Assembly (NCBI GenBank): GCA_045532215.1
Contig: JAZSFM010000033.1
Coordinates: 2,128 to 66,127 of the forward strand
Reading direction: 5' to 3'
DNA from: Eubacteriales bacterium
GTDB taxonomy: Bacteria; Bacillota; Clostridia; Oscillospirales; CAG-272
Length of the DNA stretch: 64,000 nt
Positions within the stretch are counted from its first letter, which is position 1. Every line of letters starts with the position of its first letter. The position numbers were made by a program, and so were the translations under genes. This document shows positions 1 to 64,000 of the stretch, one piece after another. The notes beneath the pieces were generated by a model, which was not told the origin of the DNA, searched no databases, and saw only the letters and a program-made list of their open reading frames with translations.

Positions 1-353
1 GTAATATCGAACTCTGCTTCCTGCTTAACGTTGAGGTTAGGATCCATAAAAGAAACAGTAACTTTCTTTACACCTACCGTTGCGGTAATATCGGCGGTGT
101 CAGAAAAAGTCAATTCTGCATAAACATAAGTTTTGTTTAGGGTTTCGTCATTATACTTTGCGGTTGCTTTGATACCGGAAAAGTCGACTTTTTCCCCTAC
201 GTAGTACTCGGTTTTTACCGAAGTGGGGTCAACGATAAAGGACTCGAGTTTGAGTGAACCTGCACCTTGGAACAGATTGCAGGAAGCAAACGGAAGCATC
301 ATTGCCAAAGTCAGCAAAATAGCCAAAAGTCTGGTTGAATTCTTAATTGTCAT
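1..353 (-). CDS. Lipoprotein, N-terminal part only (gene continues beyond the window start)
   Basis: ATG at 353-351 with AAGGAGGA at 368-361. Hand translation MTIKNSTRLLAILLTLAMMLPFASC... gives a signal peptide plus lipobox Cys. The frame stays open to position 1. Confidence 0.7.
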   Translation of the reverse strand, partial: MTIKNSTRLLAILLTLAMMLPFASCNLFQGAGSLKLESFIVDPTSVKTEYYVGEKVDFSGIKATAKYNDETLNKTYVYAELTFSDTADITATVGVKKVTVSFMDPNLNVKQEAEFDI

Positions 354-601
354 TTGAAATTCCTCCTTAAAATGGTGTTTTGGGAGTCTGCCTCCCATAA
401 TGAAAATTGGGATTTTTCGATGGAAAATCAGTTTTTGATTACGTCACCTCTATTTCCTTCATTAGTATTTTGGTGTTTGTTCTAATATGTTAATACCCTT
501 TGTTTACTAATAAATTTTGTTGCATTTGTACATAAAGCCGTTGGCAAATTACGACAAACGTCTGTGTTGTTTCATCAAATATTCAAATAAAATCTTGCTT
601 T

Positions 602-1069
602 TTATCTGCTTTTAATCACTATTGTTGTTTTTATGTTGTAACCATCGGTCGATTCAATCGTCACCGTAAGACTTCTGTTGTTTCTCAAGAACACAAAGGT
701 TTGTGTTGCTTCATCAAAGTGAACATAATTTTTTTCTTCAAACACAAACTTTACTTGCGAACTGTCTGCCGTGTGCGGCAAAACCTCATAATCGATGCGA
801 ACAACGTTAGGATTACTTGCAAGACTTTCGGGATCTTTGGTGTACTTTCCGTTTATAAACTCAAATCGGTATTCGGGAAGCCCCTCTTCGTTGATTTTGT
901 CTACCCCATAGATTTTTGGGGTCTCATTCATAACGGTGATACCATTGCATTTGATTTCCTGAACATACTCTACGCCGTCAAACTCTTTGATTGCGAGACC
1001 GAAAAAGTTAACAACGGCAATGGACGCGATATAAACGACAAGGATGACGATAACTATTGTTTTTTTCAT
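602..1069 (-). CDS. Hypothetical N-terminally membrane-anchored protein (155 aa)
   Basis: ORF track. N-terminal hydrophobic helix IVIVILVVYIASIAVVNFF. Its ATG overlaps the stop of the upstream gene (TAATG at 1067-1071), indicating translational coupling. Confidence 0.6.
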   Translation of the reverse strand: MKKTIVIVILVVYIASIAVVNFFGLAIKEFDGVEYVQEIKCNGITVMNETPKIYGVDKINEEGLPEYRFEFINGKYTKDPESLASNPNVVRIDYEVLPHTADSSQVKFVFEEKNYVHFDEATQTFVFLRNNRSLTVTIESTDGYNIKTTIVIKSR

Positions 1070-2853
1070 TATTGTTTCTCCTTGTAAAATGCTTTAATTT
1101 TAGAAAGATAGGTAAACACCTTAAATGCGGCAATCACAACCGCTACAATAGCGAGCTTTAACCACACTCCCACATCATTTCTTGAAGAAAGGAAGAGTGA
1201 GATGGCAAACACTGCAGCCGACATGACGATAGCACTTACGCCGGAGCTCGTTTCGTTGGGGTTGTTGGTTTGCTCGTTAAAGGTTGCATATTGCTTATAC
1301 TGCGGATTCATGATATCGCTCTCGGCACTGGAGAACAGATGCGTAAGATAGATGCCATAAATCATAATGCCCATCATAATGGCATCGTTTTGAGGAATTT
1401 TCGCTTCAATTGCGAAAATATTGATAGTGAAAGCCAATCCTGCAAGTGCTATGATCATCGGGAATAGCAATTTGGAGAACAACAGCGTTGCATACGGTGT
1501 GGGCTGCACCTTGTTGAGGTAGGAGCTGGAACCATCGCGGCTATAAACCGATGCTATATCGATATTTGTCATCAACATGATGAGCAACATAATAACAATG
1601 TTGAAGCAAATGGTCATCTGTGTTCCAATAAAACGCGTATTCATTGCCGAATAAATCTTGTTCAGCAAATAAATTGCCATTGGCATAACAACCACCAATA
1701 CACCGCCCAATTTAATAAACGAATTGGAGCGAACACCGATGATAAACTCTTTTTTGATTGCCGATAGGAACGGTATCGTTTTGCGATTGGCACGTGCCAA
1801 AATTTCATCCTTCTTTTTGAACTCAAAAGGAGTGGATGCCATACGGTAAAAGAGCGGCTTAGAGCACAGGAAGCAAAGCAGAAGCAATGCACATCCAATT
1901 CCTACCAAGATCAAAAACGTTCCGATTGTACCGGCATGGAACAAAAGCCCTTCAAAGCCAACAACCTTACCAACAATCATTTCGGTAACTATGCGCAGAG
2001 GCACAAGAACAGAAACAATATTTGCCACAATAGGGCTTGCCTCTGATTGAGGAGCGTTCAATTTGTCCGGAACGTCAATAAAGCCGAGGAATTTTTGCAT
2101 TTCGGTTCTAATATGATACCAGCTTTCCTCAAAGTTAATATCCGCAGGGATGAGGCCAATCAGCCACCACGCAAAAAGAATGATGCCTGTTCCCAACGCG
2201 ATATACAAAATATACTGAAATACCTTGAAACGATTGAGGAAGATATAGCCAAACATCACGGGGATAGAAAGCAATGCGGCAAATAAAACAGGAATGCTTG
2301 ATATCAGTACAAAAGTCAAAATTAACCAGGGGTAATAAAGCAATCCTTGGGGATTATGCAAACCATACTCTCTTACAACCAAGCCGTATGCGATGAACAT
2401 GGGAATGGTAAACATAAAACTCTTTCTAAACTCGTAAATATAGTAGGTCACAAGTTTAGAGAAGAACACGAGAGAAGGCGTTGCAGGAAACGTAAGAAGA
2501 ACGGTGTTATCTTTTGAAAAATAGAGAGACCTCATCAGCCCTATCGTATCGGTTACGAGCGAGAGCAGTAGCATCACGCCAAACACTATCGAAATGGCCG
2601 AAGCGGGGATGTCTTGTGCAGTCGAAAACAACTTAAACATCTTCGCAAAGGAGAATATAACTGCGATAATGGCGGTGATAGCCGCAAACTCAATAAAGAG
2701 CCAAGTCAATTTGAATATCAGCTTTCTCTTGGAGCGCATATAGCTCATATCCATTTTTTCTTTGAGCTGCATCTTGACCAACGTAACGAGTGCTCGCCAT
2801 TTTTCAAGGAAGGATTCAACAAATCCGCCCTTTTTCAGCTTTGCTTTCGTCAT
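1069..2853 (-). CDS. Polytopic membrane protein, probable permease partner of the adjacent ABC ATPase (594 aa)
   Basis: ORF track with many hydrophobic segments. AAGGAG SD upstream. ATGA start/stop overlap with the upstream gene at 2850-2853. Confidence 0.65.
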   Translation of the reverse strand: MTKAKLKKGGFVESFLEKWRALVTLVKMQLKEKMDMSYMRSKRKLIFKLTWLFIEFAAITAIIAVIFSFAKMFKLFSTAQDIPASAISIVFGVMLLLSLVTDTIGLMRSLYFSKDNTVLLTFPATPSLVFFSKLVTYYIYEFRKSFMFTIPMFIAYGLVVREYGLHNPQGLLYYPWLILTFVLISSIPVLFAALLSIPVMFGYIFLNRFKVFQYILYIALGTGIILFAWWLIGLIPADINFEESWYHIRTEMQKFLGFIDVPDKLNAPQSEASPIVANIVSVLVPLRIVTEMIVGKVVGFEGLLFHAGTIGTFLILVGIGCALLLLCFLCSKPLFYRMASTPFEFKKKDEILARANRKTIPFLSAIKKEFIIGVRSNSFIKLGGVLVVVMPMAIYLLNKIYSAMNTRFIGTQMTICFNIVIMLLIMLMTNIDIASVYSRDGSSSYLNKVQPTPYATLLFSKLLFPMIIALAGLAFTINIFAIEAKIPQNDAIMMGIMIYGIYLTHLFSSAESDIMNPQYKQYATFNEQTNNPNETSSGVSAIVMSAAVFAISLFLSSRNDVGVWLKLAIVAVVIAAFKVFTYLSKIKAFYKEKQ

Positions 2854-5111
2854 ACGGGTTCTCCTTTCGGCAAGGCGTGCCCTGCTGCCTCCTTTACGGA
2901 AACGGGAGATTGGGTGTTGCCATCGATCATGCCCATATAGAACGCCTCAAGCGGAACACCGCTTTCCTTGATTTCGGCAACAGTCTTGGTGCAAAGGATT
3001 TGTCCCTTGCGGATAATTGCAATGCGATCGCAAATGTTTTCTACAACGTCGATGATATGGCTGGAGAAGAATACGATATTGCCGCGAGATGCGTGCTCTT
3101 TCATGCATTCCTTAACTTGGAAGATAGATTCGGGGTCAAGACCTGTCAAGGGCTCGTCCAAAATCCAAATCTTGGGATTGTGAACCAATGCCGACATAAT
3201 CGTGATTTTTTGTTTCATGCCGTGCGAGTAGGTCTTCATCGGGTTATCGATAGCCGTTTCCAAACGGAATCTCTTTACGTATTCGGCAATGCGCTCGTCG
3301 CGATCTTTGCGAGATACGTTATAAAGGTCGGCAATGTAGTTGATATATTCTCTACCTGTCAAGTTTTCGTAGAGTGCGTAGTGGTCCGGCACAAAGCCAA
3401 TCTGCATCTTTGCCTCAACCGACTGTTTTTCTGCATCGTAACCCGAAATTTCAATTTGTCCCGAGGTGATGGTCTGAATACCAACAATCGACTTGATAAT
3501 GGTAGATTTACCTGCACCGTTGGGACCGAGGAAGCCAAAGATCTGGCCACCGTCAATTTCAAGGTTTGCCTTGTAAACCGCATAAACGTCGCTGGTGGAA
3601 TATCGTTTTGAAAAATCACGAAGGATCAACTTGCCTTCGTTTTGGGGATTCATAGGTTCCTGCATACTGCGTCCTGCAAGTTGTGCTTCAAGTGCAAGTC
3701 TATCTGCCTTGATCTTGCGGTTCCTTTCTGTAATAATTGCGTAGGTATCGGTAATTTCAAACGCCTGCTCATAGAGAAACCACATAGCAAACGAAAGCAC
3801 TATGTAGACTACAAAGTAGAGCGATTGATATACGGGATATATCAAAAGATTCAGATCTGCGAGTTTGAACTCAAATGTAATTTTGCGCAAATTCTCCGCC
3901 CAAGAGCCGAGCTTTTCGGCAATAAAATCGGAGTTGATGAAGAAGAAGTCAACCGAAAATCCTTTTGCAGTGAGCCAAGCGTTCATAAAAAGAACGAGCA
4001 AGTAGTATCCAAAGAATGCTACCAACGAGTAGATGAACTGCTTCATCTTGGGACGGTTGAAAATTCTCAAGCTCATCAAAAGCACGGGCAACATCATTGC
4101 CATATAGTGGTTACACCAAAATTGCAAAGACCCTGACGAAAGCCATCCGATGTCATCACCGATATTCGGCATGATCATTGCAAAGAATGCGCCAAGCACG
4201 TTGATGAAGATGGTAAAGTAGTAGAGCTTTTCCATTTTGAAAATCAACACCAAGGGAATGATGAACATTGCCGTGTTACAAAGGTGCAACGGCCATTGTT
4301 CCAAGCTGATAAAAACAGAAAAATCGTAATTGTAGCAGAAGGAAATCATTGTTGCCATACTGATGTAGAGGAGTGCGAATCTTCTTTGCTCGTACTCGCA
4401 TTTGGCAAACAAAAAATGCACCGCCAATGCAAATATAACCGATCCATAAAGCACAAGTCTGTGAGCCAATGTGAAATCGTTTATGATAATTGCGTCATTT
4501 CCCTTGCCGAAAATGGCTTGCGGTACCCAATGAGGCAATGCCATAAGCATCATACCCGCAAAAATCGCCAACGTTTTTAACAACTTTACAAACTTGAAAG
4601 CAGGGCGTCTCTGCCTTGTAATTTGATACAGAGCCAAAGCCAGTCCCACACCAAGCTCAATGGCAAAGATGAGGAGTCGGTAATGGAAGCCGTCTGCCAA
4701 GTCTCCGTCCTGCGCGCGGTTGAGGATAGGCAGTGCTGCAATAGAACCCGCGTAAACCGCAAATGCTGCATAGCGTGCGATAGGTGCTACAAGTGGGATA
4801 TGTTTTTCAAAAAACGGGTAAAGGATTGCCGCAAGCTGCACGGTGTAAATCAGCCAAAACAATGCAGCCGACAAAACGACCATTCCCCCACCCTGCGGGC
4901 CGAACGGAGAATAAACGTTGAGACCGATGGTGGATTGAATGAGCGGCTTTCCGCCAAAGAAACGGACAAAAAAGAGCGCCGAATAGATCAGCGCTACCAA
5001 CCGTGCGTTGCTCAAGCGCTCTCCAAAGATGTTCTTATTTCGCAAAAAGAATAAGAAAGCAAAAATTAACAAGCAGGATGCCAACGCGGCACCGTAGTAG
5101 AGATAGGTCAA
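2850..5111 (-). CDS. Fusion protein: about 480-aa polytopic membrane domain (YwaF/TMEM164-like, WPLHLCN motif) plus C-terminal ABC-2-type ATPase
   Basis: Walker A GPNGAGKST, signature-like YSHGMKQK, Walker B ILDEPLTGLD, H-loop SSHI. TTG start at 5111-5109 with GGAGGA 7 nt upstream. Confidence 0.8.
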   Translation of the reverse strand: MTYLYYGAALASCLLIFAFLFFLRNKNIFGERLSNARLVALIYSALFFVRFFGGKPLIQSTIGLNVYSPFGPQGGGMVVLSAALFWLIYTVQLAAILYPFFEKHIPLVAPIARYAAFAVYAGSIAALPILNRAQDGDLADGFHYRLLIFAIELGVGLALALYQITRQRRPAFKFVKLLKTLAIFAGMMLMALPHWVPQAIFGKGNDAIIINDFTLAHRLVLYGSVIFALAVHFLFAKCEYEQRRFALLYISMATMISFCYNYDFSVFISLEQWPLHLCNTAMFIIPLVLIFKMEKLYYFTIFINVLGAFFAMIMPNIGDDIGWLSSGSLQFWCNHYMAMMLPVLLMSLRIFNRPKMKQFIYSLVAFFGYYLLVLFMNAWLTAKGFSVDFFFINSDFIAEKLGSWAENLRKITFEFKLADLNLLIYPVYQSLYFVVYIVLSFAMWFLYEQAFEITDTYAIITERNRKIKADRLALEAQLAGRSMQEPMNPQNEGKLILRDFSKRYSTSDVYAVYKANLEIDGGQIFGFLGPNGAGKSTIIKSIVGIQTITSGQIEISGYDAEKQSVEAKMQIGFVPDHYALYENLTGREYINYIADLYNVSRKDRDERIAEYVKRFRLETAIDNPMKTYSHGMKQKITIMSALVHNPKIWILDEPLTGLDPESIFQVKECMKEHASRGNIVFFSSHIIDVVENICDRIAIIRKGQILCTKTVAEIKESGVPLEAFYMGMIDGNTQSPVSVKEAAGHALPKGEPV

Positions 5112-5192
5112 TGTATTTTCCTCCCGGGAAATTTTTTCAAAAAATCAGCCCCTATTTCGCTAAAAAAGGACTGATTTGCAATGTTTCGACTT

Positions 5193-5269
5193 TGGTCGGA
5201 GTGACAGGATTCGAACCTGCGGCCTCTTGGTCCCGAACCAAGCGCACTACCAAACTGTGCCACACCCCG
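5193..5269 (-). tRNA. tRNA-Pro (anticodon CGG), CCA encoded
   Basis: Reverse complement is CGGGGTGTGGCACAGTTTGGTAGTGCGCTTGGTTCGGGACCAAGAGGCCGCAGGTTCGAATCCTGTCACTCCGACCA. It folds by hand into a cloverleaf: 7-bp acceptor stem, anticodon loop TTCGGGA, T-loop GGTTCGAATCC. Confidence 0.9.
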
Positions 5270-5307
5270 AGAATGTTCCCTCTACCTTTTTTGTTGCCCT
5301 GTGCGAT

Positions 5308-5383
5308 TGGTGAGGGGACCGAACCGCCGAGTGCCGCTTTTGCGGCGCGAGGCTTCGCACATACCAAACTGTGCCACACCCCG
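5308..5383 (-). ncRNA. 76-nt tRNA-sized, tRNA-Pro-derived element (proximal copy) with a non-canonical fold
   Basis: The first 22 nt are identical to the tRNA-Pro 5' end and it ends in ACCA. The centre is a GC hairpin, GCCGC-AAAA-GCGGC. I found no anticodon arm or full acceptor pairing by hand. Confidence 0.4.
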
Positions 5384-5422
5384 AGAATGTTCCCTCTACC
5401 TTTTTTTGTTGCCCTGTGCGAT

Positions 5423-5498
5423 TGGTGAGGGGACCGAACCGCCGAGTGCCGCTTTTGCGGCGCGAGGCTTCGCACATACCAAACTGTGCCACACCCCG
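5423..5498 (-). ncRNA. 76-nt tRNA-sized, tRNA-Pro-derived element (distal copy), identical to 5308-5383
   Basis: Base-for-base identical to the proximal copy, and followed by the same 38-nt spacer. Confidence 0.4.
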
Positions 5499-5609
5499 AT
5501 TGTAGTTGTTACCGTTATTTTGTCACCTTGTGAAAGCGGTCACAAGAACGATTCTTTTGTGACGGAAATTTGTTGGTTTTGTGAAGACCTTTCAAATCAT
5601 TACTATGAC

Positions 5610-5638
5610 ATTATACCACAGCACTGTCATTTTGTCAA
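5610..5638 (-). promoter_or_regulatory. Sigma-A-type promoter driving the tRNA-like/tRNA-Pro array
   Basis: On the minus strand: TTGACA (5638-5633), 17 nt, TATAAT (5615-5610). Confidence 0.7.
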
Positions 5639-5702
5639 CCTTTTTTGCAAAATATTTTATATATTTATGGTAACAAATCTCTCCGCTCTACGAAAAATGA
5701 TG

Positions 5703-5743
5703 CAAAAACGGGAATTGAACCCGTTCACAGTTCAATTCCCGTT
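5703..5743 (-). terminator. Rho-independent terminator of the phosphatase operon
   Basis: 14-bp perfect stem AACGGGAATTGAAC / GTTCAATTCCCGTT (5707-5720 / 5730-5743), followed by a T-run on the minus strand. Confidence 0.8.
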
Positions 5744-5763
5744 CAAAAAATTACATTTTTTGA

Positions 5764-8730
5764 TTATCTTTCAACGATAAAGGTTCCATAAGCAATGGTT
5801 TCGTTGTTTCCAAAATCGTATCCCTCGAATACGATGTAATCCTCGTAAACGTGCACGATATGTCCGATGTCGGAATACGCCAACGAAGGAACATGAACAA
5901 GCGTCGCATATTCTCCACCATACGTGTTGATCATACGGTCAGCGCGTGTTTCATCAAATATCCTTTCGAAGGTTTCATGTGAATGTCCGTTGAGGAAAAT
6001 AATGTTTGTGTATTGCTTGAAATAAGCATCAAAACGCTTATAATCCTCTGTTTTTTCCATCATCAATAGGGTTGTGTTGTTAAAGTGCCCTACCTTATTC
6101 TCCATTTCAGTGTGGAAGAAGAGGAACACGGTGCGATCCTTATATTGCTCCAAACGATCTCCCAACCAATCGAGCTGATAATCATCCATCAAACGCGAGG
6201 TTGTTTTACCGTAATCGTAATAGACCTGATGCAAGAAGATGATCACACTGCCGTCGGGCAGTTCCACAACGTAGTCGAGGTCATTATCTTCGGTGTAAAT
6301 CGCTTGAAAATCGGTTTGATACTCAACAATATTTCTTGCGTACGTATCATACCATTCTCGTGAAAATCCCGTATATTTCGCCTCATGGTTGCCACTAACC
6401 GTATAGATAGGCATGTTGGGATTCATGGCATAAATTTCTTTGATTGCCTCACCGTGCAAGTAATATTCACGCTCGGTATTGTTGGTCGCGATATCACCGT
6501 TGATGCCTATCAGAATAGCGCCCTTTTGCGAAAGAATTTCGCCGGCGTTAATCAATCTGTCAAAGGACTTCGTCTCGGGGCCGTAACGCGTACCCTGATG
6601 TGTATCGGCAAGCGCACCAAAGTTGTAAAGTTCCTCTTGCGTGAACAATTGTTCAGCAGGAATATCAAACGAATAGGTATAAGAGCCGCTTTCGCTTACC
6701 GCAATAAGACAGCTTGCTCCTTTGGGAATTGCCGTGTAAGAGTGAATGGAAACCTCGGCAAATACGCCTTTTTTCAAGGGCACGGAATGGAGATAGGAAT
6801 AGTTTGGCAAAATGCCGTCGGCATTGCCCCAATAGAGGTAATAGGTTTCACTGCTTTCGGCAATCAAAGAAACGCTGCCGCCGGCAAAGCCGGGGGTGTC
6901 ATAGGTGAAAACGTAATCGATGATGCCAACTCCGGGGTTATCCTGTCCGCAATAGATGCACACGTCATTTTCATAGGTATGCACCTGCGTTGCGGGAACA
7001 GTTTCGATATAACGCTCACCGCAATCGCAAACGTAACTGATTTTGCCATCGGTAATGCAGGTTTCCTCTTGAATAACAGCTTCGAAGGAAAGGGTATGAA
7101 AATGGAGCTCACCAACCTTGACAAAGTAAAAATCACGGTAGTGCTGACACTTATCACTTGCCGATGCGGTAGTTATGTCAATGATATTCTCGCCCGCAAG
7201 CAATTTGACACGGATGCCGTACATATACGTGCCTTCCGTAGTGTCTCTTACGGTCTTATAATCGGTGCCCGCAAACGCGTGCGAGGTTTCGATAACTTGC
7301 TCATACAGGGTGCCCGCGTTGACGGTGTATTTTGCACCGCGGTTGTCTCCGTCTTTTAGACGAAGATACAAAACCATTTCATAAACACCCGTTTCGGGAG
7401 CAGTAACGCGGTAGACGAGATGCTGCGAGCCGTTGCTTGCAACATACCAATGCTGAATGTCGGCAGTTGTTGTTACGTTCACTGCGGTGGAAAGCGTTGT
7501 GTCATAGTCTCCTGCCCACACGTGCACAGAATCCTTTGCTTGGAAAATGTCAAGAAGCTCGGTGGAGAAGAAATAAATATCATCGCTTCCGTTACCGTCG
7601 TTATCGTACGTTGAGGAAACAGAGGTCATTTGCAGCTCTTTTTGACCACACGTACTACAAATTCCGCCCGAGTAGGTGTGCTCACGGGTTGCGGGAATAA
7701 CAGAAGTCTTGGTCTTGCCGCACGCACAATGGATGTTTTTGTATCCAACCTCACCACAGGTAGGCGTCTTGAGGACATCCCCCTCCTCATAGCGGTGGGA
7801 GTGGAATGCATCCACCTTTACAAAATAAAAATCTCTGTAGTGTTGGTTTTTGGGAGATGCGGAAGATTGCTCAATTTTGATCAAATTCTCTCCCTCTACA
7901 AGGTTGAGACGAATACCGTACATATAGGTACCAAGGGTACTTTCATCGCGGACGGTCAGATATCCGTCTTTTTCCGCAAAGGAATGCGAAGTTTGGAACA
8001 CTTGCTCATAATCGGTGCCCGCATTGACGGTGTATTTTGTGCCGCGCTCCTTGCTGTCCTTCATACGCAGATGGATCGCCATCTCATAAACGCCTGCCTC
8101 GGGAACGTTCACGCGGTAAACAATATACTGACCCGGGTCTTCTACATACCAATGCTTAATGTTTACAAACGTAGCACTTCCGACACTGTCGGAGGAAAGC
8201 GCGTCGTCGTAATCACCTGCCCAAACGTGCGTGCCGTTTTGGAAAGTGGTGAAGAGCTGTGTGGAAAAGTGATAAACATCGTTTTTACCGTCTCCGTCGG
8301 CATCATACGCCGATGGAACAGGCGTAAGCCCGAGAGAAGGATCGACTCCCCTACACCATACGCAGGATGTACCAGCGTATTGGTGAACCCCCGTTGCGGG
8401 AATCTTCGTTACTTCAGTCTTCCCGCAGGTACAGTCAGCTGTTTTTTCACCCTCTTCTTGACATGTGGGCGATTTTGTAACTGTTGGGTTCTCAAAAATG
8501 TGCTCGTGCGGTGGTTGCTCGGGAGTGGTTACATCCGGAGTAGTAACGTCGGGAGTGGTTACATCGGGAGTAGTCACTTCAGGTGTCGTCTCTTTCGGAG
8601 TAGTCACCGTTGGGGTAGTTGCTACAGGTGTTGTTTCCTGGGGTGTTGTTTGATTGGCAGAAAAATCACCGAACGTACAGCTACAGAGCAAAAGTGCCAA
8701 AACAAAAGCTAAAATATATATACGTTTCAT
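5764..8730 (-). CDS. Secreted lipoprotein (988 aa): Thr/Pro linker, three Cys-rich modules, two beta-sandwich (CBM-like) domains, C-terminal calcineurin-like metallophosphoesterase
   Basis: Signal peptide and lipobox MKRIYILAFVLALLLCSC. Metallophosphoesterase motifs ADTH, NGD, GNHE, FFH, GHSH. Confidence 0.8.
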   Translation of the reverse strand: MKRIYILAFVLALLLCSCTFGDFSANQTTPQETTPVATTPTVTTPKETTPEVTTPDVTTPDVTTPDVTTPEQPPHEHIFENPTVTKSPTCQEEGEKTADCTCGKTEVTKIPATGVHQYAGTSCVWCRGVDPSLGLTPVPSAYDADGDGKNDVYHFSTQLFTTFQNGTHVWAGDYDDALSSDSVGSATFVNIKHWYVEDPGQYIVYRVNVPEAGVYEMAIHLRMKDSKERGTKYTVNAGTDYEQVFQTSHSFAEKDGYLTVRDESTLGTYMYGIRLNLVEGENLIKIEQSSASPKNQHYRDFYFVKVDAFHSHRYEEGDVLKTPTCGEVGYKNIHCACGKTKTSVIPATREHTYSGGICSTCGQKELQMTSVSSTYDNDGNGSDDIYFFSTELLDIFQAKDSVHVWAGDYDTTLSTAVNVTTTADIQHWYVASNGSQHLVYRVTAPETGVYEMVLYLRLKDGDNRGAKYTVNAGTLYEQVIETSHAFAGTDYKTVRDTTEGTYMYGIRVKLLAGENIIDITTASASDKCQHYRDFYFVKVGELHFHTLSFEAVIQEETCITDGKISYVCDCGERYIETVPATQVHTYENDVCIYCGQDNPGVGIIDYVFTYDTPGFAGGSVSLIAESSETYYLYWGNADGILPNYSYLHSVPLKKGVFAEVSIHSYTAIPKGASCLIAVSESGSYTYSFDIPAEQLFTQEELYNFGALADTHQGTRYGPETKSFDRLINAGEILSQKGAILIGINGDIATNNTEREYYLHGEAIKEIYAMNPNMPIYTVSGNHEAKYTGFSREWYDTYARNIVEYQTDFQAIYTEDNDLDYVVELPDGSVIIFLHQVYYDYGKTTSRLMDDYQLDWLGDRLEQYKDRTVFLFFHTEMENKVGHFNNTTLLMMEKTEDYKRFDAYFKQYTNIIFLNGHSHETFERIFDETRADRMINTYGGEYATLVHVPSLAYSDIGHIVHVYEDYIVFEGYDFGNNETIAYGTFIVER
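8512..8646. repeat. Coding 15-bp tandem repeats (TTPxV Thr/Pro linker)
   Basis: Repeated GGAGTGGTTACATC(C/G)GGAGTAGT units encode VTTPD/VTTPE. Confidence 0.8.
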
Positions 8731-8766
8731 TTTTCGCCTCCTTAAACTTGAAATGTTATCTCATTT

Positions 8767-10386
8767 TTAGGAAATGGAAACAAGTGCAGGATATTGAACC
8801 GAATTGGTTCCCTCAATTTCAACGCCGAACAAAGCGGCAATGGTTTTGGGGATTTGAATGTTTTCAATGGTTTTTCCATCAAACACATCGGCATCGGCTC
8901 CGTAAGCAAATACAGGAACATTGGTAGGCGTGTGGTCGCCTGTTGTGTAGTAAAAATCGCCATTTGCCGCAATTTGCAAACCACCCGTTTCGTGGTCGGC
9001 GGTGATGATGACCATCGTGTCGGGGTTGTAGAATGCATACTCCATAAACAGACCGATTGCCTGATTGAAGCGCACCATTGCCAAATATGCCTCGGCGGCA
9101 CGGTTGTTGTGGCAATGTTTATCGATATACGCTTCTTCGTACATCATAAAGAAGCCATCCTCATCAAGGGAAAGTGTATTCAAAGTTCTTGTAATCGCGG
9201 CACGGAGTGCCATTATCTCTGCCTCGGTGTAGAAATTATAATTGCAATCAATGATTGTTCCGTATTGTTCGACCAATGCTGCCTGTGTTGCCAAAATGGC
9301 ATCTCCATCACCGCGGGTGTTCGCGTGTGCCGAGAAGGACGCGGGGGTTGCACCCGTTTGCCCCTCGGTGGACATAACGGCGGTGGCTTTGCCCTTTTGG
9401 GCTGCAAGCTCGGTAAGAGACGGAACGTCTTTCAAATTGCCATCCTTACCAATATAGCCGTTAACGGTCTTGTACCCCGAAGAGAGCGCGGTTCCTGCGG
9501 CGGCACTGTCGGTCGTGCCGGAGAGCGAATTGGTTCTTGCCTCGCCAATGTAGGGGAACAGATAACCATAGAAGAAATCTTCACCGTCACTGTAATTGGC
9601 AATGTTCGAATCTTTATACGCCTCAAAGAGTTTTGTTTGGTTAGGACCCATACCGTCACCGATGAGCAAAATGAAGTTTTCTGCCTTTTTGACAATCGGT
9701 GTGCAAATTGTGGTGGTTTGCGGTACGTCTGTATCAAAAATGGAGTCGGGGATGTAGGTTTCCACAAAATAGTAAGCCGCCGCGGCAATGATGAAGTAGT
9801 CCCCTTCCATTGCAATGTGATCCTCGTTAGCAAGGAATGCAAATTCAAATCCTTTGGTTGTAGCATCAAGACTTTGCGAAATGGGACGAACCGTTTCTCC
9901 TACAACGATTTCGTGCGCATTTACTGCATCGGATGCTTCAATAGACATTACCGAAAGTGTGATACCCGTACGCTTTTCAATCTCGTCTGCGATATACTCT
10001 GCGGCACGAACCGTGTAAGCCGATGCGTGCTCATCATAAACAACGACGTAAGAGGAAAGCGGATCGCCGCACAAGGTGGGCTCTTGAGGAGTGGTTTCTT
10101 CGGGCGTTGTAACTTCGGGCGTTGTAACTTCGGGAGTTGTAACTTCGGGAGTTGTGACTTCGGGAGTTGTGACTTCGGGAGTCGTGACTTCGGAAGTTGT
10201 TTCTACCGAAGTGGTTTCTCCAGGAGTGGTTTCAGCAGGTGTAGTGGCTACAGGGGTTGACACAGTGGGCGTGGTTCCTTCTGTAGCAGGAGGAGTGTCT
10301 TCGGGTGTTGACTTACACGCAGTCACAACAGCTAAAACGAGTATCGCCAAGCAAAGCAGTACGACGATTTTGAGCATCTTTTTCAT
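8767..10386 (-). CDS. Secreted lipoprotein alkaline phosphatase (PhoA family, 539 aa)
   Basis: Signal peptide and lipobox LAVVTAC. Alkaline phosphatase motifs GDGMG, TDSAAAGTA (Ser nucleophile), EEAYIDKHCH, TADHETGG, GDHT. Confidence 0.85.
   Translation of the reverse strand: MKKMLKIVVLLCLAILVLAVVTACKSTPEDTPPATEGTTPTVSTPVATTPAETTPGETTSVETTSEVTTPEVTTPEVTTPEVTTPEVTTPEVTTPEETTPQEPTLCGDPLSSYVVVYDEHASAYTVRAAEYIADEIEKRTGITLSVMSIEASDAVNAHEIVVGETVRPISQSLDATTKGFEFAFLANEDHIAMEGDYFIIAAAAYYFVETYIPDSIFDTDVPQTTTICTPIVKKAENFILLIGDGMGPNQTKLFEAYKDSNIANYSDGEDFFYGYLFPYIGEARTNSLSGTTDSAAAGTALSSGYKTVNGYIGKDGNLKDVPSLTELAAQKGKATAVMSTEGQTGATPASFSAHANTRGDGDAILATQAALVEQYGTIIDCNYNFYTEAEIMALRAAITRTLNTLSLDEDGFFMMYEEAYIDKHCHNNRAAEAYLAMVRFNQAIGLFMEYAFYNPDTMVIITADHETGGLQIAANGDFYYTTGDHTPTNVPVFAYGADADVFDGKTIENIQIPKTIAALFGVEIEGTNSVQYPALVSIS
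10078..10308. repeat. Coding Thr/Pro linker with about 7 near-perfect 15-bp repeats (EVTTP)
   Basis: GTTGTAACTTCGGG(C/A) repeats are visible at about 10095-10195. Confidence 0.85.
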
Positions 10387-10424
10387 AATTTTTAACTCCT
10401 TTTACTTCATTTTGGGGAGCGTTT

Positions 10425-12857
10425 TTATTTTTCGATGATGTAGGTTGCGTATGCAAATGTTTCTCCTTGCACGAATTCGTAGCCCTCAAATACGATGCAA
10501 GTTTCATAGACGTGTACGATATAGCCCTCGGAACGGCCGTTGCCGCTGCCTACCAGAACACGGGGAGTGGAGCAAGCAGGAATGTGTACCATGGTTGCAT
10601 AAGTGCCATCTTTGTCGTCGATGTTCTTGTCATAATTGGTCTTGCCGGGCTTGGGTGTAACCAACTGCGCGTCAAATGCCCAGTGGGAGTGACCGCTGAA
10701 ATAAACTACGTTTGTGTACTTTGTAAAGTATTCGTCAAATTTCTGATATTCCACGGTAGAGCTGATCATGGGCAGACCGTACTCGTTTCCGTTTGTGCTT
10801 GCGTCGCCTACTTGCTCATCCATAAAGGTGTGGAAGAAGAAGAACACGGTTCTATCCTTATACTGTTCCAATCTTCCCTCCAACCACTCAAGCTGATAGT
10901 CGTCAACAAGACGAGAGGTCGAATAACTGTAATCGTAATACTTTTGGTGGAAATAAATCATAACACTTCCATCCGGAAGTTCAACTACATAGTCAAGTTC
11001 ATTACCATCAAAATAGAGATAGGTCAGGTCGCTATCGTATTCCACTACGCTGCGTGCATATTGCATATACCAATCGTAGGAGAAGCCCGTGTATTTTGCT
11101 TCGTGGTTACCCGTTGTGGTAAAGATGGGCATATCCGGAGCGAAGCCGTAGATCTCTTTGATGGCTTTTTCGTGCAAAATGTATTCGGATTCTTCGTTGT
11201 TGTAGGAGAAATCGCCGCAAATACCAATGGTGATAGCGCCCTTTTCGTAGAGCACCTTGGCAGCATTGACAAAATGGTTGTAAGGAATGGATGTTGAGCC
11301 ATAACGAACACCTTGGTGTGTATCCGAAAGTGCGCCAAAGACATAAAGTTCATCTTCGGTCAGCAGACGCGTTGCGGGGATTGTGTAGGAATATGTGATT
11401 GTTTTATCACCGCTAACGGCAATGAGACGGGTTGCTCCCTTGGGGATAGCGGTAAAGGACTGAATGGTAACTTCTGCTTCTATATTGGCTGCAAACTCGT
11501 CGGAATATAGCATGGTGTAATCCTTGAGTTGCCCGTTGGCATCTGCCCAATAAAAGGTGTAAACGTCATCGGTTTCGGGCAGGAAAGTCAATGTACCGCC
11601 TGCAAATCCGGGCTTGTCATAAAGGAAATCGTACTCGAGAATGCCTGCGGGAACGTAAACTCTGCCGCATCCTGTGCAAACTTCATTTACATAGGTGTGG
11701 TTATTGGTTGCGGGAAGAATTGTTGTTTTGGTCAAACCGCAAGAGCAGGTTGCAACCTTTTCACCGTCTGCACCGCAGGTCACTTCTTTGGTAACGGTTT
11801 CGTTTTCAAAACTGTGAAGATGGAACTCGCCAACCTTTACAAAGTAGAAATCACGGTAGTGTTGACACTTGGGGCTCTTGGAAGATTGCTCAATCTTGAT
11901 AATATTCTCACCTGCAACAAGGTTAACACGGATACCGTACATATAGGTGGTTAAGGTTTCAGGGTCGCGCATTTGTGAGCAGTTCATACCCGTGTAGCCG
12001 TAAGAGGTTTCAAATACTTGTTCGTTATCGGTGCCGGGATTGACAGTGTATTTTGTTCCGCGTTCTTGGTCATCCTTCATACGGAAATGAATAGCCATTT
12101 CATACGTACCCGTTTCGGGAACGGTTACTTTGTAAAGGATGAATTCAGCAGGGTTTTGGTTCTCGGTTACGTACCAGTGGTAGATTTTGGATGCCTCTGC
12201 TCTGCTGACACGAGACTCAGGCATATAATCTCCCGCCCAAACATGAACACCATTTTGGAATTCTTCGAGCAATTTGGTAGAGAAATTGTAAACCTCCTTC
12301 TTTCCGTCACCATCAGCGTCGTAAACGGAGGGAGAAGCATACAGCGGAATGGGGCTATAGTTGCACCACATGCAAGCACCGTTGAAATAGTTGTGCTCGC
12401 CCGTTGCGGGGATGATGGTCGTTTGCGTGTCGCCGCAAACAGAACAGGTAACAGATTCTATGCCCGCTTTGGCGCAGGTAGGTTTCTGCGTTACAACAGG
12501 TGACTGATACGCGTGTTCACCGGTAACGTCAAAGTTGGTTTCTATCGTCTCACCACAGGAACACACCTCTCTTTTTAAGCCGGGCTGTGTGCAGGTGGGC
12601 TCAATGAAAGTCTCTGTTCTGAAATTGTGTACATGAGGTTGTTCAGAGGGAGTTGTTTCTGCAGGAGTTGTGTCTGCAGGAGTTGTGTCTGCAGGGGTTG
12701 TGTCTGCAGGGGTTGTGTCTGTAGGGGCTGTTGTTTGGGGAGTTGTTTGTGGAGTTGTTTGTTGGGGACCTTGCGTGGTGTAATTTTCAAAATCCCCTTC
12801 AAGACAACTGCAAAGCAATAGCGCTAAAAGGGCAAGTAAAAGACATATTTTTTTCAT
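10425..12857 (-). CDS. Secreted lipoprotein (810 aa), paralog of 5764-8730: TP linker, Cys-rich modules, one CBM-like domain, metallophosphoesterase
   Basis: Signal peptide and lipobox LLALLALLLCSC. Motifs SDTH, CGD, GNHE, FFH, GHSH. Long collinear similarity to the 988-aa protein. Confidence 0.8.
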   Translation of the reverse strand: MKKICLLLALLALLLCSCLEGDFENYTTQGPQQTTPQTTPQTTAPTDTTPADTTPADTTPADTTPAETTPSEQPHVHNFRTETFIEPTCTQPGLKREVCSCGETIETNFDVTGEHAYQSPVVTQKPTCAKAGIESVTCSVCGDTQTTIIPATGEHNYFNGACMWCNYSPIPLYASPSVYDADGDGKKEVYNFSTKLLEEFQNGVHVWAGDYMPESRVSRAEASKIYHWYVTENQNPAEFILYKVTVPETGTYEMAIHFRMKDDQERGTKYTVNPGTDNEQVFETSYGYTGMNCSQMRDPETLTTYMYGIRVNLVAGENIIKIEQSSKSPKCQHYRDFYFVKVGEFHLHSFENETVTKEVTCGADGEKVATCSCGLTKTTILPATNNHTYVNEVCTGCGRVYVPAGILEYDFLYDKPGFAGGTLTFLPETDDVYTFYWADANGQLKDYTMLYSDEFAANIEAEVTIQSFTAIPKGATRLIAVSGDKTITYSYTIPATRLLTEDELYVFGALSDTHQGVRYGSTSIPYNHFVNAAKVLYEKGAITIGICGDFSYNNEESEYILHEKAIKEIYGFAPDMPIFTTTGNHEAKYTGFSYDWYMQYARSVVEYDSDLTYLYFDGNELDYVVELPDGSVMIYFHQKYYDYSYSTSRLVDDYQLEWLEGRLEQYKDRTVFFFFHTFMDEQVGDASTNGNEYGLPMISSTVEYQKFDEYFTKYTNVVYFSGHSHWAFDAQLVTPKPGKTNYDKNIDDKDGTYATMVHIPACSTPRVLVGSGNGRSEGYIVHVYETCIVFEGYEFVQGETFAYATYIIEK
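12636..12779. repeat. Coding 15-bp tandem repeats (TTPAD linker)
   Basis: GCAGG(A/G)GTTGTGTCT occurs 4 times around 12655-12720. Confidence 0.8.
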
Positions 12858-12913
12858 AATTGTTCTCCTTACCTAAAAAAGTGAAGTGACTTGTACCGTT
12901 TTTTAGTAATTTT

Positions 12914-12943
12914 ATTATATCACTTGCCGTCTCACTCTGTCAA
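12914..12943 (-). promoter_or_regulatory. Promoter of the phosphatase operon
   Basis: On the minus strand: TTGACA (12943-12938), 18 nt, TATAAT (12919-12914). Confidence 0.6.
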
Positions 12944-12978
12944 GAGCATTTCGTAAACTTTTATTCACTTAAAAGATA

Positions 12979-13007
12979 TTGAAATTCGCGCGCGAGCGTG
13001 ATATAAT
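12979..13007 (+). promoter_or_regulatory. Promoter of the GTPase-NYN gene
   Basis: TTGAAA (12979-12984), 17 nt, TATAAT (13002-13007). Confidence 0.6.
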
Positions 13008-13038
13008 AATATAAAAACTGACAGAAAGGAGACAGAAC

Positions 13039-15618
13039 GTGAAGAAAAAGCTTACCATTGGCATCCTCGCGCACGTTGATGCAGGGAAAACAACGCTCTC
13101 GGAAGCGATGCTTTATTTGTGTGGAAAAATTCGAACCATCGGCCGTGTTGACCATCGCAATACCTATCTTGACACCAACGCAGTGGAACGCGAGCGCGGC
13201 ATTACTGTTTTTTCAAAGCAAGCGCGATTTTCCACACCCGTGTGCGATTTTATTCTGCTCGACACCCCCGGACACGTGGATTTTTCAGCCGAAGCCGAGC
13301 GCACGCTGACTCTCCTTGATTACGCCATTTTGGTAGTGAGTGCAGCCGACGGTGTGCAAAATCACACCCGCACACTCTGGCAACTGTTGGAGTATTACCA
13401 CGTTCCTACCTTCCTTTTTGTCAACAAAACCGATATTTCCATAAAACTTGCCGAGGAAATGGAAGAGGAGCTTGCAAATGCACTCTCACCACGTTGCGTG
13501 GCCTTTTTTGAGGCGCAAAACGACAGCGAACGAGACGAAAAGTTGGCAATGGCGGATGAAGCGTTTTTGGAATCCTTTTCGGCAGGTGAAACCATCACCA
13601 ACGAGGAAATTGCCACAGCAGTCGTTGAGCGTCGGCTCTTCCCTACTCTGTTCGGCTCTGCTCTGCGCCTGACAGGTGTTGAGCACTTGTTGCACACTCT
13701 TGACCGTTTTACCCTCTCTCCCCTTTACGAAAGCACCGAATTTGGCGCACGTGTATTCAAAATTGCACGCGACGGCAACATACGCCTGACCTATCTCAAA
13801 GTGACGGGCGGCATTCTCCGCGCGCGTGACGAGATCACCTATTTTAGCGCGGACGGTCAAAAAATGCGCGAAAAAGTCAATCAGTTGCGTCTGTATTCGG
13901 GTGAAAAATTCGAGCAGGTCGACTCTGCCGAGGTTGGTGAAATCTGCGCTGTGGTCGGTCTTTCTGCTACATTTATCGGACAGGGGCTTGGATTTGAAAG
14001 TGATGCAGGTCGCCCCATACTCGAGCCCGTGCTTTCCTACCGTATCGCGCTCCCCAAGGACTGCGATCCGATGCTTTACTTCCCAAAGCTCAAAGAACTC
14101 GAAGAAGAAGAGCCCTCTTTGCACCTGTTGTGGAACAGTGAACTCGGGCAAATTGAAGTACGACTGATGGGTCAGGTGCAAATTGAACTCTTACGTCGTC
14201 TTATCTTAGACCGTTTTGGCATTGATTGTGAACTCGATGCAGGCAGAATTCTTTACAAAGAGAAACCCGCGGCACGTTCGCTCGGCATCGGACACTTTGA
14301 GCCGCTCCGTCACTATGCCGAGGTACAGCTCCTCATCGAGCCGCGCCCTGCGGGCTCGGGGCTCTCCTTTGACGTGCATCTACCCCCAAATGCACTTGAC
14401 CTAAATTGGCAACGCTTAATTCTCTTTAACCTGTATGAAAAAGTTCACCGCGGAACGCTCATTGGCGCGATGCTGACCGATGCAAAAATCACGCTTGTTG
14501 CGGCACGTGCGCATCTAAAACACACCGAGGGTGGCGATTTTCGCGAGGCAACCTTGCGCGCGGTTCGTCAAGGATTGATGCAATCAGGATGTGTTTTGCT
14601 CGAACCCTATTACAAATTCCGCATTGATCTCCCATCCTCTTTTGTGGGGCGTGCAATGTCGGATTTGCAAATGCGCGCGGCAACTTTTGAAGTTGAAAGC
14701 GCAACAGATGAAAGAACCGTAATCGCAGGTCGCGCACCCGTTGCAACGCTTCACGATTATCCACGAGAGCTCATTTCCTACACGCGTGGCGAGGGGCATA
14801 TTTCTTGCACGTCTGACGGTTACGAACCCTGCCACAATCAAGAAGAAGTGGTTACTGTCGCTCACTATGACCCCGTTGCAGACCCCGAAAACACTCCACA
14901 CTCTGTTTTTTGCGAGCACGGAGCAGGTGTTGTTGTTCCTTGGAATGAGGTGGAAGCGTGGAAGCACATTGAGGCGGACGTTTCGCTTGCCGAAAGTGCT
15001 GCCAACATTCTACCCGCTCCGCGCAAGCTTGCCAATAAATATCAACTCAGCGATGACGAAATCGAAGCTTTGATGTTGCGCTCCTTTGGCCCCATTCGAC
15101 GCCGTCAATATAGCGAGAAACGCATCAATGCTGCCAAAGAAGAGAAGAAACGCCCCCACAAAAAACCACAACTGCAAAGGCATATGGTCATTGTGGATGG
15201 CTACAACGTCATTTGGGCGTGGGACTCTTTGCGCGAGGTGGCAGAGTTCAGCTTGGAAAAAGCTCGCGAGACACTCATGGATATTTTGAGCAACTACGTC
15301 GCCTTTACCAAAACCGAATTGACGCTTGTGTTTGATGCCTATCTCGTTCCCGACGGTGCGGGCTCAGAAATCTCTCACGATGGCTACCGTATCGTCTATA
15401 CCAAAGAAAATCAAACGGCCGATGCCTACATTGAAAAAATGATGCATGAGCTCGGCCCCAACTACAACATTCGCATGGTTTCGGGTGACAAGCTCTTGCA
15501 GTTCTCTGCCGTTCACTCGGGTATCTTGCGCGTCACCGCCGCCGAATTTGAAGCCGAGGTCACTGCTGTTGGCGAAGAAATCACCGACTTTATTAAAAAA
15601 CTTGCTCAAAAGCAATAA
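13039..15618 (+). CDS. TetM/EF-G-like translational GTPase fused to a C-terminal YacP/Rae1-type NYN (PIN-like) nuclease domain (859 aa)
   Basis: GTG start with AAGGAG upstream. G motifs AHVDAGKTT, DTPGH, NKTD. The C-terminal VIVDGYNVIWAW...VFDAYLV...YTKENQTADAYIEK resembles B. subtilis Rae1/YacP. Confidence 0.8.
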   Translation: MKKKLTIGILAHVDAGKTTLSEAMLYLCGKIRTIGRVDHRNTYLDTNAVERERGITVFSKQARFSTPVCDFILLDTPGHVDFSAEAERTLTLLDYAILVVSAADGVQNHTRTLWQLLEYYHVPTFLFVNKTDISIKLAEEMEEELANALSPRCVAFFEAQNDSERDEKLAMADEAFLESFSAGETITNEEIATAVVERRLFPTLFGSALRLTGVEHLLHTLDRFTLSPLYESTEFGARVFKIARDGNIRLTYLKVTGGILRARDEITYFSADGQKMREKVNQLRLYSGEKFEQVDSAEVGEICAVVGLSATFIGQGLGFESDAGRPILEPVLSYRIALPKDCDPMLYFPKLKELEEEEPSLHLLWNSELGQIEVRLMGQVQIELLRRLILDRFGIDCELDAGRILYKEKPAARSLGIGHFEPLRHYAEVQLLIEPRPAGSGLSFDVHLPPNALDLNWQRLILFNLYEKVHRGTLIGAMLTDAKITLVAARAHLKHTEGGDFREATLRAVRQGLMQSGCVLLEPYYKFRIDLPSSFVGRAMSDLQMRAATFEVESATDERTVIAGRAPVATLHDYPRELISYTRGEGHISCTSDGYEPCHNQEEVVTVAHYDPVADPENTPHSVFCEHGAGVVVPWNEVEAWKHIEADVSLAESAANILPAPRKLANKYQLSDDEIEALMLRSFGPIRRRQYSEKRINAAKEEKKRPHKKPQLQRHMVIVDGYNVIWAWDSLREVAEFSLEKARETLMDILSNYVAFTKTELTLVFDAYLVPDGAGSEISHDGYRIVYTKENQTADAYIEKMMHELGPNYNIRMVSGDKLLQFSAVHSGILRVTAAEFEAEVTAVGEEITDFIKKLAQKQ

Positions 15619-15624
15619 AAAAGC

Positions 15625-15668
15625 TACCCCGTGTGTGCAAAAATGCACAGACGGGGTATTGTTTTTTT
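15625..15668. terminator. Bidirectional Rho-independent terminator between convergent genes
   Basis: Hairpin TACCCCGTGTGTGCA-AAAA-TGCACAGACGGGGTA with one mismatch, an A-run before and a T-run after. Confidence 0.8.
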
Positions 15669-18600
15669 AGTCTTTGGTTTTGATAATTTTAACGGGCTTA
15701 ATCATCTTAATCTTGAGCATAGGAATGATAAGCGAGATGACTGTGAGGACACCAACAAGAATGCAGTTATCTCTTACAATACCCTTTTGGAATGTCAGGA
15801 ATTTCAAATCAAGCATAACATGACCGGGCGCGATGCGACGCAGAGATTCAACCAAAACATCGTTTGCAAGGTCGATAAAGTAGTAGTATCCCACCGCTGC
15901 AAGCACACAGGTAAGAATAGCAATGAGGAACATCTGCAAACCAAATACCGTTGCAACGGTTCCGTTTTGCGTACCGAGTGCTTTCAAAATACCAATTTCG
16001 TGCATCTTATCTCTAATAACTCTTGTGGAGAAGTTGATAAGGATGAAAATAACACCTGCGCAAAGAACAATCGCAACGAGCTCGAAGATCGGAATGAATA
16101 CGTCAACCGCTTTGGTCATTGTGTGGATACCTTCCAAAATAAAGCTTTGGGGTTGGTAATTCATATCTGCTGCACTATCCAAAACACCGCCAAGACCTTG
16201 GTTGCCGTCAAAATAAAGGGCACTTTCACGAATGTTGTCCTTCAGGAAAAGTTGGTAAACATTATCGCCTGCATAAAAAGTTGCTCCCGTATAGGAGTGG
16301 AGTGCGATAATGGTTACTTCTTTTTCAAACATCACAGATTCGTGCGCTTCATCATCGTAATCATATTGGGAAAGCGTTACGGTATGCGGAACAAATTGAT
16401 CAAAATTGAGAGATGTGTACTCTGTTCCAAATACCTCGTTGTATCTTTCGTAGTTCATAACAACGCAATCATCCGGCACATAGTCACCCATTGCTGCTTG
16501 GGTACCGATACACTCTTTGTTTTCATTATAGAATGCATAGAACGCATAGGTTCTAATTGCAATTGCTGCAAACTCGGTGATCTTTGCCCCCTCGGGAATT
16601 TCAATATAGTCAGAAATCCAACCGGTTGTACCACTGGCACCCGTAGTTGTGTTCGCACCGGTAAGAATATCGATACCAATTCCTTTTGTGGGATCCAAAT
16701 CCTTATTTGATGTAAAGTTCATCAACTCTTTGGAGATCGGCTCATTGTCATCAAAGCGAAGAAGTGCGCATTCTCTCGTAGAAACTTCGTCAGTAAGACC
16801 GTAAGCACGGTCTACATCATCGTTAAACGCAACGCGAATGTATTTTGCACCTTCGGGGATTTCAGGCAATGCCGTTGTGTACATAAATGAACCCTTGAGG
16901 AGAGATTCGTAATCGGCAGTATTTTGGCGATAGTTATACGAAAGAACAATGGGGTTGTTTTCCGCCACCAAGTCCACCTTGTTGTTAAAACTCAAGCGGT
17001 AGTGAGGTGTTTGCAGGGTTGCTAACGAGGTTTTGTACAAGTCCTCTTCAAAATTGGGATTGGTGGTAAAGCAGTAGCCAAGCGTGCCGTAAATTTCGCT
17101 AGTCAGTTTTTGAAACTCTTCCATTTCGTAAAGATCCGAAATGTTGAAACTCTTGACATCTTTCAACGAATCAAGGAAATCTTGATAGCGTTCTTTGTAA
17201 CCAGTGTAAATAATACCGTTTACATATCCCTGCTCTAATGTACTGCTGGGATTGAGAAATTTGCCCAAAATATCCTCATAGGTCTTATGTTTGTATTTCG
17301 TGTTGGTTGCCAATACCGCATCGGCAACATAGTCGGTAATGAGAACACCATACGGTTTGAATTCATCTTCATCCAGCTTTACAACGTAGGTAACTTCACC
17401 AAACTTTTGTTGCAAGAATTCTTCATCTACGATCAATGTACCAAGTGTTTCGCTAATGTAGGGACTATTTGTGAAATAGCTACCACCGAGAGCCCAACGG
17501 TGGCTTCGCCACCTGATAGGAAGAGTGTAACTCAATACAGGATAAATTTTTCCTTTATAGCCGGAATCATAGAAGAATTGAACATCTCCCTCATCGTTTT
17601 CAAGGCGGTAACGTCTGCCATACTGTTGTGTCATCTCATCGTTAAACGCCTTATTTAGTAGCAGCGTGTCTTGCTTAGCTTGTTGCATCTCTTCGGCAAT
17701 GATTGCACTCGAATCAAATCCGATAATGGTTTGCGCCAAGGCCATAATCACCATAACCACCGCTACCATAAAGCTCGAAACGCCAATCATCACCGCGCGG
17801 CTCTTGAGGAATTTGCGGCTCAGGCGCATCTTTTTGGAAAAACGGAGCTTTTCTTTTTCGATTTCTACCCTTTCACCCTCCGGAATTCTGACACGAGCAG
17901 AAACGAATTTATCTCTCTGCTTAACAAAACGACTGCGGGGACGAGAGTTGATAAAGGCAATATCATTGTCGCTGAGTTCTCTTCCCTCAGGATAGAGAAT
18001 GATATCGTCAATAGCGGTAACGCAGTTGCCAACCTTAGGGTTGCGGGTGTAGTCGCCGCAAACTTGTCCGTCCTCCAGTTCAATGATACGGTCCGCATAG
18101 TTTTTCGCATCGCGAATATTATGCGAAACAATCAGGATCAGACGCTCGCGTGCAAGATTTTGCAGCAAAGCAATAATTGAGGTTGCCGTGTTGGGGTCAA
18201 GGTTACCTGTGGGCTCATCGGCAAGAATAACCTTGGGATCCTTTACAATCGCACGCGCAATTGCAACACGTTGACGTTCACCGCCACTCAATTCAGAGGG
18301 GTAACGTCTTTCGTATCCTGCAAGACCTACACGCGCAAGCGCTTCGCTGATGCGACCTTGGTCTCTCATGCGGCGCAGGTGCAGGGAGGTTGCAATATTT
18401 TCGTATACCGTCAATTCTTCGATCAGGTGGTAATCCTGGAAGATAAAGCCGATGTGCGTATTACGGTAGTTGCACAGTTGACGCTCACTCAGGCGAGAAA
18501 TATCATTGCCGTTCACCTCAATGGACCCATATGTGATTTTATCAAGACCCCCTATGAGGTTGAGCAAAGTGGATTTACCACTACCGCTTTTACCCAATAC

Positions 18601-18708
18601 AAAAACGAGACCGGCATCCGGCAAATCAAGACTAACATTGGTCAGTGCATAGCCCTTTTTGCCGTGTTTAGAACGGTAAACCTTGCACAGGGATGTGATT
18701 TTAATCAT
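15667..18708 (-). CDS. MacB-type ABC transporter, fused ATPase plus FtsX-like permease with a large extracytoplasmic domain (1013 aa)
   Basis: [38 protein letters not shown]-terminal transmembrane helices after a long soluble insert. Confidence 0.85.
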
Positions 18709-18751
18709 TTCAATTTCCTCACTTCTGTTGATGAAAATTTGACTATTTAAT

Positions 18752-18780
18752 ATTATAACATATAATTCTACATTTGTAAA
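18752..18780 (-). promoter_or_regulatory. Promoter of the 1013-aa MacB-like gene
   Basis: On the minus strand: TTTACA (18780-18775), 17 nt, TATAAT (18757-18752), preceded by TG. Confidence 0.55.
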
Positions 18781-18925
18781 GAGAATTCGACAATTTTCTT
18801 AAAAAATGAAGTCGGTACGGCTTTTTTCGCATTTGCTCATTTGCACCGAAAAGCGGAGCGCCGAAAGGCAAAGCAAAAGCCATACCAAAACAAGTCCTAA
18901 CTTTATTGTTTTTTACAAGAACAGT

Positions 18926-18972
18926 ACAAAAAACACCACCGTATATGCAAAAACCGCACATACGGTGGTGTT
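18926..18972 (-). terminator. Rho-independent terminator of the 888-aa MacB-like gene
   Basis: 13-bp stem AACACCACCGTAT / ATACGGTGGTGTT, with a T-run on the minus strand. Confidence 0.8.
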
Positions 18973-18975
18973 TTA

Positions 18976-21600
18976 TTAGTCTTTTGTTTTAATGATTTTG
19001 ACGGGTTTAATAACCTTGACCTTGATCATGGATGGGATCAGCGCCACGAGTGCAAGCACAGTAACGAGAATACAATTTTCGATTGCAATTTCCGCTTGGA
19101 AAGTTAGAAAATCAAGATCCAGCACGATATGCGTGGGAGCCAAGCGTTTGAGCGACTCAATCAGCACATCGTTGGCAATATCGATGAAAAAGTAGTAACC
19201 TACCACCGAAAGAAGGCAAGTCAAAAACGCAATCAACAGCACCTGCAAGCCAAAAACCGTACCGACGGTTCCGTTTTGTGCGCCAAGTGCTTTGAGAATA
19301 CCGATTTCGTGCATCTTATCCTTAATCATACGCGAGGAGAAATTGAAGAGGATAAATATGACACCCACACACAGGACAATGGCAATAAGCTCGAAAATCG
19401 GAATGAATACGTCCACAGCTCGAGTCATTGTGTGAATTCCCTCAACCACCGACGTGTATTGGGTATAACCCAAATCGTTTGCCACCTCCATAGCGGCACT
19501 GATGCCATCGGCACCGTTGAGATACACGCCAACCGCAAACAAGCTTTGTTGCGCAAATTCTTGGTAGGTTTGTTTGCTAACCACCATGGTAGCATTCCTA
19601 TCGGTATTCGAATTGATTGACCAAAAACCTTTTATGGTAACTTCTTTTGACCACAGCGGATTTTGGTTTTGAAGATCATAATACCGGTAATGCGTGAGTG
19701 TGATCTTATGAGGTACAAATTCCTGATAATTGCTCTCGTCGTAGTTTGTACCGAAAATATCGTTGTATTTTTGGTAGGACATCAAAATTTCATCATCGTT
19801 CAGCTCCACACCAAGCCAGTCATCCGTTCTGGCCTGCGGTCGATACAATGTGATGTAATTGAGGCCACTGAAATTCAATTTGTGGTGCCACACGATCTCA
19901 CAGGGGTAATTTTTGCCAAAGGCGATGGAAAAATCGGGATTGAGCGAGTAACCGAATCCGAGGAAAGAATAAATCTCATTGTTGAAATTGATCATATCGG
20001 GATCTTCTGCAAGATCGGAAACATTTTTAACATCTCCGCGCAAAACAGAATCGCACAAATTCTTGTATCGGTCACGATATCCTGTTTCAACAATACCGTT
20101 GATGTATCCGCGGTATCCGTAGAGGTCGCCCCAAGTATAGTAGCCCAGCAATTCCTCATAGGATTTATTTAAGTATGCTTCGTTGTGCAGACGAATAGCA
20201 TCTGCCACGTAGTCGGTAATTACAATACCGCCCGGATGGAATTCATCCAACTTAGCCAAATACTTCACCTCGCCGAGTTTTTCCTCAAAAAATGCTTCGT
20301 CAACTACAATGGTGCCGAGCAATGCCCTTACATAAACCGAATTTGCCGTTAAAAAAGAACTGCTCCAGCCAGCCGAAAATTCACTTGAGGAATCCTGTAT
20401 CGGCATAAAGAAATTGTAAATCTTGTAGATTTCGCCTGTGTATCCGGCGTCTGTCATTTGCTGTATCTCTCGGTCGGAAATTTCGACAAAAAAGTCCTGC
20501 CCTTCCTCACCAAATGCTGCTTTTTCTACAGGGGTAATTTGTTTGAGCATCATCATTGAGGTAGCGTTTGCCTTTTTGATTTCATTGGAAATGACAGCAT
20601 CGGAATCGAATGTAATAACGGTTTGCGCCAAGGAAAGAATAATCATAATAACCGCCACCATAAAGCTGTAAAGTGCAATGGCAACCGTTTTGCGCTTGAG
20701 GAAAAAGCGACTCAGGCGCATCTTTTTAAGAAAACTCAGTTTTTCTTTGATAATTTCTACAAACTTTGCCTCATTGGTACACTCGGGGGTGTGCGCGTAT
20801 TGGGTTCGGCTCTTGACAAGCCGACGCGAGGTGTTTGCGTTAATGAGCGCAATGTCTTCGTCGTTCAATTCTCTGCCCTCGGGATAGAGCAACAGATTGC
20901 CGGACACCTTGATACCGCCAATAGTTCCCGCAACACGTGTATAGTCGCCTGTTACACAACCGTTTGCAAGCTCGATAATGCGGTCGGCATAAGCGTATGC
21001 ATCGCGGCGATTGTGAGAGACGATCAGAATGAGGTGTTCACGCGCAAGACTGCGGAGCAGCTTGATAATAGAGGTGGCCGTTTGCGCATCCAAATTTCCC
21101 GTTGGCTCGTCTGCAAGGATAATACGCGGTTGTTTGACAATAGCGCGGGCAATGGCAACACGTTGACGCTCACCGCCACTGAGTTCGGAGGGATAGCGTC
21201 CTTCATAGCCCATCAATCCCACTCTTTTCAATGCAATGCTCACAAGATCGCTATCTTCCATACGGCGCAAATCCAACGAAAGAGCGATATTGTCGTAAAC
21301 CGTTAATTCTTCGATGAGATGATAATCTTGAAAGATAAATCCAATGTGTGAGTTGCGATAGTTGCACATCTGCCTCTCGCAAATGTGTGAAATATCATTG
21401 CCATCCACCTCGATTTTACCGCTTGTTACCCTATCCAACCCACCAATAAGATTGAGCAAAGTAGATTTTCCACTTCCGCTCTTTCCAAGCACAAACACAA
21501 GGCCCGTATCGGGCAATGTCAAGGTGACATCTTTGAGCGCTTGGCACTTTTTGCGTTTTTTGGAACGGTAGACCTTTGTCAGGGCTATAATCTTGATCAT
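18976..21600 (-). CDS. MacB-type ABC transporter paralog (ATPase plus FtsX-like permease, about 874 aa)
   Basis: Same motifs as 15667-18708. The start was moved to MIKIIALTKVY (ATG 21600-21598, GGAGAG SD), matching the paralog's N-terminus [11 protein letters not shown]. Confidence 0.85.
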   Translation of the reverse strand: MIKIIALTKVYRSKKRKKCQALKDVTLTLPDTGLVFVLGKSGSGKSTLLNLIGGLDRVTSGKIEVDGNDISHICERQMCNYRNSHIGFIFQDYHLIEELTVYDNIALSLDLRRMEDSDLVSIALKRVGLMGYEGRYPSELSGGERQRVAIARAIVKQPRIILADEPTGNLDAQTATSIIKLLRSLAREHLILIVSHNRRDAYAYADRIIELANGCVTGDYTRVAGTIGGIKVSGNLLLYPEGRELNDEDIALINANTSRRLVKSRTQYAHTPECTNEAKFVEIIKEKLSFLKKMRLSRFFLKRKTVAIALYSFMVAVIMIILSLAQTVITFDSDAVISNEIKKANATSMMMLKQITPVEKAAFGEEGQDFFVEISDREIQQMTDAGYTGEIYKIYNFFMPIQDSSSEFSAGWSSSFLTANSVYVRALLGTIVVDEAFFEEKLGEVKYLAKLDEFHPGGIVITDYVADAIRLHNEAYLNKSYEELLGYYTWGDLYGYRGYINGIVETGYRDRYKNLCDSVLRGDVKNVSDLAEDPDMINFNNEIYSFLGFGYSLNPDFSIAFGKNYPCEIVWHHKLNFSGLNYITLYRPQARTDDWLGVELNDDEILMSYQKYNDIFGTNYDESNYQEFVPHKITLTHYRYYDLQNQNPLWSKEVTIKGFWSINSNTDRNATMVVSKQTYQEFAQQSLFAVGVYLNGADGISAAMEVANDLGYTQYTSVVEGIHTMTRAVDVFIPIFELIAIVLCVGVIFILFNFSSRMIKDKMHEIGILKALGAQNGTVGTVFGLQVLLIAFLTCLLSVVGYYFFIDIANDVLIESLKRLAPTHIVLDLDFLTFQAEIAIENCILVTVLALVALIPSMIKVKVIKPVKIIKTKD

Positions 21601-21640
21601 AACGTCTCTCCGATTTCGTTTTGAAACATAATTTATACAC

Positions 21641-21669
21641 ATTATAACACAGTTTTTGCATTTTGTAAA
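21641..21669 (-). promoter_or_regulatory. Promoter of the 874-aa MacB-like gene
   Basis: On the minus strand: TTTACA (21669-21664), 17 nt, TATAAT (21646-21641). Same layout as the paralog's promoter. Confidence 0.55.
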
Positions 21670-21732
21670 GTCCCCCCAAAATGCAGACCACCCCGTACGC
21701 CAAAAACGCGTACAGGGTGTCTCTTTTTGAAA

Positions 21733-23520
21733 TTATTCGTCTGACTCGTTCGAAAAAATAAGCTTATACAAATTGGAATAGTAATCCCAATTCTCTGCTT
21801 TTTGGATACTTTCCCATTCTTCGGGAGTGCCATCAAAGATAATTTCACGCAATTCCCAGCCGTAAGCGAGTGCTTCTCTGCAAATATATTGCAAGTTGTT
21901 GGGGAGAGTAACTCGCAACAGAGTGGTGGAAGCAAAAAACAAATGCTCGCAAAGCCCTATGGTATCGCTGCGCAAAACAACTTCTTCCATTCCCTTATCG
22001 AAGTCAACCGCCCATTTGCCAACGTAGGAAACACCGTTTTCCACTTGGAGCAAAGCATTACAATTTTCAAAAGCATCGCCGCCAATATGCGTAACACTTT
22101 CGGGAATCGTCAATTCACTCAAATTTTTGCAATCGGAAAAAGCACCGCTGCCAATGAAGGTAACACTTTCGGGAATATCGATGCGATACAAATTTGCGCA
22201 ACCTGAAAATACACCTGCTGCTATCTTTTCGAGTCCTTGCGAGAGGTGGACATTTTCCAGCTTCCAGCACTGTGAAAATGCAAAACTATCAATAGAGGTA
22301 ACGCTATCGGGAATATCAATGCTTTTCAGGGTTGAACATTGCGAAAACGCATTTCCCCCGATGCTTTTCAGCCCTTGCGGCAAGGTGACGTTTACAAGCT
22401 TTGTGCAATAGCCAAAGCAGAAAAAAGGAATCTCTTCTATTCCTACGGGCAAAACAATACTTGCCAAACTACTGCAGTTAAAAAATGCATATTCGCCTAT
22501 GCTTGTTACACCGGAGGGAATGGTGATGCTTTCGAGTCTTGTGCAAGAAGAGAAAGCAGATTCGCCAATACTTTTCAATCCGTCGGGAAGAATGATACTT
22601 TCAAGGTTGGAACAATAATTAAACACCTTGGGTTCCAATACGGTAATTCCCTTGGGTATTATAACGCTTTTCAAGTTGTAGCAAGAATCAAACGCGCTCT
22701 CACCGATTCGAGTAACACTTTGCGGAATGTGGATGCTTTTGAGTTCGTCACAGTTGTAAAACGCTCGGGGGCCGATTTCCACCAACGTATCGGGAAGTAT
22801 GATTTCTTCAAGATTTTTACACCACCGAAAAGCGCGCTCACTGATAACCGTAACAGTTCGGGGAAGTGTGATGCTTTTCAGTGTTTCACAATCCTCAAAC
22901 GCCCCCACCATAATAGACGTAACGTGATAACCGCAGAAGTTTTCGGGAACGATAACATTCTCGTCGGTGCAGTTACCGATGCCTGCTACCGAGAAGGTTT
23001 TGCCATCGGGATTGATGGCATAAGCAAGCCCTACCGAACCCGTTGCGGGGATGAGTTCCTCATCAAGCTTTGCACCGCAATGCTCACAGAACTGACATTT
23101 CAGTCCGGGTTCTCTTGCATCGGGATCCTCGGGTGTGGGAATTTTGATGGTTGGTTCTCTTTCAACCACCCAAGCACCTGCAAAATGCGGCAAAAGAGCA
23201 ACTACTCTCATCTCACTCTCTCCACATGCACAAAGACGTGTCTCCTCTCCATTTTCGGAGCAGGTTGCATCTTTGGTTATTTGCCATTCACCAAAAATAT
23301 GATTGTGCAAAGGGAGCGTGAGCTCGGGAGGGGTGGGATCATCGGGTTGCAACCAAAGCACTGCACCAATGATAACAGCTACCATAAGACAAAAGCAAGC
23401 CGCAAGCGTTCCCCATTTGACCCAATTTTGCGCCACGTGTCGCCTTTTTTGAGGTGCTGCATCTAAAATCCATTGCGGATCAATGTCTCGCAACGCATCA
23501 AAAATATTCTTGTCGTTCAT
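21733..23520 (-). CDS. Single-pass membrane protein, probable anti-sigma factor, with a Cys-rich module and a BspA-type leucine-rich-repeat ectodomain (595 aa)
   Basis: ATGA overlap with the sigma gene. Transmembrane helix WGTLAACFCLMVAVIIGAVLWL. About 14 repeats of IPxSVTxIGxxAFxxCxxLxSI. Confidence 0.7.
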   Translation of the reverse strand: MNDKNIFDALRDIDPQWILDAAPQKRRHVAQNWVKWGTLAACFCLMVAVIIGAVLWLQPDDPTPPELTLPLHNHIFGEWQITKDATCSENGEETRLCACGESEMRVVALLPHFAGAWVVEREPTIKIPTPEDPDAREPGLKCQFCEHCGAKLDEELIPATGSVGLAYAINPDGKTFSVAGIGNCTDENVIVPENFCGYHVTSIMVGAFEDCETLKSITLPRTVTVISERAFRWCKNLEEIILPDTLVEIGPRAFYNCDELKSIHIPQSVTRIGESAFDSCYNLKSVIIPKGITVLEPKVFNYCSNLESIILPDGLKSIGESAFSSCTRLESITIPSGVTSIGEYAFFNCSSLASIVLPVGIEEIPFFCFGYCTKLVNVTLPQGLKSIGGNAFSQCSTLKSIDIPDSVTSIDSFAFSQCWKLENVHLSQGLEKIAAGVFSGCANLYRIDIPESVTFIGSGAFSDCKNLSELTIPESVTHIGGDAFENCNALLQVENGVSYVGKWAVDFDKGMEEVVLRSDTIGLCEHLFFASTTLLRVTLPNNLQYICREALAYGWELREIIFDGTPEEWESIQKAENWDYYSNLYKLIFSNESDE

Positions 23521-24080
23521 CCTTCAAACCCCTCCTTTCCCAAAAATTCTTTCAACTTCAGGCGTGTGCGCAGCATCAGCATTGCCACAGCACTTTCTTT
23601 CATCCCAAATTCTTCGGCAATCTCCGCAATGGAAGTCACATACCAATAGCGGCGTACGAATATCGTTCTCGTTTTTTGAGGCAATGACTTCAAAAAACGG
23701 TTAAGAGCATCGCGCAAAGCAACGCTTTTTCCGATATCCGTACCTTCGTCACCATCGGGAATACACTCCGATAGTTCGTGCAAAACCATAGGCATCTGTC
23801 CGCCTCCACGCTTTTTTGCCGTTTTTTCATCATAGCGATCCAATGCCAATTGGTTGCTGATCATCCCCACGTATCCCTTAAGCGGATCTGGGCGATTGGG
23901 CGGAATGGTGTTCCAAGTTTTGAGATATGTATCGTTCACAATCTCCTCGGCATCCTCGTTGTCGGACAGAATTTGATAGGCGATATAGTGGCAATATCGC
24001 CCATACTTTTTATCCGTTTCGGTGATGGCATCCTCGGAACGCGCCCAATACAGATCTACAATCTGTTTATCTTCCATCAT
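23517..24080 (-). CDS. ECF-like sigma-70 family RNA polymerase sigma factor (187 aa)
   Basis: Region 2-like segment EDAEEIVNDTYLKTW and region 4 HTH SIAEIAEEFGMKESAVAMLMLRTRLKLKEFL. Confidence 0.8.
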   Translation of the reverse strand: MMEDKQIVDLYWARSEDAITETDKKYGRYCHYIAYQILSDNEDAEEIVNDTYLKTWNTIPPNRPDPLKGYVGMISNQLALDRYDEKTAKKRGGGQMPMVLHELSECIPDGDEGTDIGKSVALRDALNRFLKSLPQKTRTIFVRRYWYVTSIAEIAEEFGMKESAVAMLMLRTRLKLKEFLGKEGFEG

Positions 24081-24259
24081 TTGTGTCTCTCCTTTGCTGG
24101 GCAGATTTTCTCTTTCACCCTAATAAACGAGAAAATCACTGCCCACATCACGCAAATGCAAAATTTATTTTATTATAGCATATTTTTTCTGACTTGTATA
24201 TACAAAAGTGGACAAATACCATCATTTGGATAGCATTTGTCCACTCAATATTGATATTG

Positions 24260-25891
24260 TTAAAGCGTTTTCATATAATCCTCAAGTTCACTCTTGATGA
24301 CCGAGACCTGCGGACCGTAAACGACCTGCACACCGCCGCCGCGGCGAATGACACCGCGTGCACCGCTTGCCTTGAGAAGATCATCGGAAACGAGCCCTTC
24401 ATCCTTGACCGTCACACGCAAGCGTGTGGCACAGCAATCGAGCGTCACGATATTCTCGTGACCACCGAGACCTTCCAAAATCAGCTTGGAAATGCTGTGG
24501 TCAGCATCACTCTTTTGCGCACTTTTCTTTTCGTTGTAATCTGCACGGGTGTAGAGCTTGACCTCGTCCTCTCCCTCTTCGCGTCCGGGCGTTGCATAGT
24601 TGCGACGACGGATGAGAAAACGGAACAAGAAGAAATACACGATAAAATAGATTGCTCCCACCAAGGGGATCATCAGCCAGTTCGTTTTTTCGTTGCCTTG
24701 CAGAATACCAAAAAGCGTCAAATCGATAAGACCGCCCGAGAATGTCATTCCCACGCTAACATTCAAAAGATGCATCAGCATATAAGCAAGTCCTGCCAGC
24801 ACCGAGTGGATGACGTAAAGAATGGGAGCGACAAACAAGAAAGTGAACTCGATGGGCTCTGTAATACCCGTGAGCATCGACGTCAGCGCCGCAGAAAGAA
24901 GCAAACCGCCTGCCACTTTTCTCTTTTCGGGGCGCGCACAGGTGTACATTGCCAACGCCGCACCCGGCAACCCGAAGATCATCAGCGGGAATTTACCGCT
25001 CATAAAACGGCACGCCTCCACCGAGAAGCGCGTGGTGTTGGGAGATGCCAATTCTGCAAAGAAGATATTTTGTGCACCGTAAACCATAACACCGTCGATC
25101 ATAGCCGAACCGCCCACACCCGTTTGCCAGAACGGCAAATAGAATACGTGGTGCAATCCAAACGGAATTAAGATACGCTCGATAAAACCGTAGATGAGCG
25201 TTCCCGCATACCCTGAGCGCAATACAAGGTCGCCAAGGGCATAAATGCCCGTTTGCACAAAGGGCCACAAAAAGAACATCAAAACGCCCACAAGAATATA
25301 CGCCAAAGTAGAAATGATGGGCACAAAGCGTGTGCCGCCAAAAAAGGAAATGACGGTGGGCAGCTTGATTTTATAAAATCGGTTGTGCAACCACGCCACG
25401 CCAAGTCCGACGATAATACCGCCAAACACACCCATCTGCAAGGAAGGAATACCGACGACGTTGGCGACCGTTCCCTCGGGCATCGCCCCCGCGGCAAGCT
25501 TGCCGCTGATGGAGAGCAAGGTACTGATGGTCTTGTGCATAACAAAGAACGCAATCGCTGCCGAAAGAGTTGCGGTCGCTTTTTCATTTTCTGCCATACC
25601 AAGTGCCACACCCATTGCAAACAGAAGCGGCAGGTTGTCGAAAATGACCGTTCCCACCGACGCCAAGAGCGAGAAAACGGTGTACGGCACCGTACCCGGT
25701 CCCATAATCTTTAACAGGTTATATGCTTCGAGCGTTGCCTCATTGGTAAAGGACGCGCCCACGCCCAAAAGAAGCCCGGCTATGGGTAAAAGCGCGATGG
25801 GGAGCATAAATGCGCGCCCTACGCGTTGCAAAATTTCAAAAAATCCGGAGCCGAATTTTTGTTTCTTTCCAATCGCTTGTGTATCTGTCAT
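24260..25891 (-). CDS. PTS glucose/N-acetylglucosamine-family EIICB component
   Basis: EIIC membrane core (GRAFMLPIALLPIAGLLLG) and C-terminal EIIB with LDCCATRLRV. Start trimmed to MTDTQ (ATG 25891-25889), in an ATGA overlap with the EIIA stop. Confidence 0.85.
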   Translation of the reverse strand: MTDTQAIGKKQKFGSGFFEILQRVGRAFMLPIALLPIAGLLLGVGASFTNEATLEAYNLLKIMGPGTVPYTVFSLLASVGTVIFDNLPLLFAMGVALGMAENEKATATLSAAIAFFVMHKTISTLLSISGKLAAGAMPEGTVANVVGIPSLQMGVFGGIIVGLGVAWLHNRFYKIKLPTVISFFGGTRFVPIISTLAYILVGVLMFFLWPFVQTGIYALGDLVLRSGYAGTLIYGFIERILIPFGLHHVFYLPFWQTGVGGSAMIDGVMVYGAQNIFFAELASPNTTRFSVEACRFMSGKFPLMIFGLPGAALAMYTCARPEKRKVAGGLLLSAALTSMLTGITEPIEFTFLFVAPILYVIHSVLAGLAYMLMHLLNVSVGMTFSGGLIDLTLFGILQGNEKTNWLMIPLVGAIYFIVYFFLFRFLIRRRNYATPGREEGEDEVKLYTRADYNEKKSAQKSDADHSISKLILEGLGGHENIVTLDCCATRLRVTVKDEGLVSDDLLKASGARGVIRRGGGVQVVYGPQVSVIKSELEDYMKTL

Positions 25892-26370
25892 AACGATCCT
25901 TTCCCCATGAGTGTGTAGCACATTACGGCATCCTTGCCGCCTATGCAAGCCCCTGGCTTGTATTCAATGTTTTCAATTTTATCGGGTTCTGTAACCACTA
26001 CCGAGCAGATAGCGGAAAGTCCGCGGGAGCGAATGAGGTCAATATCCGCCTCGGCGATTAGATCCCCTGCGTGTACACGATCTCCTGCCGACACGTGCGA
26101 GACAAAACCCTCGCCCGCAAGACTGACGGTATCAACACCAATGTGCACAAGCACGTCTGCACCGCCATCACTCAAGATGGTAAATGCGTGGCGCGAATCG
26201 GTTACCGACTCGATTTTTCCACCAACGGGTGCGAAAAAACGCCCCTCGACGGGCTCTATTCCAATCCCCTCGCCCAATAATCCTTGTGCGAAAACCTCAT
26301 CGGGAACCGCCGAAAGTGGCAACGTTTTGCCCGTGCAGGCAGCGAGGAGACATTCCTTTTTATTTTCCAT
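25888..26370 (-). CDS. PTS EIIA, glucose family
   Basis: VLVHIGVDTVSLAGEGFVSHV with the two conserved His residues. Start set to MENKKE (GGAGGA SD). Confidence 0.85.
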   Translation of the reverse strand: MENKKECLLAACTGKTLPLSAVPDEVFAQGLLGEGIGIEPVEGRFFAPVGGKIESVTDSRHAFTILSDGGADVLVHIGVDTVSLAGEGFVSHVSAGDRVHAGDLIAEADIDLIRSRGLSAICSVVVTEPDKIENIEYKPGACIGGKDAVMCYTLMGKGSL

Positions 26371-26390
26371 TGTTTTATCCTCCAAAAGCG

Positions 26391-28037
26391 TTACTGGCAC
26401 GCAAGCACGCGCTCGCGCAATTCCAAAAGATAGGGTGCGGAGACCGAAAGCTCATCCACACGCATATCGCAAAAGCGTTGCGTGAGGGAAAGATCGGCGG
26501 CAAGCTCTCCGCAAATGCCGATCCATCCGCCTCTCTCGTGAATGGCATTCGCCGCCGATGCAATCAAACGAAGAACGGGCTCGCGATTTTCTCGACAAAG
26601 CTCTTCGACGTGCGGATTTTGTCGATCTGCCGCCAAGGTATACTGCAAAAGATCGTTCGTCCCCACCGAGAAAAAGTCGACCTCGGTGGCAAGCTCTCGG
26701 CACATAATAGCGGCAGCGGGCGTTTCGATCATAATGCCCACCTCAAGGTTTTTGTCATAATCTTGACCGCGCAGTGAGAGCGTTTGCATACACTCGGAAA
26801 TCAACTCGCGGCAGGCACGGATTTCATCGACGCTCACAATCATCGGGAGCATCAAGGCAACCTTGCCGTGTGCCGATGCGCGCAAAATGGCGCGTATTTG
26901 CTCGCAAAAAAGTGTTCTCTCGCGCAAACAAAGTCGCACGCCACGCAAACCGAGGGCGGGATTTTCCTCTCGCGGCAGCGTGAGATAGGAAACTTGCTTA
27001 TCGGCACCGATGTCAAGCGTGCGAATAACAACGCGCCGCCCCTGCATTCGCTCGGTGACTGCTTTGTAACTTTGATAGAGCCGCTCCTCGTCGGGGGCGC
27101 GGTCGAGGGAAAGGTATAAAAACTCGCTCCGCAAGAGTCCAATGCCATCAGCACCTTGCGAGAGTGCCGTTTCAACCTCCTCCTCACCACCAACGTTGGC
27201 ATAAATGAGGACGCGGTTACCGTTTTTTGTAACGGCAGGTTTGCCCAACAACATATGCAAGGTGCGCTCGCGTGCCGATGCAATCTCGGCGTTTTTTGCA
27301 CAACGTGTGGCAAAAATCTCTCTTTCTTCCTCGCCGGGCGAGAGCGTGAGCGTCTGCGCGGCGGCATCAAGAAGTGCGATTGTGCCATCGAATTCTTGCG
27401 AAATTTCTCCCGTACAAATCAGTGCGGGAATGCCCATCGCACGTGCCAAAATGGCGGTGTGCGAGTTGGGAGAACCCTCAAACGTGACAAACCCCAAGAG
27501 TGTCGCGCGGTCGAGGCCTACCGTTTGCGAGGGAGTCAAATCTTTCGCCACAAGGATATAAGGTTCATCATCTGACTGCTCTATGGGCTTGTATTCCCCT
27601 GACAAGTGAGAAAGCAGTTGTGAGCAAACATCAGCAATATCAGCAGCACGCGCGCAGAGATAAGGGTCATCCAGAGCGGCAAGTTCCTGTGAGAGAGCAT
27701 CCGATGCCGCTTGCACCGCCGCCTCGGCAGAAGAACCGCCCGCAAGAGACCGTTCTATGCGTTCAAGCAAATCCTCGTCCTCAAGGATCATCGCGTGAAT
27801 GGCGAAAATCTCGGCGGCATCAACCCCGATATCTTCCTCTGCTGTTTTCTGCAAATGAGAGATCGAGCGCCCTACAGAAGAGATGGCGTCATAAAGACGC
27901 GCGCGTTCTTTCTCTATTCCCTGCCCTTTTTCGTCACTTTTTTGCACGGACGTGTGCAAAAAAAGCAGTTTGCCAACGGCACATCCCTGCCCGATGCCCG
28001 TGCCGCGTACAACTTCAGTTTTCGATTGTTTCATCAT
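26391..28037 (-). CDS. ptsI: Phosphoenolpyruvate-protein phosphotransferase (PTS Enzyme I)
   Basis: Full-length EI-like sequence (GGPNSHTAILARAMGIPA-type SHTAILARAMGIPALI; FFSVGTNDLLQY). Start at MMKQSK overlaps the 3' end of ptsH. Confidence 0.9.
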   Translation of the reverse strand: MMKQSKTEVVRGTGIGQGCAVGKLLFLHTSVQKSDEKGQGIEKERARLYDAISSVGRSISHLQKTAEEDIGVDAAEIFAIHAMILEDEDLLERIERSLAGGSSAEAAVQAASDALSQELAALDDPYLCARAADIADVCSQLLSHLSGEYKPIEQSDDEPYILVAKDLTPSQTVGLDRATLLGFVTFEGSPNSHTAILARAMGIPALICTGEISQEFDGTIALLDAAAQTLTLSPGEEEREIFATRCAKNAEIASARERTLHMLLGKPAVTKNGNRVLIYANVGGEEEVETALSQGADGIGLLRSEFLYLSLDRAPDEERLYQSYKAVTERMQGRRVVIRTLDIGADKQVSYLTLPREENPALGLRGVRLCLRERTLFCEQIRAILRASAHGKVALMLPMIVSVDEIRACRELISECMQTLSLRGQDYDKNLEVGIMIETPAAAIMCRELATEVDFFSVGTNDLLQYTLAADRQNPHVEELCRENREPVLRLIASAANAIHERGGWIGICGELAADLSLTQRFCDMRVDELSVSAPYLLELRERVLACQ

Positions 28038-28314
28038 TGACAACCACTCCCATAGGGTTCCATTGCGTGCGGCAAAAGCGCTCCAATTCAACCGCTGCCC
28101 TCTCCTCATCCTCGCCCGTGATGGAAAAGGTCAAGGTCGTGCCACAAACGGCCCCCAACATCATAAGGGAGATCAGACGTTTAGCGTCGGCCGTTTTACC
28201 GTTTGCCTTGACCGTAATGCTCGACGCAAATTGTTTAGCACACGCCGTAAGCCGGCCCGCCGGGCGCGCGTGCATGCCGTCTTTATCCTGGATGGTATAG
28301 GTAAATTCTTTCAT
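28015..28314 (-). CDS. ptsH: Phosphocarrier protein HPr (99 aa, slightly extended C-terminus)
   Basis: MKEFTYTIQDKDGMHARPAGRL contains the active-site His motif. GAGGAG SD. The long upstream extension in the ORF track was discarded. Confidence 0.85.
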   Translation of the reverse strand: MKEFTYTIQDKDGMHARPAGRLTACAKQFASSITVKANGKTADAKRLISLMMLGAVCGTTLTFSITGEDEERAAVELERFCRTQWNPMGVVVNDETIEN

Positions 28315-28486
28315 TCTGCTACTCCTCTTGGCAGTCACTTTCTCGCGTAACCGCCGATTTTTGCCTTTGCTTCTATTTTGCCATTTTGTACACAGATTAT
28401 ACCGAACATGATTGTAAAACGTTTTTTTGTAAAAAACAACAAAAAACGGCTCTTTCCATTTGGAAAAAGCCGTTTTATTGTACGGA

Positions 28487-28813
28487 TCAACGATAATAAA
28501 CGTAGAAAACAATAATCGTTCGTTCGCGGCCGTCGTGCTCAAGGTCGGGGGCGGTGATAACAACGCCATCCTTGGATAGCAACTCCCACGCTTGCATTTG
28601 TTCGATTTTGCAGCGAAAGATAACGTCGGAAGATGCAAACACGATGAGCTCATCGTTGCGGATATTGAGTCCGCCATTGCGCCCGATAACTTCATCAACG
28701 TCGTTGATCTTTTCGGTAACGTAGCGGATGTGGTGATTCGCCATCTGACGCGCCATCTCCCAACGGTACGCTTTGCTGTTGGGGTCTTTTTTTCGGGAAA
28801 AGAGCTTGAACAT
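28487..28813 (-). CDS. Hypothetical protein (108 aa)
   Basis: ORF track, clean intergenic context. No motif recognised. Confidence 0.5.
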   Translation of the reverse strand: MFKLFSRKKDPNSKAYRWEMARQMANHHIRYVTEKINDVDEVIGRNGGLNIRNDELIVFASSDVIFRCKIEQMQAWELLSKDGVVITAPDLEHDGRERTIIVFYVYYR

Positions 28814-28840
28814 AGTCTATCTCCTTTTATCTTTCAATCA

Positions 28841-30019
28841 TCAAAACGCGACTTTCTTATTGCCCACCAAGAACGCCTTTGCTGCGAGGTATTCCTCTTG
28901 CAGGCGTTTGGCTTCGGGGGAGTTTTGGTCAAAGTTGCGGCGTTTGAGAGCGCGCAACATAATATTTTTTGGAGTTTCTTCGGGGTCGATGAGCTCAAGT
29001 GCACTCACGGTATATCCACACGCCTCCAAGCGTTTGAGACGCAAAGCATCGGTTGCGGCATCGCACAGCTTTTGGCGCAGCATAGAGTGCTTTGCAATAA
29101 AGGACAACGCCTCACAATCCAGTGTGTGGTTCATTTCGTGGTGACAACAGGGGGTGGAAAGAATAACGTCTGCTTGCCACTCGGTCGCCTTGTTCAGCAC
29201 AAAGTCGGTAGCAATGTCGCAGGCGTGCAGAGAAATAACCAAATGCACGTGCTCGTTACATTCATATTTATTGACGTCACCGCAGAGGAACTCCAGACCG
29301 TCAAAACCGAGTTTTTGTGCGACCTCGTTGCAATAAGCAACCACGTCGGGTTTGAGGTCAACGCCCGTCATACGCACGTCACGTCCCAAAACTTCGGTGA
29401 AATAGTGATACGCTGCAAAGGAAAGATAGCTCTTGCCGCAACACAAATCGCAAATACGGAGCGTTCCCGTAGTGGGAAGATGTTCGATGCAATCGCAGAT
29501 GAGCTCTAAAAAGCGGTTTATCTGACGGAATTTGGATTGTCTCTTATCGCGCACACGACCATTTTCGTCACTAACATCCAAGAGTTTGAGAAAGGGCTCG
29601 CCTCCCGAAAGAATATAATTCTTTTCGCGGTTGTTGCTCTCGATTTTGGCACATGGGGCATAATTTTGCTCCAGCGCTCGCGCAAGCTTCTCACCGCCAA
29701 TGAGCGTCACCTTTCCTTTTTTTGAGGAGCGCAGTTCGCAATCCCCAAGAGTGGTCAGCAGATTGATCTGCGCCCAATCGGATGCTACCTCAAAAAGGCG
29801 ATGGATGTCATCTGGCAGGATATTTTCGTGCAACGCCTTGTTATCGGCGCGCAGCGTTTCGGCTTGTAACACGGTCTTGCCGCCTACGCGACGCAAGGTC
29901 AGCGTGCATTTGACGTTTGCGACATCTGTGGGTTTGGAGAGCACGGCTTTTTTGAGTGCTCCCTTTTGTGCCGCCAGAGAGATCAGTTCAACGATTTTTT
30001 GGTATGCTTCATTTGTCAT
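28841..30019 (-). CDS. Class I SAM-dependent methyltransferase (392 aa)
   Basis: Motif I-like ICDLCCGKSYLSF. Overlaps the plsY-like stop by 11 nt. Confidence 0.6.
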   Translation of the reverse strand: MTNEAYQKIVELISLAAQKGALKKAVLSKPTDVANVKCTLTLRRVGGKTVLQAETLRADNKALHENILPDDIHRLFEVASDWAQINLLTTLGDCELRSSKKGKVTLIGGEKLARALEQNYAPCAKIESNNREKNYILSGGEPFLKLLDVSDENGRVRDKRQSKFRQINRFLELICDCIEHLPTTGTLRICDLCCGKSYLSFAAYHYFTEVLGRDVRMTGVDLKPDVVAYCNEVAQKLGFDGLEFLCGDVNKYECNEHVHLVISLHACDIATDFVLNKATEWQADVILSTPCCHHEMNHTLDCEALSFIAKHSMLRQKLCDAATDALRLKRLEACGYTVSALELIDPEETPKNIMLRALKRRNFDQNSPEAKRLQEEYLAAKAFLVGNKKVAF

Positions 30020-30758
30020 CGTCGGAACCCTCGGCTTTCTTCTTTTTTAGATAAGTGCTAAAATAGAATTTTTCTTCTTTTCCATCTTGCACACGGCGAT
30101 AATTTTTTCGATGTGCCAAAATAACGGCAAGCATAACAAATACAGCCGTTGCCATTTGCAATCCGTCATTTGCAAACGCTTTGACAAAAAACGGATAAAG
30201 ACCCGCAATGGCAACCGAACCGAACGCTACCAACTTGGTAGCAAATACCGAAAGAACAAAAACAAACAAAAGCAACAGTGCAATAATGGGATGTAAAGCC
30301 GCCGCTGAACCAATCATCGTGACCACACCCTTGCCGCCTTGCATGTGGAAAAACAGGGGGAACAAATTGCCAAACACAACAAAGAACATAGCAAGTCCGG
30401 CTCCGTTGGCTTCCCAAATCAATCTGCCCACCCAAATAGCGGCATAACCGATGCAAAACTCGCAAACGGCACTGATAATCGTCATTTTTTTGCCATAAGA
30501 AAGCAACATATTGTAAGTCCCTGCCGTTTTTCTGCCAAGGGTACGAATATCCGCTCCGCAGATGTGGCGAGAAATGAGAATAGCAGGCGAAATGCTACCC
30601 AAAAGATAGGGAATGACAATGCAAAGGAAAGCGCCAAAAATATTGACGGCAATACTCGCATTGACTGAAAGATCAAAATGCGTGATCACCCAGTCTACCA
30701 AATTCCACACCTTTTGTATCACCGGCACTTCCTGTGCCGCTGTTAAAAACAAGTTCAT
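30009..30758 (-). CDS. plsY: PlsY-like glycerol-3-phosphate acyltransferase with an N-terminal extension
   Basis: YLLGSISPAILISR...DIRTLG and FGNLFPLFFHMQGGKGVVT resemble PlsY motifs, though the match is divergent. Confidence 0.6.
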   Translation of the reverse strand: MNLFLTAAQEVPVIQKVWNLVDWVITHFDLSVNASIAVNIFGAFLCIVIPYLLGSISPAILISRHICGADIRTLGRKTAGTYNMLLSYGKKMTIISAVCEFCIGYAAIWVGRLIWEANGAGLAMFFVVFGNLFPLFFHMQGGKGVVTMIGSAAALHPIIALLLLFVFVLSVFATKLVAFGSVAIAGLYPFFVKAFANDGLQMATAVFVMLAVILAHRKNYRRVQDGKEEKFYFSTYLKKKKAEGSDDDK

Positions 30759-30768
30759 AGGACCTCCA

Positions 30769-31848
30769 TCAGAAGAGTTCGATCAATTCCTTCGGGCTCT
30801 TGGTAAAGTTGCGAATGCTACCGTCGTTGCAAACGGCAACCATATCCTCAATACGGCAACCGTACTTGCCTTCAATGTAAATACCGGGCTCAAAGGTAAC
30901 GACGTGTCCACGCTCAAGAACGTCTGCGTTATCTGCCTTGGGAGAGAGGCGGGGTTCTTCATGAATGAACATTCCCACACCGTGACCGAGAGAGTGACCG
31001 AAGCAGCCCTTGTAACCCGCGCCGTGAATAACGTTGCGCGCAGCGGTATCAAGCGCGTGGCAGGATACACCCTCAGCGGCTGCTTCAAGAGCAACCGTTT
31101 GTGCCAACAGTACGGTATTGTAAACCTTTTTGATTTCTTCATCGGCACGGCCGAGAACAATGGTACGCGTCATATCCGAGCAGTACCCATCAACGCGTGC
31201 GCCGAAATCCATTGTCAAAAAGCCCTTTTCCAACTTGACGGGACGCGGTACACCGTGAGGACGAGAGGAGTTTGTGCCCGATACCGCAATGGTATCAAAC
31301 GCCAAACTTTGCGCGCCTTGGCGACGCATGAACATTTCAAGCTCCAAAGCAACGTCAATTTCGGTCATCTCGGGAGTGAGCACCTTGAGGATGTGTGCAA
31401 ATGCCGCGTCGGTAACGTTTTGTGCACGCGCGATCTTTTCCAATTCCTCATCGCTCTTGTGCAAGCGCAAACGCGTCAGGAGTGCCGAAGCGCCGCCAAC
31501 AAGAGTGATGCCAACAAAGGTTTTGCTGTAACGCTCGTAGGTGGCATAAGAAAGATTATCTTCTTCAATTGCTACGCGCGCACAGTTATGCTCACCAAGC
31601 AGTGTGCGAATGGCATCCGTGGCTCCCTTTTCGGGGGTGAGAACCTGCATACCTGCAACGGCTTGCTCCTTTGCCGCTTCTACGTAGCGGAAGTCGGTAA
31701 TCAAATACGCATCCTTTTGCATAACCAATACAACACCGTCGTGGAATTCAAAGCCCGACAGATAATGTTGGTTGAGTTGATCGCTGATAATAGCGGCATC
31801 ATAGCCGTTTTCTATGAGTAATGCTTGAAAATTCTTCAAATTTGACAT
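30769..31848 (-). CDS. Xaa-Pro aminopeptidase/dipeptidase (M24 family)
   Basis: HSLGHGVGMFIHEEP and VVTFEPGIY motifs. Start trimmed to MSNLKNF (ATG 31848-31846, AAGAGGA SD). Confidence 0.8.
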   Translation of the reverse strand: MSNLKNFQALLIENGYDAAIISDQLNQHYLSGFEFHDGVVLVMQKDAYLITDFRYVEAAKEQAVAGMQVLTPEKGATDAIRTLLGEHNCARVAIEEDNLSYATYERYSKTFVGITLVGGASALLTRLRLHKSDEELEKIARAQNVTDAAFAHILKVLTPEMTEIDVALELEMFMRRQGAQSLAFDTIAVSGTNSSRPHGVPRPVKLEKGFLTMDFGARVDGYCSDMTRTIVLGRADEEIKKVYNTVLLAQTVALEAAAEGVSCHALDTAARNVIHGAGYKGCFGHSLGHGVGMFIHEEPRLSPKADNADVLERGHVVTFEPGIYIEGKYGCRIEDMVAVCNDGSIRNFTKSPKELIELF

Positions 31849-32000
31849 ATCAAAATCCTCTTTTCTTTTCCTTTTCTTCATTATATCACAAAAAAGCAAA
31901 AAAGTATAGTACCTACAAAAATTTTTTCGCTTCTCTTTTGCGACAAATTTATCAAGGGCGTAGCGGTATAATAGGGACAGAGACAAAGGAGGAAGCCCAT

Positions 32001-32858
32001 ATGGTACAAGAAGTTTACGTTGATCTTTATTTTCTCATCAATACTTGCATGAATTTGCTGACGCTGATGATCAGCGCGACGCTCCTCCATCGAAAAGTCA
32101 GCCGCGCGCGCGCGTGGCTTGCCGCCTCGGCGGGAGGACTTTGGGCTGTGGTAGCTCTTTTTGGGGGCGTGGAAGGATTTTGGGGGCTTCTCTGCGATGC
32201 CGCCGTCATCTTTTTGATGTGTGCCGCTGTATTTGTTTCTAAAAAGACAACCTTTTGGGGGCTATTCAAATGCACAGTCGTCGGCGTGCTGACGTCGATG
32301 ATCCTCGGTGGCGTGATGACTGCTCTCTATTCCCTCTTCAATCGCATCAAGCTCCCTTTAAGCGATACACAAGAAAGCAGTGGCTCAATCCTCATCTTCG
32401 CGCTGATTGCAGCTCTTGCAGGGCTTGCCACAGTGCAGGGGGGACGGTTCCTCGGACTTTCAAAAAAAAGCAAATACGTGACCGTGAGTGCCGATCTGTT
32501 TGGCAAAACCGTAACCCTGCGCGCCTTGGTGGACACAGGAAATCACCTACGCGAGCCAATCAGCGGCCGTAGCGTGATTGTTGCCGATAAGGAACATATT
32601 CTTGCGGCTCTGCCCCCATCGCTCTCTGTGGCGCTCAAAAGCCCCTATGCCGAGAAGTGGCTTTCGGATGAGCGTTACGCCACACACATTCGTCTTGTCC
32701 CCACCAACACCGCAACGGGAAGGCAAATGCTGCCTGCCATTTTGCCTGATCGCCTCACCCTTACCGATGGCAAAGAAACCTACCCTGCCGATTATTTGAT
32801 TGCGCCGGCATCTATAGAGAGCACCTCTGATTTTGATGCCGTAATCGCTATGAACTGA
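32001..32858 (+). CDS. spoIIGA: Sigma-E processing aspartic protease SpoIIGA
   Basis: VYVDLYFLINTCMNLLTL N-terminus, LVDTGNHLREPISG motif, AAAGGAGGA SD. Lies immediately upstream of sigE. Confidence 0.85.
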   Translation: MVQEVYVDLYFLINTCMNLLTLMISATLLHRKVSRARAWLAASAGGLWAVVALFGGVEGFWGLLCDAAVIFLMCAAVFVSKKTTFWGLFKCTVVGVLTSMILGGVMTALYSLFNRIKLPLSDTQESSGSILIFALIAALAGLATVQGGRFLGLSKKSKYVTVSADLFGKTVTLRALVDTGNHLREPISGRSVIVADKEHILAALPPSLSVALKSPYAEKWLSDERYATHIRLVPTNTATGRQMLPAILPDRLTLTDGKETYPADYLIAPASIESTSDFDAVIAMN

Positions 32859-32876
32859 ACCCCCAAGGAGGACTTT

Positions 32877-33575
32877 ATGACTTGGTTCAACCGCCTGCGG
32901 CTAAAAATTGCCGCCCTGTTTTGTAAACCCAGAGATCTCTATTACATCAACGGCCCCGATACTCTCCCCACACCGCTCTCGGCAGAGGAAGAACCCGACT
33001 GCATTGAACACATCGACGAAGATGACGTGCGCGCACGCCTGATTGAACACAATCTGCGTCTTGTTGTTTACGTTGCCAAAAAGTTCGAGAACGTAGGCAC
33101 GGGAATTGAAGATTTGATCTCCATCGGCACCGTCGGGCTGATTAAGGCGATCAACACCTTTCGTGCCGACAAAAGCATCAAGCTTGCTACCTATGCCTCG
33201 CGGTGCATCGAAAACGAGATTTTGATGTATATTCGCAAAAACAGTTCACAAAAAACAGCCATCTCTATCGATGAACCGCTCAACACCGATTGGGATGGCA
33301 ACGAGCTTCTCCTCTCCGACGTTTTGGGCAGTGACGAAGAAAGCATCTCTTATGAATTGGAGCAACGAGAAGAACGGCAAATGGTACGCGATGCTGTTTG
33401 CAAGCTTGCTCCGAGGGAGCGCGAGTTGATCGAGTTGCGTTATGGGATGCGCACAGGCAAAGAAATGACACAAAAAGAGGTCGCCGACCTATTGGGAATT
33501 TCACAATCCTATATTTCGCGCTTGGAAAAGCGCATCCTCTCTTCCCTGCGAGAAAATCTTGCGGGAAAAATATAA
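32877..33575 (+). CDS. sigE: Sporulation sigma factor SigE (pro-sigma-E)
   Basis: YYINGPDTLPTPLSAEEE pro-sequence junction. NLRLVVYVAKKF, GLIKAINTF and region 4 HTH VADLLGISQSYISRLEKR. Confidence 0.9.
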   Translation: MTWFNRLRLKIAALFCKPRDLYYINGPDTLPTPLSAEEEPDCIEHIDEDDVRARLIEHNLRLVVYVAKKFENVGTGIEDLISIGTVGLIKAINTFRADKSIKLATYASRCIENEILMYIRKNSSQKTAISIDEPLNTDWDGNELLLSDVLGSDEESISYELEQREERQMVRDAVCKLAPRERELIELRYGMRTGKEMTQKEVADLLGISQSYISRLEKRILSSLRENLAGKI

Positions 33576-33580
33576 AAAAA

Positions 33581-33616
33581 ATCACTCATCCGCAAAGCGG
33601 ATGAGTGATTTTTTCT
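33581..33616. terminator. Rho-independent terminator after sigE (bidirectional context)
   Basis: 13-bp perfect stem ATCACTCATCCGC-AAA-GCGGATGAGTGAT flanked by an A-run and a T-run. Confidence 0.85.
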
Positions 33617-33629
33617 CTTTCAATTATAC

Positions 33630-33998
33630 CTAGAGGGTATTCTTTACGGAGCGACCCATATCGACCAAAGCTTCCTTCAGTTGATCGAACGTGAAAACGC
33701 CAGTGAAGTGCAGAACTACAAATGCTGCGATAGCAATAATAGTCAGAACTGCAAGAGTACCGTACATACGTGCGAAGTTAGCAACGTTGCGGTCCTTTGC
33801 CTTAGCAGCCTTGCACCAAGCTACGATCCAACCAATTACAGGAATGATGTAGAGCAAACCACGGAAGAAGTAGCCCCAACCGGTAATAGGTCTGTAAGAA
33901 ACGGGAAGCTTCTTTTCGATCTCCTTAAGTTGCTTTCTCTTGGAGAGCTTCTTAGGAGCCTTAACCTTCTTGACTTTCTCAACTTTCGTCTTTTTCAT
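33630..33998 (-). CDS. Small membrane protein with a Lys-rich N-terminus (122 aa), paralog A
   Basis: MKKTKVEKVKKVKAPKK...SYRPITGWGYFFRGLLYIIPVIGW. Shares its architecture with 34237-34557. Confidence 0.6.
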   Translation of the reverse strand: MKKTKVEKVKKVKAPKKLSKRKQLKEIEKKLPVSYRPITGWGYFFRGLLYIIPVIGWIVAWCKAAKAKDRNVANFARMYGTLAVLTIIAIAAFVVLHFTGVFTFDQLKEALVDMGRSVKNTL

Positions 33999-34236
33999 AA
34001 TTTTTTCACCCTTTCCTCTGACTATGTCAGAATGTTTTACACTAATAGATTACCACTTTTTTGTGAATTTGTCAAGAGGTATTTTGCTTTTTTTTGAAAA
34101 ATATATCATTTTTTTTACGACTTTTTACGATTTTTAGTAAAAAAAAAACCAAAATAACAAAAAATGCGCAAAAGTAGAACAAAAAGCAATCAGCAAAAAG
34201 GAAATTTCCTTGGACTGATTGCTCTTTGTTTATCTG

Positions 34237-34557
34237 TTAAATTTTCAAAAGTCCGGTAGCAAGCGCTGCAATAACACCGGCAATCAAAAGCACGGTAAAG
34301 AGCACAAAACCGCGAGCATAACTACGGCCGTGGCGGCTCTTGCCATTGATTGCATGGATAATCATAAATGTCCAACCAAGTACAGGAATGATGTACAAAA
34401 GAGTGCGCCAAAAGTAACTCCAAGAGGAGAGCGGTCTGTAGGAAGGCGGCAACAATTCTTCTACCGACTTGAGTGTTGCCTTGGGCTCTTTCAGCTTTTT
34501 GATTTTTCTTGTCTTAAATTTAGGTTCCTTTTCAACCTTGATTTTTTCCTTTTTCAT
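34237..34557 (-). CDS. Small membrane protein with a Lys-rich N-terminus (106 aa), paralog B
   Basis: MKKEKIKVEKEPKFKTRK...SYRPLSSWSYFWRTLLYIIPVLGW. Confidence 0.6.
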   Translation of the reverse strand: MKKEKIKVEKEPKFKTRKIKKLKEPKATLKSVEELLPPSYRPLSSWSYFWRTLLYIIPVLGWTFMIIHAINGKSRHGRSYARGFVLFTVLLIAGVIAALATGLLKI

Positions 34558-34694
34558 TTTTTCACCCTTTCTTTGACCAATGCCAAAATATTACACCTAT
34601 AGAATAGCACTTTTTTGCTCTGATTGCAAGGTTTTTTGTCAAATTTTAATACTTTCTTCACAAACGGACAGCCGTTATTCGCAAAAAACAGAAA

Positions 34695-35237
34695 TCAGAG
34701 CGAATATTCCATATAAGGTTCACCGTCCAGACGCTTCCAAGTCAGTTGTCCATTTTCAAGAATCAAATATCCGTGCGGACTGTTTTCTTTAGGGATCGAG
34801 ACCGAACCGGGGTTGATATAAAGATAGTCCTCGTGCTCAACACATTTGGGAATATGCGTATGCCCGTGCAACAAAACGTCCCCCTTACCGAGGGGCGGCA
34901 ACTTTTGCTCATTGTAAACGTGACCGTGTGTGGCATAGATCATCCGCTCACCTACCGCAAGAATAGCATAGTCGGCAAGCACGGGGAAATTCAAAACCAT
35001 TTGGTCAACCTCGGTATCGCAATTTCCGCGTACGCAAAGCAGTTTTTCTTTAATACCGTTGAGCATTTCGATGACTTGCTTAGGTACATAATCGCGCGGC
35101 AAATCGTTGCGAGGACCATGGTAAAGCACGTCCCCCAGAAGCAGCAGTTTATTCGCGCCCTCGCGTTCAAAAGCGGCTAAAAGTTCTCGACAATAGTAAG
35201 CCGAGCCGTGAATATCGGATGCGATCATCCATTTCAT
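34695..35237 (-). CDS. YfcE/MJ0936-family metallophosphoesterase (phosphodiesterase)
   Basis: SDIHGS, LLGDVLYHGPRN, GNCD, THGH and HGHTH motifs. Confidence 0.8.
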   Translation of the reverse strand: MKWMIASDIHGSAYYCRELLAAFEREGANKLLLLGDVLYHGPRNDLPRDYVPKQVIEMLNGIKEKLLCVRGNCDTEVDQMVLNFPVLADYAILAVGERMIYATHGHVYNEQKLPPLGKGDVLLHGHTHIPKCVEHEDYLYINPGSVSIPKENSPHGYLILENGQLTWKRLDGEPYMEYSL

Positions 35238-35250
35238 CTTTCAAGTCTCC

Positions 35251-36609
35251 TCAATTCTTTAAGCTGTGAATCGGTGCAGGTATTCTTCCGCCTCTGCGAA
35301 TGAATTGTGAGGGCGAGTAGGTGTTGATTGCCATAATGGGAGCGGTACCCAACAATCCACCAAACTCTACGCTTTCGCCTGCTTTTTTGCCATATGCGGG
35401 AATAATGCGCACTGCCGTTGTTTTGGTGTTGACAACACCAATGGAGATTTCGTCGGCGATGATACCATTGATAACGTCCTCGGGAGTGTCACCGGGAACA
35501 GCAATCATATCAAGACCAACCGAGCAGACCGCCGACATTGCCTCAAGCTTCTCCAAGGAAAGTGCTCCGCGCTCCACTGCGGCAATCATGCCTGCATCCT
35601 CGGAAACGGGGATAAACGCGCCGGAAAGGCCTCCTACGTGCGAGGATGCCATAACGCCACCCTTTTTGACGGCATCGTTAAGCATTGCAAGTGCCGCCGT
35701 GGTGCCGTGAGCACCGCAGGACTCAAGTCCCATCCCCTCAAGGATGTATGCCACCGAGTCGCCGATGGCGGGAGTGGGCGCGAGGGAGAGGTCTACAATA
35801 CCAAAGGGAGTATTGAGACGTCTTGCCGCCTCGTTTGCCACGAGTTGACCGACACGTGTGATCTTAAATGCAGTTTTTTTGATAACGTCTGCGAGTTCGG
35901 AAAGGTTGCAGTCCCCTGCCCGACGAATGGCAGATGCCACCACACCGGGGCCGCTGACGCCTACGTTGATAGCCGCCTCGGGTTCACCGATGCCGCAGAA
36001 TGCGCCTGCCATAAACGGGTTATCCTCGGGAACGTTTGCAAACACAACGAGCTTTGCACAAGCAATGGAGTTCTCGTCACGCGTCAGGTATGCCGCGCGT
36101 TTGATGGCAGAACCCATCAGGGCAATGGCATCCATATTGATGCCCGCTTTGGTGGATGCCACGTTGACAGAGGAACAAACGTTTCTCGTTTCGGACAGTG
36201 CCTCGGGGATGATGGAAATAAGATTTTTCGCTCCCTCGGTCATTCCCTTTTGCACAAGGGCGGAAAAACCGCCGATAAAGTTGATGCCAAGCGTATCGGC
36301 AGCGCGTTGCAAGGTGTGCGCGATCTTGAGGTATCCCTCGGGAGATGCCGCACCTCCTACAAGCGATATGGGCGTGACAGAGACGCGCTTGTTCACAATC
36401 GGGATGCCGTACATCTTTTCGATGTCGTTGCCCGTTACAACAAGTCGCTCGGCACGCGTGGTAATTTTGTCATAGATTTTATCACAAAGACGATCCACGT
36501 CCTCGCTCACGCAATCCCACAGAGAGATGCCCATGGTGATGGTGCGTATGTCGAGGTTTTCCTCGCGGATCATATTGATGGTTTCTAAAACATCTTGCGT
36601 ATTGATCAT
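35251..36609 (-). CDS. UPF0210 (DUF711, PFL-like) family protein
   Basis: N-terminus [24 protein letters not shown] is typical of UPF0210. Paired with the upstream ACT protein, as is usual for this family. Confidence 0.75.
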
Positions 36610-36621
36610 TTTGCCAACCCC

Positions 36622-36891
36622 TTAGATATGATGCATGGTGTTGAAGATGTCCTCGTGCATAGCGTGGATCATCAGTCCCTTGCCCTCGCCAAGTGCCTTA
36701 AGCGCATCGGCAAAATCGGCAAACTCTACGTCAAGAGCATCAATGTCAGCGAGCATAATCATTGCAAAATACTCGGAGAGTACACTTTGCGTGATATCGA
36801 GAATGTTTGCGCGATATTTTGCGCAAACTGCCGCCACATCGGCAATAATTCCAACGGTATCCTTACCCGTTACGGTGATAACTGCTTTCAT
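36622..36891 (-). CDS. ACT-domain protein (UPF0237 family)
   Basis: MKAVITVTGKDTVGIIADVAAVCAKYRANILDI. Start trimmed to the ATG at 36891-36889 (AAAGGTGGA SD). Confidence 0.75.
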   Translation of the reverse strand: MKAVITVTGKDTVGIIADVAAVCAKYRANILDITQSVLSEYFAMIMLADIDALDVEFADFADALKALGEGKGLMIHAMHEDIFNTMHHI

Positions 36892-37030
36892 AAAAAGATC
36901 CACCTTTCATCTTTTTTGCTTATCTTTAATTATAATAGATTATGAAATGAAAGTCAATAGCAAATCTATATGAAAATCCATCTTCAAAGAAACTGTTGGA
37001 GGATATTTTTGACAAATCCCCCCAAGGCGG

Positions 37031-37059
37031 TTGACAAACCCCTCTTTTTGTGGTATAAT
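37031..37059 (+). promoter_or_regulatory. Promoter of 37088-37639
   Basis: TTGACA (37031-37036), 17 nt, TATAAT (37054-37059). Confidence 0.65.
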
Positions 37060-37087
37060 AAGGAAAACGATTTTGGAGGTACTGATT

Positions 37088-37639
37088 ATGAACAGCGATT
37101 CCGGTTTTGGTTCGAGCGGCGCTCCCTTTGAATATGACGTTGCCGAAGCCAATAACAAAGCTCTCAAAACAAAAAAATTACTCTTTATTGTTGGATACGT
37201 ATTGTATGGCGCAATTATTTTGGGCGTTGGCGCAATGGCAAAAATCATTTTGCCCCTTTTGTGCTTCATTCCCCTCTCTTTGTGGATCATTGTTTGGCTC
37301 ACTTGGAGATTTACGCAAGTGGAATACGAGTACTCCTTCTTCTCCGGCGTACTCACCGTCAGCCGCGTTCTTGGCAACCGCACACGCAAAAAGTTGGCAG
37401 AAGTTCGCATTCAACAGTTTTCGGCTGTATTCCCTGCCGAAGAAGCAAACCAATCCAAGGTTGAAGCTTGGGGTGCTCAAAACACCATTTTTGCCGCATC
37501 CGAGGCAAATGCCGAAAATCTTTGGATCGCCCTTTGGGAAGATGCCGAGAGCGGCAAACGTTGCGCTCTGTATTTCGAGCCCAACGAAAAAGCAATTAAA
37601 ATTTTGAAATACTACAACGCCTCTGCAATGGCGAAATAA
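37088..37639 (+). CDS. Hypothetical two-transmembrane protein (183 aa)
   Basis: ATG at 37088 with a GGAGG SD. Hydrophobic hairpin LLFIVGYVLYGAIILGV...LLCFIPLSLWIIVWL. Confidence 0.6.
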   Translation: MNSDSGFGSSGAPFEYDVAEANNKALKTKKLLFIVGYVLYGAIILGVGAMAKIILPLLCFIPLSLWIIVWLTWRFTQVEYEYSFFSGVLTVSRVLGNRTRKKLAEVRIQQFSAVFPAEEANQSKVEAWGAQNTIFAASEANAENLWIALWEDAESGKRCALYFEPNEKAIKILKYYNASAMAK

Positions 37640-37652
37640 GAACATAACAAAA

Positions 37653-37685
37653 ACAGCTCACCAAACGGTGAGCTGTTTTATTTTT
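37653..37685 (+). terminator. Rho-independent terminator
   Basis: ACAGCTCACC-AAAC-GGTGAGCTGT followed by a T-run. Confidence 0.8.
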
Positions 37686-38226
37686 CTGTTTTTTGATGTT
37701 TATGATACCATCTCATCGGATTTTTGATAACATAATTGATATGTTCTTCGTAATCCTTTGCATCCCGAATAACGTGGTCATAAAAAGACCGTTGCCATAT
37801 ATTTTCCCCATACTCTTTGTTGTAGAAACGTTTGAACGTGGAAACAAACGACGTCACACTCGAATGTTGCTTTGTAGGGGGCGACGTCCTCGACGCCCCG
37901 CCCACTTCGGCATCCAACACGCGCAAAAGAATGTGGATGTGATCGGGCATAATGACGTATTTTTCAACGTCTATATCCTCGTAAAAATCATTTAATTGAA
38001 GAATGTATTTTTCCGCAAGTTTTCCACACGCCAAAAGCTCGACCTTTGCCACATTAACATCGTCGCTTTGCGGGGCGTCGAGGACGTCGCCCCCTACAAT
38101 GTTAGATAGCAATGGCATTTTATGCACGGTGCAAATCGTAACAAAGTATGCCGTTGGGATGTTATAATCAAATACTTGCAAACGTGTGTTTTTACGAGTT
38201 GGCAATTTCTTTTCAATGTCCATCAT
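37678..38226 (-). CDS. IS200-like/RAYT-like HUH Y1 transposase-family protein (182 aa), stand-alone
   Basis: YFVTICT, HUH motif PDHIHILL, C-terminal Tyr region HINYVIKNPMRW. No IS ends recognised. Confidence 0.65.
   Translation of the reverse strand: MMDIEKKLPTRKNTRLQVFDYNIPTAYFVTICTVHKMPLLSNIVGGDVLDAPQSDDVNVAKVELLACGKLAEKYILQLNDFYEDIDVEKYVIMPDHIHILLRVLDAEVGGASRTSPPTKQHSSVTSFVSTFKRFYNKEYGENIWQRSFYDHVIRDAKDYEEHINYVIKNPMRWYHKHQKTEK
37872..37901. repeat. Left arm of a 30-bp perfect inverted repeat inside the Y1 transposase-like ORF
   Basis: TTGTAGGGGGCGACGTCCTCGACGCCCCGC is the exact reverse complement of 38070-38099. Confidence 0.95.
38070..38099. repeat. Right arm of the 30-bp perfect inverted repeat
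   Basis: GCGGGGCGTCGAGGACGTCGCCCCCTACAA. The arms are separated by 168 bp. Confidence 0.95.
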
Positions 38227-38258
38227 ATCTTCTTATGGTGCAGCGACGGCGATCTTAT

Positions 38259-38459
38259 TTATTCTTTTGTTTTGTTATACCTTACAAGGTTTGCGATCGC
38301 GGCGACGAGAGATGCTACCACGCACAATATATGCAAAATCGTCAAAACAGGATACGTGGGATCTCCGTCAATGAAATCTACAGCAAGCGTTGCAGACCAA
38401 ATGCCTGTTGTGATAAACCACAATAGCGGTACCCATAAAGGTGTTCTTGTTGTCTTCAT
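38259..38459 (-). CDS. Small two-transmembrane protein (66 aa)
   Basis: Start trimmed to MKTTRTPLWVPLLWF (ATG 38459-38457, GAGGAAAA SD). Lies directly downstream of the FAD protein gene. Confidence 0.5.
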   Translation of the reverse strand: MKTTRTPLWVPLLWFITTGIWSATLAVDFIDGDPTYPVLTILHILCVVASLVAAIANLVRYNKTKE

Positions 38460-38478
38460 AACAGTTTTTCCTCTACGT

Positions 38479-39849
38479 TTATTTTCCTTCGGCAATCTGT
38501 CTTGCAACGTATACGCCGCTGGCGGATGCGTGCGAGAGAGAGTGGGTGATGCCGCTGCCGTCGCCAATGATATAGAGACCGTCGTATTTTGTTTCGAGGT
38601 GCTCGTTGACCTTGACTTCCATATTGTAGAATTTCACTTCTACGCCATAGAGAAGCGTATCATCATTTGCGGTACCGGGGGCGATCTTATCAAGCGCGTA
38701 GACCATTTCGATGATGCCGTCGAGAATACGCTTGGGGAGAACCAAACTCAAGTCACCGGGGGTAGCATTGAGTGTGGGAGTGACAAAAGACTCCTCGATT
38801 CTCTTTGCTGTGGAGCGTTGACCGCGAATGAGGTCACCAAAGCGTTGCACAATAACGCCACCGCCAAGCATATTGCTCAAACGTGCGATCGATTCGCCAT
38901 AGCCGTTAGAATCCTTAAAGGGTTCGGAGAAATGCTTTGCAACAAGCAGTGCAAAGTTTGTGTTTGCCGTGTGCTTTGCAGGGTCCTCATAGCTGTGTCC
39001 GTTAACGGTAATGATGCCGTTGGTGTTCTCATTAACAACCGCTCCGCGAGGATTCATACAGAAGGTGCGCACCTTATCGCCGTACTTGGGCGTGCGGTAC
39101 ACAATCTTGCTTTCGTAAAGCTCATCGGTCAGGTGAGAGAAAACCTCTGCGGGAAGCTCGACGCGTACACCGATATCTACGCGGCTCGACTCGGTGGGAA
39201 TATCCATCTCGCGGCAAACATTCTCCATCCATTTGGAGCCGCTGCGTCCGACAGAGATGATACACTTCTCTGCCGTATATTCCTTTTTGCCGCAAAAGAT
39301 GCGGTAGCCGCCTTCCTCGCGTGCAATTCTATCTACGGGAGTGTCGAAGAAGAACTCCACCTTATCACGAAGATGATTATAGAGGTTCTCAAGCACCACG
39401 TAGTTGATATCTGTGCCAAGATGGCGAACCGATGCATCGAGGAGATGCAGGTCGTTTTGCATACAGATCTTCTTAAATTTACTGCCTGCAGTGGAATAGA
39501 GTTTTGTACCCTCACCACCATGAAGCATATTGATCTCGTCGACATATTTCATCAGATCGATTGCCTTTTGCTTGCCGATGTATTGATAAAGCGTGCCGCC
39601 AAAATCGTTGGTGATGTTATATTTGCCATCGGAAAAAGCACCCGCGCCGCCAAAGCCGCTCATAATGGAGCAGGATTTGCACTCGATGCATGTTTTGATC
39701 TTTTCACCGTCGATGGGACATTTGCGCTTTGCGAGGGCATGTCCTGCTTCGAAAACGGCAATTTTGAGCGAGGGATTGAGCTTTGCAAGCTCATAAGCCG
39801 AAAAAATTCCGCCGGGTCCCGCTCCGATAATGATAACATCGTAATTCAT
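38479..39849 (-). CDS. NAD(P)/FAD-dependent oxidoreductase (COG2509-like, 456 aa)
   Basis: N-terminal dinucleotide fold YDVIIIGAGPGGIFSAYEL. GGAGGA SD. Confidence 0.75.
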   Translation of the reverse strand: MNYDVIIIGAGPGGIFSAYELAKLNPSLKIAVFEAGHALAKRKCPIDGEKIKTCIECKSCSIMSGFGGAGAFSDGKYNITNDFGGTLYQYIGKQKAIDLMKYVDEINMLHGGEGTKLYSTAGSKFKKICMQNDLHLLDASVRHLGTDINYVVLENLYNHLRDKVEFFFDTPVDRIAREEGGYRIFCGKKEYTAEKCIISVGRSGSKWMENVCREMDIPTESSRVDIGVRVELPAEVFSHLTDELYESKIVYRTPKYGDKVRTFCMNPRGAVVNENTNGIITVNGHSYEDPAKHTANTNFALLVAKHFSEPFKDSNGYGESIARLSNMLGGGVIVQRFGDLIRGQRSTAKRIEESFVTPTLNATPGDLSLVLPKRILDGIIEMVYALDKIAPGTANDDTLLYGVEVKFYNMEVKVNEHLETKYDGLYIIGDGSGITHSLSHASASGVYVARQIAEGK

Positions 39850-39908
39850 ATATTTCCTCCAAAAAGGTTTTGACAGTAAAATACGGGCTTGCGCCCGTTT
39901 CCTATCCT

Positions 39909-39937
39909 ATTATACCATATCTTTACGCACTTGTCAA
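39909..39937 (-). promoter_or_regulatory. Promoter of the FAD oxidoreductase gene
   Basis: On the minus strand: TTGACA (39937-39932), 17 nt, TATAAT (39914-39909). The leader carries the hairpin ACGGGC-GCAA-GCCCGT. Confidence 0.7.
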
Positions 39938-40067
39938 GGGGGGATTTCACAACACCAACGTTGCTCGAAATCCTCCCTTTACACAAGAAATCCTTTTATC
40001 CGTTCACCTAAAGCGCAACAAGACGGTCACCCTGCGGTGACCGTTTAACATTATTTATCATCTTTTT

Positions 40068-40376
40068 TTAATTTTTACTCTTGTTCTCTTTGATGCGGAC
40101 AACAAAATTGAGGTTGATAAGCTCCATAGAACCGTTCTTTCCTAAGAGGATGGCATTTTCGGTTACTTCCTCAACAATGCCCTTGAACTGGTTATCCATG
40201 GAGTAAATGGTACATTCTTTACCAATAAATCTTTTTGCGAGTTCAAACATTTTGGTGTTTTCCTTTCTTGTTTGTTTCAAAATTTGTTGCATGAGTACCG
40301 TTTTGCGACGTCGGTTTTGATTGCTGAATATCACAAACCATAGTAGGAAAATCGGTAAATACGTTGAATATTCCAT
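40068..40376 (-). CDS. Hypothetical protein with an N-terminal transmembrane helix (102 aa)
   Basis: ORF track only. Confidence 0.45.
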   Translation of the reverse strand: MEYSTYLPIFLLWFVIFSNQNRRRKTVLMQQILKQTRKENTKMFELAKRFIGKECTIYSMDNQFKGIVEEVTENAILLGKNGSMELINLNFVVRIKENKSKN

Positions 40377-40394
40377 TCTGTCACCTCCGCCAAC

Positions 40395-40781
40395 TCACTC
40401 TGTTTGGTCGGGAGCATCGGTTGGTTCAACCTTGGCTTTCTTTTCTTTTTTCTTCTTGCCCATGAGTGCCTCTTTGGCCTTTTGATACATCTGTTGCAAA
40501 ACAGCCAGCGTTTTTTCGTCCTTTGGGAAAAACCATTTCAAAAAAGCAATGGCAATGGGAACGGTAATGAGCTTTTCGGGCGTGAACGGAAGCCAAAGAA
40601 ACGCCAGATAGGTGGTTCCCACGGCGAACATCCAGCCGATGTCGTAGAATGTACCAACACCAATAAAAATATAACACCAACCGTTGGTAATCATCCATGC
40701 CAAACCAAAGCAGAACAAGAAGCGAGGGTTCAAGAGAAATTGTATTATCTTTTTGAGTTTTTCTTTGATTTTTTCCTTCAT
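40395..40781 (-). CDS. Hypothetical membrane protein with a Lys-rich C-terminal tail (128 aa)
   Basis: ORF track, with three hydrophobic segments. Confidence 0.5.
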   Translation of the reverse strand: MKEKIKEKLKKIIQFLLNPRFLFCFGLAWMITNGWCYIFIGVGTFYDIGWMFAVGTTYLAFLWLPFTPEKLITVPIAIAFLKWFFPKDEKTLAVLQQMYQKAKEALMGKKKKEKKAKVEPTDAPDQTE

Positions 40782-40901
40782 TTTCTCTTCCCCCTTTCTT
40801 TTTTGAGTTCTCTATATTATTATAGCATAGACATAGCAAAATGTAAATAAGAACGGCAAAATTTTCTCAAAATTTTGCCGTTCTTATTGATATATCGTTG
40901 C

Positions 40902-41252
40902 CTACGGATTTCCGTTTGCATCGGTTTTGACAACCGAGAACACGTTGAGCACCTGACCGGGCAAAGAAAGTGCAACCTTGCCGTCAAAAGAGATGCGCAA
41001 ATGGTCGCCAATCTTATATTTGGGACAGCCCTCAATGTTGGTGTTAACAATAATTTTTTCGCCAACATAGAAATTGCCGTTGCCCGTGTGGGTGACTTCC
41101 ATCAGGCACCCGCGTTCTTCAATGTCAATCACCTTGCCCGTAAAATAAGGGTTTTCGGTATCCAGCTCTTCAGGCGTTGTGGGTTGCTTTTTGCAAGCAC
41201 AAACGGCCAATAAACAAGTCAGCACCAAGCCAACCAACAAAACTTTTTTCAT
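40902..41252 (-). CDS. Small lipoprotein (116 aa)
   Basis: Start trimmed to MKKVLLVGLVLTCLLAVCAC (signal peptide plus lipobox). AAGGAG SD. Confidence 0.65.
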   Translation of the reverse strand: MKKVLLVGLVLTCLLAVCACKKQPTTPEELDTENPYFTGKVIDIEERGCLMEVTHTGNGNFYVGEKIIVNTNIEGCPKYKIGDHLRISFDGKVALSLPGQVLNVFSVVKTDANGNP

Positions 41253-41398
41253 AGCATAAAACTCCTTTGTTTTTGTCGAACCATATAGATTATACCACAA
41301 AACTGTCGAAAAGTAAATAGGATAGCGCGATTTTGTGAAAGTTTCCTTTCTTTCATTTTATCGGACAATATTTCAAAAAAACAAATCTTCGCAACTTT

Positions 41399-41660
41399 CT
41401 ATATGTCATCCTGAGCGAAGGAAGGCGTGAGCGCCGACCGAAGTCGAAGTTTTTTCGAGCGAGGAGCGAGGAAAAACCAAGGAGCGATAGCGACGATGGG
41501 ATCTCTTAACGAGTTTGTGTGGCTTGCCACAACAAATGTAACTTTTCCTTTGAAAAGCCACCGAGACTCGTTACGAGATCCTGCAAATCGCTCTGCGCTT
41601 TGCGCTTTCACCTCGTTCCTCACTCGGTGAAAGTTCGACTCCGCTCAGGATGACATATAG
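41399..41660. mobile_element. 262-bp foldback (MITE/REP-like) element with 19-bp perfect terminal inverted repeats
   Basis: CTATATGTCATCCTGAGCG (41399-41417) and CGCTCAGGATGACATATAG (41642-41660). The interior halves are also imperfectly complementary. Confidence 0.7.
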
Positions 41661-41756
41661 TAGCATAATTTAGTTATAGCCATTAACCCCCTACAAAGCA
41701 AAACGCCCCCCACCGAAAACGATGGGGGCGATATTTTCATCATAAGTTAGAACATC

Positions 41757-42005
41757 TCATTCTTTGTTCTCGAATTGGTTGAGCCGTTCTTCCAAAGTCT
41801 TCACTCTCTTTTCCAATGCCTCTATGCTCTCCCCGAAGGCAAATAAAAAAATTGATAAAACCAATGCGGCTCCTATTTCAATCAAAATCGGGTCACCGCT
41901 TTCAAACAATTTCCATCCACCGAAAAACACGATCAGATAAATGACCAAAAAGCAAAGGACAAATACACCCGCCCACTTCAAAAGACGCTTCATTTTGTGT
42001 GTCAT
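41757..42005 (-). CDS. Small membrane protein (82 aa)
   Basis: ORF track. Two hydrophobic helices and a charged C-terminal helix. Confidence 0.5.
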   Translation of the reverse strand: MTHKMKRLLKWAGVFVLCFLVIYLIVFFGGWKLFESGDPILIEIGAALVLSIFLFAFGESIEALEKRVKTLEERLNQFENKE

Positions 42006-42036
42006 AAATTATTTCTCCTTAACGTTCAAGTCGGTT

Positions 42037-42399
42037 TTATTGACTGCCCAAAATCTCTTGCTGGCGTTTTTTGCTAAAGCCCTTGAGGATGAGGTTATAG
42101 GACTTATCCGCCATCTCTTTGAGCAATTCGTCGGGAACCTTTCCGTCGGGCTTGACAGAGTTCCAATGGATCTTGTTCATGTAAAAGCCCGGGATGATAT
42201 CCTCGTATTGCTCGCGCAAGAACTCGCCCTCAAGAGGATCGAGCTTGAGTGTGATGTAGTAGGGCTGATCGCGGTCATCCAGACACACAGCCAAAAACAT
42301 TTTGTCGCCGATCATATAGCGAACCCAGTTCCAGTTCTCAGTGTTTTTCGTCACACCCGGTTTTTGCATCAGGTATTCATCAAGCCACGTGTATCGCAT
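42037..42399 (-). CDS. MmcQ/YjbR-family protein (120 aa)
   Basis: GDKMFLAV...YMNKIHWNSV...SYNLI pattern is typical of YjbR-like proteins. Confidence 0.6.
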   Translation of the reverse strand: MRYTWLDEYLMQKPGVTKNTENWNWVRYMIGDKMFLAVCLDDRDQPYYITLKLDPLEGEFLREQYEDIIPGFYMNKIHWNSVKPDGKVPDELLKEMADKSYNLILKGFSKKRQQEILGSQ

Positions 42400-42416
42400 A
42401 GATCTCTTCCCTCTCT

Positions 42417-42662
42417 TTATTCAAGATTTCTCAGGTTGTCGATTCTCTCGGAGTTTTCGGATGCCGCCCACTCTTTGAGCGTCTCACAAGGAAATTGTGG
42501 GCATTTTCCGCAGTGCTCCTGCCCTTTTTCGGCGTTGCATTTGTAGAGGTCACATTCGCCCCAAAAGACCTTTCCCTCGATTGTTTTGCAGCCCTTGCAG
42601 CCTTGCTCGACCTTGAACTTGCAGGAATCGCAGTCGATTCCGCAGATAGAATAGTTTGCCAT
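42417..42662 (-). CDS. Cys-rich small protein (DUF3795-like, 81 aa)
   Basis: MANYSICGIDCDSCKFKVEQGCKGC...CGKCPQFPC. GGAGGG SD. Confidence 0.55.
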   Translation of the reverse strand: MANYSICGIDCDSCKFKVEQGCKGCKTIEGKVFWGECDLYKCNAEKGQEHCGKCPQFPCETLKEWAASENSERIDNLRNLE

Positions 42663-42695
42663 GTTAATTCCCTCCAAAAAATTTAAGCTGTTAGA

Positions 42696-42860
42696 TTACT
42701 TCTCCTTCACAAACAGAGATACAACTCCGCAAGCAACGCCGCCAAATGCAAATATGATGGAGAGAAGCTCCGGTAATTTGCTGCTGTTCCCCATCCCGAA
42801 TGTATTTAACCAAATGGCAAAAAGCAAAAGGATGCAACCAAAAATCGGCAGTTTTTTCAT
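42696..42860 (-). CDS. Small membrane protein (54 aa), below the ORF-track size cutoff
   Basis: Hand translation MKKLPIFGCILLLFAIWLNTFGMGNSSKLPELLSIIFAFGGVACGVVSLFVKEK. GGAGGTG SD upstream. Confidence 0.5.
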   Translation of the reverse strand: MKKLPIFGCILLLFAIWLNTFGMGNSSKLPELLSIIFAFGGVACGVVSLFVKEK

Positions 42861-43228
42861 ATAGATTCACCTCCGTTTTGTAAATTCAAGTTTATCTATC
42901 TGTTACATTATATCATAAAATTCCCGAAATGTAAATAGAACAATAAGAAAAAATGAAACATTTTGCCCACGCTACCCAATGCTACATTGCTTTGTATGCA
43001 GAAGAAGTCAGGATTACAAAAACGGTATTGTCTGCTTTGTTTTTAGAATGCTTTCAAACTTTATAAACGCCACCTGCTTTTTATCGTTCTAATGAAAGCT
43101 CACTTAAATTAAGATTGTATTTTCTATTAAAACTTTCTGTTGTTAGAAAAATGGGGCAAACAAATTGCAGGCAAAAGTTCAAAAGTTTATTTTATGCTCT
43201 AAAATTTGTTGAAAAAACGTAAAATTTC

Positions 43229-43257
43229 TTGAAAAAAAGTAAAATCTGTGCTATAAT
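43229..43257 (+). promoter_or_regulatory. Strong promoter of the AT-rich two-gene cassette
   Basis: TTGAAA (43229-43234), 17 nt, TGCTATAAT extended -10 (43252-43257). The -35 region is duplicated (TTGAAAAAACGTAAAAT / TTGAAAAAAAGTAAAAT at 43208 and 43229). Confidence 0.7.
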
Positions 43258-43290
43258 GGTCACATAATTACAAATTGGGGGAACTTAATA

Positions 43291-43590
43291 ATGATTATTA
43301 TACAAATGAAAAAAGATAACGATGTTTTGAATATCATAAAAAAGCAAAATTTTGAACAATTGAATATAGAATTCATGGAAAGTAATTCTTTAGGATTCGA
43401 TTCTATTATTCAGATTTTCATTCCAATTTCTTCTATTCTTGCTCCTGTTGTTTCATCTATAGTTAGTAAAGTTTTGGAAACAAAGAAAATCATTATTAAA
43501 TACAAGGATGTTGAAATATCTGCTGGTTCATACAAAGAGTTTGAAAAGGCGTTACAACTAATTGATAAACAAAAAAATCATGAAAATTGA
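43291..43590 (+). CDS. Hypothetical small protein with a central hydrophobic helix (99 aa)
   Basis: ORF track. IIQIFIPISSILAPVVSSIVSKVL. Very AT-rich codon usage. Confidence 0.55.
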   Translation: MIIIQMKKDNDVLNIIKKQNFEQLNIEFMESNSLGFDSIIQIFIPISSILAPVVSSIVSKVLETKKIIIKYKDVEISAGSYKEFEKALQLIDKQKNHEN

Positions 43591-44704
43591 AGAACTAATT
43601 AAATTAACAATATTGGAACACCCGTGTCCTAGAATACTTGAAAATGCAAACTTATCTATTAAATATGAAACTTTTGCCCAAAAACAGGGGGTTAGTTTTA
43701 TGGAAACGTATAGTACTTCTGTTTTCCCAAGGCTTGTTTCTAATATACAAAAACAGGAATACTGTTTAGTTTGGGATAATCATTTTTGGGATTTGTATCA
43801 ACACTTTCTGTTAGCCATAAAGGAAATAGAGTTGAACAGAATGAATGATATTACATCATATGATTTTTTCGCTTCAGTATATAATATTTTCTTGTGTACG
43901 AAATTTTATAGGCAACCCTTTCTCTCACTAGTCTTTGCGAAATATTATGCTGCTACAGGATTTTTTGTGCCACCATATTATATAGAAAATGCTATAACCC
44001 ACAATTTAGACTTGCATGATGCTACTCGATGCTTGCGGTATTGTAAAGATTTTGTGTTTTTTCATGAAATTCACCATGCTCTATATCAGCAACAAAAGGA
44101 AGAAAAAATATTAAATTTCGCATTTATTAGACAAGAGTGTGAAATTTTAAAAAAATCATCATTGCCGCAGGAAACACAAGACTTAATACAAAATTTTCTA
44201 AATATGTCCGACGAGGTCTTACTAGAAGAACTTTGTTGTGATGTGAATAGCATATGTTCTGTTTGCTATCTATTTTCAAATAATGGTTCATATTCTAAAG
44301 ACATCACCGAAGATATTATAAAATCTATTCGTCTTATAACACTTTTTATAAACAATCTAAAAAGAATGGAGATAGTGTATAACCAATATCCTAAAACAAA
44401 GGACTTTGATGCTCTCTCAGAAAGTAATACATTTAAAAACAGCATTATCGAAAAAGAAATAAGAAATTATGTGGTGTTTTTTATTGCGAGAAAATTGATG
44501 GGATTTTATACCGACTTCAATTCGGATTCTGATTTTTTCCTTAACGACAATATGTTTTATCAACATTATCGCCCATATTCGGACATACTCCACCCTGACC
44601 ATATAGAAAAAGTATATACTGAAGCAAAATTTTATTCAAAAAACTTTAGTCCATCCGAATGTTCTATCGCCAGAGATATAATTATAGGTTGGCATAAAAG
44701 ATAG
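43580..44704 (+). CDS. Hypothetical HExxH-motif protein, putative metallopeptidase-like (374 aa from the ATG; the ORF track offers a TTG at 43562)
   Basis: FFHEIHHALY motif with acidic EELCCD about 45 aa downstream. Its start overlaps the end of the upstream ORF. Confidence 0.6.
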   Translation: MKIEELIKLTILEHPCPRILENANLSIKYETFAQKQGVSFMETYSTSVFPRLVSNIQKQEYCLVWDNHFWDLYQHFLLAIKEIELNRMNDITSYDFFASVYNIFLCTKFYRQPFLSLVFAKYYAATGFFVPPYYIENAITHNLDLHDATRCLRYCKDFVFFHEIHHALYQQQKEEKILNFAFIRQECEILKKSSLPQETQDLIQNFLNMSDEVLLEELCCDVNSICSVCYLFSNNGSYSKDITEDIIKSIRLITLFINNLKRMEIVYNQYPKTKDFDALSESNTFKNSIIEKEIRNYVVFFIARKLMGFYTDFNSDSDFFLNDNMFYQHYRPYSDILHPDHIEKVYTEAKFYSKNFSPSECSIARDIIIGWHKR

Positions 44705-44737
44705 ATTTTTGACAAACTTATAGAAATGGATGAAAAT

Positions 44738-44770
44738 CCCCCGAAAACCCAGTGTTTTCGGGGGCGTTTT
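44738..44770. terminator. Bidirectional terminator between the cassette and rpsI
   Basis: CCCCCGAAAAC-CCAGT-GTTTTCGGGGG, followed by CGTTTT. Confidence 0.8.
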
Positions 44771-44780
44771 GAACAAATAA

Positions 44781-45182
44781 TTATCTCTTGGAAAATTGAG
44801 GTGCACGACGTGCAGCTTTGAGACCGTACTTCTTTCTTTCCTTCATACGAGGATCGCGAGTAAGGAAGCCTGCTGCCTTGAGTGCGGGTCTGTACTCTGC
44901 GTCTGCTGCAACGAGAGCACGAGCGAGGCCGTGGCGGATTGCGCCTGCTTGACCGGAGATACCGCCGCCGTTTACGGTTGCGATAATATCAAACTTACCT
45001 TCGGTGCCGGTTACGCCAAAGGGTTGGTTAACGATGAGCTTCAAGGTCTCGAGACCGAAGTAATCGTCGATGTCACGCTTGTTGATGGTGATAACGCCGG
45101 TGCCGGGAACGATGCGAACGCGAGCAACGGACTTCTTTCTTCTGCCGGTTCCGTAGAAATAGGGCTTAGCACTTGTATACAT
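44781..45182 (-). CDS. rpsI: 30S ribosomal protein S9
   Basis: [19 protein letters not shown]...[16 protein letters not shown]. Confidence 0.95.
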
Positions 45183-45207
45183 TCGTTATGTCCTTCCTTT
45201 CTCTTGA

Positions 45208-45636
45208 TCAAAACTCGTAAGCTTCGGGCTTTTGTGCCTCGTGCTTGTGAGCCTCGCCGGCGTAAACCTTGAGACGAGTAAATGCCTTTGCACCCAAGGT
45301 GTTCTTGGGAAGCATGCCCTTAATAGCGAGCTCCATTGCTCTCTCGGGCTTGGTTGCCATCATGGTCTTTGCTTGAACGGCCTTCATGCCGCCAATGTAA
45401 CCGGAGTGATGATAGTAGTATTTTTGTTCCATCTTCTTACCGGTAAGAACTGCCTTATCAGCGTTGATAACGATAACGAAGTTGCCGCAGTCCACGTGAG
45501 GGGTGAATTCGGGAGCATTTTTGCCGCGCAGAAGATCTGCAGCCGCAACAGCGGTCTTACCCATGGGCTTGCCTGCTGCGTCCAGAATGTACCACTTGCG
45601 AACTACATTTTCTTTCTTTTGCATAAATGTAGACAT
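45208..45636 (-). CDS. rplM: 50S ribosomal protein L13
   Basis: [20 protein letters not shown]...[10 protein letters not shown]. Confidence 0.95.
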
Positions 45637-45683
45637 TGTAGGGTTCCTCCAACAAAATTAATAGAATTTTTTCATGCTCGCAT

Positions 45684-45712
45684 ATTATAACATAAACAGG
45701 AACGCTTGTCAA
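45684..45712 (-). promoter_or_regulatory. rplM-rpsI promoter
   Basis: On the minus strand: TTGACA (45712-45707), 17 nt, TATAAT (45689-45684), preceded by CTTTTCAAAAAGGGG. Confidence 0.75.
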
Positions 45713-45903
45713 CCCCTTTTTGAAAAGTTTTTTTGATTTTTTAATTTAGCATTATGCAATCTCTGTTTTTCTCGTTTTTTCTCGTTTTTTCATATCATTT
45801 GCTCGCTCGTCACAAATAAAATTTTTTTTGCGATTTTTGTGAAAAATGACAAAAAAGAGGAATAACGGCAAAATCTCCGCTATTCCCTCTTTTTATTCTA
45901 TCA

Positions 45904-46362
45904 TTATGTATTCGTTTCGGAGTTCTCCTTGAGAACCTTCAATTCCTCAAGGAAGGAGTCGATATCCTTAAACTCGCGATAAACCGATGCAAAGCGCACA
46001 TATGCAACCTCGTCGCGCTCGCGCAGCTTGCGCATAACGATCTCGCCGAGGTCGGTGGAGGTAATCTCCTGACGCAGGGCGTTTTGAAGTTCTGCCTCGA
46101 TCTCGTTGACAAGAAGGACCGCATCCACAGGACGCTTTTCGGTCGCCTTGAGCACGCCTGCAAGCAACTTTTGCTTGTCGAACAGCTCCTTGCTGCCGCT
46201 CTTTTTGATAACGAAGATTTGTTGCATTTCGAGCGTTTCGAAGGTGGTAAAGCGCTTTTGGCACTTTTCGCACTCACGACGACGACGAATGCTGTTGCCC
46301 TCAACGGTGGGGCGAGAGTCGATTACTTTGCTTTCCGGAAAACCACAACCCGGACATTTCAT
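45904..46362 (-). CDS. nrdR: Transcriptional repressor NrdR
   Basis: [18 protein letters not shown]...[17 protein letters not shown] zinc ribbon plus ATP-cone. Start trimmed to MKCPGCG. Confidence 0.9.
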
Positions 46363-46467
46363 AACTGTGTTCCCTTGCGCCCGACGGTGCGGACGCTCCT
46401 TTTTTCCCAAATTCTCTATTAGTATATCACATTTTTTAGGATATGTAAAGAGTTTTTTGGATATTTT

Positions 46468-46734
46468 TTACGCATATTGCAATTCCTGCATCACGTCATC
46501 AAGTGCGCAAGGCGTCACACACCCCTCGCGAATGCAACAATAATGCCCAAATGCACGTGCAAGATCTGCCCCTGCTTCCGCCTCGCAAGTCTCCTCTCCA
46601 AGCGATATACGGATAAAATAACGGTGCATAACCTCGCCCGGCAACAGCAAAAACCGATAGGTCAACTGCATTCCTCCAAAATATACGTGATCTTCGCACA
46701 GCGCGATTGTTTGCTTGTGGATTGATCTCTCCAT
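46468..46734 (-). CDS. Hypothetical small protein (88 aa)
   Basis: ORF track. Loose resemblance to 62757-62993 (C-terminal C..(x)..P..L.DV motif). Confidence 0.45.
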   Translation of the reverse strand: MERSIHKQTIALCEDHVYFGGMQLTYRFLLLPGEVMHRYFIRISLGEETCEAEAGADLARAFGHYCCIREGCVTPCALDDVMQELQYA

Positions 46735-47088
46735 TGTCTTTTCCTCATTCTTTCATAATTGCGGCACAGATTTTGCCTACCATTATTATAACATAATGGA
46801 TTTTTGCCAAATCTTAACGGAAAAAGGGATATTTTGTCGAAATCGCACAGAGGTCTGCTTGCTTTCGTCCCGTGTCCTGCTGCCGTTACTCATAAATATG
46901 TAAGAATTGATGAATGGGATACCAAAATATTCACAAAAATTTTTTCGTGTTGCATATTTCGCTCAACGATATGCAATCTTTGCCACACTTGGCAAACATT
47001 TTGCATAGATTTTGGAGCGTTTTTATGGTATGATGAAGACAAGATCAAAAATATGCAAAAAGCATAAATATGCACTAAAGGAGATGCT

Positions 47089-47322
47089 ATGAAGCTCGCA
47101 AACATTCGGCCGCTCGGGAAATATTCCCGTCTGATTTTACATATCGAATTACCAATCACTTTGGGCGCGTCTCTGCTCTTTCTCTTTTCCTATCTCGCAG
47201 AACGCATCACCGCCCCTGTTTTTGCCGCGCAAGAATACGCCCAGCTGACACCCTATCTGCTCTTTCCCCTCATCATCACCGCTTTTAGTGTTCTGCTGGT
47301 GGAGAGATTGACGATGGAGTGA
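47089..47322 (+). CDS. Small membrane protein (77 aa)
   Basis: AAGGAG SD and two hydrophobic helices. Confidence 0.55.
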   Translation: MKLANIRPLGKYSRLILHIELPITLGASLLFLFSYLAERITAPVFAAQEYAQLTPYLLFPLIITAFSVLLVERLTME

Positions 47323-47350
47323 TTTGTTTATTTGTCAATGACCGTAAAAA

Positions 47351-47372
47351 GCGAGCCGCAAAAGCGGCTCGC
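47351..47372. terminator. Bidirectional terminator hairpin
   Basis: GCGAGCCGC-AAAA-GCGGCTCGC with an A-run and T-rich flanks, between convergent genes. Confidence 0.8.
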
Positions 47373-47385
47373 TTGAGTTGTTTGA

Positions 47386-49539
47386 TTATTGGGCTACGTA
47401 GTTATAATGAACAGTAGCGTTTGTTAGCGCAGAGTTATCCTCGCCAATGGTTACGTTGCCCCATTGCTCGGCACTTCCCTTGTAATATACGTTTGCAAGT
47501 GCGTTGCAGGAAAGAAATGCACCGTCGCTGATTCTTGTTACACTTGTGGGAATGACGATCTCCGTCAGCTTTGTGCAGGAGTCGAAGGTATTGCCCAAAA
47601 TTTTGACAACTCCATTGGGAATGGCAATGCTTTGCAAGTTTGAGCAATACTCAAACGCACAAGAACCAATGCTCGTCACGCTTGCGGGAAGCGCGACACT
47701 TGCAAGATTATAACAATGGCCGAATGCTCTGCTTTCAATTTTGGTAACCGAGTCAGGAATTGTTACGCTGGTAAGCTTGGTGCAATCATGGAACGCATTC
47801 TCGCCGATGGTAGTTACTCTGTACCAAGTTCCCTCACTCTCAAAAACAGCAGGGATAACGAGATTTTCACCTTCGACACCGGTGTAGCCAACCAACTCGC
47901 GGTTTTCGGCGGTAACGGTAAAAGCGGTGGGGGTAACGGTTTGACTATAGGAATCACCGCAAGGGCAAGTATATGTCGTGTAGCCATCTTCGGTTGCGGT
48001 GGGGGGAGTAACTACAGAGGTGTAGCTGTGTTCCCCTATAGCCGGAACAATTTCTTGTGCTACAAGAATTTCACAGCAAACATCGCAATGACTACCTTCC
48101 GTCAGTCCTGTTTTCGTGCAAGTGGGTGCAACCGCTTCGTCGATTATTTCGGTGTGTCCGTTTGCTTTTACGATTGTTTGTGCAATGAGAACTTCCCCAC
48201 AAACGCCACAATGCTTGCCTTCTGTCAAACCGGTTTCCGTGCAAGTGGGTGTAACCATTTCGTCAATTACTTCGGTGTGTCCGTTTACTTTTACGATTGT
48301 TTGTGCAATGAGAACTTCATTGCAAATGCCGCAATGCTTCCCCTCGGTCAAACCTGTTTCGGTACAGGTAGCAGCTACCGCCGCATCAACAACCTCGGTG
48401 TGACCAAGAGCAATGATTGTAAGGGTTTCGGTATATCCGCACTCAGTACAGTATCTTTGCTTGATTCCGCTTGCTATACAAGTTGCCTCTTTGAGGGTGA
48501 ACCACTCACCGAACGTATGCTCAACCGTGGGCGGATCTTGCCATACGGTGCCTACGTTTACGGGATTTTCGGGATCATCGGAATAGGTAATCCACAAACA
48601 ACCATCAATAATTTCTACTTTGATAATGCCGTGACCTGCCTCGCCTTGAGGTCCTTGTTCACCCTGCGGTCCTTGAGGACCTACGGGCCCTTGTTCGCCT
48701 TGTTCACCTTGGGGACCTTGAGGACCTACGGGACCCTGTTCTCCTTGTTCCCCTTGTGGACCTTGAGGTCCTACGGGGCCTTGTTCGCCCTGTTCACCCT
48801 GCGGTCCTTGTGGACCTACAGGACCTTGTTCGCCCTGCTCACCTTGGGGACCTTGAGGACCTACAGGACCTTGTTCGCCTTGTTCACCCTGCGGCCCTTG
48901 AGGACCTACGGGTCCTTGTTCGCCTTGTTCACCCTGAGGGCCTTGCGGTCCTTGAGGGCCTACGGAACCTTGTTCTCCTTGTTCACCCTGCGGTCCTTGA
49001 GGACCTACGGGACCTTGTTCTCCTTGTTCACCCTGCGGTCCTTGAGGACCTACAGGACCTTGTTCGCCCTGTTCACCCTGCGGTCCTTGAGGACCTACGG
49101 GGCCTTGCTCGCCTTGTTCACCTTGGGGACCTTGAGGACCTACGGGACCCTGTTCTCCTTGTTCCCCTTGTGGACCTTGAGGACCTACGGGGCCTTGCTC
49201 ACCGATTGCGCCGGTTTCGCCCTTATCGCCTTTGTCTCCGGTCGCTTTTACGCCAAGAGATACCCAAGTATTTCCTCCGTCGTAAGAAGCTTCCCAAATA
49301 TTTTCGTCATTGATTCGCAGTTGCGGAGTGATGCCATCTTTGCCATCTTCTCCGTTTTGTCCATCTTCTCCATTTTCGCCCTTTTCGCCGGGGACACCTT
49401 GGAGACCTCGTTCTCCTTGAGGCCCCTGTTCACCTTGAAGTCCTTGTAGACCTATAGAACTGCTCTCGCAAGATGCAAATGCGCCTACACAGCACAAAAG
49501 CAAAGCAAGTGTTAATAGCAAAGGAAGAATTTTTCCCAT
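47386..49539 (-). CDS. Surface lipoprotein (717 aa): collagen-like G-x-y tracts, four to five Cys-rich modules, C-terminal BspA-type LRR
   Basis: Signal peptide and lipobox [26 protein letters not shown] about 12 times. LRR repeats IPxSVTxIxxxAFxxCxxL. Confidence 0.85.
48628..49239. repeat. Coding 45-bp tandem repeat array (collagen-like triple-helix tract)
   Basis: CCTTGAGGACCTACGGG(A/G)CCTTGTTC(G/T)CCTTGTTCACC-type units recur about a dozen times. Confidence 0.9.
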
Positions 49540-49584
49540 GATCTTTCCCTTTTCACGTTTCAGCCCGTCGGCATATATGCGCCA

Positions 49585-49613
49585 ATTATATCATATTTGT
49601 CGAACTTTGTCAA
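49585..49613 (-). promoter_or_regulatory. Promoter of the collagen-like lipoprotein gene
   Basis: On the minus strand: TTGACA (49613-49608), 17 nt, TATAAT (49590-49585). Confidence 0.7.
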
Positions 49614-49713
49614 CCGATCTATATTTTAATAGAAGATATCCAACAAATCCCATAGATAAAGAATTGCAAAAATACACATTTATAAAAAAATAAAACTTTT
49701 TTTCAAAAAGGGC

Positions 49714-49742
49714 TTGACAAAAGAAAGTAAATAATGTATAAT
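49714..49742 (+). promoter_or_regulatory. tRNA-Arg promoter
   Basis: TTGACA (49714-49719), 17 nt, TGTATAAT (49737-49742), preceded by TTTTCAAAAAGGGC. Confidence 0.75.
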
Positions 49743-49766
49743 ATCAAGGTACGAAAAATCGCATAT

Positions 49767-49843
49767 GTGCCTTTAGCTCAGCCGGATAGAGTGTTTGGCT
49801 ACGAACCAAAAGGTCGGGGGTTCGAGTCCCTCAAGGCACGCCA
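49767..49843 (+). tRNA. tRNA-Arg (anticodon ACG), CCA encoded
   Basis: GTGCCTTTAGCTCAGCCGGATAGAGTGTTTGGCTACGAACCAAAAGGTCGGGGGTTCGAGTCCCTCAAGGCACGCCA. Cloverleaf folded by hand; anticodon loop CTACGAA. Confidence 0.9.
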
Positions 49844-49846
49844 AAA

Positions 49847-49884
49847 AGAAGCATCCATCGCCAAACGATGGATGCTTCTTTTTG
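49847..49884 (+). terminator. Rho-independent terminator after tRNA-Arg
   Basis: 14-bp stem AGAAGCATCCATCG-CCAAA-CGATGGATGCTTCT plus TTTTT. Confidence 0.85.
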
Positions 49885-49902
49885 TTCTTGTCTTTATTAA
49901 CG

Positions 49903-49996
49903 CAGAACCCCACAAATTTTTGCGCGCAAAAATTTGTTATAACGTGCGCACAGTGTCTTTCGCATTCTGCTGCATAGTACGCACGTTTGGGTTCTG
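49903..49996. other. Unassigned structured segment: possible three-way junction containing a 26-bp perfect palindrome
   Basis: Outer pairing CAGAACCC (49903-10) with GGGTTCTG (49989-96). Palindrome ACAAATTTTTGCGCGCAAAAATTTGT (49912-37). Second hairpin AACGTGCG (49941-48) with CGCACGTT (49980-87). Confidence 0.35.
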
Positions 49997-50022
49997 AACC
50001 CCTCTGCCTCCAACAAATAAGG

Positions 50023-50066
50023 AACAGTAGATTGATACCATCGTATCGATCTACTGTTTTCTTTTT
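50023..50066 (+). terminator. Rho-independent terminator (first of two in tandem)
   Basis: Stem AACAGTAGAT...ATCTACTGTT with an inner extension, then TTTTCTTTTT. Confidence 0.75.
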
Positions 50067-50074
50067 ATCGTTAA

Positions 50075-50120
50075 AAGATTGGTATTCGTTAAATTGCCGA
50101 TATGCCAATCTTATCTTTTT
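50075..50120 (+). terminator. Rho-independent terminator-like hairpin (second of two)
   Basis: AAGATTGG...CCAATCTT followed by ATCTTTTT. Confidence 0.55.
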
Positions 50121-50329
50121 GGTTGCAATTTTCACTTCACCTCGTGCGCAAACGTATTGCAAACAAGACCAAAGCAAAGCATACCCTCGAAACCTTGCGC
50201 TTGTCCGAAGAAATTATGAACTCCTAAAAAAATTCAGGATTAACAAAACGCAAACATTTCGCAAAAAAATCAAAAACAATCGCGGAATATAATGGTATCA
50301 CAAAATAAAACGAAAGCAGGTAACAAAAA

Positions 50330-50692
50330 ATGAACAGAAACGATCAATACACAGCGGAAAGAATTCGCACACAGTACACAGCAAGACAAACCACAGAGCT
50401 CGATATGCTTCGCGCTCTGGATGCTAAGGTAAAACGCCCCGCAAGAGGATTTGCATATTTCTTTGGTAGTCTCTCCGCCATCATTATGGGCGCAGGTATG
50501 AGCTTAATTATGACCGACATCGGCACGTATCTTGGAATTGCGAACACTATGACTCTTGGCGTTGCAATCGGTGTTGTAGGGTTGTTTATGGCGATTATCA
50601 ATTATCCTATCTATCGCGGTATTTTGAACCGTCGCAAGGCATTATACGGTGGAGAGATTCTTTCATTGAGCAACAGAATCATCAATCGCTAA
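50330..50692 (+). CDS. Two-transmembrane protein (120 aa), paralog of 53976-54392
   Basis: Shared pattern: helical N-terminus (ELDMLRALDAKV vs RLRRLDASV), GMSL(I/C)MT, a second helix, then YPIY(R/N)xILN. Confidence 0.6.
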   Translation: MNRNDQYTAERIRTQYTARQTTELDMLRALDAKVKRPARGFAYFFGSLSAIIMGAGMSLIMTDIGTYLGIANTMTLGVAIGVVGLFMAIINYPIYRGILNRRKALYGGEILSLSNRIINR

Positions 50693-50718
50693 TAACAATC
50701 ATAATAAAAGGAGAAAAA

Positions 50719-51018
50719 ATGGGATTTTTTAAGAAAGTATTTTCCGATATGAAGGCAAGCGCAAAAGCGCAACATGAGGTTGACAAGGCGAATTTTGAGG
50801 CAGCAAAAGCCGAAAGCCGTGCAAATTTTGAACAAAACAGAGGCCGCAACACCTTTGCAAAAGCAAAGGCAGATGCCAAAAAGCACTGGGATGACGCTCA
50901 CATGAGCCCTTCCGAAAGAGCTGCGCAAATGCAGGCAGAGCGCGAAGCACAAATCGCAGCAGCACAACAACGCACAGCCGCAGCCAACGCTCGTTACGAC
51001 GCGGCAAAAAAGAAGTAA
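50719..51018 (+). CDS. Ala/Lys/Glu-rich helical protein (99 aa)
   Basis: ORF track with AAAGGAGAAAAA SD. Low-complexity sequence. Confidence 0.5.
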   Translation: MGFFKKVFSDMKASAKAQHEVDKANFEAAKAESRANFEQNRGRNTFAKAKADAKKHWDDAHMSPSERAAQMQAEREAQIAAAQQRTAAANARYDAAKKK

Positions 51019-51220
51019 AAATCGACAGCATCAGCGAGGCGTCGGGGAGGCGGCTCGCTCGGTGGCGGTATGCTACTCTTTATGATGGTTTCGATGATCA
51101 CGCCCTTGAACTCGACTATCATCAATGTTCTGCTCTGTGCGGTAGGCGGTCTGCTCTTTGCCATTGGCCTGGGCGCCATCAGTAAGGTTGTTCTCCAAAA
51201 GACAAGTCTTGTGTAACCCT

Positions 51221-51260
51221 AAGGACAACGTATTTTTTGCGTTGTCCTTTCATTTTTTTA
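51221..51260 (+). terminator. Rho-independent terminator
   Basis: AAGGACAACG...CGTTGTCCTT followed by TCATTTTTTT. Confidence 0.75.
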
Positions 51261-51349
51261 TGGAATTCCATCAAACGTAAACAAAACTTTAACATTTGGG
51301 TGTTATAATAAACACATACAATCCCAAAATCTGTTTTTTGGAGGTCAAT

Positions 51350-52021
51350 ATGTTCAAAATTTTGATTGTTGAGGATGACAGAGACCTGAACCGCAGTGTG
51401 TGTTCTTTTTTGAACAATTCGGGCTACGAAGCGATTGGTTGCCTTGATGCAGAAAGTGCCTACGACGAAATGTACAAGACCACTTTTGACTGTATCGTAT
51501 CGGATATCATGATGCCGAACATTGATGGCTTTGAGTTTGCCAAAACCGTGCGCTCGCTCAACAACGATATTCCGATTTTGTTTATGACTGCCCGTGACGA
51601 TTTCGCATCCAAGCAGAGAGGATTCCGTATCGGAATTGACGATTATATGACCAAGCCAATCGACCTTGACGAGCTGTTCCTGCGCATCGGCGCGCTTCTT
51701 CGCCGATCCAAGATCGCATCGAGCCGCCGTCTTGAAGTGGGCAATTTCGTGATGGATGCAGATGAAAGAAGCGCATCGTTGAATGGTGAGGAAATATCCC
51801 TAACTGCGAGAGAGTTCGACCTTCTCTACAAGCTCCTTTCCTACCCCAAAAAGACCTTTACGCGCACACAGCTGATGGACGAATTCTGGGACGTAGATAC
51901 GCAAACGAGCACTCGCACGGTTGACGTGTATATGACCAAGCTCCGCGCCAAGCTCTCGGAATGCAATTCCTTTGAGATACAAACTGTCCACGGTCTTGGC
52001 TATAAGGCGGTGATCAAATGA
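51350..52021 (+). CDS. OmpR-family response regulator (223 aa)
   Basis: MFKILIVEDD receiver domain (DIMMP) and winged-helix C-terminus (VDVYMTKLRAKL...VHGLGYK). Start trimmed; GGAGG SD. Confidence 0.9.
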   Translation: MFKILIVEDDRDLNRSVCSFLNNSGYEAIGCLDAESAYDEMYKTTFDCIVSDIMMPNIDGFEFAKTVRSLNNDIPILFMTARDDFASKQRGFRIGIDDYMTKPIDLDELFLRIGALLRRSKIASSRRLEVGNFVMDADERSASLNGEEISLTAREFDLLYKLLSYPKKTFTRTQLMDEFWDVDTQTSTRTVDVYMTKLRAKLSECNSFEIQTVHGLGYKAVIK

Positions 52022-53115
52022 AAGACCCAAATGCAACAAAAAGGATATTAAGTACAATCAGTAATTTCTTCATCTTCTTTTTACTTGCCGCTTTTGTAAG
52101 TACTTGCTGCATTATGCTGTTTATTTCTGCATTGCAGGGTTCCATAGGCCACGAATTTACAAAGGAAGAAATCACGGTAGCTGCTAAAATAACAATGCTC
52201 AACGTAATTCTTTTGAGCATCGTTATGTCCGTTGTAGATTATCTTCGCCGTAAATTTACTGTAGAGCGTCCCGTAAAACGAATTACCGATGCCACCTCAA
52301 AAATGATTGAAGGAGATTTCAGCGTTCGCATTGAACCCGTTTCAAAATTTGCGACGGATGATAGCTTCAATGAAATTATAGAGTGTATCAATAAAATGGC
52401 TGAGGAACTTTCGGGAGTGGAGACACTCCGCACCGATTTTATCGCGAACGTATCCCATGAAATGAAAACGCCGCTTGCCGTTATGCAGAACTACGGAACG
52501 CTTTTGCAAGCTCCCGATCTGACGGAAGAAAAGCGTATTGAATATGCGAAAGCAATCACCGATGCCTCGCGCCGTCTTGCCGATATGATGACGAATATCC
52601 TCAAACTCAACCGCCTTGAAAATCAACAGATCTATCCGCAAATAGAAAAATATAACCTCGGAGAGCAGCTTTGCGAGGGGCTTTTGCAGTATGAAAGCAC
52701 ATGGGAAAGAAAGAACATCGAAATTGAAACCGATATTGCGGATGACGTACTCGTTTCCGCCGATGCGGAGCTTTTGTCGCTCGTATGGAATAACCTTTTC
52801 TCCAACGCCTTCAAGTTTACCGAAGACGGCGGCAAGGTAACGCTCACACTCACGGCAGATGAAAAATATGCTACCGTAAAAATAGCCGATACGGGATGCG
52901 GAATGAGTCATGATGTTGGCACACATATTTTTGAAAAATTCTACCAAGGTGACACCTCTCACGCCACGCAAGGCAACGGACTCGGTCTGGCTCTTGTCAA
53001 ACGCGTGGTCGACATTATGCAAGGAGAGATCGGCGTAGAAAGTGCCGTTGGTGTTGGTACGACCTTTACAGTAAAGATACGGGGGGCTGAAAATGAATTG
53101 GAAGAAAATCGGTAA
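52018..53115 (+). CDS. Sensor histidine kinase (365 aa)
   Basis: Two transmembrane helices, H-box SHEMKTPLA, N/G boxes NLFSNAFKFT, DTGCGM, GLGLALVK. ATGA overlap with the response regulator gene. Confidence 0.9.
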   Translation: MKDPNATKRILSTISNFFIFFLLAAFVSTCCIMLFISALQGSIGHEFTKEEITVAAKITMLNVILLSIVMSVVDYLRRKFTVERPVKRITDATSKMIEGDFSVRIEPVSKFATDDSFNEIIECINKMAEELSGVETLRTDFIANVSHEMKTPLAVMQNYGTLLQAPDLTEEKRIEYAKAITDASRRLADMMTNILKLNRLENQQIYPQIEKYNLGEQLCEGLLQYESTWERKNIEIETDIADDVLVSADAELLSLVWNNLFSNAFKFTEDGGKVTLTLTADEKYATVKIADTGCGMSHDVGTHIFEKFYQGDTSHATQGNGLGLALVKRVVDIMQGEIGVESAVGVGTTFTVKIRGAENELEENR

Positions 53116-53983
53116 GGCATTGCTTTTTCCACACATCGTCATTATGATCTCTCTCGTTCCCCTTGCCACCATTCTGCTTGTTGGCTCTATGGTGTTTGTG
53201 GGAACAGAGTCGCCCATCGCCTATATTTCCTACGTGCTTGCCGCCTATACTTTGACAATTTGGTGTATGAAAATACCGCACTTAGTCCGTTTTTTCAAAA
53301 TGTTTAAGGAGAAAAACAAATACGCGAGAAGATGGCAAGACGATACGCGTCTTCGCGTGAATGTGTCCCTCTACGGCTCACTTGCGTGGAACGCATTGTA
53401 CGGACTTTTTCAACTGTGGCTCGGCTTTTATCACCATACCTTTTGGTTTTATTCACTCGGCGCGTACTATATCTGCCTTGGCGTGATGCGCTTTTTCTTG
53501 CTTTTGCACACAAGAAAGTACGCCCCCGGCGAAAAAATGCAAACCGAGATTGTGAAATATCGCGCCTGCGGATGGGTATTTCTTATCATGAATCTTGCGC
53601 TTGCGCTGATCATCTTCTTTATGGTCTATTGGAACAGAACCTTCGAGCATCATATGATCACGGCGATTGCGATGGCGGCATATACCTTTACCGCATTTGC
53701 AATAGCCATTGTTAACGTAGTGAAATATCAAAAATACAATAGCCCCGTCTTTTCTGCATCCAAAGCTATCAGCTTGGCGGCGGCACTCGTGTCAATGCTG
53801 ACACTTGAATCTACGGTGCTCACAACCTTCGGTGACGGAACGATGACGGCTATTACACAGAAATGGATGCTCGGTGCAACGGGCGGCGTTATCTCCGTTC
53901 TCATTCTTGCCACGGCAATTTATATGATCGTCGTGGGCACAAAAAAACTAAAACAATTCAAATCAGAGGTTGAAAATGGATAA
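53093..53983 (+). CDS. Polytopic membrane protein co-transcribed with the two-component system (296 aa)
   Basis: ORF track, with at least 6 hydrophobic helices. Overlaps the 3' end of the kinase gene. Confidence 0.6.
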   Translation: MNWKKIGKALLFPHIVIMISLVPLATILLVGSMVFVGTESPIAYISYVLAAYTLTIWCMKIPHLVRFFKMFKEKNKYARRWQDDTRLRVNVSLYGSLAWNALYGLFQLWLGFYHHTFWFYSLGAYYICLGVMRFFLLLHTRKYAPGEKMQTEIVKYRACGWVFLIMNLALALIIFFMVYWNRTFEHHMITAIAMAAYTFTAFAIAIVNVVKYQKYNSPVFSASKAISLAAALVSMLTLESTVLTTFGDGTMTAITQKWMLGATGGVISVLILATAIYMIVVGTKKLKQFKSEVENG

Positions 53984-54392
53984 TAACAATCAAGAAAAAA
54001 GCAGATTTGCCTATACCTACTCCGCAAAAGAGCAGGCAGAACTGAAGCGCATCCGTGAAAAATATACTACGCCGACAGAAGCCGAGGACAAAATGGCTCG
54101 ATTGCGTCGACTTGATGCAAGCGTAACACAGACCGCTCAGGTCGTAGCTCTTGTGTTCGGTGTCATGGGCGCACTCATTCTCGGCTTTGGGATGAGTCTT
54201 TGTATGACCAACATTGGTAAAATTCTCGGTTCGCATAGAGATATGGCTATGGTCATCGGCATCGTTGTCGGAGTTATCGGCGGTGTTCTCGCAAGTCTCG
54301 CATATCCTATCTACAACGCCATTCTTAACGCAAAACGCAAGAAACTCGCACCGGAGATTATCAGACTTGCCGACGAGCTTATAAGAAGTTGA
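53976..54392 (+). CDS. Two-transmembrane protein (138 aa), paralog of 50330-50692
   Basis: ATG at 53976 with an AGAGG SD. GFGMSLCMTNIG...YPIYNAILNAKRKKL. Confidence 0.6.
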   Translation: MDNNNQEKSRFAYTYSAKEQAELKRIREKYTTPTEAEDKMARLRRLDASVTQTAQVVALVFGVMGALILGFGMSLCMTNIGKILGSHRDMAMVIGIVVGVIGGVLASLAYPIYNAILNAKRKKLAPEIIRLADELIRS

Positions 54393-54695
54393 GCAAATGA
54401 GCGAAAACCTAATGAAGGATACGGCGAATTATTTAGGGCGGACCGGTCAATAAGCAATGTATCATTTCCGCTTTCAAAGATGTATTGCATTAAAGAGAGG
54501 GGTATTACACAAAAAAACGGTAACCAATGATGTTTTCAATGTTTTTTCGTTTTTGTTACCATTTTCAACCTATTTAGGCAGAAGCAAGGAGAGAAAGCTG
54601 ATCTTCAGGTGTTCTACTTGGACTCCAGACAGAACATTGAAAAAATCTTTGTTTTAACAAAAGTGCAATTTTCTTTTCTTTTTTCAAAAAAGGGG

Positions 54696-54724
54696 TTGAC
54701 AAACAAAAACGCGTGTGCTATAAT
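54696..54724 (+). promoter_or_regulatory. tRNA-Pro(GGG) promoter
   Basis: TTGACA (54696-54701), 17 nt, TGCTATAAT (54719-54724), preceded by TTTTCAAAAAAGGGG. Confidence 0.75.
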
Positions 54725-54753
54725 ATTAAGGGCGACCCGATAGGGTGGACGAT

Positions 54754-54829
54754 CTGGGTGTGGCGCAGCTGGTAGCGCGCTACCTTGGGGTGGTAGAGGC
54801 CGCAAGTTCAAGTCTTGTCACTCAGACCA
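54754..54829 (+). tRNA. tRNA-Pro (anticodon GGG), CCA encoded
   Basis: CTGGGTGTGGCGCAGCTGGTAGCGCGCTACCTTGGGGTGGTAGAGGCCGCAAGTTCAAGTCTTGTCACTCAGACCA. Anticodon loop TTGGGGT. Confidence 0.9.
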
Positions 54830-54830
54830 A

Positions 54831-54877
54831 ACACGACTCTGTTGAACCGTAGGGAACAACAGAGTCGTGTTTTTTTA
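54831..54877 (+). terminator. Rho-independent terminator after tRNA-Pro(GGG)
   Basis: 14-bp stem ACACGACTCTGTTG...CAACAGAGTCGTGT plus TTTTTTT. Confidence 0.85.
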
Positions 54878-55030
54878 TTATACTATAAGCAGAAAGATGA
54901 GCACATAGTAGTGTCCTAGGCATTTATCGTTATTTTATCATTTCAAAATTAGCGTGTGTTTCTCGTTTTGCAAAATGTCCGAGAAGTACTAAATTCTCCC
55001 AAAAGATACGTCAATATATGCCTATATTCC

Positions 55031-55243
55031 TCATTTTTCGCCAATGCTCATTTTTTTTATACTTCTTTTAATACTCCTTGTCAAGACTAACGGCGAAGCG
55101 CATGGCTGCGGATTTTCTTCGCTTATTTTGGGGATTTCACCTCGTATACAACCAGTGTTAGAATCATAATAAGTAACCGCTATTGTTTTTTCAAACCGAG
55201 TATTACACAATAATCGATTGTACATTTTTTCTAATGTTCTCAT
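55031..55243 (-). CDS. Hypothetical small protein (70 aa), coupled to the upstream 2TM protein gene
   Basis: ATG at 55243 with an AAGAGGT SD lying across the stop of the upstream gene. Confidence 0.5.
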   Translation of the reverse strand: MRTLEKMYNRLLCNTRFEKTIAVTYYDSNTGCIRGEIPKISEENPQPCASPLVLTRSIKRSIKKMSIGEK

Positions 55244-55254
55244 AATATACCTCT

Positions 55255-56226
55255 TTATTCTATTTCTTGAATCATATTAACAAGATGCTCTTCTAAAAAT
55301 GGATAAAGCAGTTGAGCGAAAATAGTAGCGAATGTGGTAAGTGCATCTACTAATTCTTGCTCATTATCTGTGAATGTTCTTAAGCTATCTACGCATAAGA
55401 ATGCAAGATAATGATCATTGCCTTTTGTATTGTCCTTACCAAATTCTTTTATTACATTAGAAACAAATTGCTTCTTCTGCTTTATGGGGATCACTATCGT
55501 CGATTTGTAATATCTAAGATATCGTGGATCTGGATTGCGATATTCCTTGCCGCAATTTTCGTAACTTTTTTTGAGCTCCTCTAGATTTCTTGACACCCAG
55601 GGAAAACCACAATTTTTTTGGCTTGTATCTAATATTTCTAGAAAACTCGTATTATTTGATACTTTTTGACAATTATCATCCTTATCTGACCGTTCAGTAT
55701 AGTTCTCACATGCTCTTGCGATCGTTTGTGTTGACCAAGTACTGGGATCATCATCTAAAATATCCAGTGCCTTTATTTCCTTTATACACACACCAAACGA
55801 ACATTTCTCATCCAAATATATTTGAAAAAGCAATTCAAAGCACTTTTTGATTTTTTCACAAACACTATTCAAATGAACTTTTAATGCTGAACGTGATATC
55901 TTATTCTCGCTTTTTATAAATGCGGAAACCAATCCAACACTGCTAGCATATTGTGAAAGTTGATCACATAGTTGCCTCATTCCTTTTGCTTGATGTTCTA
56001 TAACCGTCGCTTTCACTTGTTTATGTAAAAACCATTTTCGAACAGTATAGAAAATAAGAATCATTATACCAATAAAAGTGAAAATCCAACATGAAAATGC
56101 CAAATATTCATTTTTTAAAAAACCACTTACAACACTTACTATTGTTCCAACTATAGTAAAAATGAAAGATACTAATAGCGTGTAAGGATTATTTACGAAA
56201 TTGTTAATTCTGTCTTTGTTGTTCAT
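55255..56226 (-). CDS. Two-transmembrane protein with an about 230-aa cytoplasmic domain (possibly GAF-like), 323 aa
   Basis: Start at MNNKDR (AGAGGA SD). Transmembrane helices LLVSFIFTIVGTIVSVVSGF and FSCWIFTFIGIMILIFY. C-terminal YKSTIVIPI...YLAFLCVDS pattern. Confidence 0.6.
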   Translation of the reverse strand: MNNKDRINNFVNNPYTLLVSFIFTIVGTIVSVVSGFLKNEYLAFSCWIFTFIGIMILIFYTVRKWFLHKQVKATVIEHQAKGMRQLCDQLSQYASSVGLVSAFIKSENKISRSALKVHLNSVCEKIKKCFELLFQIYLDEKCSFGVCIKEIKALDILDDDPSTWSTQTIARACENYTERSDKDDNCQKVSNNTSFLEILDTSQKNCGFPWVSRNLEELKKSYENCGKEYRNPDPRYLRYYKSTIVIPIKQKKQFVSNVIKEFGKDNTKGNDHYLAFLCVDSLRTFTDNEQELVDALTTFATIFAQLLYPFLEEHLVNMIQEIE

Positions 56227-56384
56227 AATACATCCTCTGCATTCGAAAATTTGCGCTTTTGTGAATAAATAATTATTTTTTTGCAACAATTGTATTGATT
56301 TACTATTCCACCTTTTTGCGGAATTCTTCTGCGCACTTAAAATTTACACAACCAAATCAACCCTTAAATTATTAGCACATTTAT

Positions 56385-56413
56385 ATTATATCAGATATTT
56401 TTGATTATCTCAA
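56385..56413 (-). promoter_or_regulatory. Promoter of the 2TM-protein operon
   Basis: On the minus strand: TTGAGA (56413-56408), 17 nt, TATAAT (56390-56385). Confidence 0.6.
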
Positions 56414-56692
56414 TACTTGTTTTTCATTTTTTTGAGGATTTTATGATTGTTATGTAAAATTTATTGATTTTTAGTATTTTCACAAAATTGTTATTTCCTT
56501 TAAAATTGTGAAAAATTCAACCTCAGCCTATCCGTTTTCGTGATATTTGTCAACATATACAAATGATACTATATCTATATAACCATTTTTTGATGGAGCA
56601 TATGTTTGGGTTTCAAAGCACCATTTGCTAGTTTTTCATAGTAGCAGCATAAACCTTTTATAAAGATAATAAATCAATTTTTTTGTTTTTGG

Positions 56693-58723
56693 CTATTGGA
56701 GTGCCCTATTAATTTTTATCATAAGGTTTTCTGCTTGACCTATCTCGTGAGGTTGCAAATCATTCAAACTATGATCGCGAGACCAACGAATAAATGCCTT
56801 AGCTAACTTGTATTTGGAAAAATCAGTCTTAGCAACACTTTGTATAATGTCGACTATCGGGCGCGTTGGTTGTGATTGTGCAATTGCAATGGCATCCCAC
56901 CCACATTGCTCCTTTGCTATGGTTAGGAGTGTGTCGCGTAACAAATCCTCTATTTCTGAATTTGATACTGAACCTGTATACACATCCTTTGTTCTAAGAA
57001 TTTTTTTTGCCCCTACCGCGTTTACCAATGTATCTTGTTTGGCAGCTTTATCTCCTTCGGCATCAGAATCTAATAATGCTGCAATTTTCATATTTTGCGC
57101 ATGCAGTATCGTAGCAAAATAAACCACTTTACTTGCACAATTAGCTGGAATCAAAGCAATTTGGTCGTTAATACCGTTTTTTCCACCAGCTTTTAATAAG
57201 GCCGAGAGACTTTCCAAATACCACATATCCGTCAATCCTTCAAGTAGAAGATTCTTCTCATGGAAGAATAAACTTTGAGCTAAATCATATCCTAATGCTT
57301 CTTGAAGTGGCAGCATTGCACCGCTATCATTTGCGGTTAACGAAACGTTAACTTTTGTACCTATTGTTCTATCTGTCATTTCGATCACACGAACTTTGTC
57401 CAATTCATTTGCTCCAACAAGAAACGGCGAATGTGTAGTATAGATTGTCTGATTTTTTGTACTAAGTTTCGAAAGCGTTTCACGGAATTCTGCTTGCTTC
57501 AAAGCGTGCAGACTCTGACCCGGTTCATCTAAAAGAAGAATCGCATTTTTATGCTTATCTGATGCTTCCGCGAAGAACACCGCATAAAACGAAACCATCC
57601 ATTGAAAACCTTCGGAACGTTGGTCCAACTCAACTTCAACCCCCAAATCATCTTCAACAACAACTTTCAGATATTGTCCATCGGCTTTGATTCTTAATTT
57701 GTTAGCATCTCGACCATCTTGCTTAGGATTCCATATTTCGCAAATCGAGTTTGTAAGTCGAATAGTTGCGGCATTCAATTGATAGTCACGTTTATCCAAT
57801 TGCTTTCGGTACTCTTCGTACTGGTCTGGTCTGCTTATATCATATCTAGAAACATCTCCTGCGGCAGCTAATTCTTTTGCAGTAAATCCTAAAAACTTAA
57901 GCAAGCATGAATTTCCATAATCATACTGTTTATCATCTAAAATATTTCTTTCCAAGCGTTCTGCAAGTTTTTTTAAATGCAAAACCGGTCTAATTCTAAA
58001 ATAATTGCTAAAAAGTATAAACTTGGGCATTCGAGTTTTAAATATCTCAAGTATTCTCTTGCGTTCTGCTGGTTTTTCTAACGCTTCAAGCAATCGATCA
58101 TAACGATTTTCTTCCGTTGTATTACCATCTGCCAAGTATGACACATTGCCTTTAATCCATGTAAAAAGTTGTTTGGCTTTCTCAATAGATATTATGCTCT
58201 CCATTTGTAATCCTGATACAACTTCATCATATCCACCTTGAATTTTTGTTTGCTTCTCCTCAAGTTCTCCATTTGTTAAGCTAGTATTCTTATAATGCTG
58301 GCAGAGTTTCAAAAGATCTTTCTCGATTTCTGAAAAGGCCAATGGTGGAGAAACATTCTCAAGTTTGTACCATGCAGAGTTATCCAAATTGCGTCCAAAA
58401 ATATATATCGCATTATGGTAGGCTTCAGGCAATTCCACTTTGTCTTCATCCTCTAAGGAAAAATGCCCTTCTACCACGGTGAATTTGCTTGGGTCTATTC
58501 TCCCTTTCTTAATATCTTCATCGTATTTTGAACGAGGATAATCTCTAAGAGGATCAAATTTATCAACGCCCTCTGGTGGATTCATTTTTTGTAAAGCATG
58601 TAATACTGCAGTCTTACCGGCTTCATTAGGACCTACTAAAATAGTCTTGTCTTCTTCAATATCAAAATAACCAGTATCAATGATACTCCGGTATCCTTGC
58701 ACTCTTGCTTTTACTAAACGCAT
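56693..58723 (-). CDS. OLD-family nuclease: ABC/SMC-like ATPase plus C-terminal TOPRIM domain (676 aa)
   Basis: Walker A GPNEAGKT, signature-like RSEGFQW, Walker B ILLLDEPGQSLH, YTTHSP. TOPRIM residues LLLEGLTD and LLDSDAEGD. AAGGAG SD. Confidence 0.8.
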   Translation of the reverse strand: MRLVKARVQGYRSIIDTGYFDIEEDKTILVGPNEAGKTAVLHALQKMNPPEGVDKFDPLRDYPRSKYDEDIKKGRIDPSKFTVVEGHFSLEDEDKVELPEAYHNAIYIFGRNLDNSAWYKLENVSPPLAFSEIEKDLLKLCQHYKNTSLTNGELEEKQTKIQGGYDEVVSGLQMESIISIEKAKQLFTWIKGNVSYLADGNTTEENRYDRLLEALEKPAERKRILEIFKTRMPKFILFSNYFRIRPVLHLKKLAERLERNILDDKQYDYGNSCLLKFLGFTAKELAAAGDVSRYDISRPDQYEEYRKQLDKRDYQLNAATIRLTNSICEIWNPKQDGRDANKLRIKADGQYLKVVVEDDLGVEVELDQRSEGFQWMVSFYAVFFAEASDKHKNAILLLDEPGQSLHALKQAEFRETLSKLSTKNQTIYTTHSPFLVGANELDKVRVIEMTDRTIGTKVNVSLTANDSGAMLPLQEALGYDLAQSLFFHEKNLLLEGLTDMWYLESLSALLKAGGKNGINDQIALIPANCASKVVYFATILHAQNMKIAALLDSDAEGDKAAKQDTLVNAVGAKKILRTKDVYTGSVSNSEIEDLLRDTLLTIAKEQCGWDAIAIAQSQPTRPIVDIIQSVAKTDFSKYKLAKAFIRWSRDHSLNDLQPHEIGQAENLMIKINRALQ

Positions 58724-59163
58724 AATTACATCTCCTTTTTATTTAAAAATTTTTTCAATTTTAAAATGCTTACTAAACATCATCCTTACATAAAATGCAA
58801 ATGGGATAATTTTGTTTTACGGCTCAAATAAAAAACATAAGAACTATAAATCTTTACTTTTATTATGGCCTAACACATGTTAATGAATCTCCTGTTTTTT
58901 GCCCTCCGTTGTGTCTATCGTAGCACAGTTCTCGTATATGTCAAAGTCTAAAAAAAAAAGCGTTAAATTTGAATAAATTAGTTTGAAAGTCAAGTAGCAA
59001 TACTCGGCTTTTTTCTTTTTATGCTGTTTTTTTCAGAGAAGCTTGTCCTGTAATTGGCTCGACACTTTGACATATACAATCTTTTGTTAGAAGATACCTT
59101 GTTTCACCGAACGGTGCTTCTCTGCCCCTGCCGGAAGGCAAATAAAAAATAAGGAGAATAAGA

Positions 59164-59463
59164 ATGAAAAAAGTTGTTTACTCAGTAACAAGATATCGGA
59201 AAGAGGAAATGCTCAAGCTATCAGGTCTTGGTTATATCACAGATACAGATCTGATCATTGCTTGTGTAAGTCAAAAAGGAAAGCCTTATATTCGCGTATT
59301 CGAAGATTGCATTAAGAATTGCTATCCTATCCCTGATAAGCCCGGTGAATACAAAGGTAGTTGTTATGAAATTCACGAGGTTCAAATTGATACCGGAAAA
59401 GACAATTATGAAACTCGTGAGGTTGAACACGAATACAAGATCTGGTATAAGTTAGCAGACTAA
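59164..59463 (+). CDS. Hypothetical protein (99 aa), mobile-element module
   Basis: ORF track with AAGGAG SD. First gene of a tightly packed plus-strand operon. Confidence 0.55.
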   Translation: MKKVVYSVTRYRKEEMLKLSGLGYITDTDLIIACVSQKGKPYIRVFEDCIKNCYPIPDKPGEYKGSCYEIHEVQIDTGKDNYETREVEHEYKIWYKLAD

Positions 59464-59482
59464 TAAGAAAGGAGATAAAACA

Positions 59483-59893
59483 ATGAAGCTTACACTTGCA
59501 AATGTTAAATCGCTCAAAAAAGATGCTTCCCCACTATACAAGCGTGTCTGCAATTATGTCATAGACGAATGGGGAAACTATGACGATAAGGTAAACATCT
59601 TTACCGATGTTCTATATTACGGATGCCAATCGGGAACGGTTGGTTTTTTGATTTATTACAGCGATACCGTCAGGTTTTATAAACAATACAAAGCGGAGAT
59701 CGATGAACTCCTATACACGTATATGAATGAAACAGGACTCTATTCCCTTCCTGAATTGTTTGGTGAAAAATGGGATAAGGAAGATCCTCTTGGAAACAAC
59801 GACTTTAACATGAACCTACTTGCTTGGTTTGGTTTCGAAGAAACGCTCAGAAACATCGGTTACAAATTCGAAAAAGTAGAAAACAAAATATAA
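59483..59893 (+). CDS. Hypothetical protein (136 aa), mobile-element module
   Basis: ORF track with AAGGAG SD. Confidence 0.55.
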   Translation: MKLTLANVKSLKKDASPLYKRVCNYVIDEWGNYDDKVNIFTDVLYYGCQSGTVGFLIYYSDTVRFYKQYKAEIDELLYTYMNETGLYSLPELFGEKWDKEDPLGNNDFNMNLLAWFGFEETLRNIGYKFEKVENKI

Positions 59894-59907
59894 AAAGGAG
59901 AATGATT

Positions 59908-60321
59908 ATGGCAACTACAAAATTGGAAAGAAAGAACAAAGCAATTGAGATTATGACAAAGATGAACATTTACAAACCCCACATAAAAGGCTTTCAAGAA
60001 AACGACCACGTATGCTTTTTTGAATACTACGCTGGCTTTTGGGCTTATCAAGAGCCGGAACTGCAAAAAAAGATAGAAGAAATCGAATCGCAGTATAACT
60101 GTACTGTTTATGCTATCACACACGAATACACCGAGTTTGGAGAGTGCTATTCCCTGCTCCTTGTTACCAACTATAAAAGTGAATGGAAAACCCTTGTCAC
60201 CACTGAGGGGAATACACATTATGCTTTTGCTTATGTTTGGAACAAAGATGATGACTTCTGTTCGGAATTTGGAACGATTGGTGTCAGAAGCTTTGGTGGT
60301 GGCATTACAAGAGTTGCATAA
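59908..60321 (+). CDS. Hypothetical protein (137 aa), mobile-element module
   Basis: Start trimmed to MATTKLERK (AAAGGAG 7 nt upstream). Confidence 0.55.
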   Translation: MATTKLERKNKAIEIMTKMNIYKPHIKGFQENDHVCFFEYYAGFWAYQEPELQKKIEEIESQYNCTVYAITHEYTEFGECYSLLLVTNYKSEWKTLVTTEGNTHYAFAYVWNKDDDFCSEFGTIGVRSFGGGITRVA

Positions 60322-60338
60322 TAACAGGAGGGATAAGA

Positions 60339-60995
60339 ATGGTTACAATAAATCTAACTGCTGTTGGAGCAGAACAAGAATTGATTAAGAAATACCTTAC
60401 GGAAAACGCAAGTGATTCTCTTGCTGAGAAAATCAATAATGGTATCCGCATCGAAAAAGATGGGAAAACATTAATCAGCAAAAAGACACTTAACGGATTT
60501 ATGAAATATGCAAACGAAGAAGCCCGAAAGCTTGCAGCCAAAGGCGCTACTTCTGCTTGCGTCGAAGACAAAGTTGTATATGGTTGGGCTATTCACTATT
60601 TTGAAGAAGATTCGATAGAGGGCACACTTTATAACGAAGATGGAACGGAATACAAGCCGCCTAAATCTAACAAATCAAAGCCAACCGTCTCCTCTTCCGT
60701 CTCTAACAAAACGTCTATTGTTACCTCTAAAGAACCTGCAGGACAACTCTCTCTATTCGATTTTACTGATAATACAGAGGATTCTTGTGAGGATGATAAT
60801 GCTATAGAAGAAATCGAGGAAACTACAGATGAGATAAAAGAAATTTCCACAGTACACGTGCCACAACCGGATGGTTCTGATCTTTGCGTCGATACTGAAA
60901 CAGGTGAGGTAATTGAAGAATCTCAAAACACGACAGATGAACTGATAGCCATTCTGTTTAACATTCTGCAAGAAGATTTGGAGGTGCAACTATAA
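60339..60995 (+). CDS. PcfK-like protein (family that includes anti-CRISPR AcrIIA9), 218 aa
   Basis: N-terminal domain ending VVYGWAIHYFEEDSIEG resembles the PcfK-like signature (..FGMAxHYYxEDxI..) as recalled from memory. Acidic, low-complexity C-terminus. Lies next to a PcfJ-like gene. Confidence 0.5.
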   Translation: MVTINLTAVGAEQELIKKYLTENASDSLAEKINNGIRIEKDGKTLISKKTLNGFMKYANEEARKLAAKGATSACVEDKVVYGWAIHYFEEDSIEGTLYNEDGTEYKPPKSNKSKPTVSSSVSNKTSIVTSKEPAGQLSLFDFTDNTEDSCEDDNAIEEIEETTDEIKEISTVHVPQPDGSDLCVDTETGEVIEESQNTTDELIAILFNILQEDLEVQL

Positions 60996-62308
60996 TGAAG
61001 ATAGAAAAGATCAAGCCGATTCCAAAATACCTAGTTGAAAGAATTAAAAAGCTCGATATGAAGAAAGTTAAAAAGCCAACCAAACAAGTACGATTTTATT
61101 CGTATCTTACAAAGAATGACGGTGAGCTTGTAAAGGTTACTGTTGCCGTTAGAAACAATCGAAATGATTGGCACTACAAGCAAGTTGCCGTTCACGGAAT
61201 TGACTCGGACAAATGCTTTGTAAAGGATATGGTTCGTTTCTTTATGGGAACACTTGCAGTTGGTTGGTACGAAGAAGGTCTTTCAAAATCACCAAAATGG
61301 TATGAAGATCCCGAATGGGGATGGCACTATGACAAATCCTTTGACCCATTCGCACCTTGTCTGAACCTTGAATATGCCAAGAAATTCCCGGAGCACAAAT
61401 ACAGTGCTATTGACCTATATGAATTCAACGACATCATTCCCTATCTGCGCAGACACAGACAGTATCCGCAAACAGAGTATCTTGTAAAGCTTGGACTTTA
61501 CAATTTAACTCGCAGCATTCAAATACTGCGCTTGCTTGGCAAAAACAAAAGCTTTCAAAAATGGATCGCCAAACATCGTGCTATACTTTCGAGTCGTGGA
61601 TTTTACGTTTCGGCAATTATGGCTGCTTTTAAGAAAGGAATCGCTTTAGAAGAAGCACAAAAATACGAAGAAGCCAAAAAGAGCCTGTGTGCCGATAAAG
61701 ACCTCGCACCAATTCGCCAAATGCTGAATCACGAATATGTAGACTACCTTAATTACATAGGTACAAAAAGAATCTCTCATCGTTTGTATTTGGACTATCT
61801 GCGTGCATGCAATTATCTTGGGTTGGATATGACAATAGAGCGTAATCGTTTCCCCCACGATTTTCACCGTTGGCACGACATTCGCATTGATGAATACAAC
61901 AGCAAAAAGGCAGAAGCGGATAAAGAAAAACGCAAAGAGCTCTATACCAAGTTTGCATCGATTGCGGAGAAGTATCTGCCTTTGCAAAAAGATAAGGATA
62001 ACGTTTATATCGTGCTGATTGCAAAGAGCCCTGCAGAACTGATGCAAGAAGGCAATGCTCTACACCATTGCGTTGGCTCGTATGGCTACGATCAAAAGTT
62101 TGTACGCGAAGAAACGCTCATCTTCTTTATTCGCAACGCAGAAAAGCCCGATGTTCCTTTTGTTACGGTAGAATACTCTTTGCGAACACAAAAGATATTA
62201 CAGTGCTATGCCGATCACAATCAAGCACCGGAACCCGACGTTACCGATTTTGTTAACGAAAAGTGGTTGCCTTATGCCAAAAGGCAGCTCAAAAAGATAG
62301 CCGCATAA
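60995..62308 (+). CDS. PcfJ-like protein (437 aa)
   Basis: C-terminal EGNALHHCVGSYGYDQKFVREETLIFFIR motif is typical of PcfJ-like proteins of conjugative elements. Confidence 0.6.
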   Translation: MKIEKIKPIPKYLVERIKKLDMKKVKKPTKQVRFYSYLTKNDGELVKVTVAVRNNRNDWHYKQVAVHGIDSDKCFVKDMVRFFMGTLAVGWYEEGLSKSPKWYEDPEWGWHYDKSFDPFAPCLNLEYAKKFPEHKYSAIDLYEFNDIIPYLRRHRQYPQTEYLVKLGLYNLTRSIQILRLLGKNKSFQKWIAKHRAILSSRGFYVSAIMAAFKKGIALEEAQKYEEAKKSLCADKDLAPIRQMLNHEYVDYLNYIGTKRISHRLYLDYLRACNYLGLDMTIERNRFPHDFHRWHDIRIDEYNSKKAEADKEKRKELYTKFASIAEKYLPLQKDKDNVYIVLIAKSPAELMQEGNALHHCVGSYGYDQKFVREETLIFFIRNAEKPDVPFVTVEYSLRTQKILQCYADHNQAPEPDVTDFVNEKWLPYAKRQLKKIAA

Positions 62309-62321
62309 GGAGGTAGACAAA

Positions 62322-62636
62322 ATGGCAAATCATTTTAGAATTACTGCATATCACGCAGAGCAAAACATTTCGGTTATTCTTGATAGCAACGGACGATTTG
62401 AAAAACTCTGGCAATTCAGCTCGTTCTTGGTCAACAAAGGATTCAAAATTATAGAGGTCGCCACCTCGGACAAGCTCGTATATGATCCATTTCCCTTAAT
62501 TGCAAAAGAATCAAATAAAATACTGTTACGTAGCATTGCAAAAGATCTGCCGATGATACAAGAAGTCATTTATCAAGACCGCCCTTGTAAAGCCATTTGC
62601 GTAAACGATAAAACCTATGGACAATTTGTTACATAA
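62322..62636 (+). CDS. Hypothetical protein (104 aa), mobile-element module
   Basis: ORF track with AGGAGG SD. Confidence 0.55.
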   Translation: MANHFRITAYHAEQNISVILDSNGRFEKLWQFSSFLVNKGFKIIEVATSDKLVYDPFPLIAKESNKILLRSIAKDLPMIQEVIYQDRPCKAICVNDKTYGQFVT

Positions 62637-62651
62637 GGAAAAGGTAACAGG

Positions 62652-62696
62652 ATCCCCGAGCAAAGCGAGATCACCCGTATTGCTCGGGGATTTTTA
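62652..62696 (+). terminator. Rho-independent terminator of the plus-strand module
   Basis: ATCCCCGAGCAA...TTGCTCGGGGAT plus TTTTT. Confidence 0.85.
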
Positions 62697-62756
62697 GTGT
62701 AAGTAAATTGTTAGAAACAGTCTTGGTCAAATACCGTTTTCCAACAAAATTCGACA

Positions 62757-62993
62757 TTAAACAGTTGCGAAAAAGTCAGCCACGACATCTTGCAGATGAA
62801 TCGGATCAAGTTTTTGAGAATTGCAACGTTCCACCAATTCTTCAATCAACTGAACATCTGCCGAAAGATCCGATACGGAAATTAATACAGTTATAACACC
62901 ATCGTATTCTGTCACAACTGCAATTCCGTAGCCAATTCTTGTAGTACTACCGCTTTGGTACGTATTTTGAACAACGATGTATCTATATTCCAT
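62757..62993 (-). CDS. Hypothetical small protein (78 aa) downstream of the XRE regulator
   Basis: Start trimmed to MEYRYIVVQ (AAGGAGGG SD). Confidence 0.55.
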   Translation of the reverse strand: MEYRYIVVQNTYQSGSTTRIGYGIAVVTEYDGVITVLISVSDLSADVQLIEELVERCNSQKLDPIHLQDVVADFFATV

Positions 62994-63033
62994 CCGAAGC
63001 CCTCCTTTCTTAGAATCTCCGTTTGACAATCGT

Positions 63034-63255
63034 TCAGTTCAAAACGGGAATACAAGAATTGAGTTCTTCAAGGTCAATACCTAAAGCTGCCGAAATGTTT
63101 AGAACACTCGATAGCTTTGGATCAGAATCGCCAAGTTCAATTTCTTCCAGTCCTTTGTAACTCATTCCACAAAGCTCTGCGGCTTTCTCAATACTCAAGC
63201 CAAGAGTTTCTCTTCGTTCGCGCACCATTCGACCAAAATGTTGCGTTTTCGTCAT
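63034..63255 (-). CDS. XRE-family helix-turn-helix transcriptional regulator (73 aa)
   Basis: RERRETLGLSIEKAAELCGMSYKGLEEIELG is a classic HTH_3 pattern. Confidence 0.85.
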   Translation of the reverse strand: MTKTQHFGRMVRERRETLGLSIEKAAELCGMSYKGLEEIELGDSDPKLSSVLNISAALGIDLEELNSCIPVLN

Positions 63256-63387
63256 AATATCACCTCCTTTCCTGAACAGTTTAGGAGGAAATATGTCGAA
63301 TTACAAAGAACTGTAGTTACTAATTGTGTTTAATTTGTAAACATTAATATATTGCTCAGAGAAAAGTTTGTTTGAAAATAATTGTTT

Positions 63388-63558
63388 TCACTGGCTTTTC
63401 TGTTCTTGCTTTTCTATATTATTCAGATATTCAACTATTCCGCTATAGGTGTCGTGCTTTTGATAATACTCATCGATAACACTTTTATTCCCATGTTTAT
63501 CAATATAGCATTGAATGGCGGATATTATTTTCATTGTTTCATTAGCAAAATCACTCAT
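63388..63558 (-). CDS. Hypothetical small protein (56 aa), below the ORF-track cutoff
   Basis: Hand translation MSDFANETMKIISAIQCYIDKHGNKSVIDEYYQKHDTYSGIVEYLNNIEKQEQKSQ. AAGGAG SD 5 nt upstream. Confidence 0.45.
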   Translation of the reverse strand: MSDFANETMKIISAIQCYIDKHGNKSVIDEYYQKHDTYSGIVEYLNNIEKQEQKSQ

Positions 63559-63590
63559 ACGCTCTCCTTATACCGCTTAATTTGTTTCTG

Positions 63591-64000
63591 TTATTGATAC
63601 TTACTTGCTTGCAAGTTGAACAGCTCGGCGTATTTACCGTTCTTTTTCAAAAGCTCAAAGTGTGAGCCTTGCTCAATGATGTGCCCATCATCGATGACGA
63701 GGATCTTATCGGCAAGTGTTGTATTGGAAAGACGGTGTGAGATGGTAACCGAGCTTTTCCCCTCGCTCAGACGGTAGAGTTGCTCGAAAATGCGATCCTC
63801 CGAAATAGGATCAAGCGCGGCAGAGGGCTCGTCAAGAATCATATACTCGCTATCCTTAAAATAAGCTCTCGCAAGTCCTACAAGCTGCCATTGACCGCCC
63901 GAAAGGTCTTTTGCATTGTCGGCATAATAGCGACCGAGAACACTGTCAAAGCCATTTTCCCAATCCTTGATGATCTCGCTTACGCCGCTGATGTCGCAGG
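63591..64000 (-). CDS. ABC exporter ATP-binding domain, C-terminal part (gene continues beyond the window end)
   Basis: Hand translation upstream of the track ORF gives LSGGQWQLVGLARAYFKDSEYMILDEPSAALD (signature plus Walker B). H-loop TISHRL. Confidence 0.85.
   Translation of the reverse strand, partial: CDISGVSEIIKDWENGFDSVLGRYYADNAKDLSGGQWQLVGLARAYFKDSEYMILDEPSAALDPISEDRIFEQLYRLSEGKSSVTISHRLSNTTLADKILVIDDGHIIEQGSHFELLKKNGKYAELFNLQASKYQ

Follow-up and report, generated by a model that had tools for sequence, protein, structure and literature searches.

In a 64,000-nt stretch of DNA (the window), the leader of a tRNA-Pro(CGG) gene carries two identical copies of an RNA unit. We interpret them as a conserved, lineage-specific leader module that arose from a 3'-truncated duplicate of that same tRNA gene and is probably an RNA released from the tRNA precursor, possibly by RNase P, a reading that, taken whole, we hold with moderate confidence. 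The identity and the evolution of the module are well supported, and its function is inferred. The units are a conserved three-hairpin RNA module, and they are neither tRNAs nor tRNA mimics. We propose to call the module the "5' tRNA-linked repeat".

The locus occupies positions 5139 to 5638 of the window and is read on the minus strand. Its features are as follows.

5610 to 5638, minus strand: promoter TTGACA-17-TATAAT with an extended -10 TG, sigma-70-type, 12/12 matches
Near 5603, minus strand: putative transcription start
5499 to 5603, minus strand: leader of ~105 nt, a hairpin followed by CA-rich UUCACAAAACCAACAAAUUUCCGUCACA, forming the conserved 5' part
5412 to 5498, minus strand: unit 1, structured part (covariance model, 112.8 bits; consensus fold; MFE; pair counts)
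5497-5493 with 5468-5464, minus strand: P1 of unit 1, GGGGU paired with GCCUC
5489-5472, minus strand: D hairpin of unit 1, GCACA...UGUGC
5463-5446, minus strand: P2 of unit 1 (GC hairpin)
5442-5418, minus strand: P3 of unit 1, with the loop CCCCUC at 5432-5427 and the tail ACAGG
5384 to 5411, minus strand: A-rich spacer 1, its sequence varying between species
5297 to 5383, minus strand: unit 2, identical to unit 1 (covariance model, 111.2 bits)
5348-5331 and 5327-5303, minus strand: P2 and P3 of unit 2
5270 to 5296, minus strand: A-rich spacer 2, lacking one A of spacer 1
5193 to 5269, minus strand: genuine tRNA-Pro(CGG) (ARAGORN; Rfam RF00005, 66.4 bits)
5139 to 5176, minus strand: terminator-like hairpin AAUCAGUCC / GGGGCUGAUU with a 16-nt loop and a U run, kept in orthologous loci
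5111, minus strand: start (TTG) of an ABC-fusion gene, 28 nt past the terminator-like hairpin

Much of this layout had been described in an earlier note, and direct reading of the sequence bore out its consensus promoter, the identity of units 5498-5423 and 5383-5308, the match of their first 22 nt to the first 22 nt of tRNA-Pro(CGG), and the canonical tRNA downstream. Its leader of about 110 nt is present, at a length of ~105 nt, and its 38-nt spacer, said to occur twice, proved to be a near-identical pair: counted to the unit boundary used there, the spacers are 39 and 38 nt long and differ by one A within an A-run, giving repeats of 114/115 nt. Tandem Repeats Finder reported a period of 115 with 2.3 copies and 98% matches at 5243-5499, and a 33-mer specific to the units occurs exactly twice in the 64-kb window, where 0 occurrences are expected.

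The units lie between the promoter at 5638-5610 and tRNA-Pro(CGG), an interval with no terminator, and from this layout they would be transcribed together with the downstream tRNA. The hairpin at 5176-5139 was missed by our terminator scan because its loop exceeds 8 nt, and folding confirmed it as a hairpin; a promoter scan found no promoter-like site between the tRNA (5193) and the ABC gene (5111). The other two tRNAs of the window, Arg-ACG and Pro-GGG, are plain single genes with short leaders, and the arrangement is therefore special to tRNA-Pro(CGG). The neighbours of the locus are phosphoesterases and an ABC operon, and integrase or mobile-element genes are absent.

Folding of the unit gave a consistent picture: RNAalifold on ten units and the MFE structure of a 91-nt unit agreed on P1 and the D hairpin, followed by P2 and then P3, and the same layout holds for the module across 23 orthologous loci from related Ruminococcaceae-type genomes, a group of gut Clostridia. 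The folding z-scores are modest (-1.6 to -1.9). In the predicted fold, P1 joins the acceptor 5' strand to a surrogate strand, GCCUC, and the resulting acceptor-like helix stacks on the D hairpin, whose stem is extended to 5 bp (GCACA/UGUGC) by an extra U inserted after nt 22. The GC hairpin with an AAAA loop seen earlier corresponds to P2. P3 has the form GCGGUU-C-GGU / ACC-AAUCGC, with a conserved loop nCCCUC and a tail ACA(A/G)G, and the conserved element continues to ...AAUCGCACAGG. This is 11 nt past the boundary drawn in the earlier note and gives a total of about 86 nt; the impression that each unit is exactly of tRNA length was thus an artefact of that boundary.

The same fold reassigns two motifs that had been taken for tRNA parts. 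The "T-loop-like" GGTTCGGTCC is one strand of P3, the T arm being absent, and the ACCA in which the unit seemed to end is the other strand, with no free CCA end. The two sequences (GGTTCGGT and ACCAATC in the DNA, GGUUCGGU and ACCAAUC in the RNA) pair with each other as the strands of a single hairpin. That no canonical 7-bp acceptor stem can form, as had been suspected, is correct, and the surrogate helix GGGGU/GCCUC (5 bp) is the only one available. A 7-bp acceptor stem, a T arm and a free 3' end are thus all missing from the unit.

We considered whether the unit might nevertheless fold as a tRNA or part of one and act as a mimic or decoy that titrates a tRNA-binding enzyme, a toxin or a T-box. 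It does retain the acceptor 5' strand, the D arm and a CGG triplet (within GGUUCGG), some related leaders contain units with an intact UUCGGGA anticodon loop, and a precedent exists in the tRNA-Other of Bacillus cereus, which lies within a larger regulatory RNA (PMC3399842). However, Rfam gave no tRNA match on the units even at E<=10, and no Rfam family of any kind matched them at the gathering threshold or at E<=10; ARAGORN called no unit as a tRNA in the window or in 14 related loci covering all unit types, the real tRNA-Pro(CGG) being the only call on this locus. The inserts of 18 loci with other unit types likewise gave no match to Rfam. The T arm, free 3' CCA and 7-bp acceptor stem are absent, and in the window's kind of unit (type A) the CGG triplet is buried within the stem of P3. 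The suggestion that the units are tRNA mimics in fold thus fared poorly, and we regard a decoy role as very improbable. A processing scaffold, another of the readings first offered, is viable and is the one that we favour.

To collect relatives, we scanned for the D-arm pattern with one genome per species, which yielded at least 120 tRNA-Pro(CGG) loci. The matches listed all come from Clostridia MAGs (labelled Eubacteriales, Acutalibacteraceae, Oscillospiraceae or Ruminococcus). Of the matches listed, about 85 have a promoter 40-60 nt upstream, i.e., an ordinary short leader, and among them are more than 80 related species in which the same tRNA is expressed behind a leader of just 10-20 nt. 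Roughly 28 of the matches listed have long leaders with units derived from the tRNA 5' part, and these units are of several quite different kinds. Further loci were obtained from contigs encoding homologues of the downstream ABC-fusion protein, whose more than 100 orthologues are 71-100% identical to it and annotated Ruminococcaceae bacterium; a metagenome scan for P3 added just one further locus. Loci were taken as orthologous when they shared the promoter, the leader start, the tRNA and the terminator. The linkage of tRNA and ABC gene is conserved, and synteny holds across species. The 23 orthologous loci divide as follows.

At least one full unit: 15/23 loci (the window, L118 and L125 have two copies, L126 at least two)
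P3 only: 5/23 loci
Variant P3: L089
No unit: L114
Entire leader replaced: L128

A covariance model built from 13 units gave scores that fell into distinct classes. Full units scored 99-113 bits, the diverged units of L032 and L077 73-74 bits and P3-only copies 32-40 bits, while real tRNAs scored 20-31 bits. The model found no module outside this leader in the 64-kb window and 135 loci. A genome-wide REP-like repeat was accordingly discarded as a candidate, since within that same range the matches were confined to this leader.

The collected loci gave a consensus fold with compensatory changes in P2 and P3. Pairing holds in 99.6% of the cells of a structural alignment of 15 units, with changes on both sides in 5 pairs, 4/6 P2 pairs among them, although such pair counts are inflated by the relatedness of the sequences and by the fitting of the alignment to the model structure. 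The closing pair of P2 in this alignment is GC in 9 units and AU in 6. None of 500 shuffles reached the observed values on 4/5 measures; the fifth, the number of further pair types, was reached by 479/500. Controls slid out of register paired at 25-50%. For P3, 98.6% of positions are paired over 16 distinct copies, and 3 pairs have changed on both sides. P2 stays a hairpin even though its sequence and loop vary freely and its register shifts, as in L131 (CGCCA/UGGCG) and L133 (CGCCG-CUUU-CGGCG). Hairpin-templated (quasipalindrome) mutation could lie behind some of the paired changes in P2 without selection on the RNA. P1 and the long-range pairings lie beyond covariation testing because their columns are invariant.

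Across species, the unit-specific part (after nt 27) is conserved at an identity of 0.89, compared with 0.52 for the spacer of the same repeat, a value that is near random for A-rich sequence. Within one genome, copies and spacers alike are near-identical. Gene conversion cannot preserve the unit-specific sequence because the tRNA has no counterpart to it. From these comparisons, the conservation across species of GAAGCCUC, CUCGGC, P3 and the P2 hairpin must, in our view, require purifying selection. The earlier note had offered recent duplication and selection as alternative explanations of the near-identical repeats. Both apply: recent duplication shows in the identity of the two copies and in copy numbers that vary among close relatives, and selection in the cross-species conservation, with compensatory changes, of the unit-specific sequence and its hairpins.

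The contents of the leader differ between close relatives. Full copies per orthologous locus range from 0 to at least 2, in addition to decayed lead copies. L130 and L131 encode an identical ABC protein and have identical spacers, with 0 full units in the former and 1 in the latter; L127 and L128 also encode an identical ABC protein, and L127 keeps the leader while L128 has the replacement. L133 and L134, the nearest relatives of the window, have one full unit behind a decayed lead copy, as against the two units of the window. The module is dispensable, being absent from L114 and L128, the latter of which keeps the tRNA, the terminator and the ABC gene without the leader. In promoter-proximal copies (L125, L129 and L133), the 5' part and P2 have decayed and P3 has been kept; P3 outlasts the decay of these copies, and this marks it as the module's apparent core. 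The promoter and the leader start are conserved across the orthologous loci, and at the position where the leader of the window reads ...ACCGCUUUCACAAGG, L133 and L134 have an intact P3, a comparison suggesting that the 3' part of the window's leader is probably itself a decayed lead copy.

The units could instead be neutral debris, i.e., a functionless tRNA-Pro pseudogene, truncated at its 3' end, whose copies come and go by slippage or unequal crossing-over and are simply tolerated in the leader. Such a history would fit the polymorphism of copy number between near-identical strains, the lack of the module in L114 and L128, the visible decay of lead copies in L125, L129 and L133, the more than 80 species among the matches listed that do without such a leader, and the identity of the window's copies, which speaks for recent duplication. 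It does not account for the excess of unit-specific identity (0.89) over spacer identity (0.52), for which gene conversion offers no explanation, nor for a P2 that varies in sequence and register yet always forms a hairpin, a P3 whose pairing is kept through double changes, and the persistence of P3 where the remainder has decayed. We consider neutral debris unlikely.

That the units derive from tRNA-Pro(CGG) and precede the real tRNA, in what would be a single transcript, was supported. P3 probably descends from the anticodon arm, judging from the match between the tRNA (GGUUCGG-G-ACCAA) and the unit (GGUUCGG-UCCCCUC-ACCAA). In the history that we propose as the simplest, unequal crossing-over inside the shared 22 nt would add and remove units and would hold their first 22 nt equal to the tRNA, while the extra U and all sequence 3' of it would pass down among the units alone; purifying selection would preserve the hairpins, and promoter-proximal copies would decay except for P3. 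Since unequal crossing-over adds and deletes copies, strains with 0, 1 and 2 copies would be explained.

Units of other types provide a wider context. Some keep an intact UUCGGGA anticodon loop, and in one the D loop holds a structured insert of ~130 nt. The tRNAs of L088 and L104 break off after the anticodon loop, with foreign-looking sequence behind them. Several otherwise unrelated unit types have the extra U or a D loop of the same length, a trait that never occurs in the real tRNA; this suggests an old common origin, with the caveat that the search pattern biased which units could be recovered and that a fifth D-stem pair would also account for the extra U. Most unit types, in their MFE folds, offer the acceptor 5' strand a surrogate partner nearby: GCCUCG in type A, ACCUCG in L084, AUACUUCG in L024 and L033, CGCUUCG in L064, and, in type B, CCCCG or CCUCG. 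With this pairing, each unit is predicted to open with an acceptor-like helix on the D hairpin.

Partial tRNA genes are also left by integrating elements, as has been reviewed (PMC9897764), and we considered whether the units are attL/attR remnants of an integrase-borne element that targets tRNA-Pro. Integration is a common origin of partial tRNA genes (PMC9897764), and the broken tRNAs of L088 and L104 would suit it. On the other hand, the locus has no integrase or mobile-element gene beside it and keeps its synteny from species to species; the units copy the 5' part of the tRNA, whereas the 3' part is usual; and an 88-nt "remnant" that is conserved with compensatory changes is not decaying. 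Searches for the units or the pattern gave 0 hits in viral contigs and no match in phage and plasmid collections, and a phage or plasmid origin was accordingly rejected. An integration scar is, in our judgement, barely plausible.

Several observations bear on what P3 might pair with. Its CCUCACC is complementary (6/7) to the GGUGUGG that starts every unit and the tRNA, and decayed lead copies offer GGUGAGG or close variants instead, with 6-7 of 7 positions complementary to CCUCACC. P3 always lies no more than ~65 nt upstream of a CGGGGUG start, with a spacer of 25-48 nt between. Spacer 1 carries GGUAGAGGG, which is complementary to the P3 loop and 3' strand (CCCUCACC) and whose pairing with P3 competes in the MFE structure of unit plus spacer; this motif is present only in the window, L133 and L134. 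In these predicted pairings, the C-rich P3 element looks like a pairing hub.

Three other candidates were tried and rejected. An alternative helix, UGUGCGA/UCGCACA (7/7), is broken by changes in the first copy of L118 that improve P3. An anti-Shine-Dalgarno seed, with the P3 loop set against the ribosome-binding site of the downstream gene, amounted to only 4 bp. Finally, the extra U creates an ATG that opens an 81-codon ORF through the units; one-nucleotide indels in P2 change its frame among species, and this ORF is therefore not coding.

The pairings of P3 would also suit a leader that acts in cis, by shielding the spare acceptor 5' strand from mispairing with the real tRNA, by guiding the co-transcriptional folding or the processing of the tRNA, or by tuning read-through of the weak terminator into the ABC operon. 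For such a role one can cite the local surrogate strand predicted to pair with the 5' strand in most unit types, the CCUCACC/GGUGUGG complementarity at 6/7 (6-7 of 7 in decayed lead copies), the constant position of P3 within ~65 nt of a CGGGGUG start, and an ABC gene that has no promoter of its own after the tRNA in a conserved tRNA-ABC linkage. Against it, short leaders suffice for the same tRNA in most species among the matches listed, in L128 the tRNA, the terminator and the ABC gene persist although the leader has been replaced, and the long-range pairings fall in invariant columns, on which covariation has no bearing. We think a purely cis-acting leader plausible but unlikely.

Our preferred reading, release of the units by RNase P, can be formulated as a mechanism. 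Cleavage by RNase P can be directed by a helix of ~12 bp capped by a loop, and the predicted stack of P1 on the D hairpin shares the shape of such minihelix substrates; unlike them, the unit has no 3' RCCA and contains internal mismatches. We propose that RNase P, in addition to cutting the precursor at the 5' end of the tRNA (5269), would cut at the 5' ends of the units (5498 and 5383), directed by the acceptor-like/D minihelix, which would imitate the stack of acceptor and T stem. The leader would thereby be diced into stable RNAs of ~115 nt, whose dose would track copy number. The exposed C-rich loop of P3 would be the active part, pairing with G-rich sequences, and one candidate partner would be GGGGUGUGG, with which both the next unit and the tRNA begin. 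A bolder extension is that these leaders form an undescribed class of RNAs in gut Clostridia, in which the 5' minihelix of tRNA-Pro(CGG) serves as a portable RNase P site, P3 is the active part of the small RNAs, copy number sets the dose, and the other unit types (in about a quarter of related species, among the matches listed) carry different cargoes. This extension we offer tentatively, as possible rather than probable.

If the proposed mechanism is true, the locus would be a natural tRNA-derived scaffold that releases small RNAs from a tRNA precursor, and changes of copy number between strains would amount to a quick adjustment of dose. Even if the module is non-functional, it would be a clean case of concerted evolution because unequal crossing-over, as we propose it, keeps the 5' 22 nt identical to the tRNA. 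Annotators are warned that tRNA-like leaders may hide ahead of tRNA genes, and the covariance model, together with the collected loci, makes the question testable in gut metatranscriptomes.

We found no description of the module in Rfam 15 or in the literature searched, and several known systems resemble it in part. The tRNA-Other of B. cereus is a pseudo-tRNA within a larger regulatory RNA (PMC3399842) and, like the units, is tRNA-derived and embedded in a larger RNA; it is not functional in translation. It differs in that it has a predicted cloverleaf and stands alone beside a genomic island, whereas the units fail tRNA models, are in tandem and lie in the leader of their parent tRNA. 3'ETS-leuZ, cited in PMC8144298, is a precedent for a spacer-derived sRNA. 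Like the putative unit RNAs, RNAs of this type are by-products of pre-tRNA processing that may be stable and may act by base-pairing, with a dose tied to transcription of the tRNA, but they come from 3' or internal spacers and have experimentally shown targets, whereas the present units form a repeated 5' leader.

The closest known system is that of the tRNA-linked repeats of E. coli; both consist of short repeats in a tRNA transcription unit that carry ~18-22 nt of a tRNA end. We take the E. coli set to include rtT/tyrT and rrA/rrB/rrF, and to our knowledge no function has been found for these repeats since 1978. [quoted passage not shown] They are co-transcribed and processed, and their function is largely unclear (PMC8144298). 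The present units similarly lie, on the co-transcription that we infer, within a tRNA transcription unit and in tandem, with 0 to at least 2 full copies per locus. They differ in having no homology to the sequence or structure of rtT RNA (no Rfam family at E<=10) and no sequence similarity to the E. coli repeats, in belonging to another phylum, and in possessing covarying hairpins of their own. [quoted passage not shown] If they are processed and stable, they would represent in Gram-positives, on the 5' side, what the tRNA-linked repeats are in E. coli.

Leader units of other kinds, also derived from the 5' part of tRNA-Pro, were found in about one quarter of the 120 species sampled (among the matches listed). 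They occur in the following tRNA-Pro(CGG) loci of related Clostridia genomes, numbered with an L:

L031, L055, L069, L109; L024, L033, L116; L007, L058; L073, L092; L026, L042; L013, L014; L064; L084; L104

Their hairpin inserts are located in either the D loop or the anticodon stem. The UUCGGGA anticodon loop is retained in many of the units, and the acceptor 3' strand is missing from all. None was called as a tRNA by ARAGORN in 14 related loci that cover all unit types. Further features were observed at tRNA-Pro(CGG) loci:

L008, L088, L095 and L120, leaders upstream of tRNA-Pro(CGG): conserved insert of ~130 nt within the upstream pseudo-tRNA copy, in its D loop
L088, from ~288 down, minus strand: interrupted tRNA-Pro(CGG)
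L104, 2126-2242: interrupted tRNA-Pro(CGG)

The D-loop insert (GGGACGUUUGCGACCGCCGCCGGUGGCGGAU.AAGGGAGCAAUAAGGAGUGGCAGUGACUUGG...CUUAGUCACAACAG) is structured-looking, and an Rfam search with it returned no match. In L088 and L104, it is the tRNA-Pro(CGG) itself that is broken, directly 3' of its anticodon loop (TTCGGGA|CTCAATCACC...), and the interrupting sequence is common to both loci. About 200 nt further on, L088 has a second, different tRNA-Pro(CGG) paralogue. Candidate explanations for the interruption are an intron, integration of an element, or replacement of the gene.

In the window, the A-rich spacer 3' of each unit carries GGUAGAGGG, which is complementary to CCCUCACC of P3, the last hairpin of the unit. 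When a unit is folded together with its spacer, the MFE structure has this pairing in place of P3:

5390-5398, minus strand: GGUAGAGGG, spacer
5276-5284, minus strand: GGUAGAGGG, spacer

The spacers of the closest relatives, L133 and L134, also contain GGUAGAGGG; this complementarity was not seen in the other species. Two mechanical ORFs, 81 and 107 codons long, cross the units and the tRNA (5247-5492 and 5152-5475, respectively, minus strand), with an ATG that arises from the extra U inserted after nt 22 of the unit. Their frame is not conserved between species, and they were therefore rejected as genes and considered artefacts.

The locus is flanked on the minus strand by the following genes:

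5111 (TTG start), minus strand: ABC-fusion gene, 753 aa, YwaF/TMEM164 domain plus ABC ATPase
5764-12857, minus strand, upstream: cluster of three large secreted-type phosphoesterase/phosphatase genes, namely Metallophos plus Golvesin_C-like domain (988 and 810 aa) and alkaline phosphatase (539 aa)

In the interval 5111-5192 (minus strand), the ABC-fusion start codon lies 28 nt 3' of the terminator-like hairpin of the tRNA, and a promoter scan of the window found no promoter-like site between the tRNA and this gene. The linkage of the tRNA and the ABC gene is kept across species, even with a differing upstream gene. Transcription that starts at the tRNA promoter and reads through may be what the ABC operon relies on.

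A second promoter-like site, GTGACA-16-TACAAT (10/12), is present in the leader directly 5' of unit 1 (5499-5526, minus strand); it is probably a chance match, because its sequence is confined to the leader of the window. The leader start (5545-5603, minus strand) is conserved independently of the units, at the same position in at least 20 orthologous loci. In it, a hairpin, which reads GUGAAG..CUUCAC in relatives, precedes the CA-rich sequence AAAUCCAACAAAUUCCUAUCACAUU. This arrangement is loosely reminiscent of the boxB/boxA antitermination leaders of rRNA operons.

Follow-up and report, generated by a model that had tools for sequence, protein, structure and literature searches.

The open reading frame that starts at position 13039 of the analysed DNA of an Eubacteriales bacterium (contig JAZSFM010000033.1; the whole stretch of 64,000 nucleotides is called the window) raises the question of whether a translational GTPase resembling the tetracycline ribosomal protection proteins and a nuclease resembling Rae1 of B. 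subtilis are encoded as one protein, and what such a protein would do. The ORF corresponds to 859 amino acids and a stop codon without interruption, starts with GTG and has a Shine-Dalgarno sequence, AAAGGAG, at a suitable distance (Table 1), in agreement with the first-pass annotation, made from the sequence alone, which had described an ORF of this length with a good Shine-Dalgarno sequence. A GTPase body of five domains (amino acids 1-600) is followed by an extension of 45 amino acids, a tether of 68 amino acids and an NYN domain (amino acids 714-859). The motifs quoted in the same annotation were all found, AHVDAGKTT at 11-19, DTPGH at 75-79, NKTD at 129-132, EKRINAAKEEKKRPHKKPQLQ at 693-713, HMVIVDGYNVIWAW at 715-728, LVFDAYLV at 763-770 and IVYTKENQTADAYIEKMM at 785-802. 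The joining of a predicted EF-G/TetM-type GTPase to a predicted Rae1-type NYN endoribonuclease in one gene was confirmed, and the sequence matches of both body and tail to PDB and Pfam entries are far above chance level. The gene is monocistronic, with a phosphoesterase gene on one side and an ABC/FtsX gene on the other. A near-consensus candidate promoter is found in the intergenic region 5′ of it and, since the upstream neighbour is divergent, the fusion gene has a promoter of its own.

Table 1 Features of the fusion gene and its predicted product in the window
Feature	Position	Strand	Evidence
Sigma-70-type promoter, TTGAAA, 17 nt, extended -10 TGaTATAAT	12979..13007	+	11/12 matches, TG present
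Shine-Dalgarno sequence AAAGGAG	13025..13031	+	7 nt 5′ of GTG start; read directly from sequence
Fusion gene (Tet-like translational GTPase to Rae1/YacP NYN)	13039..15618	+	ORF call, Pfam, homologues
G domain, aa 1-224, with reduced G′ insert, aa ~133-200	13039..13710	+	Pfam GTP_EFTU; AF2 pLDDT about 80-96
Domain II beta-barrel, aa 236-318	13744..13992	+	EF-G_D2 (1.5e-05), GTP_EFTU_D2; all-beta in AF2, pLDDT >90; Foldseek EF-G matches
Domain III, aa 329-399	14023..14235	+	EFG_III (1.3e-4, below gathering score); AF2 fold and Foldseek EF-G matches
Domain IV, aa 405-516	14251..14586	+	Pfam EFG_IV (8.8e-10)
Domain V, aa 519-600	14593..14838	+	Pfam EFG_C (E = 4.7e-20, match aa 519-601)
C-terminal extension of GTPase body, aa 601-645	14839..14973	+	Conserved; pLDDT about 90
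Flexible tether, aa 646-713	14974..15177	+	pLDDT <50 at 653-672 and 683-707, helix 672-683
Rae1/YacP NYN endoribonuclease, aa 714-859	15178..15615	+	Pfam NYN_YacP; alignment to PDB 5mq8/5mq9

All five EF-G domains were matched by Pfam, from GTP_EFTU (amino acids 4-224, E = 6.9e-48) to EFG_C, domains II (EF-G_D2 match at amino acids 236-314) and III with scores below the gathering score. The AF2 model has a mean pLDDT of 85 and a pTM of 0.62, and it was matched to 70S-bound EF-G by Foldseek with E = 2e-51, while in the PDB search the body matched TetO (E = 1.5e-68) and TetM. Conservation was assessed in an alignment of 93 diverse members, 38-92 % identical to the query. The G-domain residues D14, G16, K17 and T18 of G1, T56 of switch I, D75-T-P-G-H79 of G3 and K130 and D132 of G4 are invariant in it, and the predicted apparatus for GTP hydrolysis is shown to be intact, the catalytic His of switch II included. 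Domain IV is the best-conserved domain across the fusion family. Its tip loops, GHFEPLRHYAEV (418-429) and KHTEGGDFREAT (494-505), are family-specific, with conservation of 0.94 and 0.87 compared with 0.93 for the P-loop, and the second takes the place of the tetracycline-displacing loop III of TetM. In EF-G and TetM it is the tip of domain IV that reaches into the decoding centre, and the conservation of this tip in the aligned fusion sequences speaks for such an insertion being essential to the function of the fusion.

A full GTPase had been placed at residues 1 to about 640; the GTPase is full, but the structured body reaches about amino acid 645 because of a conserved C-terminal extension. 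This extension forms a helix, a beta-hairpin and a second helix, with the motif YDP..D.EN...SVFC.HGAG..VPW.EV, in which Y610, F624 and G628 are invariant and D615, S622, C625, V633, W635 and H643 are at least 90 % conserved. No family was matched in a Pfam search of amino acids 601-645 at E up to 1. The tether, 56-137 amino acids long across the family (median 69), consists of a variable segment, a conserved amphipathic helix with the motif GPI(R/K)R (amino acids 669-690) and a variable Lys/Arg-rich segment (amino acids 691-713), with conservation of 0.18, 0.48 and 0.18, respectively. The linker had been described as basic, which holds for the Lys/Arg-rich part but not for the whole, the conserved helix being part of it. 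No reliable position of the NYN domain relative to the body is fixed by the AF2 model, as also seen from its pTM, and the long flexible tether suggests that the nuclease acts away from the GTPase site.

The tail was matched by the Pfam family NYN_YacP (PF05991) at amino acids 717-856 (E = 1.2e-37; 129.9 bits, gathering score 24.6) and by B. subtilis YacP/Rae1 (E = 2.4e-19; 5mq8/5mq9). The hallmarks of NYN_YacP are a D-G-Y-N motif, four conserved active-site Asp and two basic C-terminal helices (Matelska et al. 2017, PMC5499597). The GYN motif and the four Asp (D720, Y722, N723, D766, D795 and D817) are invariant in the 93 sequences; D720, N723, D766, D795 and D817 align with D7, N10, D53, D81 and D104 of Rae1, of which D7N/D81N is the published catalytic mutant (PMC10351889). 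The earlier assignment of the C-terminus as YacP/Rae1-like was thus borne out, and both predicted active sites are under purifying selection. The C-terminal end of the fused domain is short. The Pfam match covers model positions 1-142 of 166, the AF2 model has a single long helix (834-858) at its C-terminus, and the median number of residues after the last catalytic Asp is 43, compared with 66 in the Rae1 of C. difficile. The window protein and most members lack the basic tail of roughly 25 amino acids with which stand-alone Rae1 ends. A short NYN domain on a disordered and variable tether fits the GTPase having replaced the ribosome-binding tail of Rae1.

The NYN family was present in all 120 of the closest homologues, 119 of which are full-length, and the closest (68-92 % identity) are identical to the window protein in length and architecture. 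Among named relatives, the nearest carry the labels Clostridia, Oscillospiraceae or Ruminococcaceae bacterium. The fusion is one ORF in 80 of 80 species-level genome loci, which are distributed across Oscillospiraceae, Ruminococcaceae, Acutalibacteraceae, Lachnospiraceae and Faecalispora. Monoglobus and Agathobacter have the fusion as well, and 212 clusters (50 % identity) match at E ≤ 1e-30. No mobile, transposon or plasmid context was found in the window or its relatives, the flanks differ between lineages, and the sole 'plasmid' matches are mislabelled chromosome fragments typed as non-mobilizable. The fusion gene is a chromosomal, vertically inherited member of a Clostridia-wide family of Tet-like trGTPase-Rae1 fusions. 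Tet proteins with a YacP-like NYN domain have been listed for ten Clostridiales species (Atkinson 2015, BMC Genomics, PMC4342817), and 'TetM-NYN_YacP fusion proteins' in some Clostridia (Matelska et al. 2017, NAR, PMC5499597). These have the same architecture and taxonomic range, and the window protein is one of them; compared with the ten species and the some Clostridia of those surveys, at least 80 species-level genomes and the 212 clusters are covered here. The first-pass annotation had been aware of no characterised example; in the literature search no experimental characterisation of the family was found, but the architecture itself had already been noted in 2015 and 2017. What is added to the known family is the C-terminal extension, the tether, the conservation of the domain IV tip and the linkage to ylmH, and new among these are the tip-loop conservation matching that of the P-loop and the position of ylmH directly 3′ of the fusion in 18 species.

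Of the 80 loci, 18 have a ylmH-type gene (YlmH_RBD and S4 domains) directly 3′ of the fusion gene and in the same orientation. Coordinates were listed for 11 of them, with an overlap of 11-17 nt in seven and a gap of 5-66 nt in four. The linkage is confined to one subclade and is not seen in the window, and the outer flanks vary among the linked loci; it could derive from a single ancestral arrangement. YlmH binds peptidyl-tRNA-50S RQC complexes (PMC11317155), and the linkage points to a role of the fusion in ribosome rescue. The rlmB locus of Monoglobus and Vescimonas, which in C. difficile is the site of rae1, is without rae1, and in the Monoglobus records searched the fusion was the only NYN_YacP match, a weak indication, from two organisms with incompletely sampled genomes, that the fusion possibly replaces the stand-alone rae1.

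The fusion is best read as a GTPase module that would target or gate a ribosome-dependent nuclease. On balance, it is probably by docking of the GTPase that the tethered nuclease is placed on stalled or collided ribosomes, and the fusion would be the form that mRNA cleavage and rescue by Rae1 takes in these lineages. The GTPase module would take over the recruitment of the nuclease to the ribosome, its GTP form docking in the factor-binding site or the A site of a non-elongating (stalled or collided) ribosome. The tethered NYN domain would then cut the mRNA at the disome interface or the ribosome edge, the factor would be released once GTP is hydrolysed at the sarcin-ricin loop, and the truncated mRNA would pass the ribosomes to trans-translation or RQC. 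The fusion would in this way be the equivalent, in these lineages, of the B. subtilis Rae1 pathway, with GTP-dependent targeting and turnover built in. Rae1 had been taken in the earlier annotation to cut mRNA in the A site, which is out of date; this premise has been revised by its proposers, and Rae1, now linked to stalled and collided ribosomes and tmRNA, works on collided ribosomes and feeds trans-translation (PMC13622287). With the premise revised, an EF-G-like dock combined with a cut in the A site is not the obvious geometry, and the model needs a tether reaching around the 30S, binding to the trailing ribosome of the disome or another cleavage position.

A more far-reaching version of this reading can be put forward only tentatively. 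The fusion may act, within one polypeptide, as a GTP-gated 'no-go decay' factor, and it may be all the Rae1 that Oscillospirales, Lachnospirales and Monoglobales have. Its GTPase module would proof-read the A site or GTPase centre of the stalled or collided ribosome and only then license the mRNA cut. The products would go to tmRNA and also, as the ylmH operons suggest, to 50S-based RQC. If true, it would be a one-protein bacterial counterpart of the eukaryotic Hbs1/Dom34-plus-endonuclease logic, and the fusion a natural, trappable Rae1-ribosome complex.

Cleavage of rRNA (or tRNA) in place of mRNA is unlikely. The fusion would then be a ribosome-targeted RNase docking on immature, damaged or hibernating ribosomes, its NYN domain processing or inactivating rRNA, e.g. 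at the 16S 3′ end or in the decoding region, in biogenesis quality control or turnover, a logic resembling that of Nob1, a PIN nuclease stimulated by a GTPase during 40S maturation in eukaryotes. NYN_YacP was first proposed to act in rRNA/tRNA maturation, the stand-alone rae1 sits with the rRNA-processing genes mrnC and rlmB, and rRNA is within reach of a nuclease tethered to a ribosome-bound GTPase. The ylmH linkage, however, favours rescue of translating ribosomes over assembly, and the only rRNA-processing neighbours in the 80 loci were weak SpoU/rlmB-like matches, several kb off, in three loci.

There is a similarly small chance that the fusion is primarily a ribosome-splitting or recycling factor, converting the stalled 70S to peptidyl-tRNA-50S for alanine tailing by RqcH/YlmH, with the nuclease as an accessory or collision-sensing module like the SMR domain in B. 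subtilis MutS2. EF-G-family GTPases can split ribosomes, and the closeness of ylmH, which adjoins the fusion gene in 18 loci and overlaps its reading frame in 7 of the 11 with coordinates listed, is consistent with such a role. YlmH acts on split 50S complexes (PMC11317155), and MutS2 likewise combines an NTPase with a nuclease-fold domain that is not used for cleavage (PMC13622287). The key nuclease residues have, however, been lost in B. subtilis MutS2 (PMC13622287), whereas the four catalytic Asp of the NYN domain are invariant in the 93 fusion sequences, which speaks for cleavage being essential. A factor could both split and cleave, and this explanation overlaps with docking and mRNA cleavage.

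That the fusion is a tetracycline ribosomal protection protein with an added RNase domain, a new resistance mechanism, is very improbable. An antibiotic-resistance role has been suggested (Atkinson 2015, PMC4342817), TetO and TetM rank first among the sequences matching the body, and tet_protect is the top NCBIfam model. RefSeq gives some members a TetM-family tetracycline-resistance label and calls the homologue of Agathobacter rectalis a 'TetM/TetW/TetO/TetS family tetracycline resistance ribosomal protection protein'. The scores are nevertheless below every NCBIfam Tet cutoff, 388.6 bits against 775 for tet_protect (NF012153), 260.6 against 1100 for the TetM/W/O/S model (NF033148) and 301.6 against 900 for Otr(A). 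Y506-Y507-S508-P509 of TetM, the part of loop III that displaces tetracycline in the TetM-70S structure, aligns with A491-H492-L493-K494, so that Y506, Y507 and P509 are exchanged for A491, H492 and K494, and the replacement loop is highly conserved (family consensus RAHxKHTEGGDFR). The C-terminal extension is unrelated to the C-terminus of TetM, a helix unlike it, and the gene is chromosomal with lineage-specific flanks. From these tests on the window member, a TetM-family resistance label is not supported for the fusion family, and such mislabelling can inflate resistance-gene counts in microbiome surveys.

Equally remote is a toxin or anti-phage abortive-infection effector with triggered translation shutdown via ribosome-dependent RNA cleavage. 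Toxins include ribosome-dependent mRNA nucleases, RelE among them, the A. rectalis copy adjoins a BrnT/CopG toxin-antitoxin pair, and action of Rae1 or SmrB on phage mRNAs has been speculated (PMC13622287). On the other side, no family was matched in PADLOC-DB v2 at E ≤ 0.001, no conserved immunity or partner gene was found among the 393 neighbouring ORFs (317 clusters), the distribution is broad and stable and the neighbours are of housekeeping type. The one 'Bacteriophage sp.' record examined, marked UNVERIFIED, carries bacterial housekeeping genes and is bacterial DNA. With these results and the non-mobile context, the phage-triggered shutoff proposed in the first-pass annotation was not upheld. 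An assembly or sequencing artefact joining two neighbouring genes, or a frameshift at the junction, is ruled out for practical purposes by the continuous ORF in 80 independent species-level loci, the 119 full-length homologues and the conservation of the junction itself, C-terminal extension and linker helix included.

A natural Rae1 joined covalently to a GTPase gives a handle on how the nuclease recognises ribosomes. EF-G/TetM-type factors can be locked on the 70S ribosome by non-hydrolysable GTP analogues or catalytic-His mutants, so the fusion may allow capture of a nuclease-ribosome complex and a test of Rae1 recognition. Rae1 has recently been placed central to ribosome-collision rescue in Gram-positive bacteria (PMC12407103; PMC13622287), and a structure of ribosome-bound Rae1 is lacking because the binding is transient (PMC13622287). 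The family is abundant in major human-gut and rumen Clostridia (including Agathobacter rectalis, Oscillospiraceae and Ruminococcaceae), which are hard to study, and its function therefore bears on their translation quality control.

The fusion and B. subtilis Rae1 (PDB 5MQ8/5MQ9) share the GYN motif, the fold of NYN_YacP and the residues at D7, D53, D81 and D104 of Rae1, and the fusion is presumably ribosome-dependent too. Rae1 is, however, a stand-alone protein of about 170 amino acids with a basic tail, whereas the NYN domain of the fusion is the tail-less C-terminus of an 859 amino acid GTPase. The stand-alone gene is found in the order cysS-mrnC-rlmB-rae1-sigH, of which rlmB-rae1-sigH was seen in C. 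difficile, an arrangement unrelated to that of the fusion gene. TetM and TetO (PDB 3J9Y, 4V6V) are the best sequence matches (amino acids 4-598, E about 1e-65 to 1e-68) and share the five-domain body and the reduced G′ subdomain, but the loop III Tyr-Tyr-Ser-Pro is absent from the fusion, which is non-mobile and carries a nuclease. With EF-G the fusion shares the fold and the GTPase motifs, including the catalytic His, at about 24 % identity; it is without the full G′ subdomain and has the extension, tether and nuclease in addition. The tip of domain IV reads KHTEGGDFR where EF-G has a His-containing loop.

The likeness to the collision sensors SmrB of E. coli and MutS2/RqcU of B. subtilis is purely a functional analogy. 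They bring a domain with a nuclease fold to stalled or collided ribosomes, as the fusion would, and in MutS2 as in the fusion this domain is coupled to an NTPase. The folds have no relation to each other (SMR versus NYN, ABC/MutS ATPase versus trGTPase), and what SmrB and MutS2 recognise directly is the interface of the disome rather than the factor-binding site. With Dom34-Hbs1 and Cue2/NONU-1, eukaryotic no-go decay has a translational GTPase that carries an A-site probe to stalled ribosomes and an endonuclease that cuts mRNA where ribosomes have collided. These are separate proteins with other folds, and by analogy the fusion would unite both activities in one polypeptide.

The ORF proposed in the first-pass annotation was found as an uninterrupted reading frame, and every motif listed there was found in the predicted protein. 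In a Pfam scan a single chain carries GTP_EFTU (E = 6.9e-48), the EF-G domains II, III, IV and C and NYN_YacP (PF05991, E = 1.2e-37). The GTPase body is by sequence comparison nearest to TetO/TetM, with EF-G second, and the tail matches the crystal structures of B. subtilis YacP/Rae1 with E = 2.4e-19. No identical copy of the protein was found in a database look-up. In an Rfam scan of the whole window the sole matches were three tRNAs, with neither leader nor riboswitch for the fusion gene, which appears to be monocistronic, since its upstream neighbour is divergent and its downstream neighbour convergent.

Features of the fusion gene, its product and its surroundings (positions in the window unless amino acids or another record are named)
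Feature	Position	Strand	Remark
Unusual 753-aa protein	2850-5111	-	TMEM164-family membrane domain and ABC ATPase domain
Three large predicted phosphoesterases	5764-12857	-	Metallophos, calcineurin-like, 988 and 810 aa; alkaline phosphatase, 539 aa
Calcineurin-like phosphoesterase, 810 aa			divergent, upstream of fusion gene
Promoter, near-consensus, extended -10	12979-13007	+	5' of fusion gene
Shine-Dalgarno AAAGGAG	7 nt 5' of GTG start	+	sequence inspection
Fusion ORF	13039-15618	+	859 codons, GTG start, no interruption
ABC/FtsX protein, 1013 aa	15667-18708	-	convergent, downstream of fusion gene
ABC/FtsX protein, 888 aa	18976-21642	-	tandem with the 1013-aa protein
BspA-type leucine-rich-repeat surface protein	21733-23520	-	LRR_5, E = 2e-103
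Low-GC stretches	42501-45000 and 55001-60000		GC 0.33-0.36, about 0.45 elsewhere
tRNA-Pro(GGG)	54754-54829		just ahead of the second low-GC stretch
Five-domain EF-G-like body	aa 1-645		confident in AlphaFold2 model
Helix, hairpin, helix extension	aa 601-645		inside body; pLDDT about 90
Disordered segments	aa 653-672 and 683-707		either side of short helix 672-683; pLDDT below 50
NYN domain	aa 714-858		pLDDT 72-89
ylmH-type gene, representative	L015 (locus with a linked fusion), 8785-9534		directly after fusion gene
Fusion gene, full-length	L089 (MT835563.1), 5397-8024		virome contig

Several neighbours in the window are of separate note. The phosphoesterase run upstream of the fusion is also kept in the close relative GCA_053312975.1, and the 753-aa protein is likewise present in that relative. 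The two ABC/FtsX proteins are MacB-like, with an N-terminal ABC ATPase and a C-terminal FtsX-type permease; the 1013-aa member gave a PADLOC match to mad3, probably through its generic ATPase domain, and a relative with a 90 % identical fusion has other genes in place of the tandem. BspA-type surface proteins are typical of gut and rumen Clostridia, and the one encoded here fits the inferred habitat. The low-GC stretches may be recently acquired islands. For the fusion gene itself base composition gave no sign of recent transfer, GC being 0.49 in the 2.5-kb bin which holds most of it (range in the window 0.33-0.53).

The fusion is a member of a known and widespread family, neither an artefact nor rare. 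PF05991 was present in all of the best 120 database homologues (68-92 % identical), all of about 860 amino acids save one N-terminally truncated entry; those with 90-92 % identity place the host in an uncultured Clostridia lineage. A profile-free search restricted to the C-terminal 258 residues matched 212 of 1.84 billion cluster representatives at E <= 1e-30, and 73 of the best 150 were at least 800 amino acids long and matched at about residues 600-860, so the junction region between GTPase and nuclease is conserved too. A scan in which each species was represented by one genome yielded at least 579 confirmed relatives, with hosts in Oscillospiraceae, Ruminococcaceae, Acutalibacteraceae, Lachnospiraceae and Faecalispora, and a separate search added Monoglobus pectinilyticus and Agathobacter rectalis. 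GTPase and nuclease form one ORF in 80/80 of the best loci, partial copies among them lying without exception at contig ends, which disposes of a frameshift or assembly error at the junction. The architecture is not undescribed, having been noted in sequence surveys of 2015 (PMC4342817) and 2017 (Matelska et al. 2017, PMC5499597), and would not surprise a specialist aware of them. Full-text searches found no experimental work on the fusion.

An AlphaFold2 model, built from an alignment of 93 diverse family members, had a mean pLDDT of 85 and was matched by Foldseek to ribosome-bound EF-G (E = 2e-51) and TetM (E = 9e-44). In the family alignment the P-loop residues D14, G16, K17 and T18, switch I T56, K130 and D132 are invariant, as is switch II D75-T-P-G-H79 with its catalytic His. 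The nuclease residues D720, Y722, N723, D766, D795 and D817, four of them Asp, are also invariant, and D720 and D795 align to Rae1 D7 and D81, the residues exchanged in the published catalytic double mutant D7N/D81N (PMC10351889). The invariance of the catalytic residues and the match of the nuclease pair to Rae1 argue that both predicted enzymatic activities are maintained by selection.

Domain IV is the best-conserved domain of the family. In EF-G and TetM its tip enters the decoding centre, and the tip loops of the fusion, GHFEPLRHYAEV (418-429) and KHTEGGDFREAT (494-505), equal the P-loop in conservation, with values of 0.94 and 0.87 vs 0.93. The extension within the body has the conserved consensus YDP..D.EN...SVFC.HGAG..VPW.EV, with which no Pfam family was found. 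The flexible tether which follows varies from 56 to 137 residues across the family and has a single conserved helix, which bears a GPI(R/K)R motif. Most fused NYN domains stop about 43 residues past the last catalytic Asp, vs 66 residues in C. difficile Rae1, and these therefore lack the basic tail with which the stand-alone enzyme ends. The conservation of the domain IV tip, the extension with its variable tether and the early end of the NYN domain are new with respect to earlier descriptions of the family.

The genes flanking the fusion are mostly not conserved, the 393 neighbour ORFs of the best 80 loci falling into 317 clusters, and the upstream genes are kept in a 90 % identical relative. 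Matelska et al. 2017 remark on HTH genes next to such fusions. A gene of about 248 amino acids lies directly 3' of the fusion on the same strand in 18/80 loci (L015, L009, L011, L013, L014, L016, L023, L025, L026, L029, L030, L032, L034, L040, L041, L043, L044 and L045). It encodes a YlmH RNA-binding domain (YlmH_RBD) with S4 and matches the Sll1252/YlmH family. In seven of the 11 loci with listed coordinates the reading frames of the pair share 11-17 nt, in the other four a gap of 5-66 nt separates them, and the genes outside the pair differ between loci. The linkage is confined to one subclade, and the window contains no ylmH-like gene. YlmH is an RQC factor acting on peptidyl-tRNA-50S complexes (PMC11317155); the literature searched did not mention its linkage to the fusion.

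On the most economical reading, the task of bringing a Rae1-type nuclease to the ribosome has passed to the GTPase module. The first-pass annotation observed the fusion correctly and its interpretation is right in part, but the model of cleavage in the A site on which it was built is outdated; Rae1 is now placed at collided ribosomes, where it produces tmRNA substrates (PMC13622287). The analysis shows the architecture, intact catalytic sites, a conserved domain IV tip, a flexible tether, the distribution and the ylmH linkage, while for the substrate, the ribosome state, the part played by GTP and the geometry of action we infer the following course. The GTP form would dock at the factor site of a non-elongating ribosome, and the conserved domain IV tip would probe the decoding centre. 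The tethered NYN domain could then cut mRNA at the ribosome periphery or at the disome interface, after which GTP hydrolysis would release the factor and the truncated mRNA would pass to tmRNA rescue and possibly, as the ylmH operons suggest, to RQC.

There are rivals to recruitment of an mRNA nuclease: the substrate might be rRNA, or the primary role might be ribosome splitting. Tetracycline protection, suggested by the resemblance of the body to TetO/TetM, is very unlikely and is opposed by scores of 388.6 bits vs a cutoff of 775 for the tet_protect equivalog and 260.6 bits vs 1100 for the TetM/W/O/S family, by the replacement of TetM loop III (Y506/Y507/P509 align to A491/H492/K494) and by a chromosomal, non-mobile context. 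A toxin or defence role is likewise very unlikely, and the defence role was rejected, no PADLOC model being matched by the fusion protein.

The RefSeq name of the A. rectalis fusion WP_306784676.1 (NZ_CP143948.1, L081:5093-7894) is 'TetM/TetW/TetO/TetS family tetracycline resistance ribosomal protection protein'. Since the window member, to which the scores belong, is far under every NCBIfam Tet cutoff and is without the drug-displacing loop, this label is probably an over-annotation, and resistance genes in gut metagenomes could be overcounted as a result.

Two virome contigs named 'Bacteriophage sp.' contain the fusion, MT835563.1 and MT835514.1. The first, marked UNVERIFIED, has no phage hallmark gene but housekeeping genes of bacterial type, the fusion neighbours being NAD(P)H-hydrate dehydratase, a peptidoglycan-binding protein and a citrate transporter. 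From this record a phage link was rejected, and bacterial DNA contaminating the virome is the most likely source of the contig. A plasmid or mobile context was also rejected, the PLSDB matches being chromosome fragments labelled as plasmids. The records NZ_CP143948.1, NZ_OY725736/39/40/45.1, NZ_AP023416.1 and NZ_CP149721.1 (L081-L087, L091) contain core genes (rpmG-secE-nusG-rplK-rplA-rpoB, rlmB, cysS, tuf, secA) and are evidently mislabelled, being pieces of chromosomes or secondary chromosomes; plasmid statistics of any kind should be read with this in mind.

The co-occurrence of rae1 was followed in the genome-collection scan, where the best 80 loci were all fusions. In the PLSDB chromosome fragments of Monoglobus and Vescimonas rae1 was absent next to rlmB, and the fusion was the only NYN_YacP match among the Monoglobus records searched, a genome partly present in the collection. 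In these partly searchable genomes there is thus a weak hint that stand-alone Rae1, the gene for which lies in C. difficile in the order cysS-mrnC-thyX-rlmB-rae1-sigH, has been replaced by the fusion. The way in which Rae1-type nucleases engage the ribosome can now be approached through the fusion, a timely and testable system.

Follow-up and report, generated by a model that had tools for sequence, protein, structure and literature searches.

Lit (Peptidase U49), encoded by the defective prophage e14 of E. coli, is an HExxH zinc metalloprotease that stays latent until phage infection, when it cleaves EF-Tu, an essential factor of the host, and aborts the infection (PMC3014915). The EACC1-caspase system is a predicted two-gene conflict system in which the 5' gene encodes a protein of ~100 aa with one conserved hydrophobic segment/helix amid short alpha+beta elements, and the 3' gene a peptidase (Kaur, Burroughs, Iyer, Aravind, 2020; PMC7159879). 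CapH/CapP is a small protein and HExxH peptidase module attached to CBASS; in this pair, as in ImmR/ImmA and DdrO/IrrE, the peptidase acts on its partner, and the third ligand of CapP lies ~29 residues past the second His (10.1101/2022.04.27.489752).

Here we describe a two-gene cassette from an Eubacteriales bacterium, found in a 64,000-nt stretch of contig JAZSFM010000033.1 (hereafter the window). It consists of ORF A (99 aa), the small partner, and ORF B (374 aa), a putative metallopeptidase effector. We regard it as somewhat probable that the cassette belongs to an undescribed family of self-contained two-gene conflict modules that move horizontally, and that it most likely acts in anti-phage abortive infection or in toxin-antitoxin-like addiction. 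Each of the described systems shares part of its design. Functionally, Lit is the closest analogue of ORF B, being likewise an HExxH protein encoded on a mobile or defective element. However, Lit is a single gene found in E. coli and its activator is a phage peptide, whereas the cassette is found in gut Clostridia and has an obligatory, host-encoded small partner. Peptidase_U49 did not match ORF B in Pfam (E<=10), nor did it figure in the 25 most frequent family matches of 66 ORF B relatives (E<=1). The EACC1 system has the same gene order, in which the gene of a small protein bearing a conserved hydrophobic segment precedes a peptidase gene, but its hosts are Actinobacteria and multicellular bacteria. 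ImmR/ImmA, DdrO/IrrE and CapH/CapP (M78/COG2856), together with RosmerTA-type antitoxins, resemble the cassette in placing a small protein beside an HExxH...E metallopeptidase on mobile elements and beside defence systems. The layout of type II toxin-antitoxin pairs is found as well: adjacent and often overlapping genes, the small one upstream of the larger, a single promoter and terminator, apparently strong constitutive transcription, and a strain-variable, patchy and horizontal distribution with residence in mobile elements and defence islands. Unlike in type II pairs, the putative toxin ORF B is unusually large (374-440 aa in the family) and falls outside the known toxin families, and ORF A carries no DNA-binding Pfam domain for autoregulation.

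A strain-variable AT-rich interval at rpsI

The cassette lies in a strain-variable interval (42688..44778) that extends from the conserved DUF3795/YjbR block to the rpsI stop codon. In blastn comparisons with the sibling loci L012-L021, homology stops at ~42683-42687 on one side and at 44779-44781 on the other; the borders are the end of the DUF3795 gene and the stop codon of rpsI (44781..45182, minus strand), which forms the conserved flank. The interval contains the cassette and one small unrelated cargo gene. All 10 related contigs that encode an identical RpsI lack the cassette and have other cargo instead, different in each, and the sequence and terminator right past the rpsI stop codon also differ from one sibling to the next. 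The presence/absence check at this site therefore shows that the cassette is not universal. Among the cargo of this rpsI hotspot in sibling strains is a type IV Mrr-like restriction enzyme, and the hotspot also houses ordinary small accessory genes (GNAT, NUDIX, glyoxalase, flavodoxin). Two hotspot proteins of unknown function, one of 364 aa (L015) and one of 367 aa (L019), were considered as ORF B relatives and rejected, as they are unrelated to ORF B.

In the window itself the cassette stands alone between the convergent rpsI and a divergent ORF, and defence genes are not among its immediate neighbours. The neighbouring hotspot cargo outside the pair (42696..42941, minus strand) was delineated from the ORF list, a module alignment and the promoter scan. 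It comprises the divergent ORF, which encodes a hydrophobic 54-aa protein (42696-42860, minus strand), and a conserved hotspot promoter module (42856-42941, minus strand) that aligned with 11 copies from sibling loci and in which the scan detected TTTACA-17-TATAAT on the minus strand. An upstream integrase-remnant signal is weak (23.9 bits).

G+C content in 300-nt sliding windows is 0.24-0.32 over ~42.9-44.75 kb, as against ~0.45 for the whole 64,000 nt and 0.52-0.54 in rpsI. This agrees with the AT-rich region originally predicted at ~42.9-44.7 kb; the 18-20% G+C given there describes minima of single sequence lines and does not hold as an average. The two cassette ORFs have a mean G+C content of 29.4%, and GC3 is 0.21 in ORF A and 0.26 in ORF B compared with 0.51-0.67 in adjacent genes. 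The composition of the cassette is thus foreign (29% against a 45% background). The pair is richer in AT than the flanking DNA in all 11 loci compared.

Expression signals of the cassette

A sigma-70-type promoter, TTGAAA-17-TATAAT with a TG extension, is located at 43229..43257 (plus strand) and matches 11 of 12 positions in the promoter scan, as expected for the strong promoter of its own that had been claimed for the cassette. The TGCTATAAT box of this promoter is kept in the related loci L002 and L003. The duplicated box noticed earlier proved to be part of a 20-nt tandem duplication (43200..43239, plus strand) that includes the -35-like box TTGAAAAAA; the repeat search (family D5) gave 90% identity between the copies at 43200-43219 and 43220-43239. 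The duplication is specific to the window, L002 and L003 having one copy each. Because the closest relative is single-copy, we rejected the duplicated box as a conserved operator. A Shine-Dalgarno-like TGGGGGA (43276..43282, plus strand) was read from the sequence 8 nt upstream of the ORF A start, and its L002 equivalent, TGGAGGA, is found in the same place.

Downstream, a G+C-rich hairpin terminator (44738..44764, no strand assigned) is common to the convergent ORF B and rpsI. It has 11 bp, seven of them G-C pairs. The terminator scan called it on the minus strand only, where it serves rpsI; on the plus-strand side the hairpin is followed by a short T-run (CGTTTTG). Of the bidirectional terminator predicted originally, the hairpin and its minus-strand call were recovered, but the plus strand was not called by the scan. 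The hairpin is identical in L002 and missing 3' of rpsI in all cassette-less siblings. It was concluded that the terminator travels with the cassette and that the cassette, with its own promoter and terminator, is an autonomous unit. An Rfam search (E<=1) found no structured RNA in the cassette or spacer.

Searches for known families and relatives

Neither protein matched any Pfam, NCBIfam, PHROG or PADLOC model above threshold, in line with the view that neither is recognisable or belongs to a housekeeping family. The library matches that did appear were at chance level: DfrF and MovA (NCBIfam) and three PHROGs of unknown function. At E<=10, no PADLOC-DB v2.0 family was obtained for either protein and no Pfam-A family for ORF B. 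Profiles A1, A3 and A8 (core-only) retrieved nothing from PDB sequences. Scans with the narrower alignment A4 recovered four loci from JGI metagenomes, and no relative from the GTDB representative genomes or from IMG/VR; tblastn with two different family members gave no match in 72,556 plasmid records and 50,697 phage records. In locus L116, the partner of the most distant small protein is a 420-aa protein whose match to the family is only local, around EExxCD (hhalign probability 91%, 27 columns). This protein is a probable relative, judged from that stretch of sequence. One family member, P0007, bears the precomputed label PF27432, which is absent from the Pfam copy used and for which no literature mention was found.

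ORF B, a putative metallopeptidase

ORF B (43580..44704, plus strand) was defined from the ORF list, alignments A1 and A3, and an AlphaFold2 (AF2) model. The protein is predicted to be mostly alpha-helical (pLDDT 84.9, pTM 0.88). An alternative TTG start at 43562 yields the 380-aa version in the NCBI source (P0001), and the homologues all start at the ATG. The HEIHH codons (residues 162-166; 44063..44077, plus strand) lie within FFHEIHHALY. Across an alignment of 66 homologues reaching down to ~16% identity, H162, E163 and H166 are the sole invariant columns, so the HExxH motif proposed for the large protein is real and conserved. Conservation reaches at least 90% at W65, D66, W70, E216, E217, D221 and R295. 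Three of these fall in EELCCD (residues 216-221; 44225..44242, plus strand), in which the first Cys varies. The acidic stretch was correctly placed downstream of HEIHH, but the spacing of ~45 residues was an underestimate, as E217 lies 51 residues past H166; the spacing in the family is 49-77 residues with a median of 60. In the AF2 model HExxH sits on helix 149-171 and EExxxD on helix 212-232, both after a three-stranded sheet.

A family in which only H, E and H never vary, and in which an acidic EExxxD follows downstream, shows the classic zincin pattern. By its motifs ORF B appears zincin-like, with HExxH on a predicted helix as in zincins and gluzincins, and E217, placed in an ExxxD arrangement like that of gluzincins, is the candidate for the third metal ligand. 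It is from these motifs that the peptidase assignment is made. Solved structures gave no recognisable zincin fold: in Foldseek searches of PDB and BFVD with the ORF B model the best hit had E 0.08 and TM <0.2 and no peptidase was retrieved, IrrE and CapP included, and full-length and core-only profile searches of PDB sequences found no match. ORF B lacks a membrane segment (best 19-residue hydropathy 1.34). Its architecture is constant in the family, with rare C-terminal TPR fusions. Given the confident fold and the lack of a PDB counterpart, ORF B could found a new metallopeptidase structural family and, with an obligate ferredoxin-like or membrane-inserting partner, a new class of abortive infection that is specific to gut Clostridia and moves between defence hotspots on integrative elements. 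We put this extended proposal forward as tentative.

Pairing of the two genes and the nature of ORF A

The two ORFs overlap by 11 nt, as had been noted. The small gene is found directly upstream of the large gene in 15 of 15 distinct loci, and at the 10 junctions measured (10/10) the two genes overlap by up to 20 nt or are at most 4 nt apart. Pairwise identities of A and B are correlated (r = 0.90, Mantel p ~2e-4). With dN/dS ratios of 0.17 (small gene) and 0.13 (large gene), both are under purifying selection. The pairing is strict, and the small gene is an obligate partner of the large gene. One lineage has an intact small gene beside a large gene broken into pieces of 134 and 232 aa. A toxic component would be expected to be inactivated in this way from time to time, and a disrupted large gene is a further point of likeness to type II toxin-antitoxin pairs.

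ORF A (43291..43590, plus strand) was characterized from the ORF list, an AF2 model and its homologue clusters. We found 84 such clusters, all of ~95-110 aa and none of them named. Residues 39-59 form a conserved hydrophobic segment (19-residue Kyte-Doolittle mean 2.0), the most conserved part of the small protein. In AF2 the protein folds into a compact five-stranded alpha/beta domain (pLDDT 82.6, pTM 0.71) in which residues 39-44 are a core beta-strand and residues 52-64 a helix. P45 (invariant) and P52 (at least 90% conserved) lie where the strand stops and where the helix begins. The single central hydrophobic helix originally predicted for this protein is thus right as to the hydrophobic segment and not as to one long helix, since the model shows a strand and a helix within an alpha/beta domain. 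ORF A is probably a folded alpha/beta partner, as modelled, and not a simple single-helix peptide. Foldseek matches to ferredoxin-like proteins (PII, ACT, S6) were non-significant, with TM ~0.45.

The same segment invites comparison with EACC1. If it were a true transmembrane helix, ORF A might activate the peptidase on sensing that the membrane is perturbed, for example by phage entry or by lysis from within. In all 51 small proteins analysed the 19-residue Kyte-Doolittle mean is 1.65-2.44 (median 2.0) with an uncharged run of 17-24 residues, values compatible with a membrane helix; the strong conservation of the segment and the gene layout shared with the two-gene system of Kaur et al. (2020; PMC7159879) point the same way. 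However, the EACC1 small protein is membrane-spanning, whereas AF2 suggests a globular ORF A packed as one compact domain, and the positions of P45 and P52 are easier to reconcile with a soluble fold than with a membrane helix. The EACC1-system peptidase is a caspase fused to variable effectors, but ORF B, whose architecture is constant, is of the HExxH type and lacks a membrane segment, and Pfam detected no caspase domain in it. No Pfam model was matched above threshold. We consider a membrane sensor of this kind unlikely.

Genomic contexts in other loci

The neighbours of the pair differ from locus to locus. They include type I R-M and PDC-S72; type ISP R-M with GajA/GajB-like (Gabija-like) genes; AbiH and PIN-RelB; an AriA-like (PARIS-like) ATPase (E 8e-50); Tmn (E 4e-66); ThsB-TIR (E 1e-29), NACHT and PemK; and RelB-YoeB. 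AriA, Tmn, ThsB, AbiH and PDC-S72 were matched by PADLOC. Defence or toxin-antitoxin genes are immediately adjacent in 7 of the 11 loci with usable flanks. At some loci a mobile-element backbone with integrase, D5_N primase, relaxase, resolvase or ParAB is present: relaxase and MobC in L001, Toprim/DUF3991 in L008, ParA/ParB/DUF6017 in L110, and integrase and D5_N primase in L002. The pair resides in defence islands and mobile elements. From these contexts, the best-supported reading is therefore that given in the original prediction, namely that the pair was acquired horizontally as a conflict module and corresponds to no named system; strain-variable presence in a hotspot and the conserved HExxH fit it as well. 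The association with defence genes is confounded by the residence in mobile elements, since such elements carry anti-defence and addiction genes too, and it is association together with motifs that suggests an anti-phage or toxic activity.

The contexts also bear on a protease-regulator switch of the ImmR/ImmA, DdrO/IrrE and CapH/CapP type, in which the peptidase would cleave the small regulator on a stress or infection signal and so turn on neighbouring defence genes or the host element. The gene logic is shared (a small protein and an HExxH peptidase side by side, on mobile elements and near defence systems), the pair adjoins many different defence systems, and weak Peptidase_M78 matches were obtained in 4 of 66 family members (best E 0.036, sub-threshold). 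On the other side, the M78 matches are far under the Pfam cut-off: that of P0025 (E 0.048) scores 13.9 bits where 22 are required, covering the HExxH turn only, and the M78 model is not matched above threshold by the ORF B family. The candidate third ligand is 49-77 residues away in the family, compared with ~29 in CapP. The partner in M78 modules is an HTH repressor, whereas in ORF A, for which the model is a ferredoxin-like alpha/beta domain, Pfam shows neither an HTH nor any other DNA-binding domain, and none of nine small partners searched had an HTH Pfam domain at E<=10. No neighbour gene is constant across loci, and because of this a constant regulated target is missing; in the window the pair is isolated, with its own promoter and terminator. 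Such a switch is rather improbable.

Conjugative and integrative regions are known to carry anti-defence genes, and the backbones in L001, L008, L110 and L002 would suit a mobile-element fitness factor. Here the peptidase would degrade a component of host immunity or restriction, or aid the establishment or exclusion of the element, and would not serve host defence. But the pair was not found in the phage and plasmid records or in IMG/VR, where anti-defence genes are expected to be common. Many copies are flanked by chromosomal defence genes and have no transfer genes in the vicinity, and a small partner that is strictly required and co-evolves is seen more typically with self-restrained toxic effectors. 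We judge this explanation quite improbable.

That the pair is no conflict system at all, the HExxH being a non-proteolytic metal site of an accessory enzyme or binding protein located incidentally in a variable region, would accord with the lack of any fold or family match to peptidases and with the ordinary genes in the rpsI hotspot, but it is very improbable in view of the adjacent defence or toxin-antitoxin genes, of the coupled two-gene layout, patchy distribution and low G+C typical of conflict genes, and of the zincin pattern formed by the invariant H/E/H and the downstream EExxxD. Two further candidates were rejected: a RiPP precursor with its leader peptidase, as the domain formed by ORF A is folded and conserved and lacks a hypervariable core, and modification or export genes are not conserved at the loci, and a polymorphic toxin with its immunity protein, as the small gene precedes the large one and domains for secretion or trafficking are missing from ORF B.

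A proposed mechanism for the putative conflict module

For the putative two-gene conflict module we infer the following scheme, which extends to the roles of the partners in inhibition or sensing, the trigger and the target. The strong promoter of the cassette would drive constitutive expression of both genes. ORF B would be a cytoplasmic, zincin-like, metal-dependent peptidase in which H162 and H166 bind the metal, E163 acts as general base and E217, on the EExxxD helix, may provide the third ligand. ORF A, as the obligate, translationally coupled and co-evolving partner, probably binds ORF B physically and would hold the peptidase latent, or else serve as a sensor or adaptor. A trigger, for example phage infection or element loss, might lift the control by ORF A, and the freed peptidase could cut an essential host or phage protein so that growth stops (compare Lit on EF-Tu). 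Metal binding, proteolysis and toxicity are thus properties that ORF B is predicted to have.

To our knowledge, the defence repertoire of gut Clostridia is largely unexplored, since few members have been cultured. If the proposal is true, the pair would be a new protease-based immune or addiction module from these bacteria and ORF B would represent a new metallopeptidase family with a predicted fold that has no solved relative. The pair is compact (1.5 kb including its own promoter) and easily synthesised, and the invariant residues offer clean catalytic-dead controls. The rpsI hotspot, where one and the same promoter module accompanies every cargo gene, is a convenient site for mining accessory and defence genes in this lineage.

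Composition, genes and signals of the cassette

The cassette beside rpsI consists of a small gene (ORF A) and a large gene (ORF B) and is AT-rich, as originally predicted. The G+C content is 0.24 to 0.32 across ~42.9 to 44.75 kb (300-nt windows; mean of ORF A and ORF B, 29.4%) vs ~0.45 for the entire window and 0.52 to 0.54 within rpsI. GC3 is 0.21 and 0.26 in the two ORFs vs 0.51 to 0.67 in rpsI, rplM, nrdR, YjbR, DUF3795 and the adjacent 54-aa ORF. ORF A (43291–43590) encodes 99 aa and ORF B (43580–44704) encodes 374 aa from an ATG at 43580, with an overlap of 11 nt. The NCBI entry for ORF B (P0001) is a 380-aa version with a TTG start at 43562. The 374-aa reading is correct because all homologues in the alignment begin at the position of the ATG. 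A promoter, TTGAAA-17-(TG)TATAAT, was found at 43229–43257 (11/12 positions matched), which bears out the claim that the cassette has a strong promoter of its own. The duplicated box reported next to it is present as a 20-nt tandem repeat. A role of the duplicated box as an operator was ruled out, since the closest relative carries only one copy; the duplication is a local event. ORF B and rpsI converge on a G+C-rich 11-bp hairpin at 44738–44764. This hairpin is identical in L002, a locus elsewhere with a 70% identical protein; the predicted "bidirectional terminator" is therefore part of the cassette.

ORF A and ORF B form one unit, being tightly coupled and co-evolving. The small gene is found directly 5' of the large gene in 15/15 distinct loci. 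The junctions range from a 20-nt overlap to a 4-nt gap (10 loci measured), and the large gene is missing a separate Shine-Dalgarno sequence at most of them, which points to translational coupling. Pairwise identities of the small and large proteins are correlated (r = 0.90, Mantel p ~2e-4), so the partners are not shuffled between lineages. Comparison of the window with L002 gave dN/dS values of 0.17 (small gene) and 0.13 (large gene), indicating purifying selection on both. In one lineage, sampled independently twice (L006 1094–2235 and L007), the large gene is broken into 134- and 232-aa ORFs, each of which matches the family HMM. The small gene is undamaged in this lineage, and a RelB-YoeB pair adjoins it.

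The large protein is a putative metallopeptidase

The original prediction described both proteins as unrecognised. Consistent with this, no Pfam, NCBIfam, PHROG or PADLOC model matched ORF A or ORF B above threshold, and neither was assigned to a housekeeping family. A search of 5.8 billion clustered sequences returned just 9 ORF B relatives; exhaustive profile searching over 1.84 billion representatives gave 87 (E < 1e-3). In an alignment of 66 of the 87 (identity down to ~16%), no column is invariant other than H162, E163 and H166 of the HEIHH motif (residues 162–166). Conservation is 90% or higher at W65, D66, W70, E216, E217, D221 and R295. The HExxH part of the prediction thus held. The accompanying EELCCD stretch (residues 216–221) was redefined: its first Cys is freely variable, and ~90% of sequences in a subset of 25 retain the second. 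As the Cys pair is only partly conserved, the true second motif is EExxxD, located 49 to 77 residues past the second His (median 60). Conservation in the family is focused on this zincin-type motif pair. In thermolysin- and neprilysin-type enzymes, the gluzincin arrangement pairs HExxH with a Glu further downstream that belongs to an ExxxD.

The AlphaFold2 model of ORF B is confident (pLDDT 84.9, pTM 0.88). It predicts three short N-terminal strands followed by ~17 helices, of which the HExxH helix spans residues 149–171 and the EExxxD helix residues 212–232. Foldseek searches of the model against PDB and BFVD gave no match (best E 0.08, TM < 0.2), and three sequence profiles found no solved relatives. 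Peptidase_M78 gave sub-threshold, motif-level matches in 4/66 members only. The predicted fold is apparently new, and the family may be structurally new since fold recognition finds no match. The putative peptidase assignment is supported by the motifs and their secondary-structure context without fold recognition, and the missing fold match is its chief weakness. Some distant members are long (630 to 730 aa): P0074, P0081 and P0092 carry TPR repeats at the C-terminus (E down to 1e-17), and P0024 and P0035 have in common another C-terminal domain without a Pfam match.

The cassette occupies a variable interval next to rpsI

The host, an uncultured Clostridia bacterium of the gut, has an RpsI with 98% identity to the one from a roe-deer cecum MAG. 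A search for contigs encoding RpsI identical to that of the window returned 10 places. All 10 have the gene order nrdR-rplM-rpsI, a variable stretch, and DUF3795-YjbR, and none carries the cassette, which is therefore not universally conserved at this site. DNA homology to these siblings breaks off at 44779–44781, the stop codon of rpsI, and at ~42685, where the DUF3795 gene ends; the variable interval is thus 42688–44778. The alternative cargo includes a 412-aa Mrr-type enzyme (type IV restriction enzyme or PDC-S02 in PADLOC), a nucleotidyltransferase (PDC-S09), an integrase, and ordinary GNAT, NUDIX, glyoxalase, kinase or flavodoxin genes. The rpsI terminator differs between variants, as each cargo brings its own. 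The cassette is an autonomous, mobile and strain-variable two-gene unit.

A ~65-nt module precedes every cargo gene of this hotspot. It consists of TTTAC(T/A)-17-TATGGTATAAT and, after it, an invariant GATAAACTTGAATTT box; the RBS and start codon that come next are specific to each gene. The module is found downstream of rpsI in the sibling loci L012–L021, in L023 and L070, and in the window at 42856–42941 (minus strand). Two copies are frequent in sibling loci; the single copy in the window drives the 54-aa hydrophobic ORF. Possible roles are a regulatory leader common to the cargo genes or a recombination substrate through which cargo cassettes are exchanged. At 42959–43042 (plus strand), ~34 codons show 44% identity to the C-terminus (residues 366–399) of the tyrosine integrase in L002. 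Relative to the cassette, both the location and the orientation of the stretch agree with those in L002. The match is weak (23.9 bits, below BLAST significance; reached by 0/200 shuffles). This stretch may be a remnant of the delivering element, of which perhaps the terminal cargo alone is left.

Genomic neighbourhoods and distribution

Both defence islands and mobile elements host the two-gene unit. In L002 the pair abuts rpsI exactly as in the window and forms the terminal cargo of an element bearing amidoligase, GATase, resolvase, D5_N primase and tyrosine integrase genes. The window and L002 share similar DNA from the promoter at 43221 up to and including rplM (45805); the integrase side lies outside this similarity. 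L108 carries the same amidoligase-GATase-resolvase backbone, with the pair between AbiH and PIN-RelB. These two unrelated contigs (L002 1–3690 and L108 2018–6333) have in common Amidoligase_2, GATase_6/7, a resolvase and an unannotated ~380–393-aa protein, which suggests a family of integrative elements shuttling the pair and other defence cargo. Elsewhere the pair is flanked by type I R-M upstream and PDC-S72 fragments downstream (L103–L107), type ISP R-M upstream and GajA/GajB-like genes downstream (L122), an AriA-like ATPase (L004, E 8e-50), Tmn on a ParA/ParB/DUF6017 element (L110, E 4e-66), ThsB-TIR (E 1e-29), NACHT and PemK (L116), RelB-YoeB (L006), relaxase and MobC (L001), or Toprim/DUF3991 (L008). 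Recognised defence or toxin-antitoxin genes lie within a few genes of the pair in 7/11 loci with usable flanks, and the pair is AT-richer than its surroundings in 11/11. Searches of 185,579 species-representative genomes, IMG/VR, 72,556 plasmids and 50,697 phage genomes gave no member of the family; JGI metagenomes yielded just four loci.

The small protein and the proposed mechanism

The ORF A family comprises 84 clusters of ~95 to 110 aa, none named. The AF2 model (51 sequences) is a compact five-stranded alpha/beta domain (pLDDT 82.6, pTM 0.71) only weakly similar to ferredoxin-like domains such as PII, ACT and S6 (TM ~0.45, E > 0.04). P45 and K60 are invariant, and Q41 and P52 at least 90% conserved. 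The original prediction of a single central hydrophobic helix was right in that residues 39–59 are hydrophobic, but AF2 models residues 39–44 as a core strand and residues 52–64 as a helix. This segment is the best-conserved part of the protein.

We lean slightly towards a metal-dependent peptidase effector with a binding partner, causing growth arrest once triggered. ORF B would be a cytoplasmic peptidase held latent by ORF A in an antitoxin-like manner, or ORF A might act as a trigger sensor; its specific role is proposed with less confidence than the overall reading. Upon infection or element loss, ORF B would cut an essential protein and arrest growth. A precedent is Lit, the HExxH protease of prophage e14, which cuts EF-Tu once the T4 Gol peptide is present (PMC3014915).

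The strongest competitor is an EACC1-like membrane sensor with a peptidase, an architecture strikingly parallel to the pair (PMC7159879). Hydropathy is compatible with a membrane helix in 51/51 ORF A members (19-residue Kyte-Doolittle mean 1.65 to 2.44) and so permits membrane insertion, but the AF2 model and conserved prolines favour a soluble protein. An accessory enzyme outside conflict systems is a further, unlikely alternative. A regulatory switch of the ImmR/ImmA or CapH/CapP type is weakened since ORF A has no HTH, no neighbour is constant across loci, and the pair stands alone in the window. Absence from the phages and plasmids searched weakens an anti-defence or element-fitness factor.

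In its proposed way of working the pair is closest to Lit, also an HExxH protein encoded on a mobile element, to toxin-antitoxin modules, and to EACC1-caspase and CapH/CapP, which likewise combine a small protein with a peptidase. The pair failed the profile- and fold-based membership tests run for these families, and full-text searches turned up no description of the family. It is a computational candidate for a defence-island two-gene protease module, both protein families being without detectable relatives. The original observation is confirmed with minor corrections, and its reading as a horizontally acquired conflict module without a named match is supported. Unnamed defence-island candidates are numerous; this one stands out because its predicted fold is confident and apparently new, its catalytic signature clean and its partner strictly conserved, and because the locus is small, self-contained and readily testable.

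Other observations in the window

A second AT-rich island (54754–58723, G+C 0.30 to 0.38) directly follows tRNA-Pro(ggg). It encodes a 675-aa protein (56693–58723, minus strand) with AAA_15 and OLD-type TOPRIM domains (Pfam 1e-20; PADLOC Old 4e-26, plus AriA and GajA matches) and a 343-aa protein without assigned function (55255–56289, minus strand). By these matches it is probably an OLD/Gabija/PARIS-like defence locus. In a 717-aa protein (47386–49539, minus strand), the N-terminus is signal-peptide-like and the C-terminus leucine-rich-repeat-like; the protein also contains long collagen-like GEQGPQGP(V) triplet repeats and Cys-rich repeats, and local G+C reaches 0.60.
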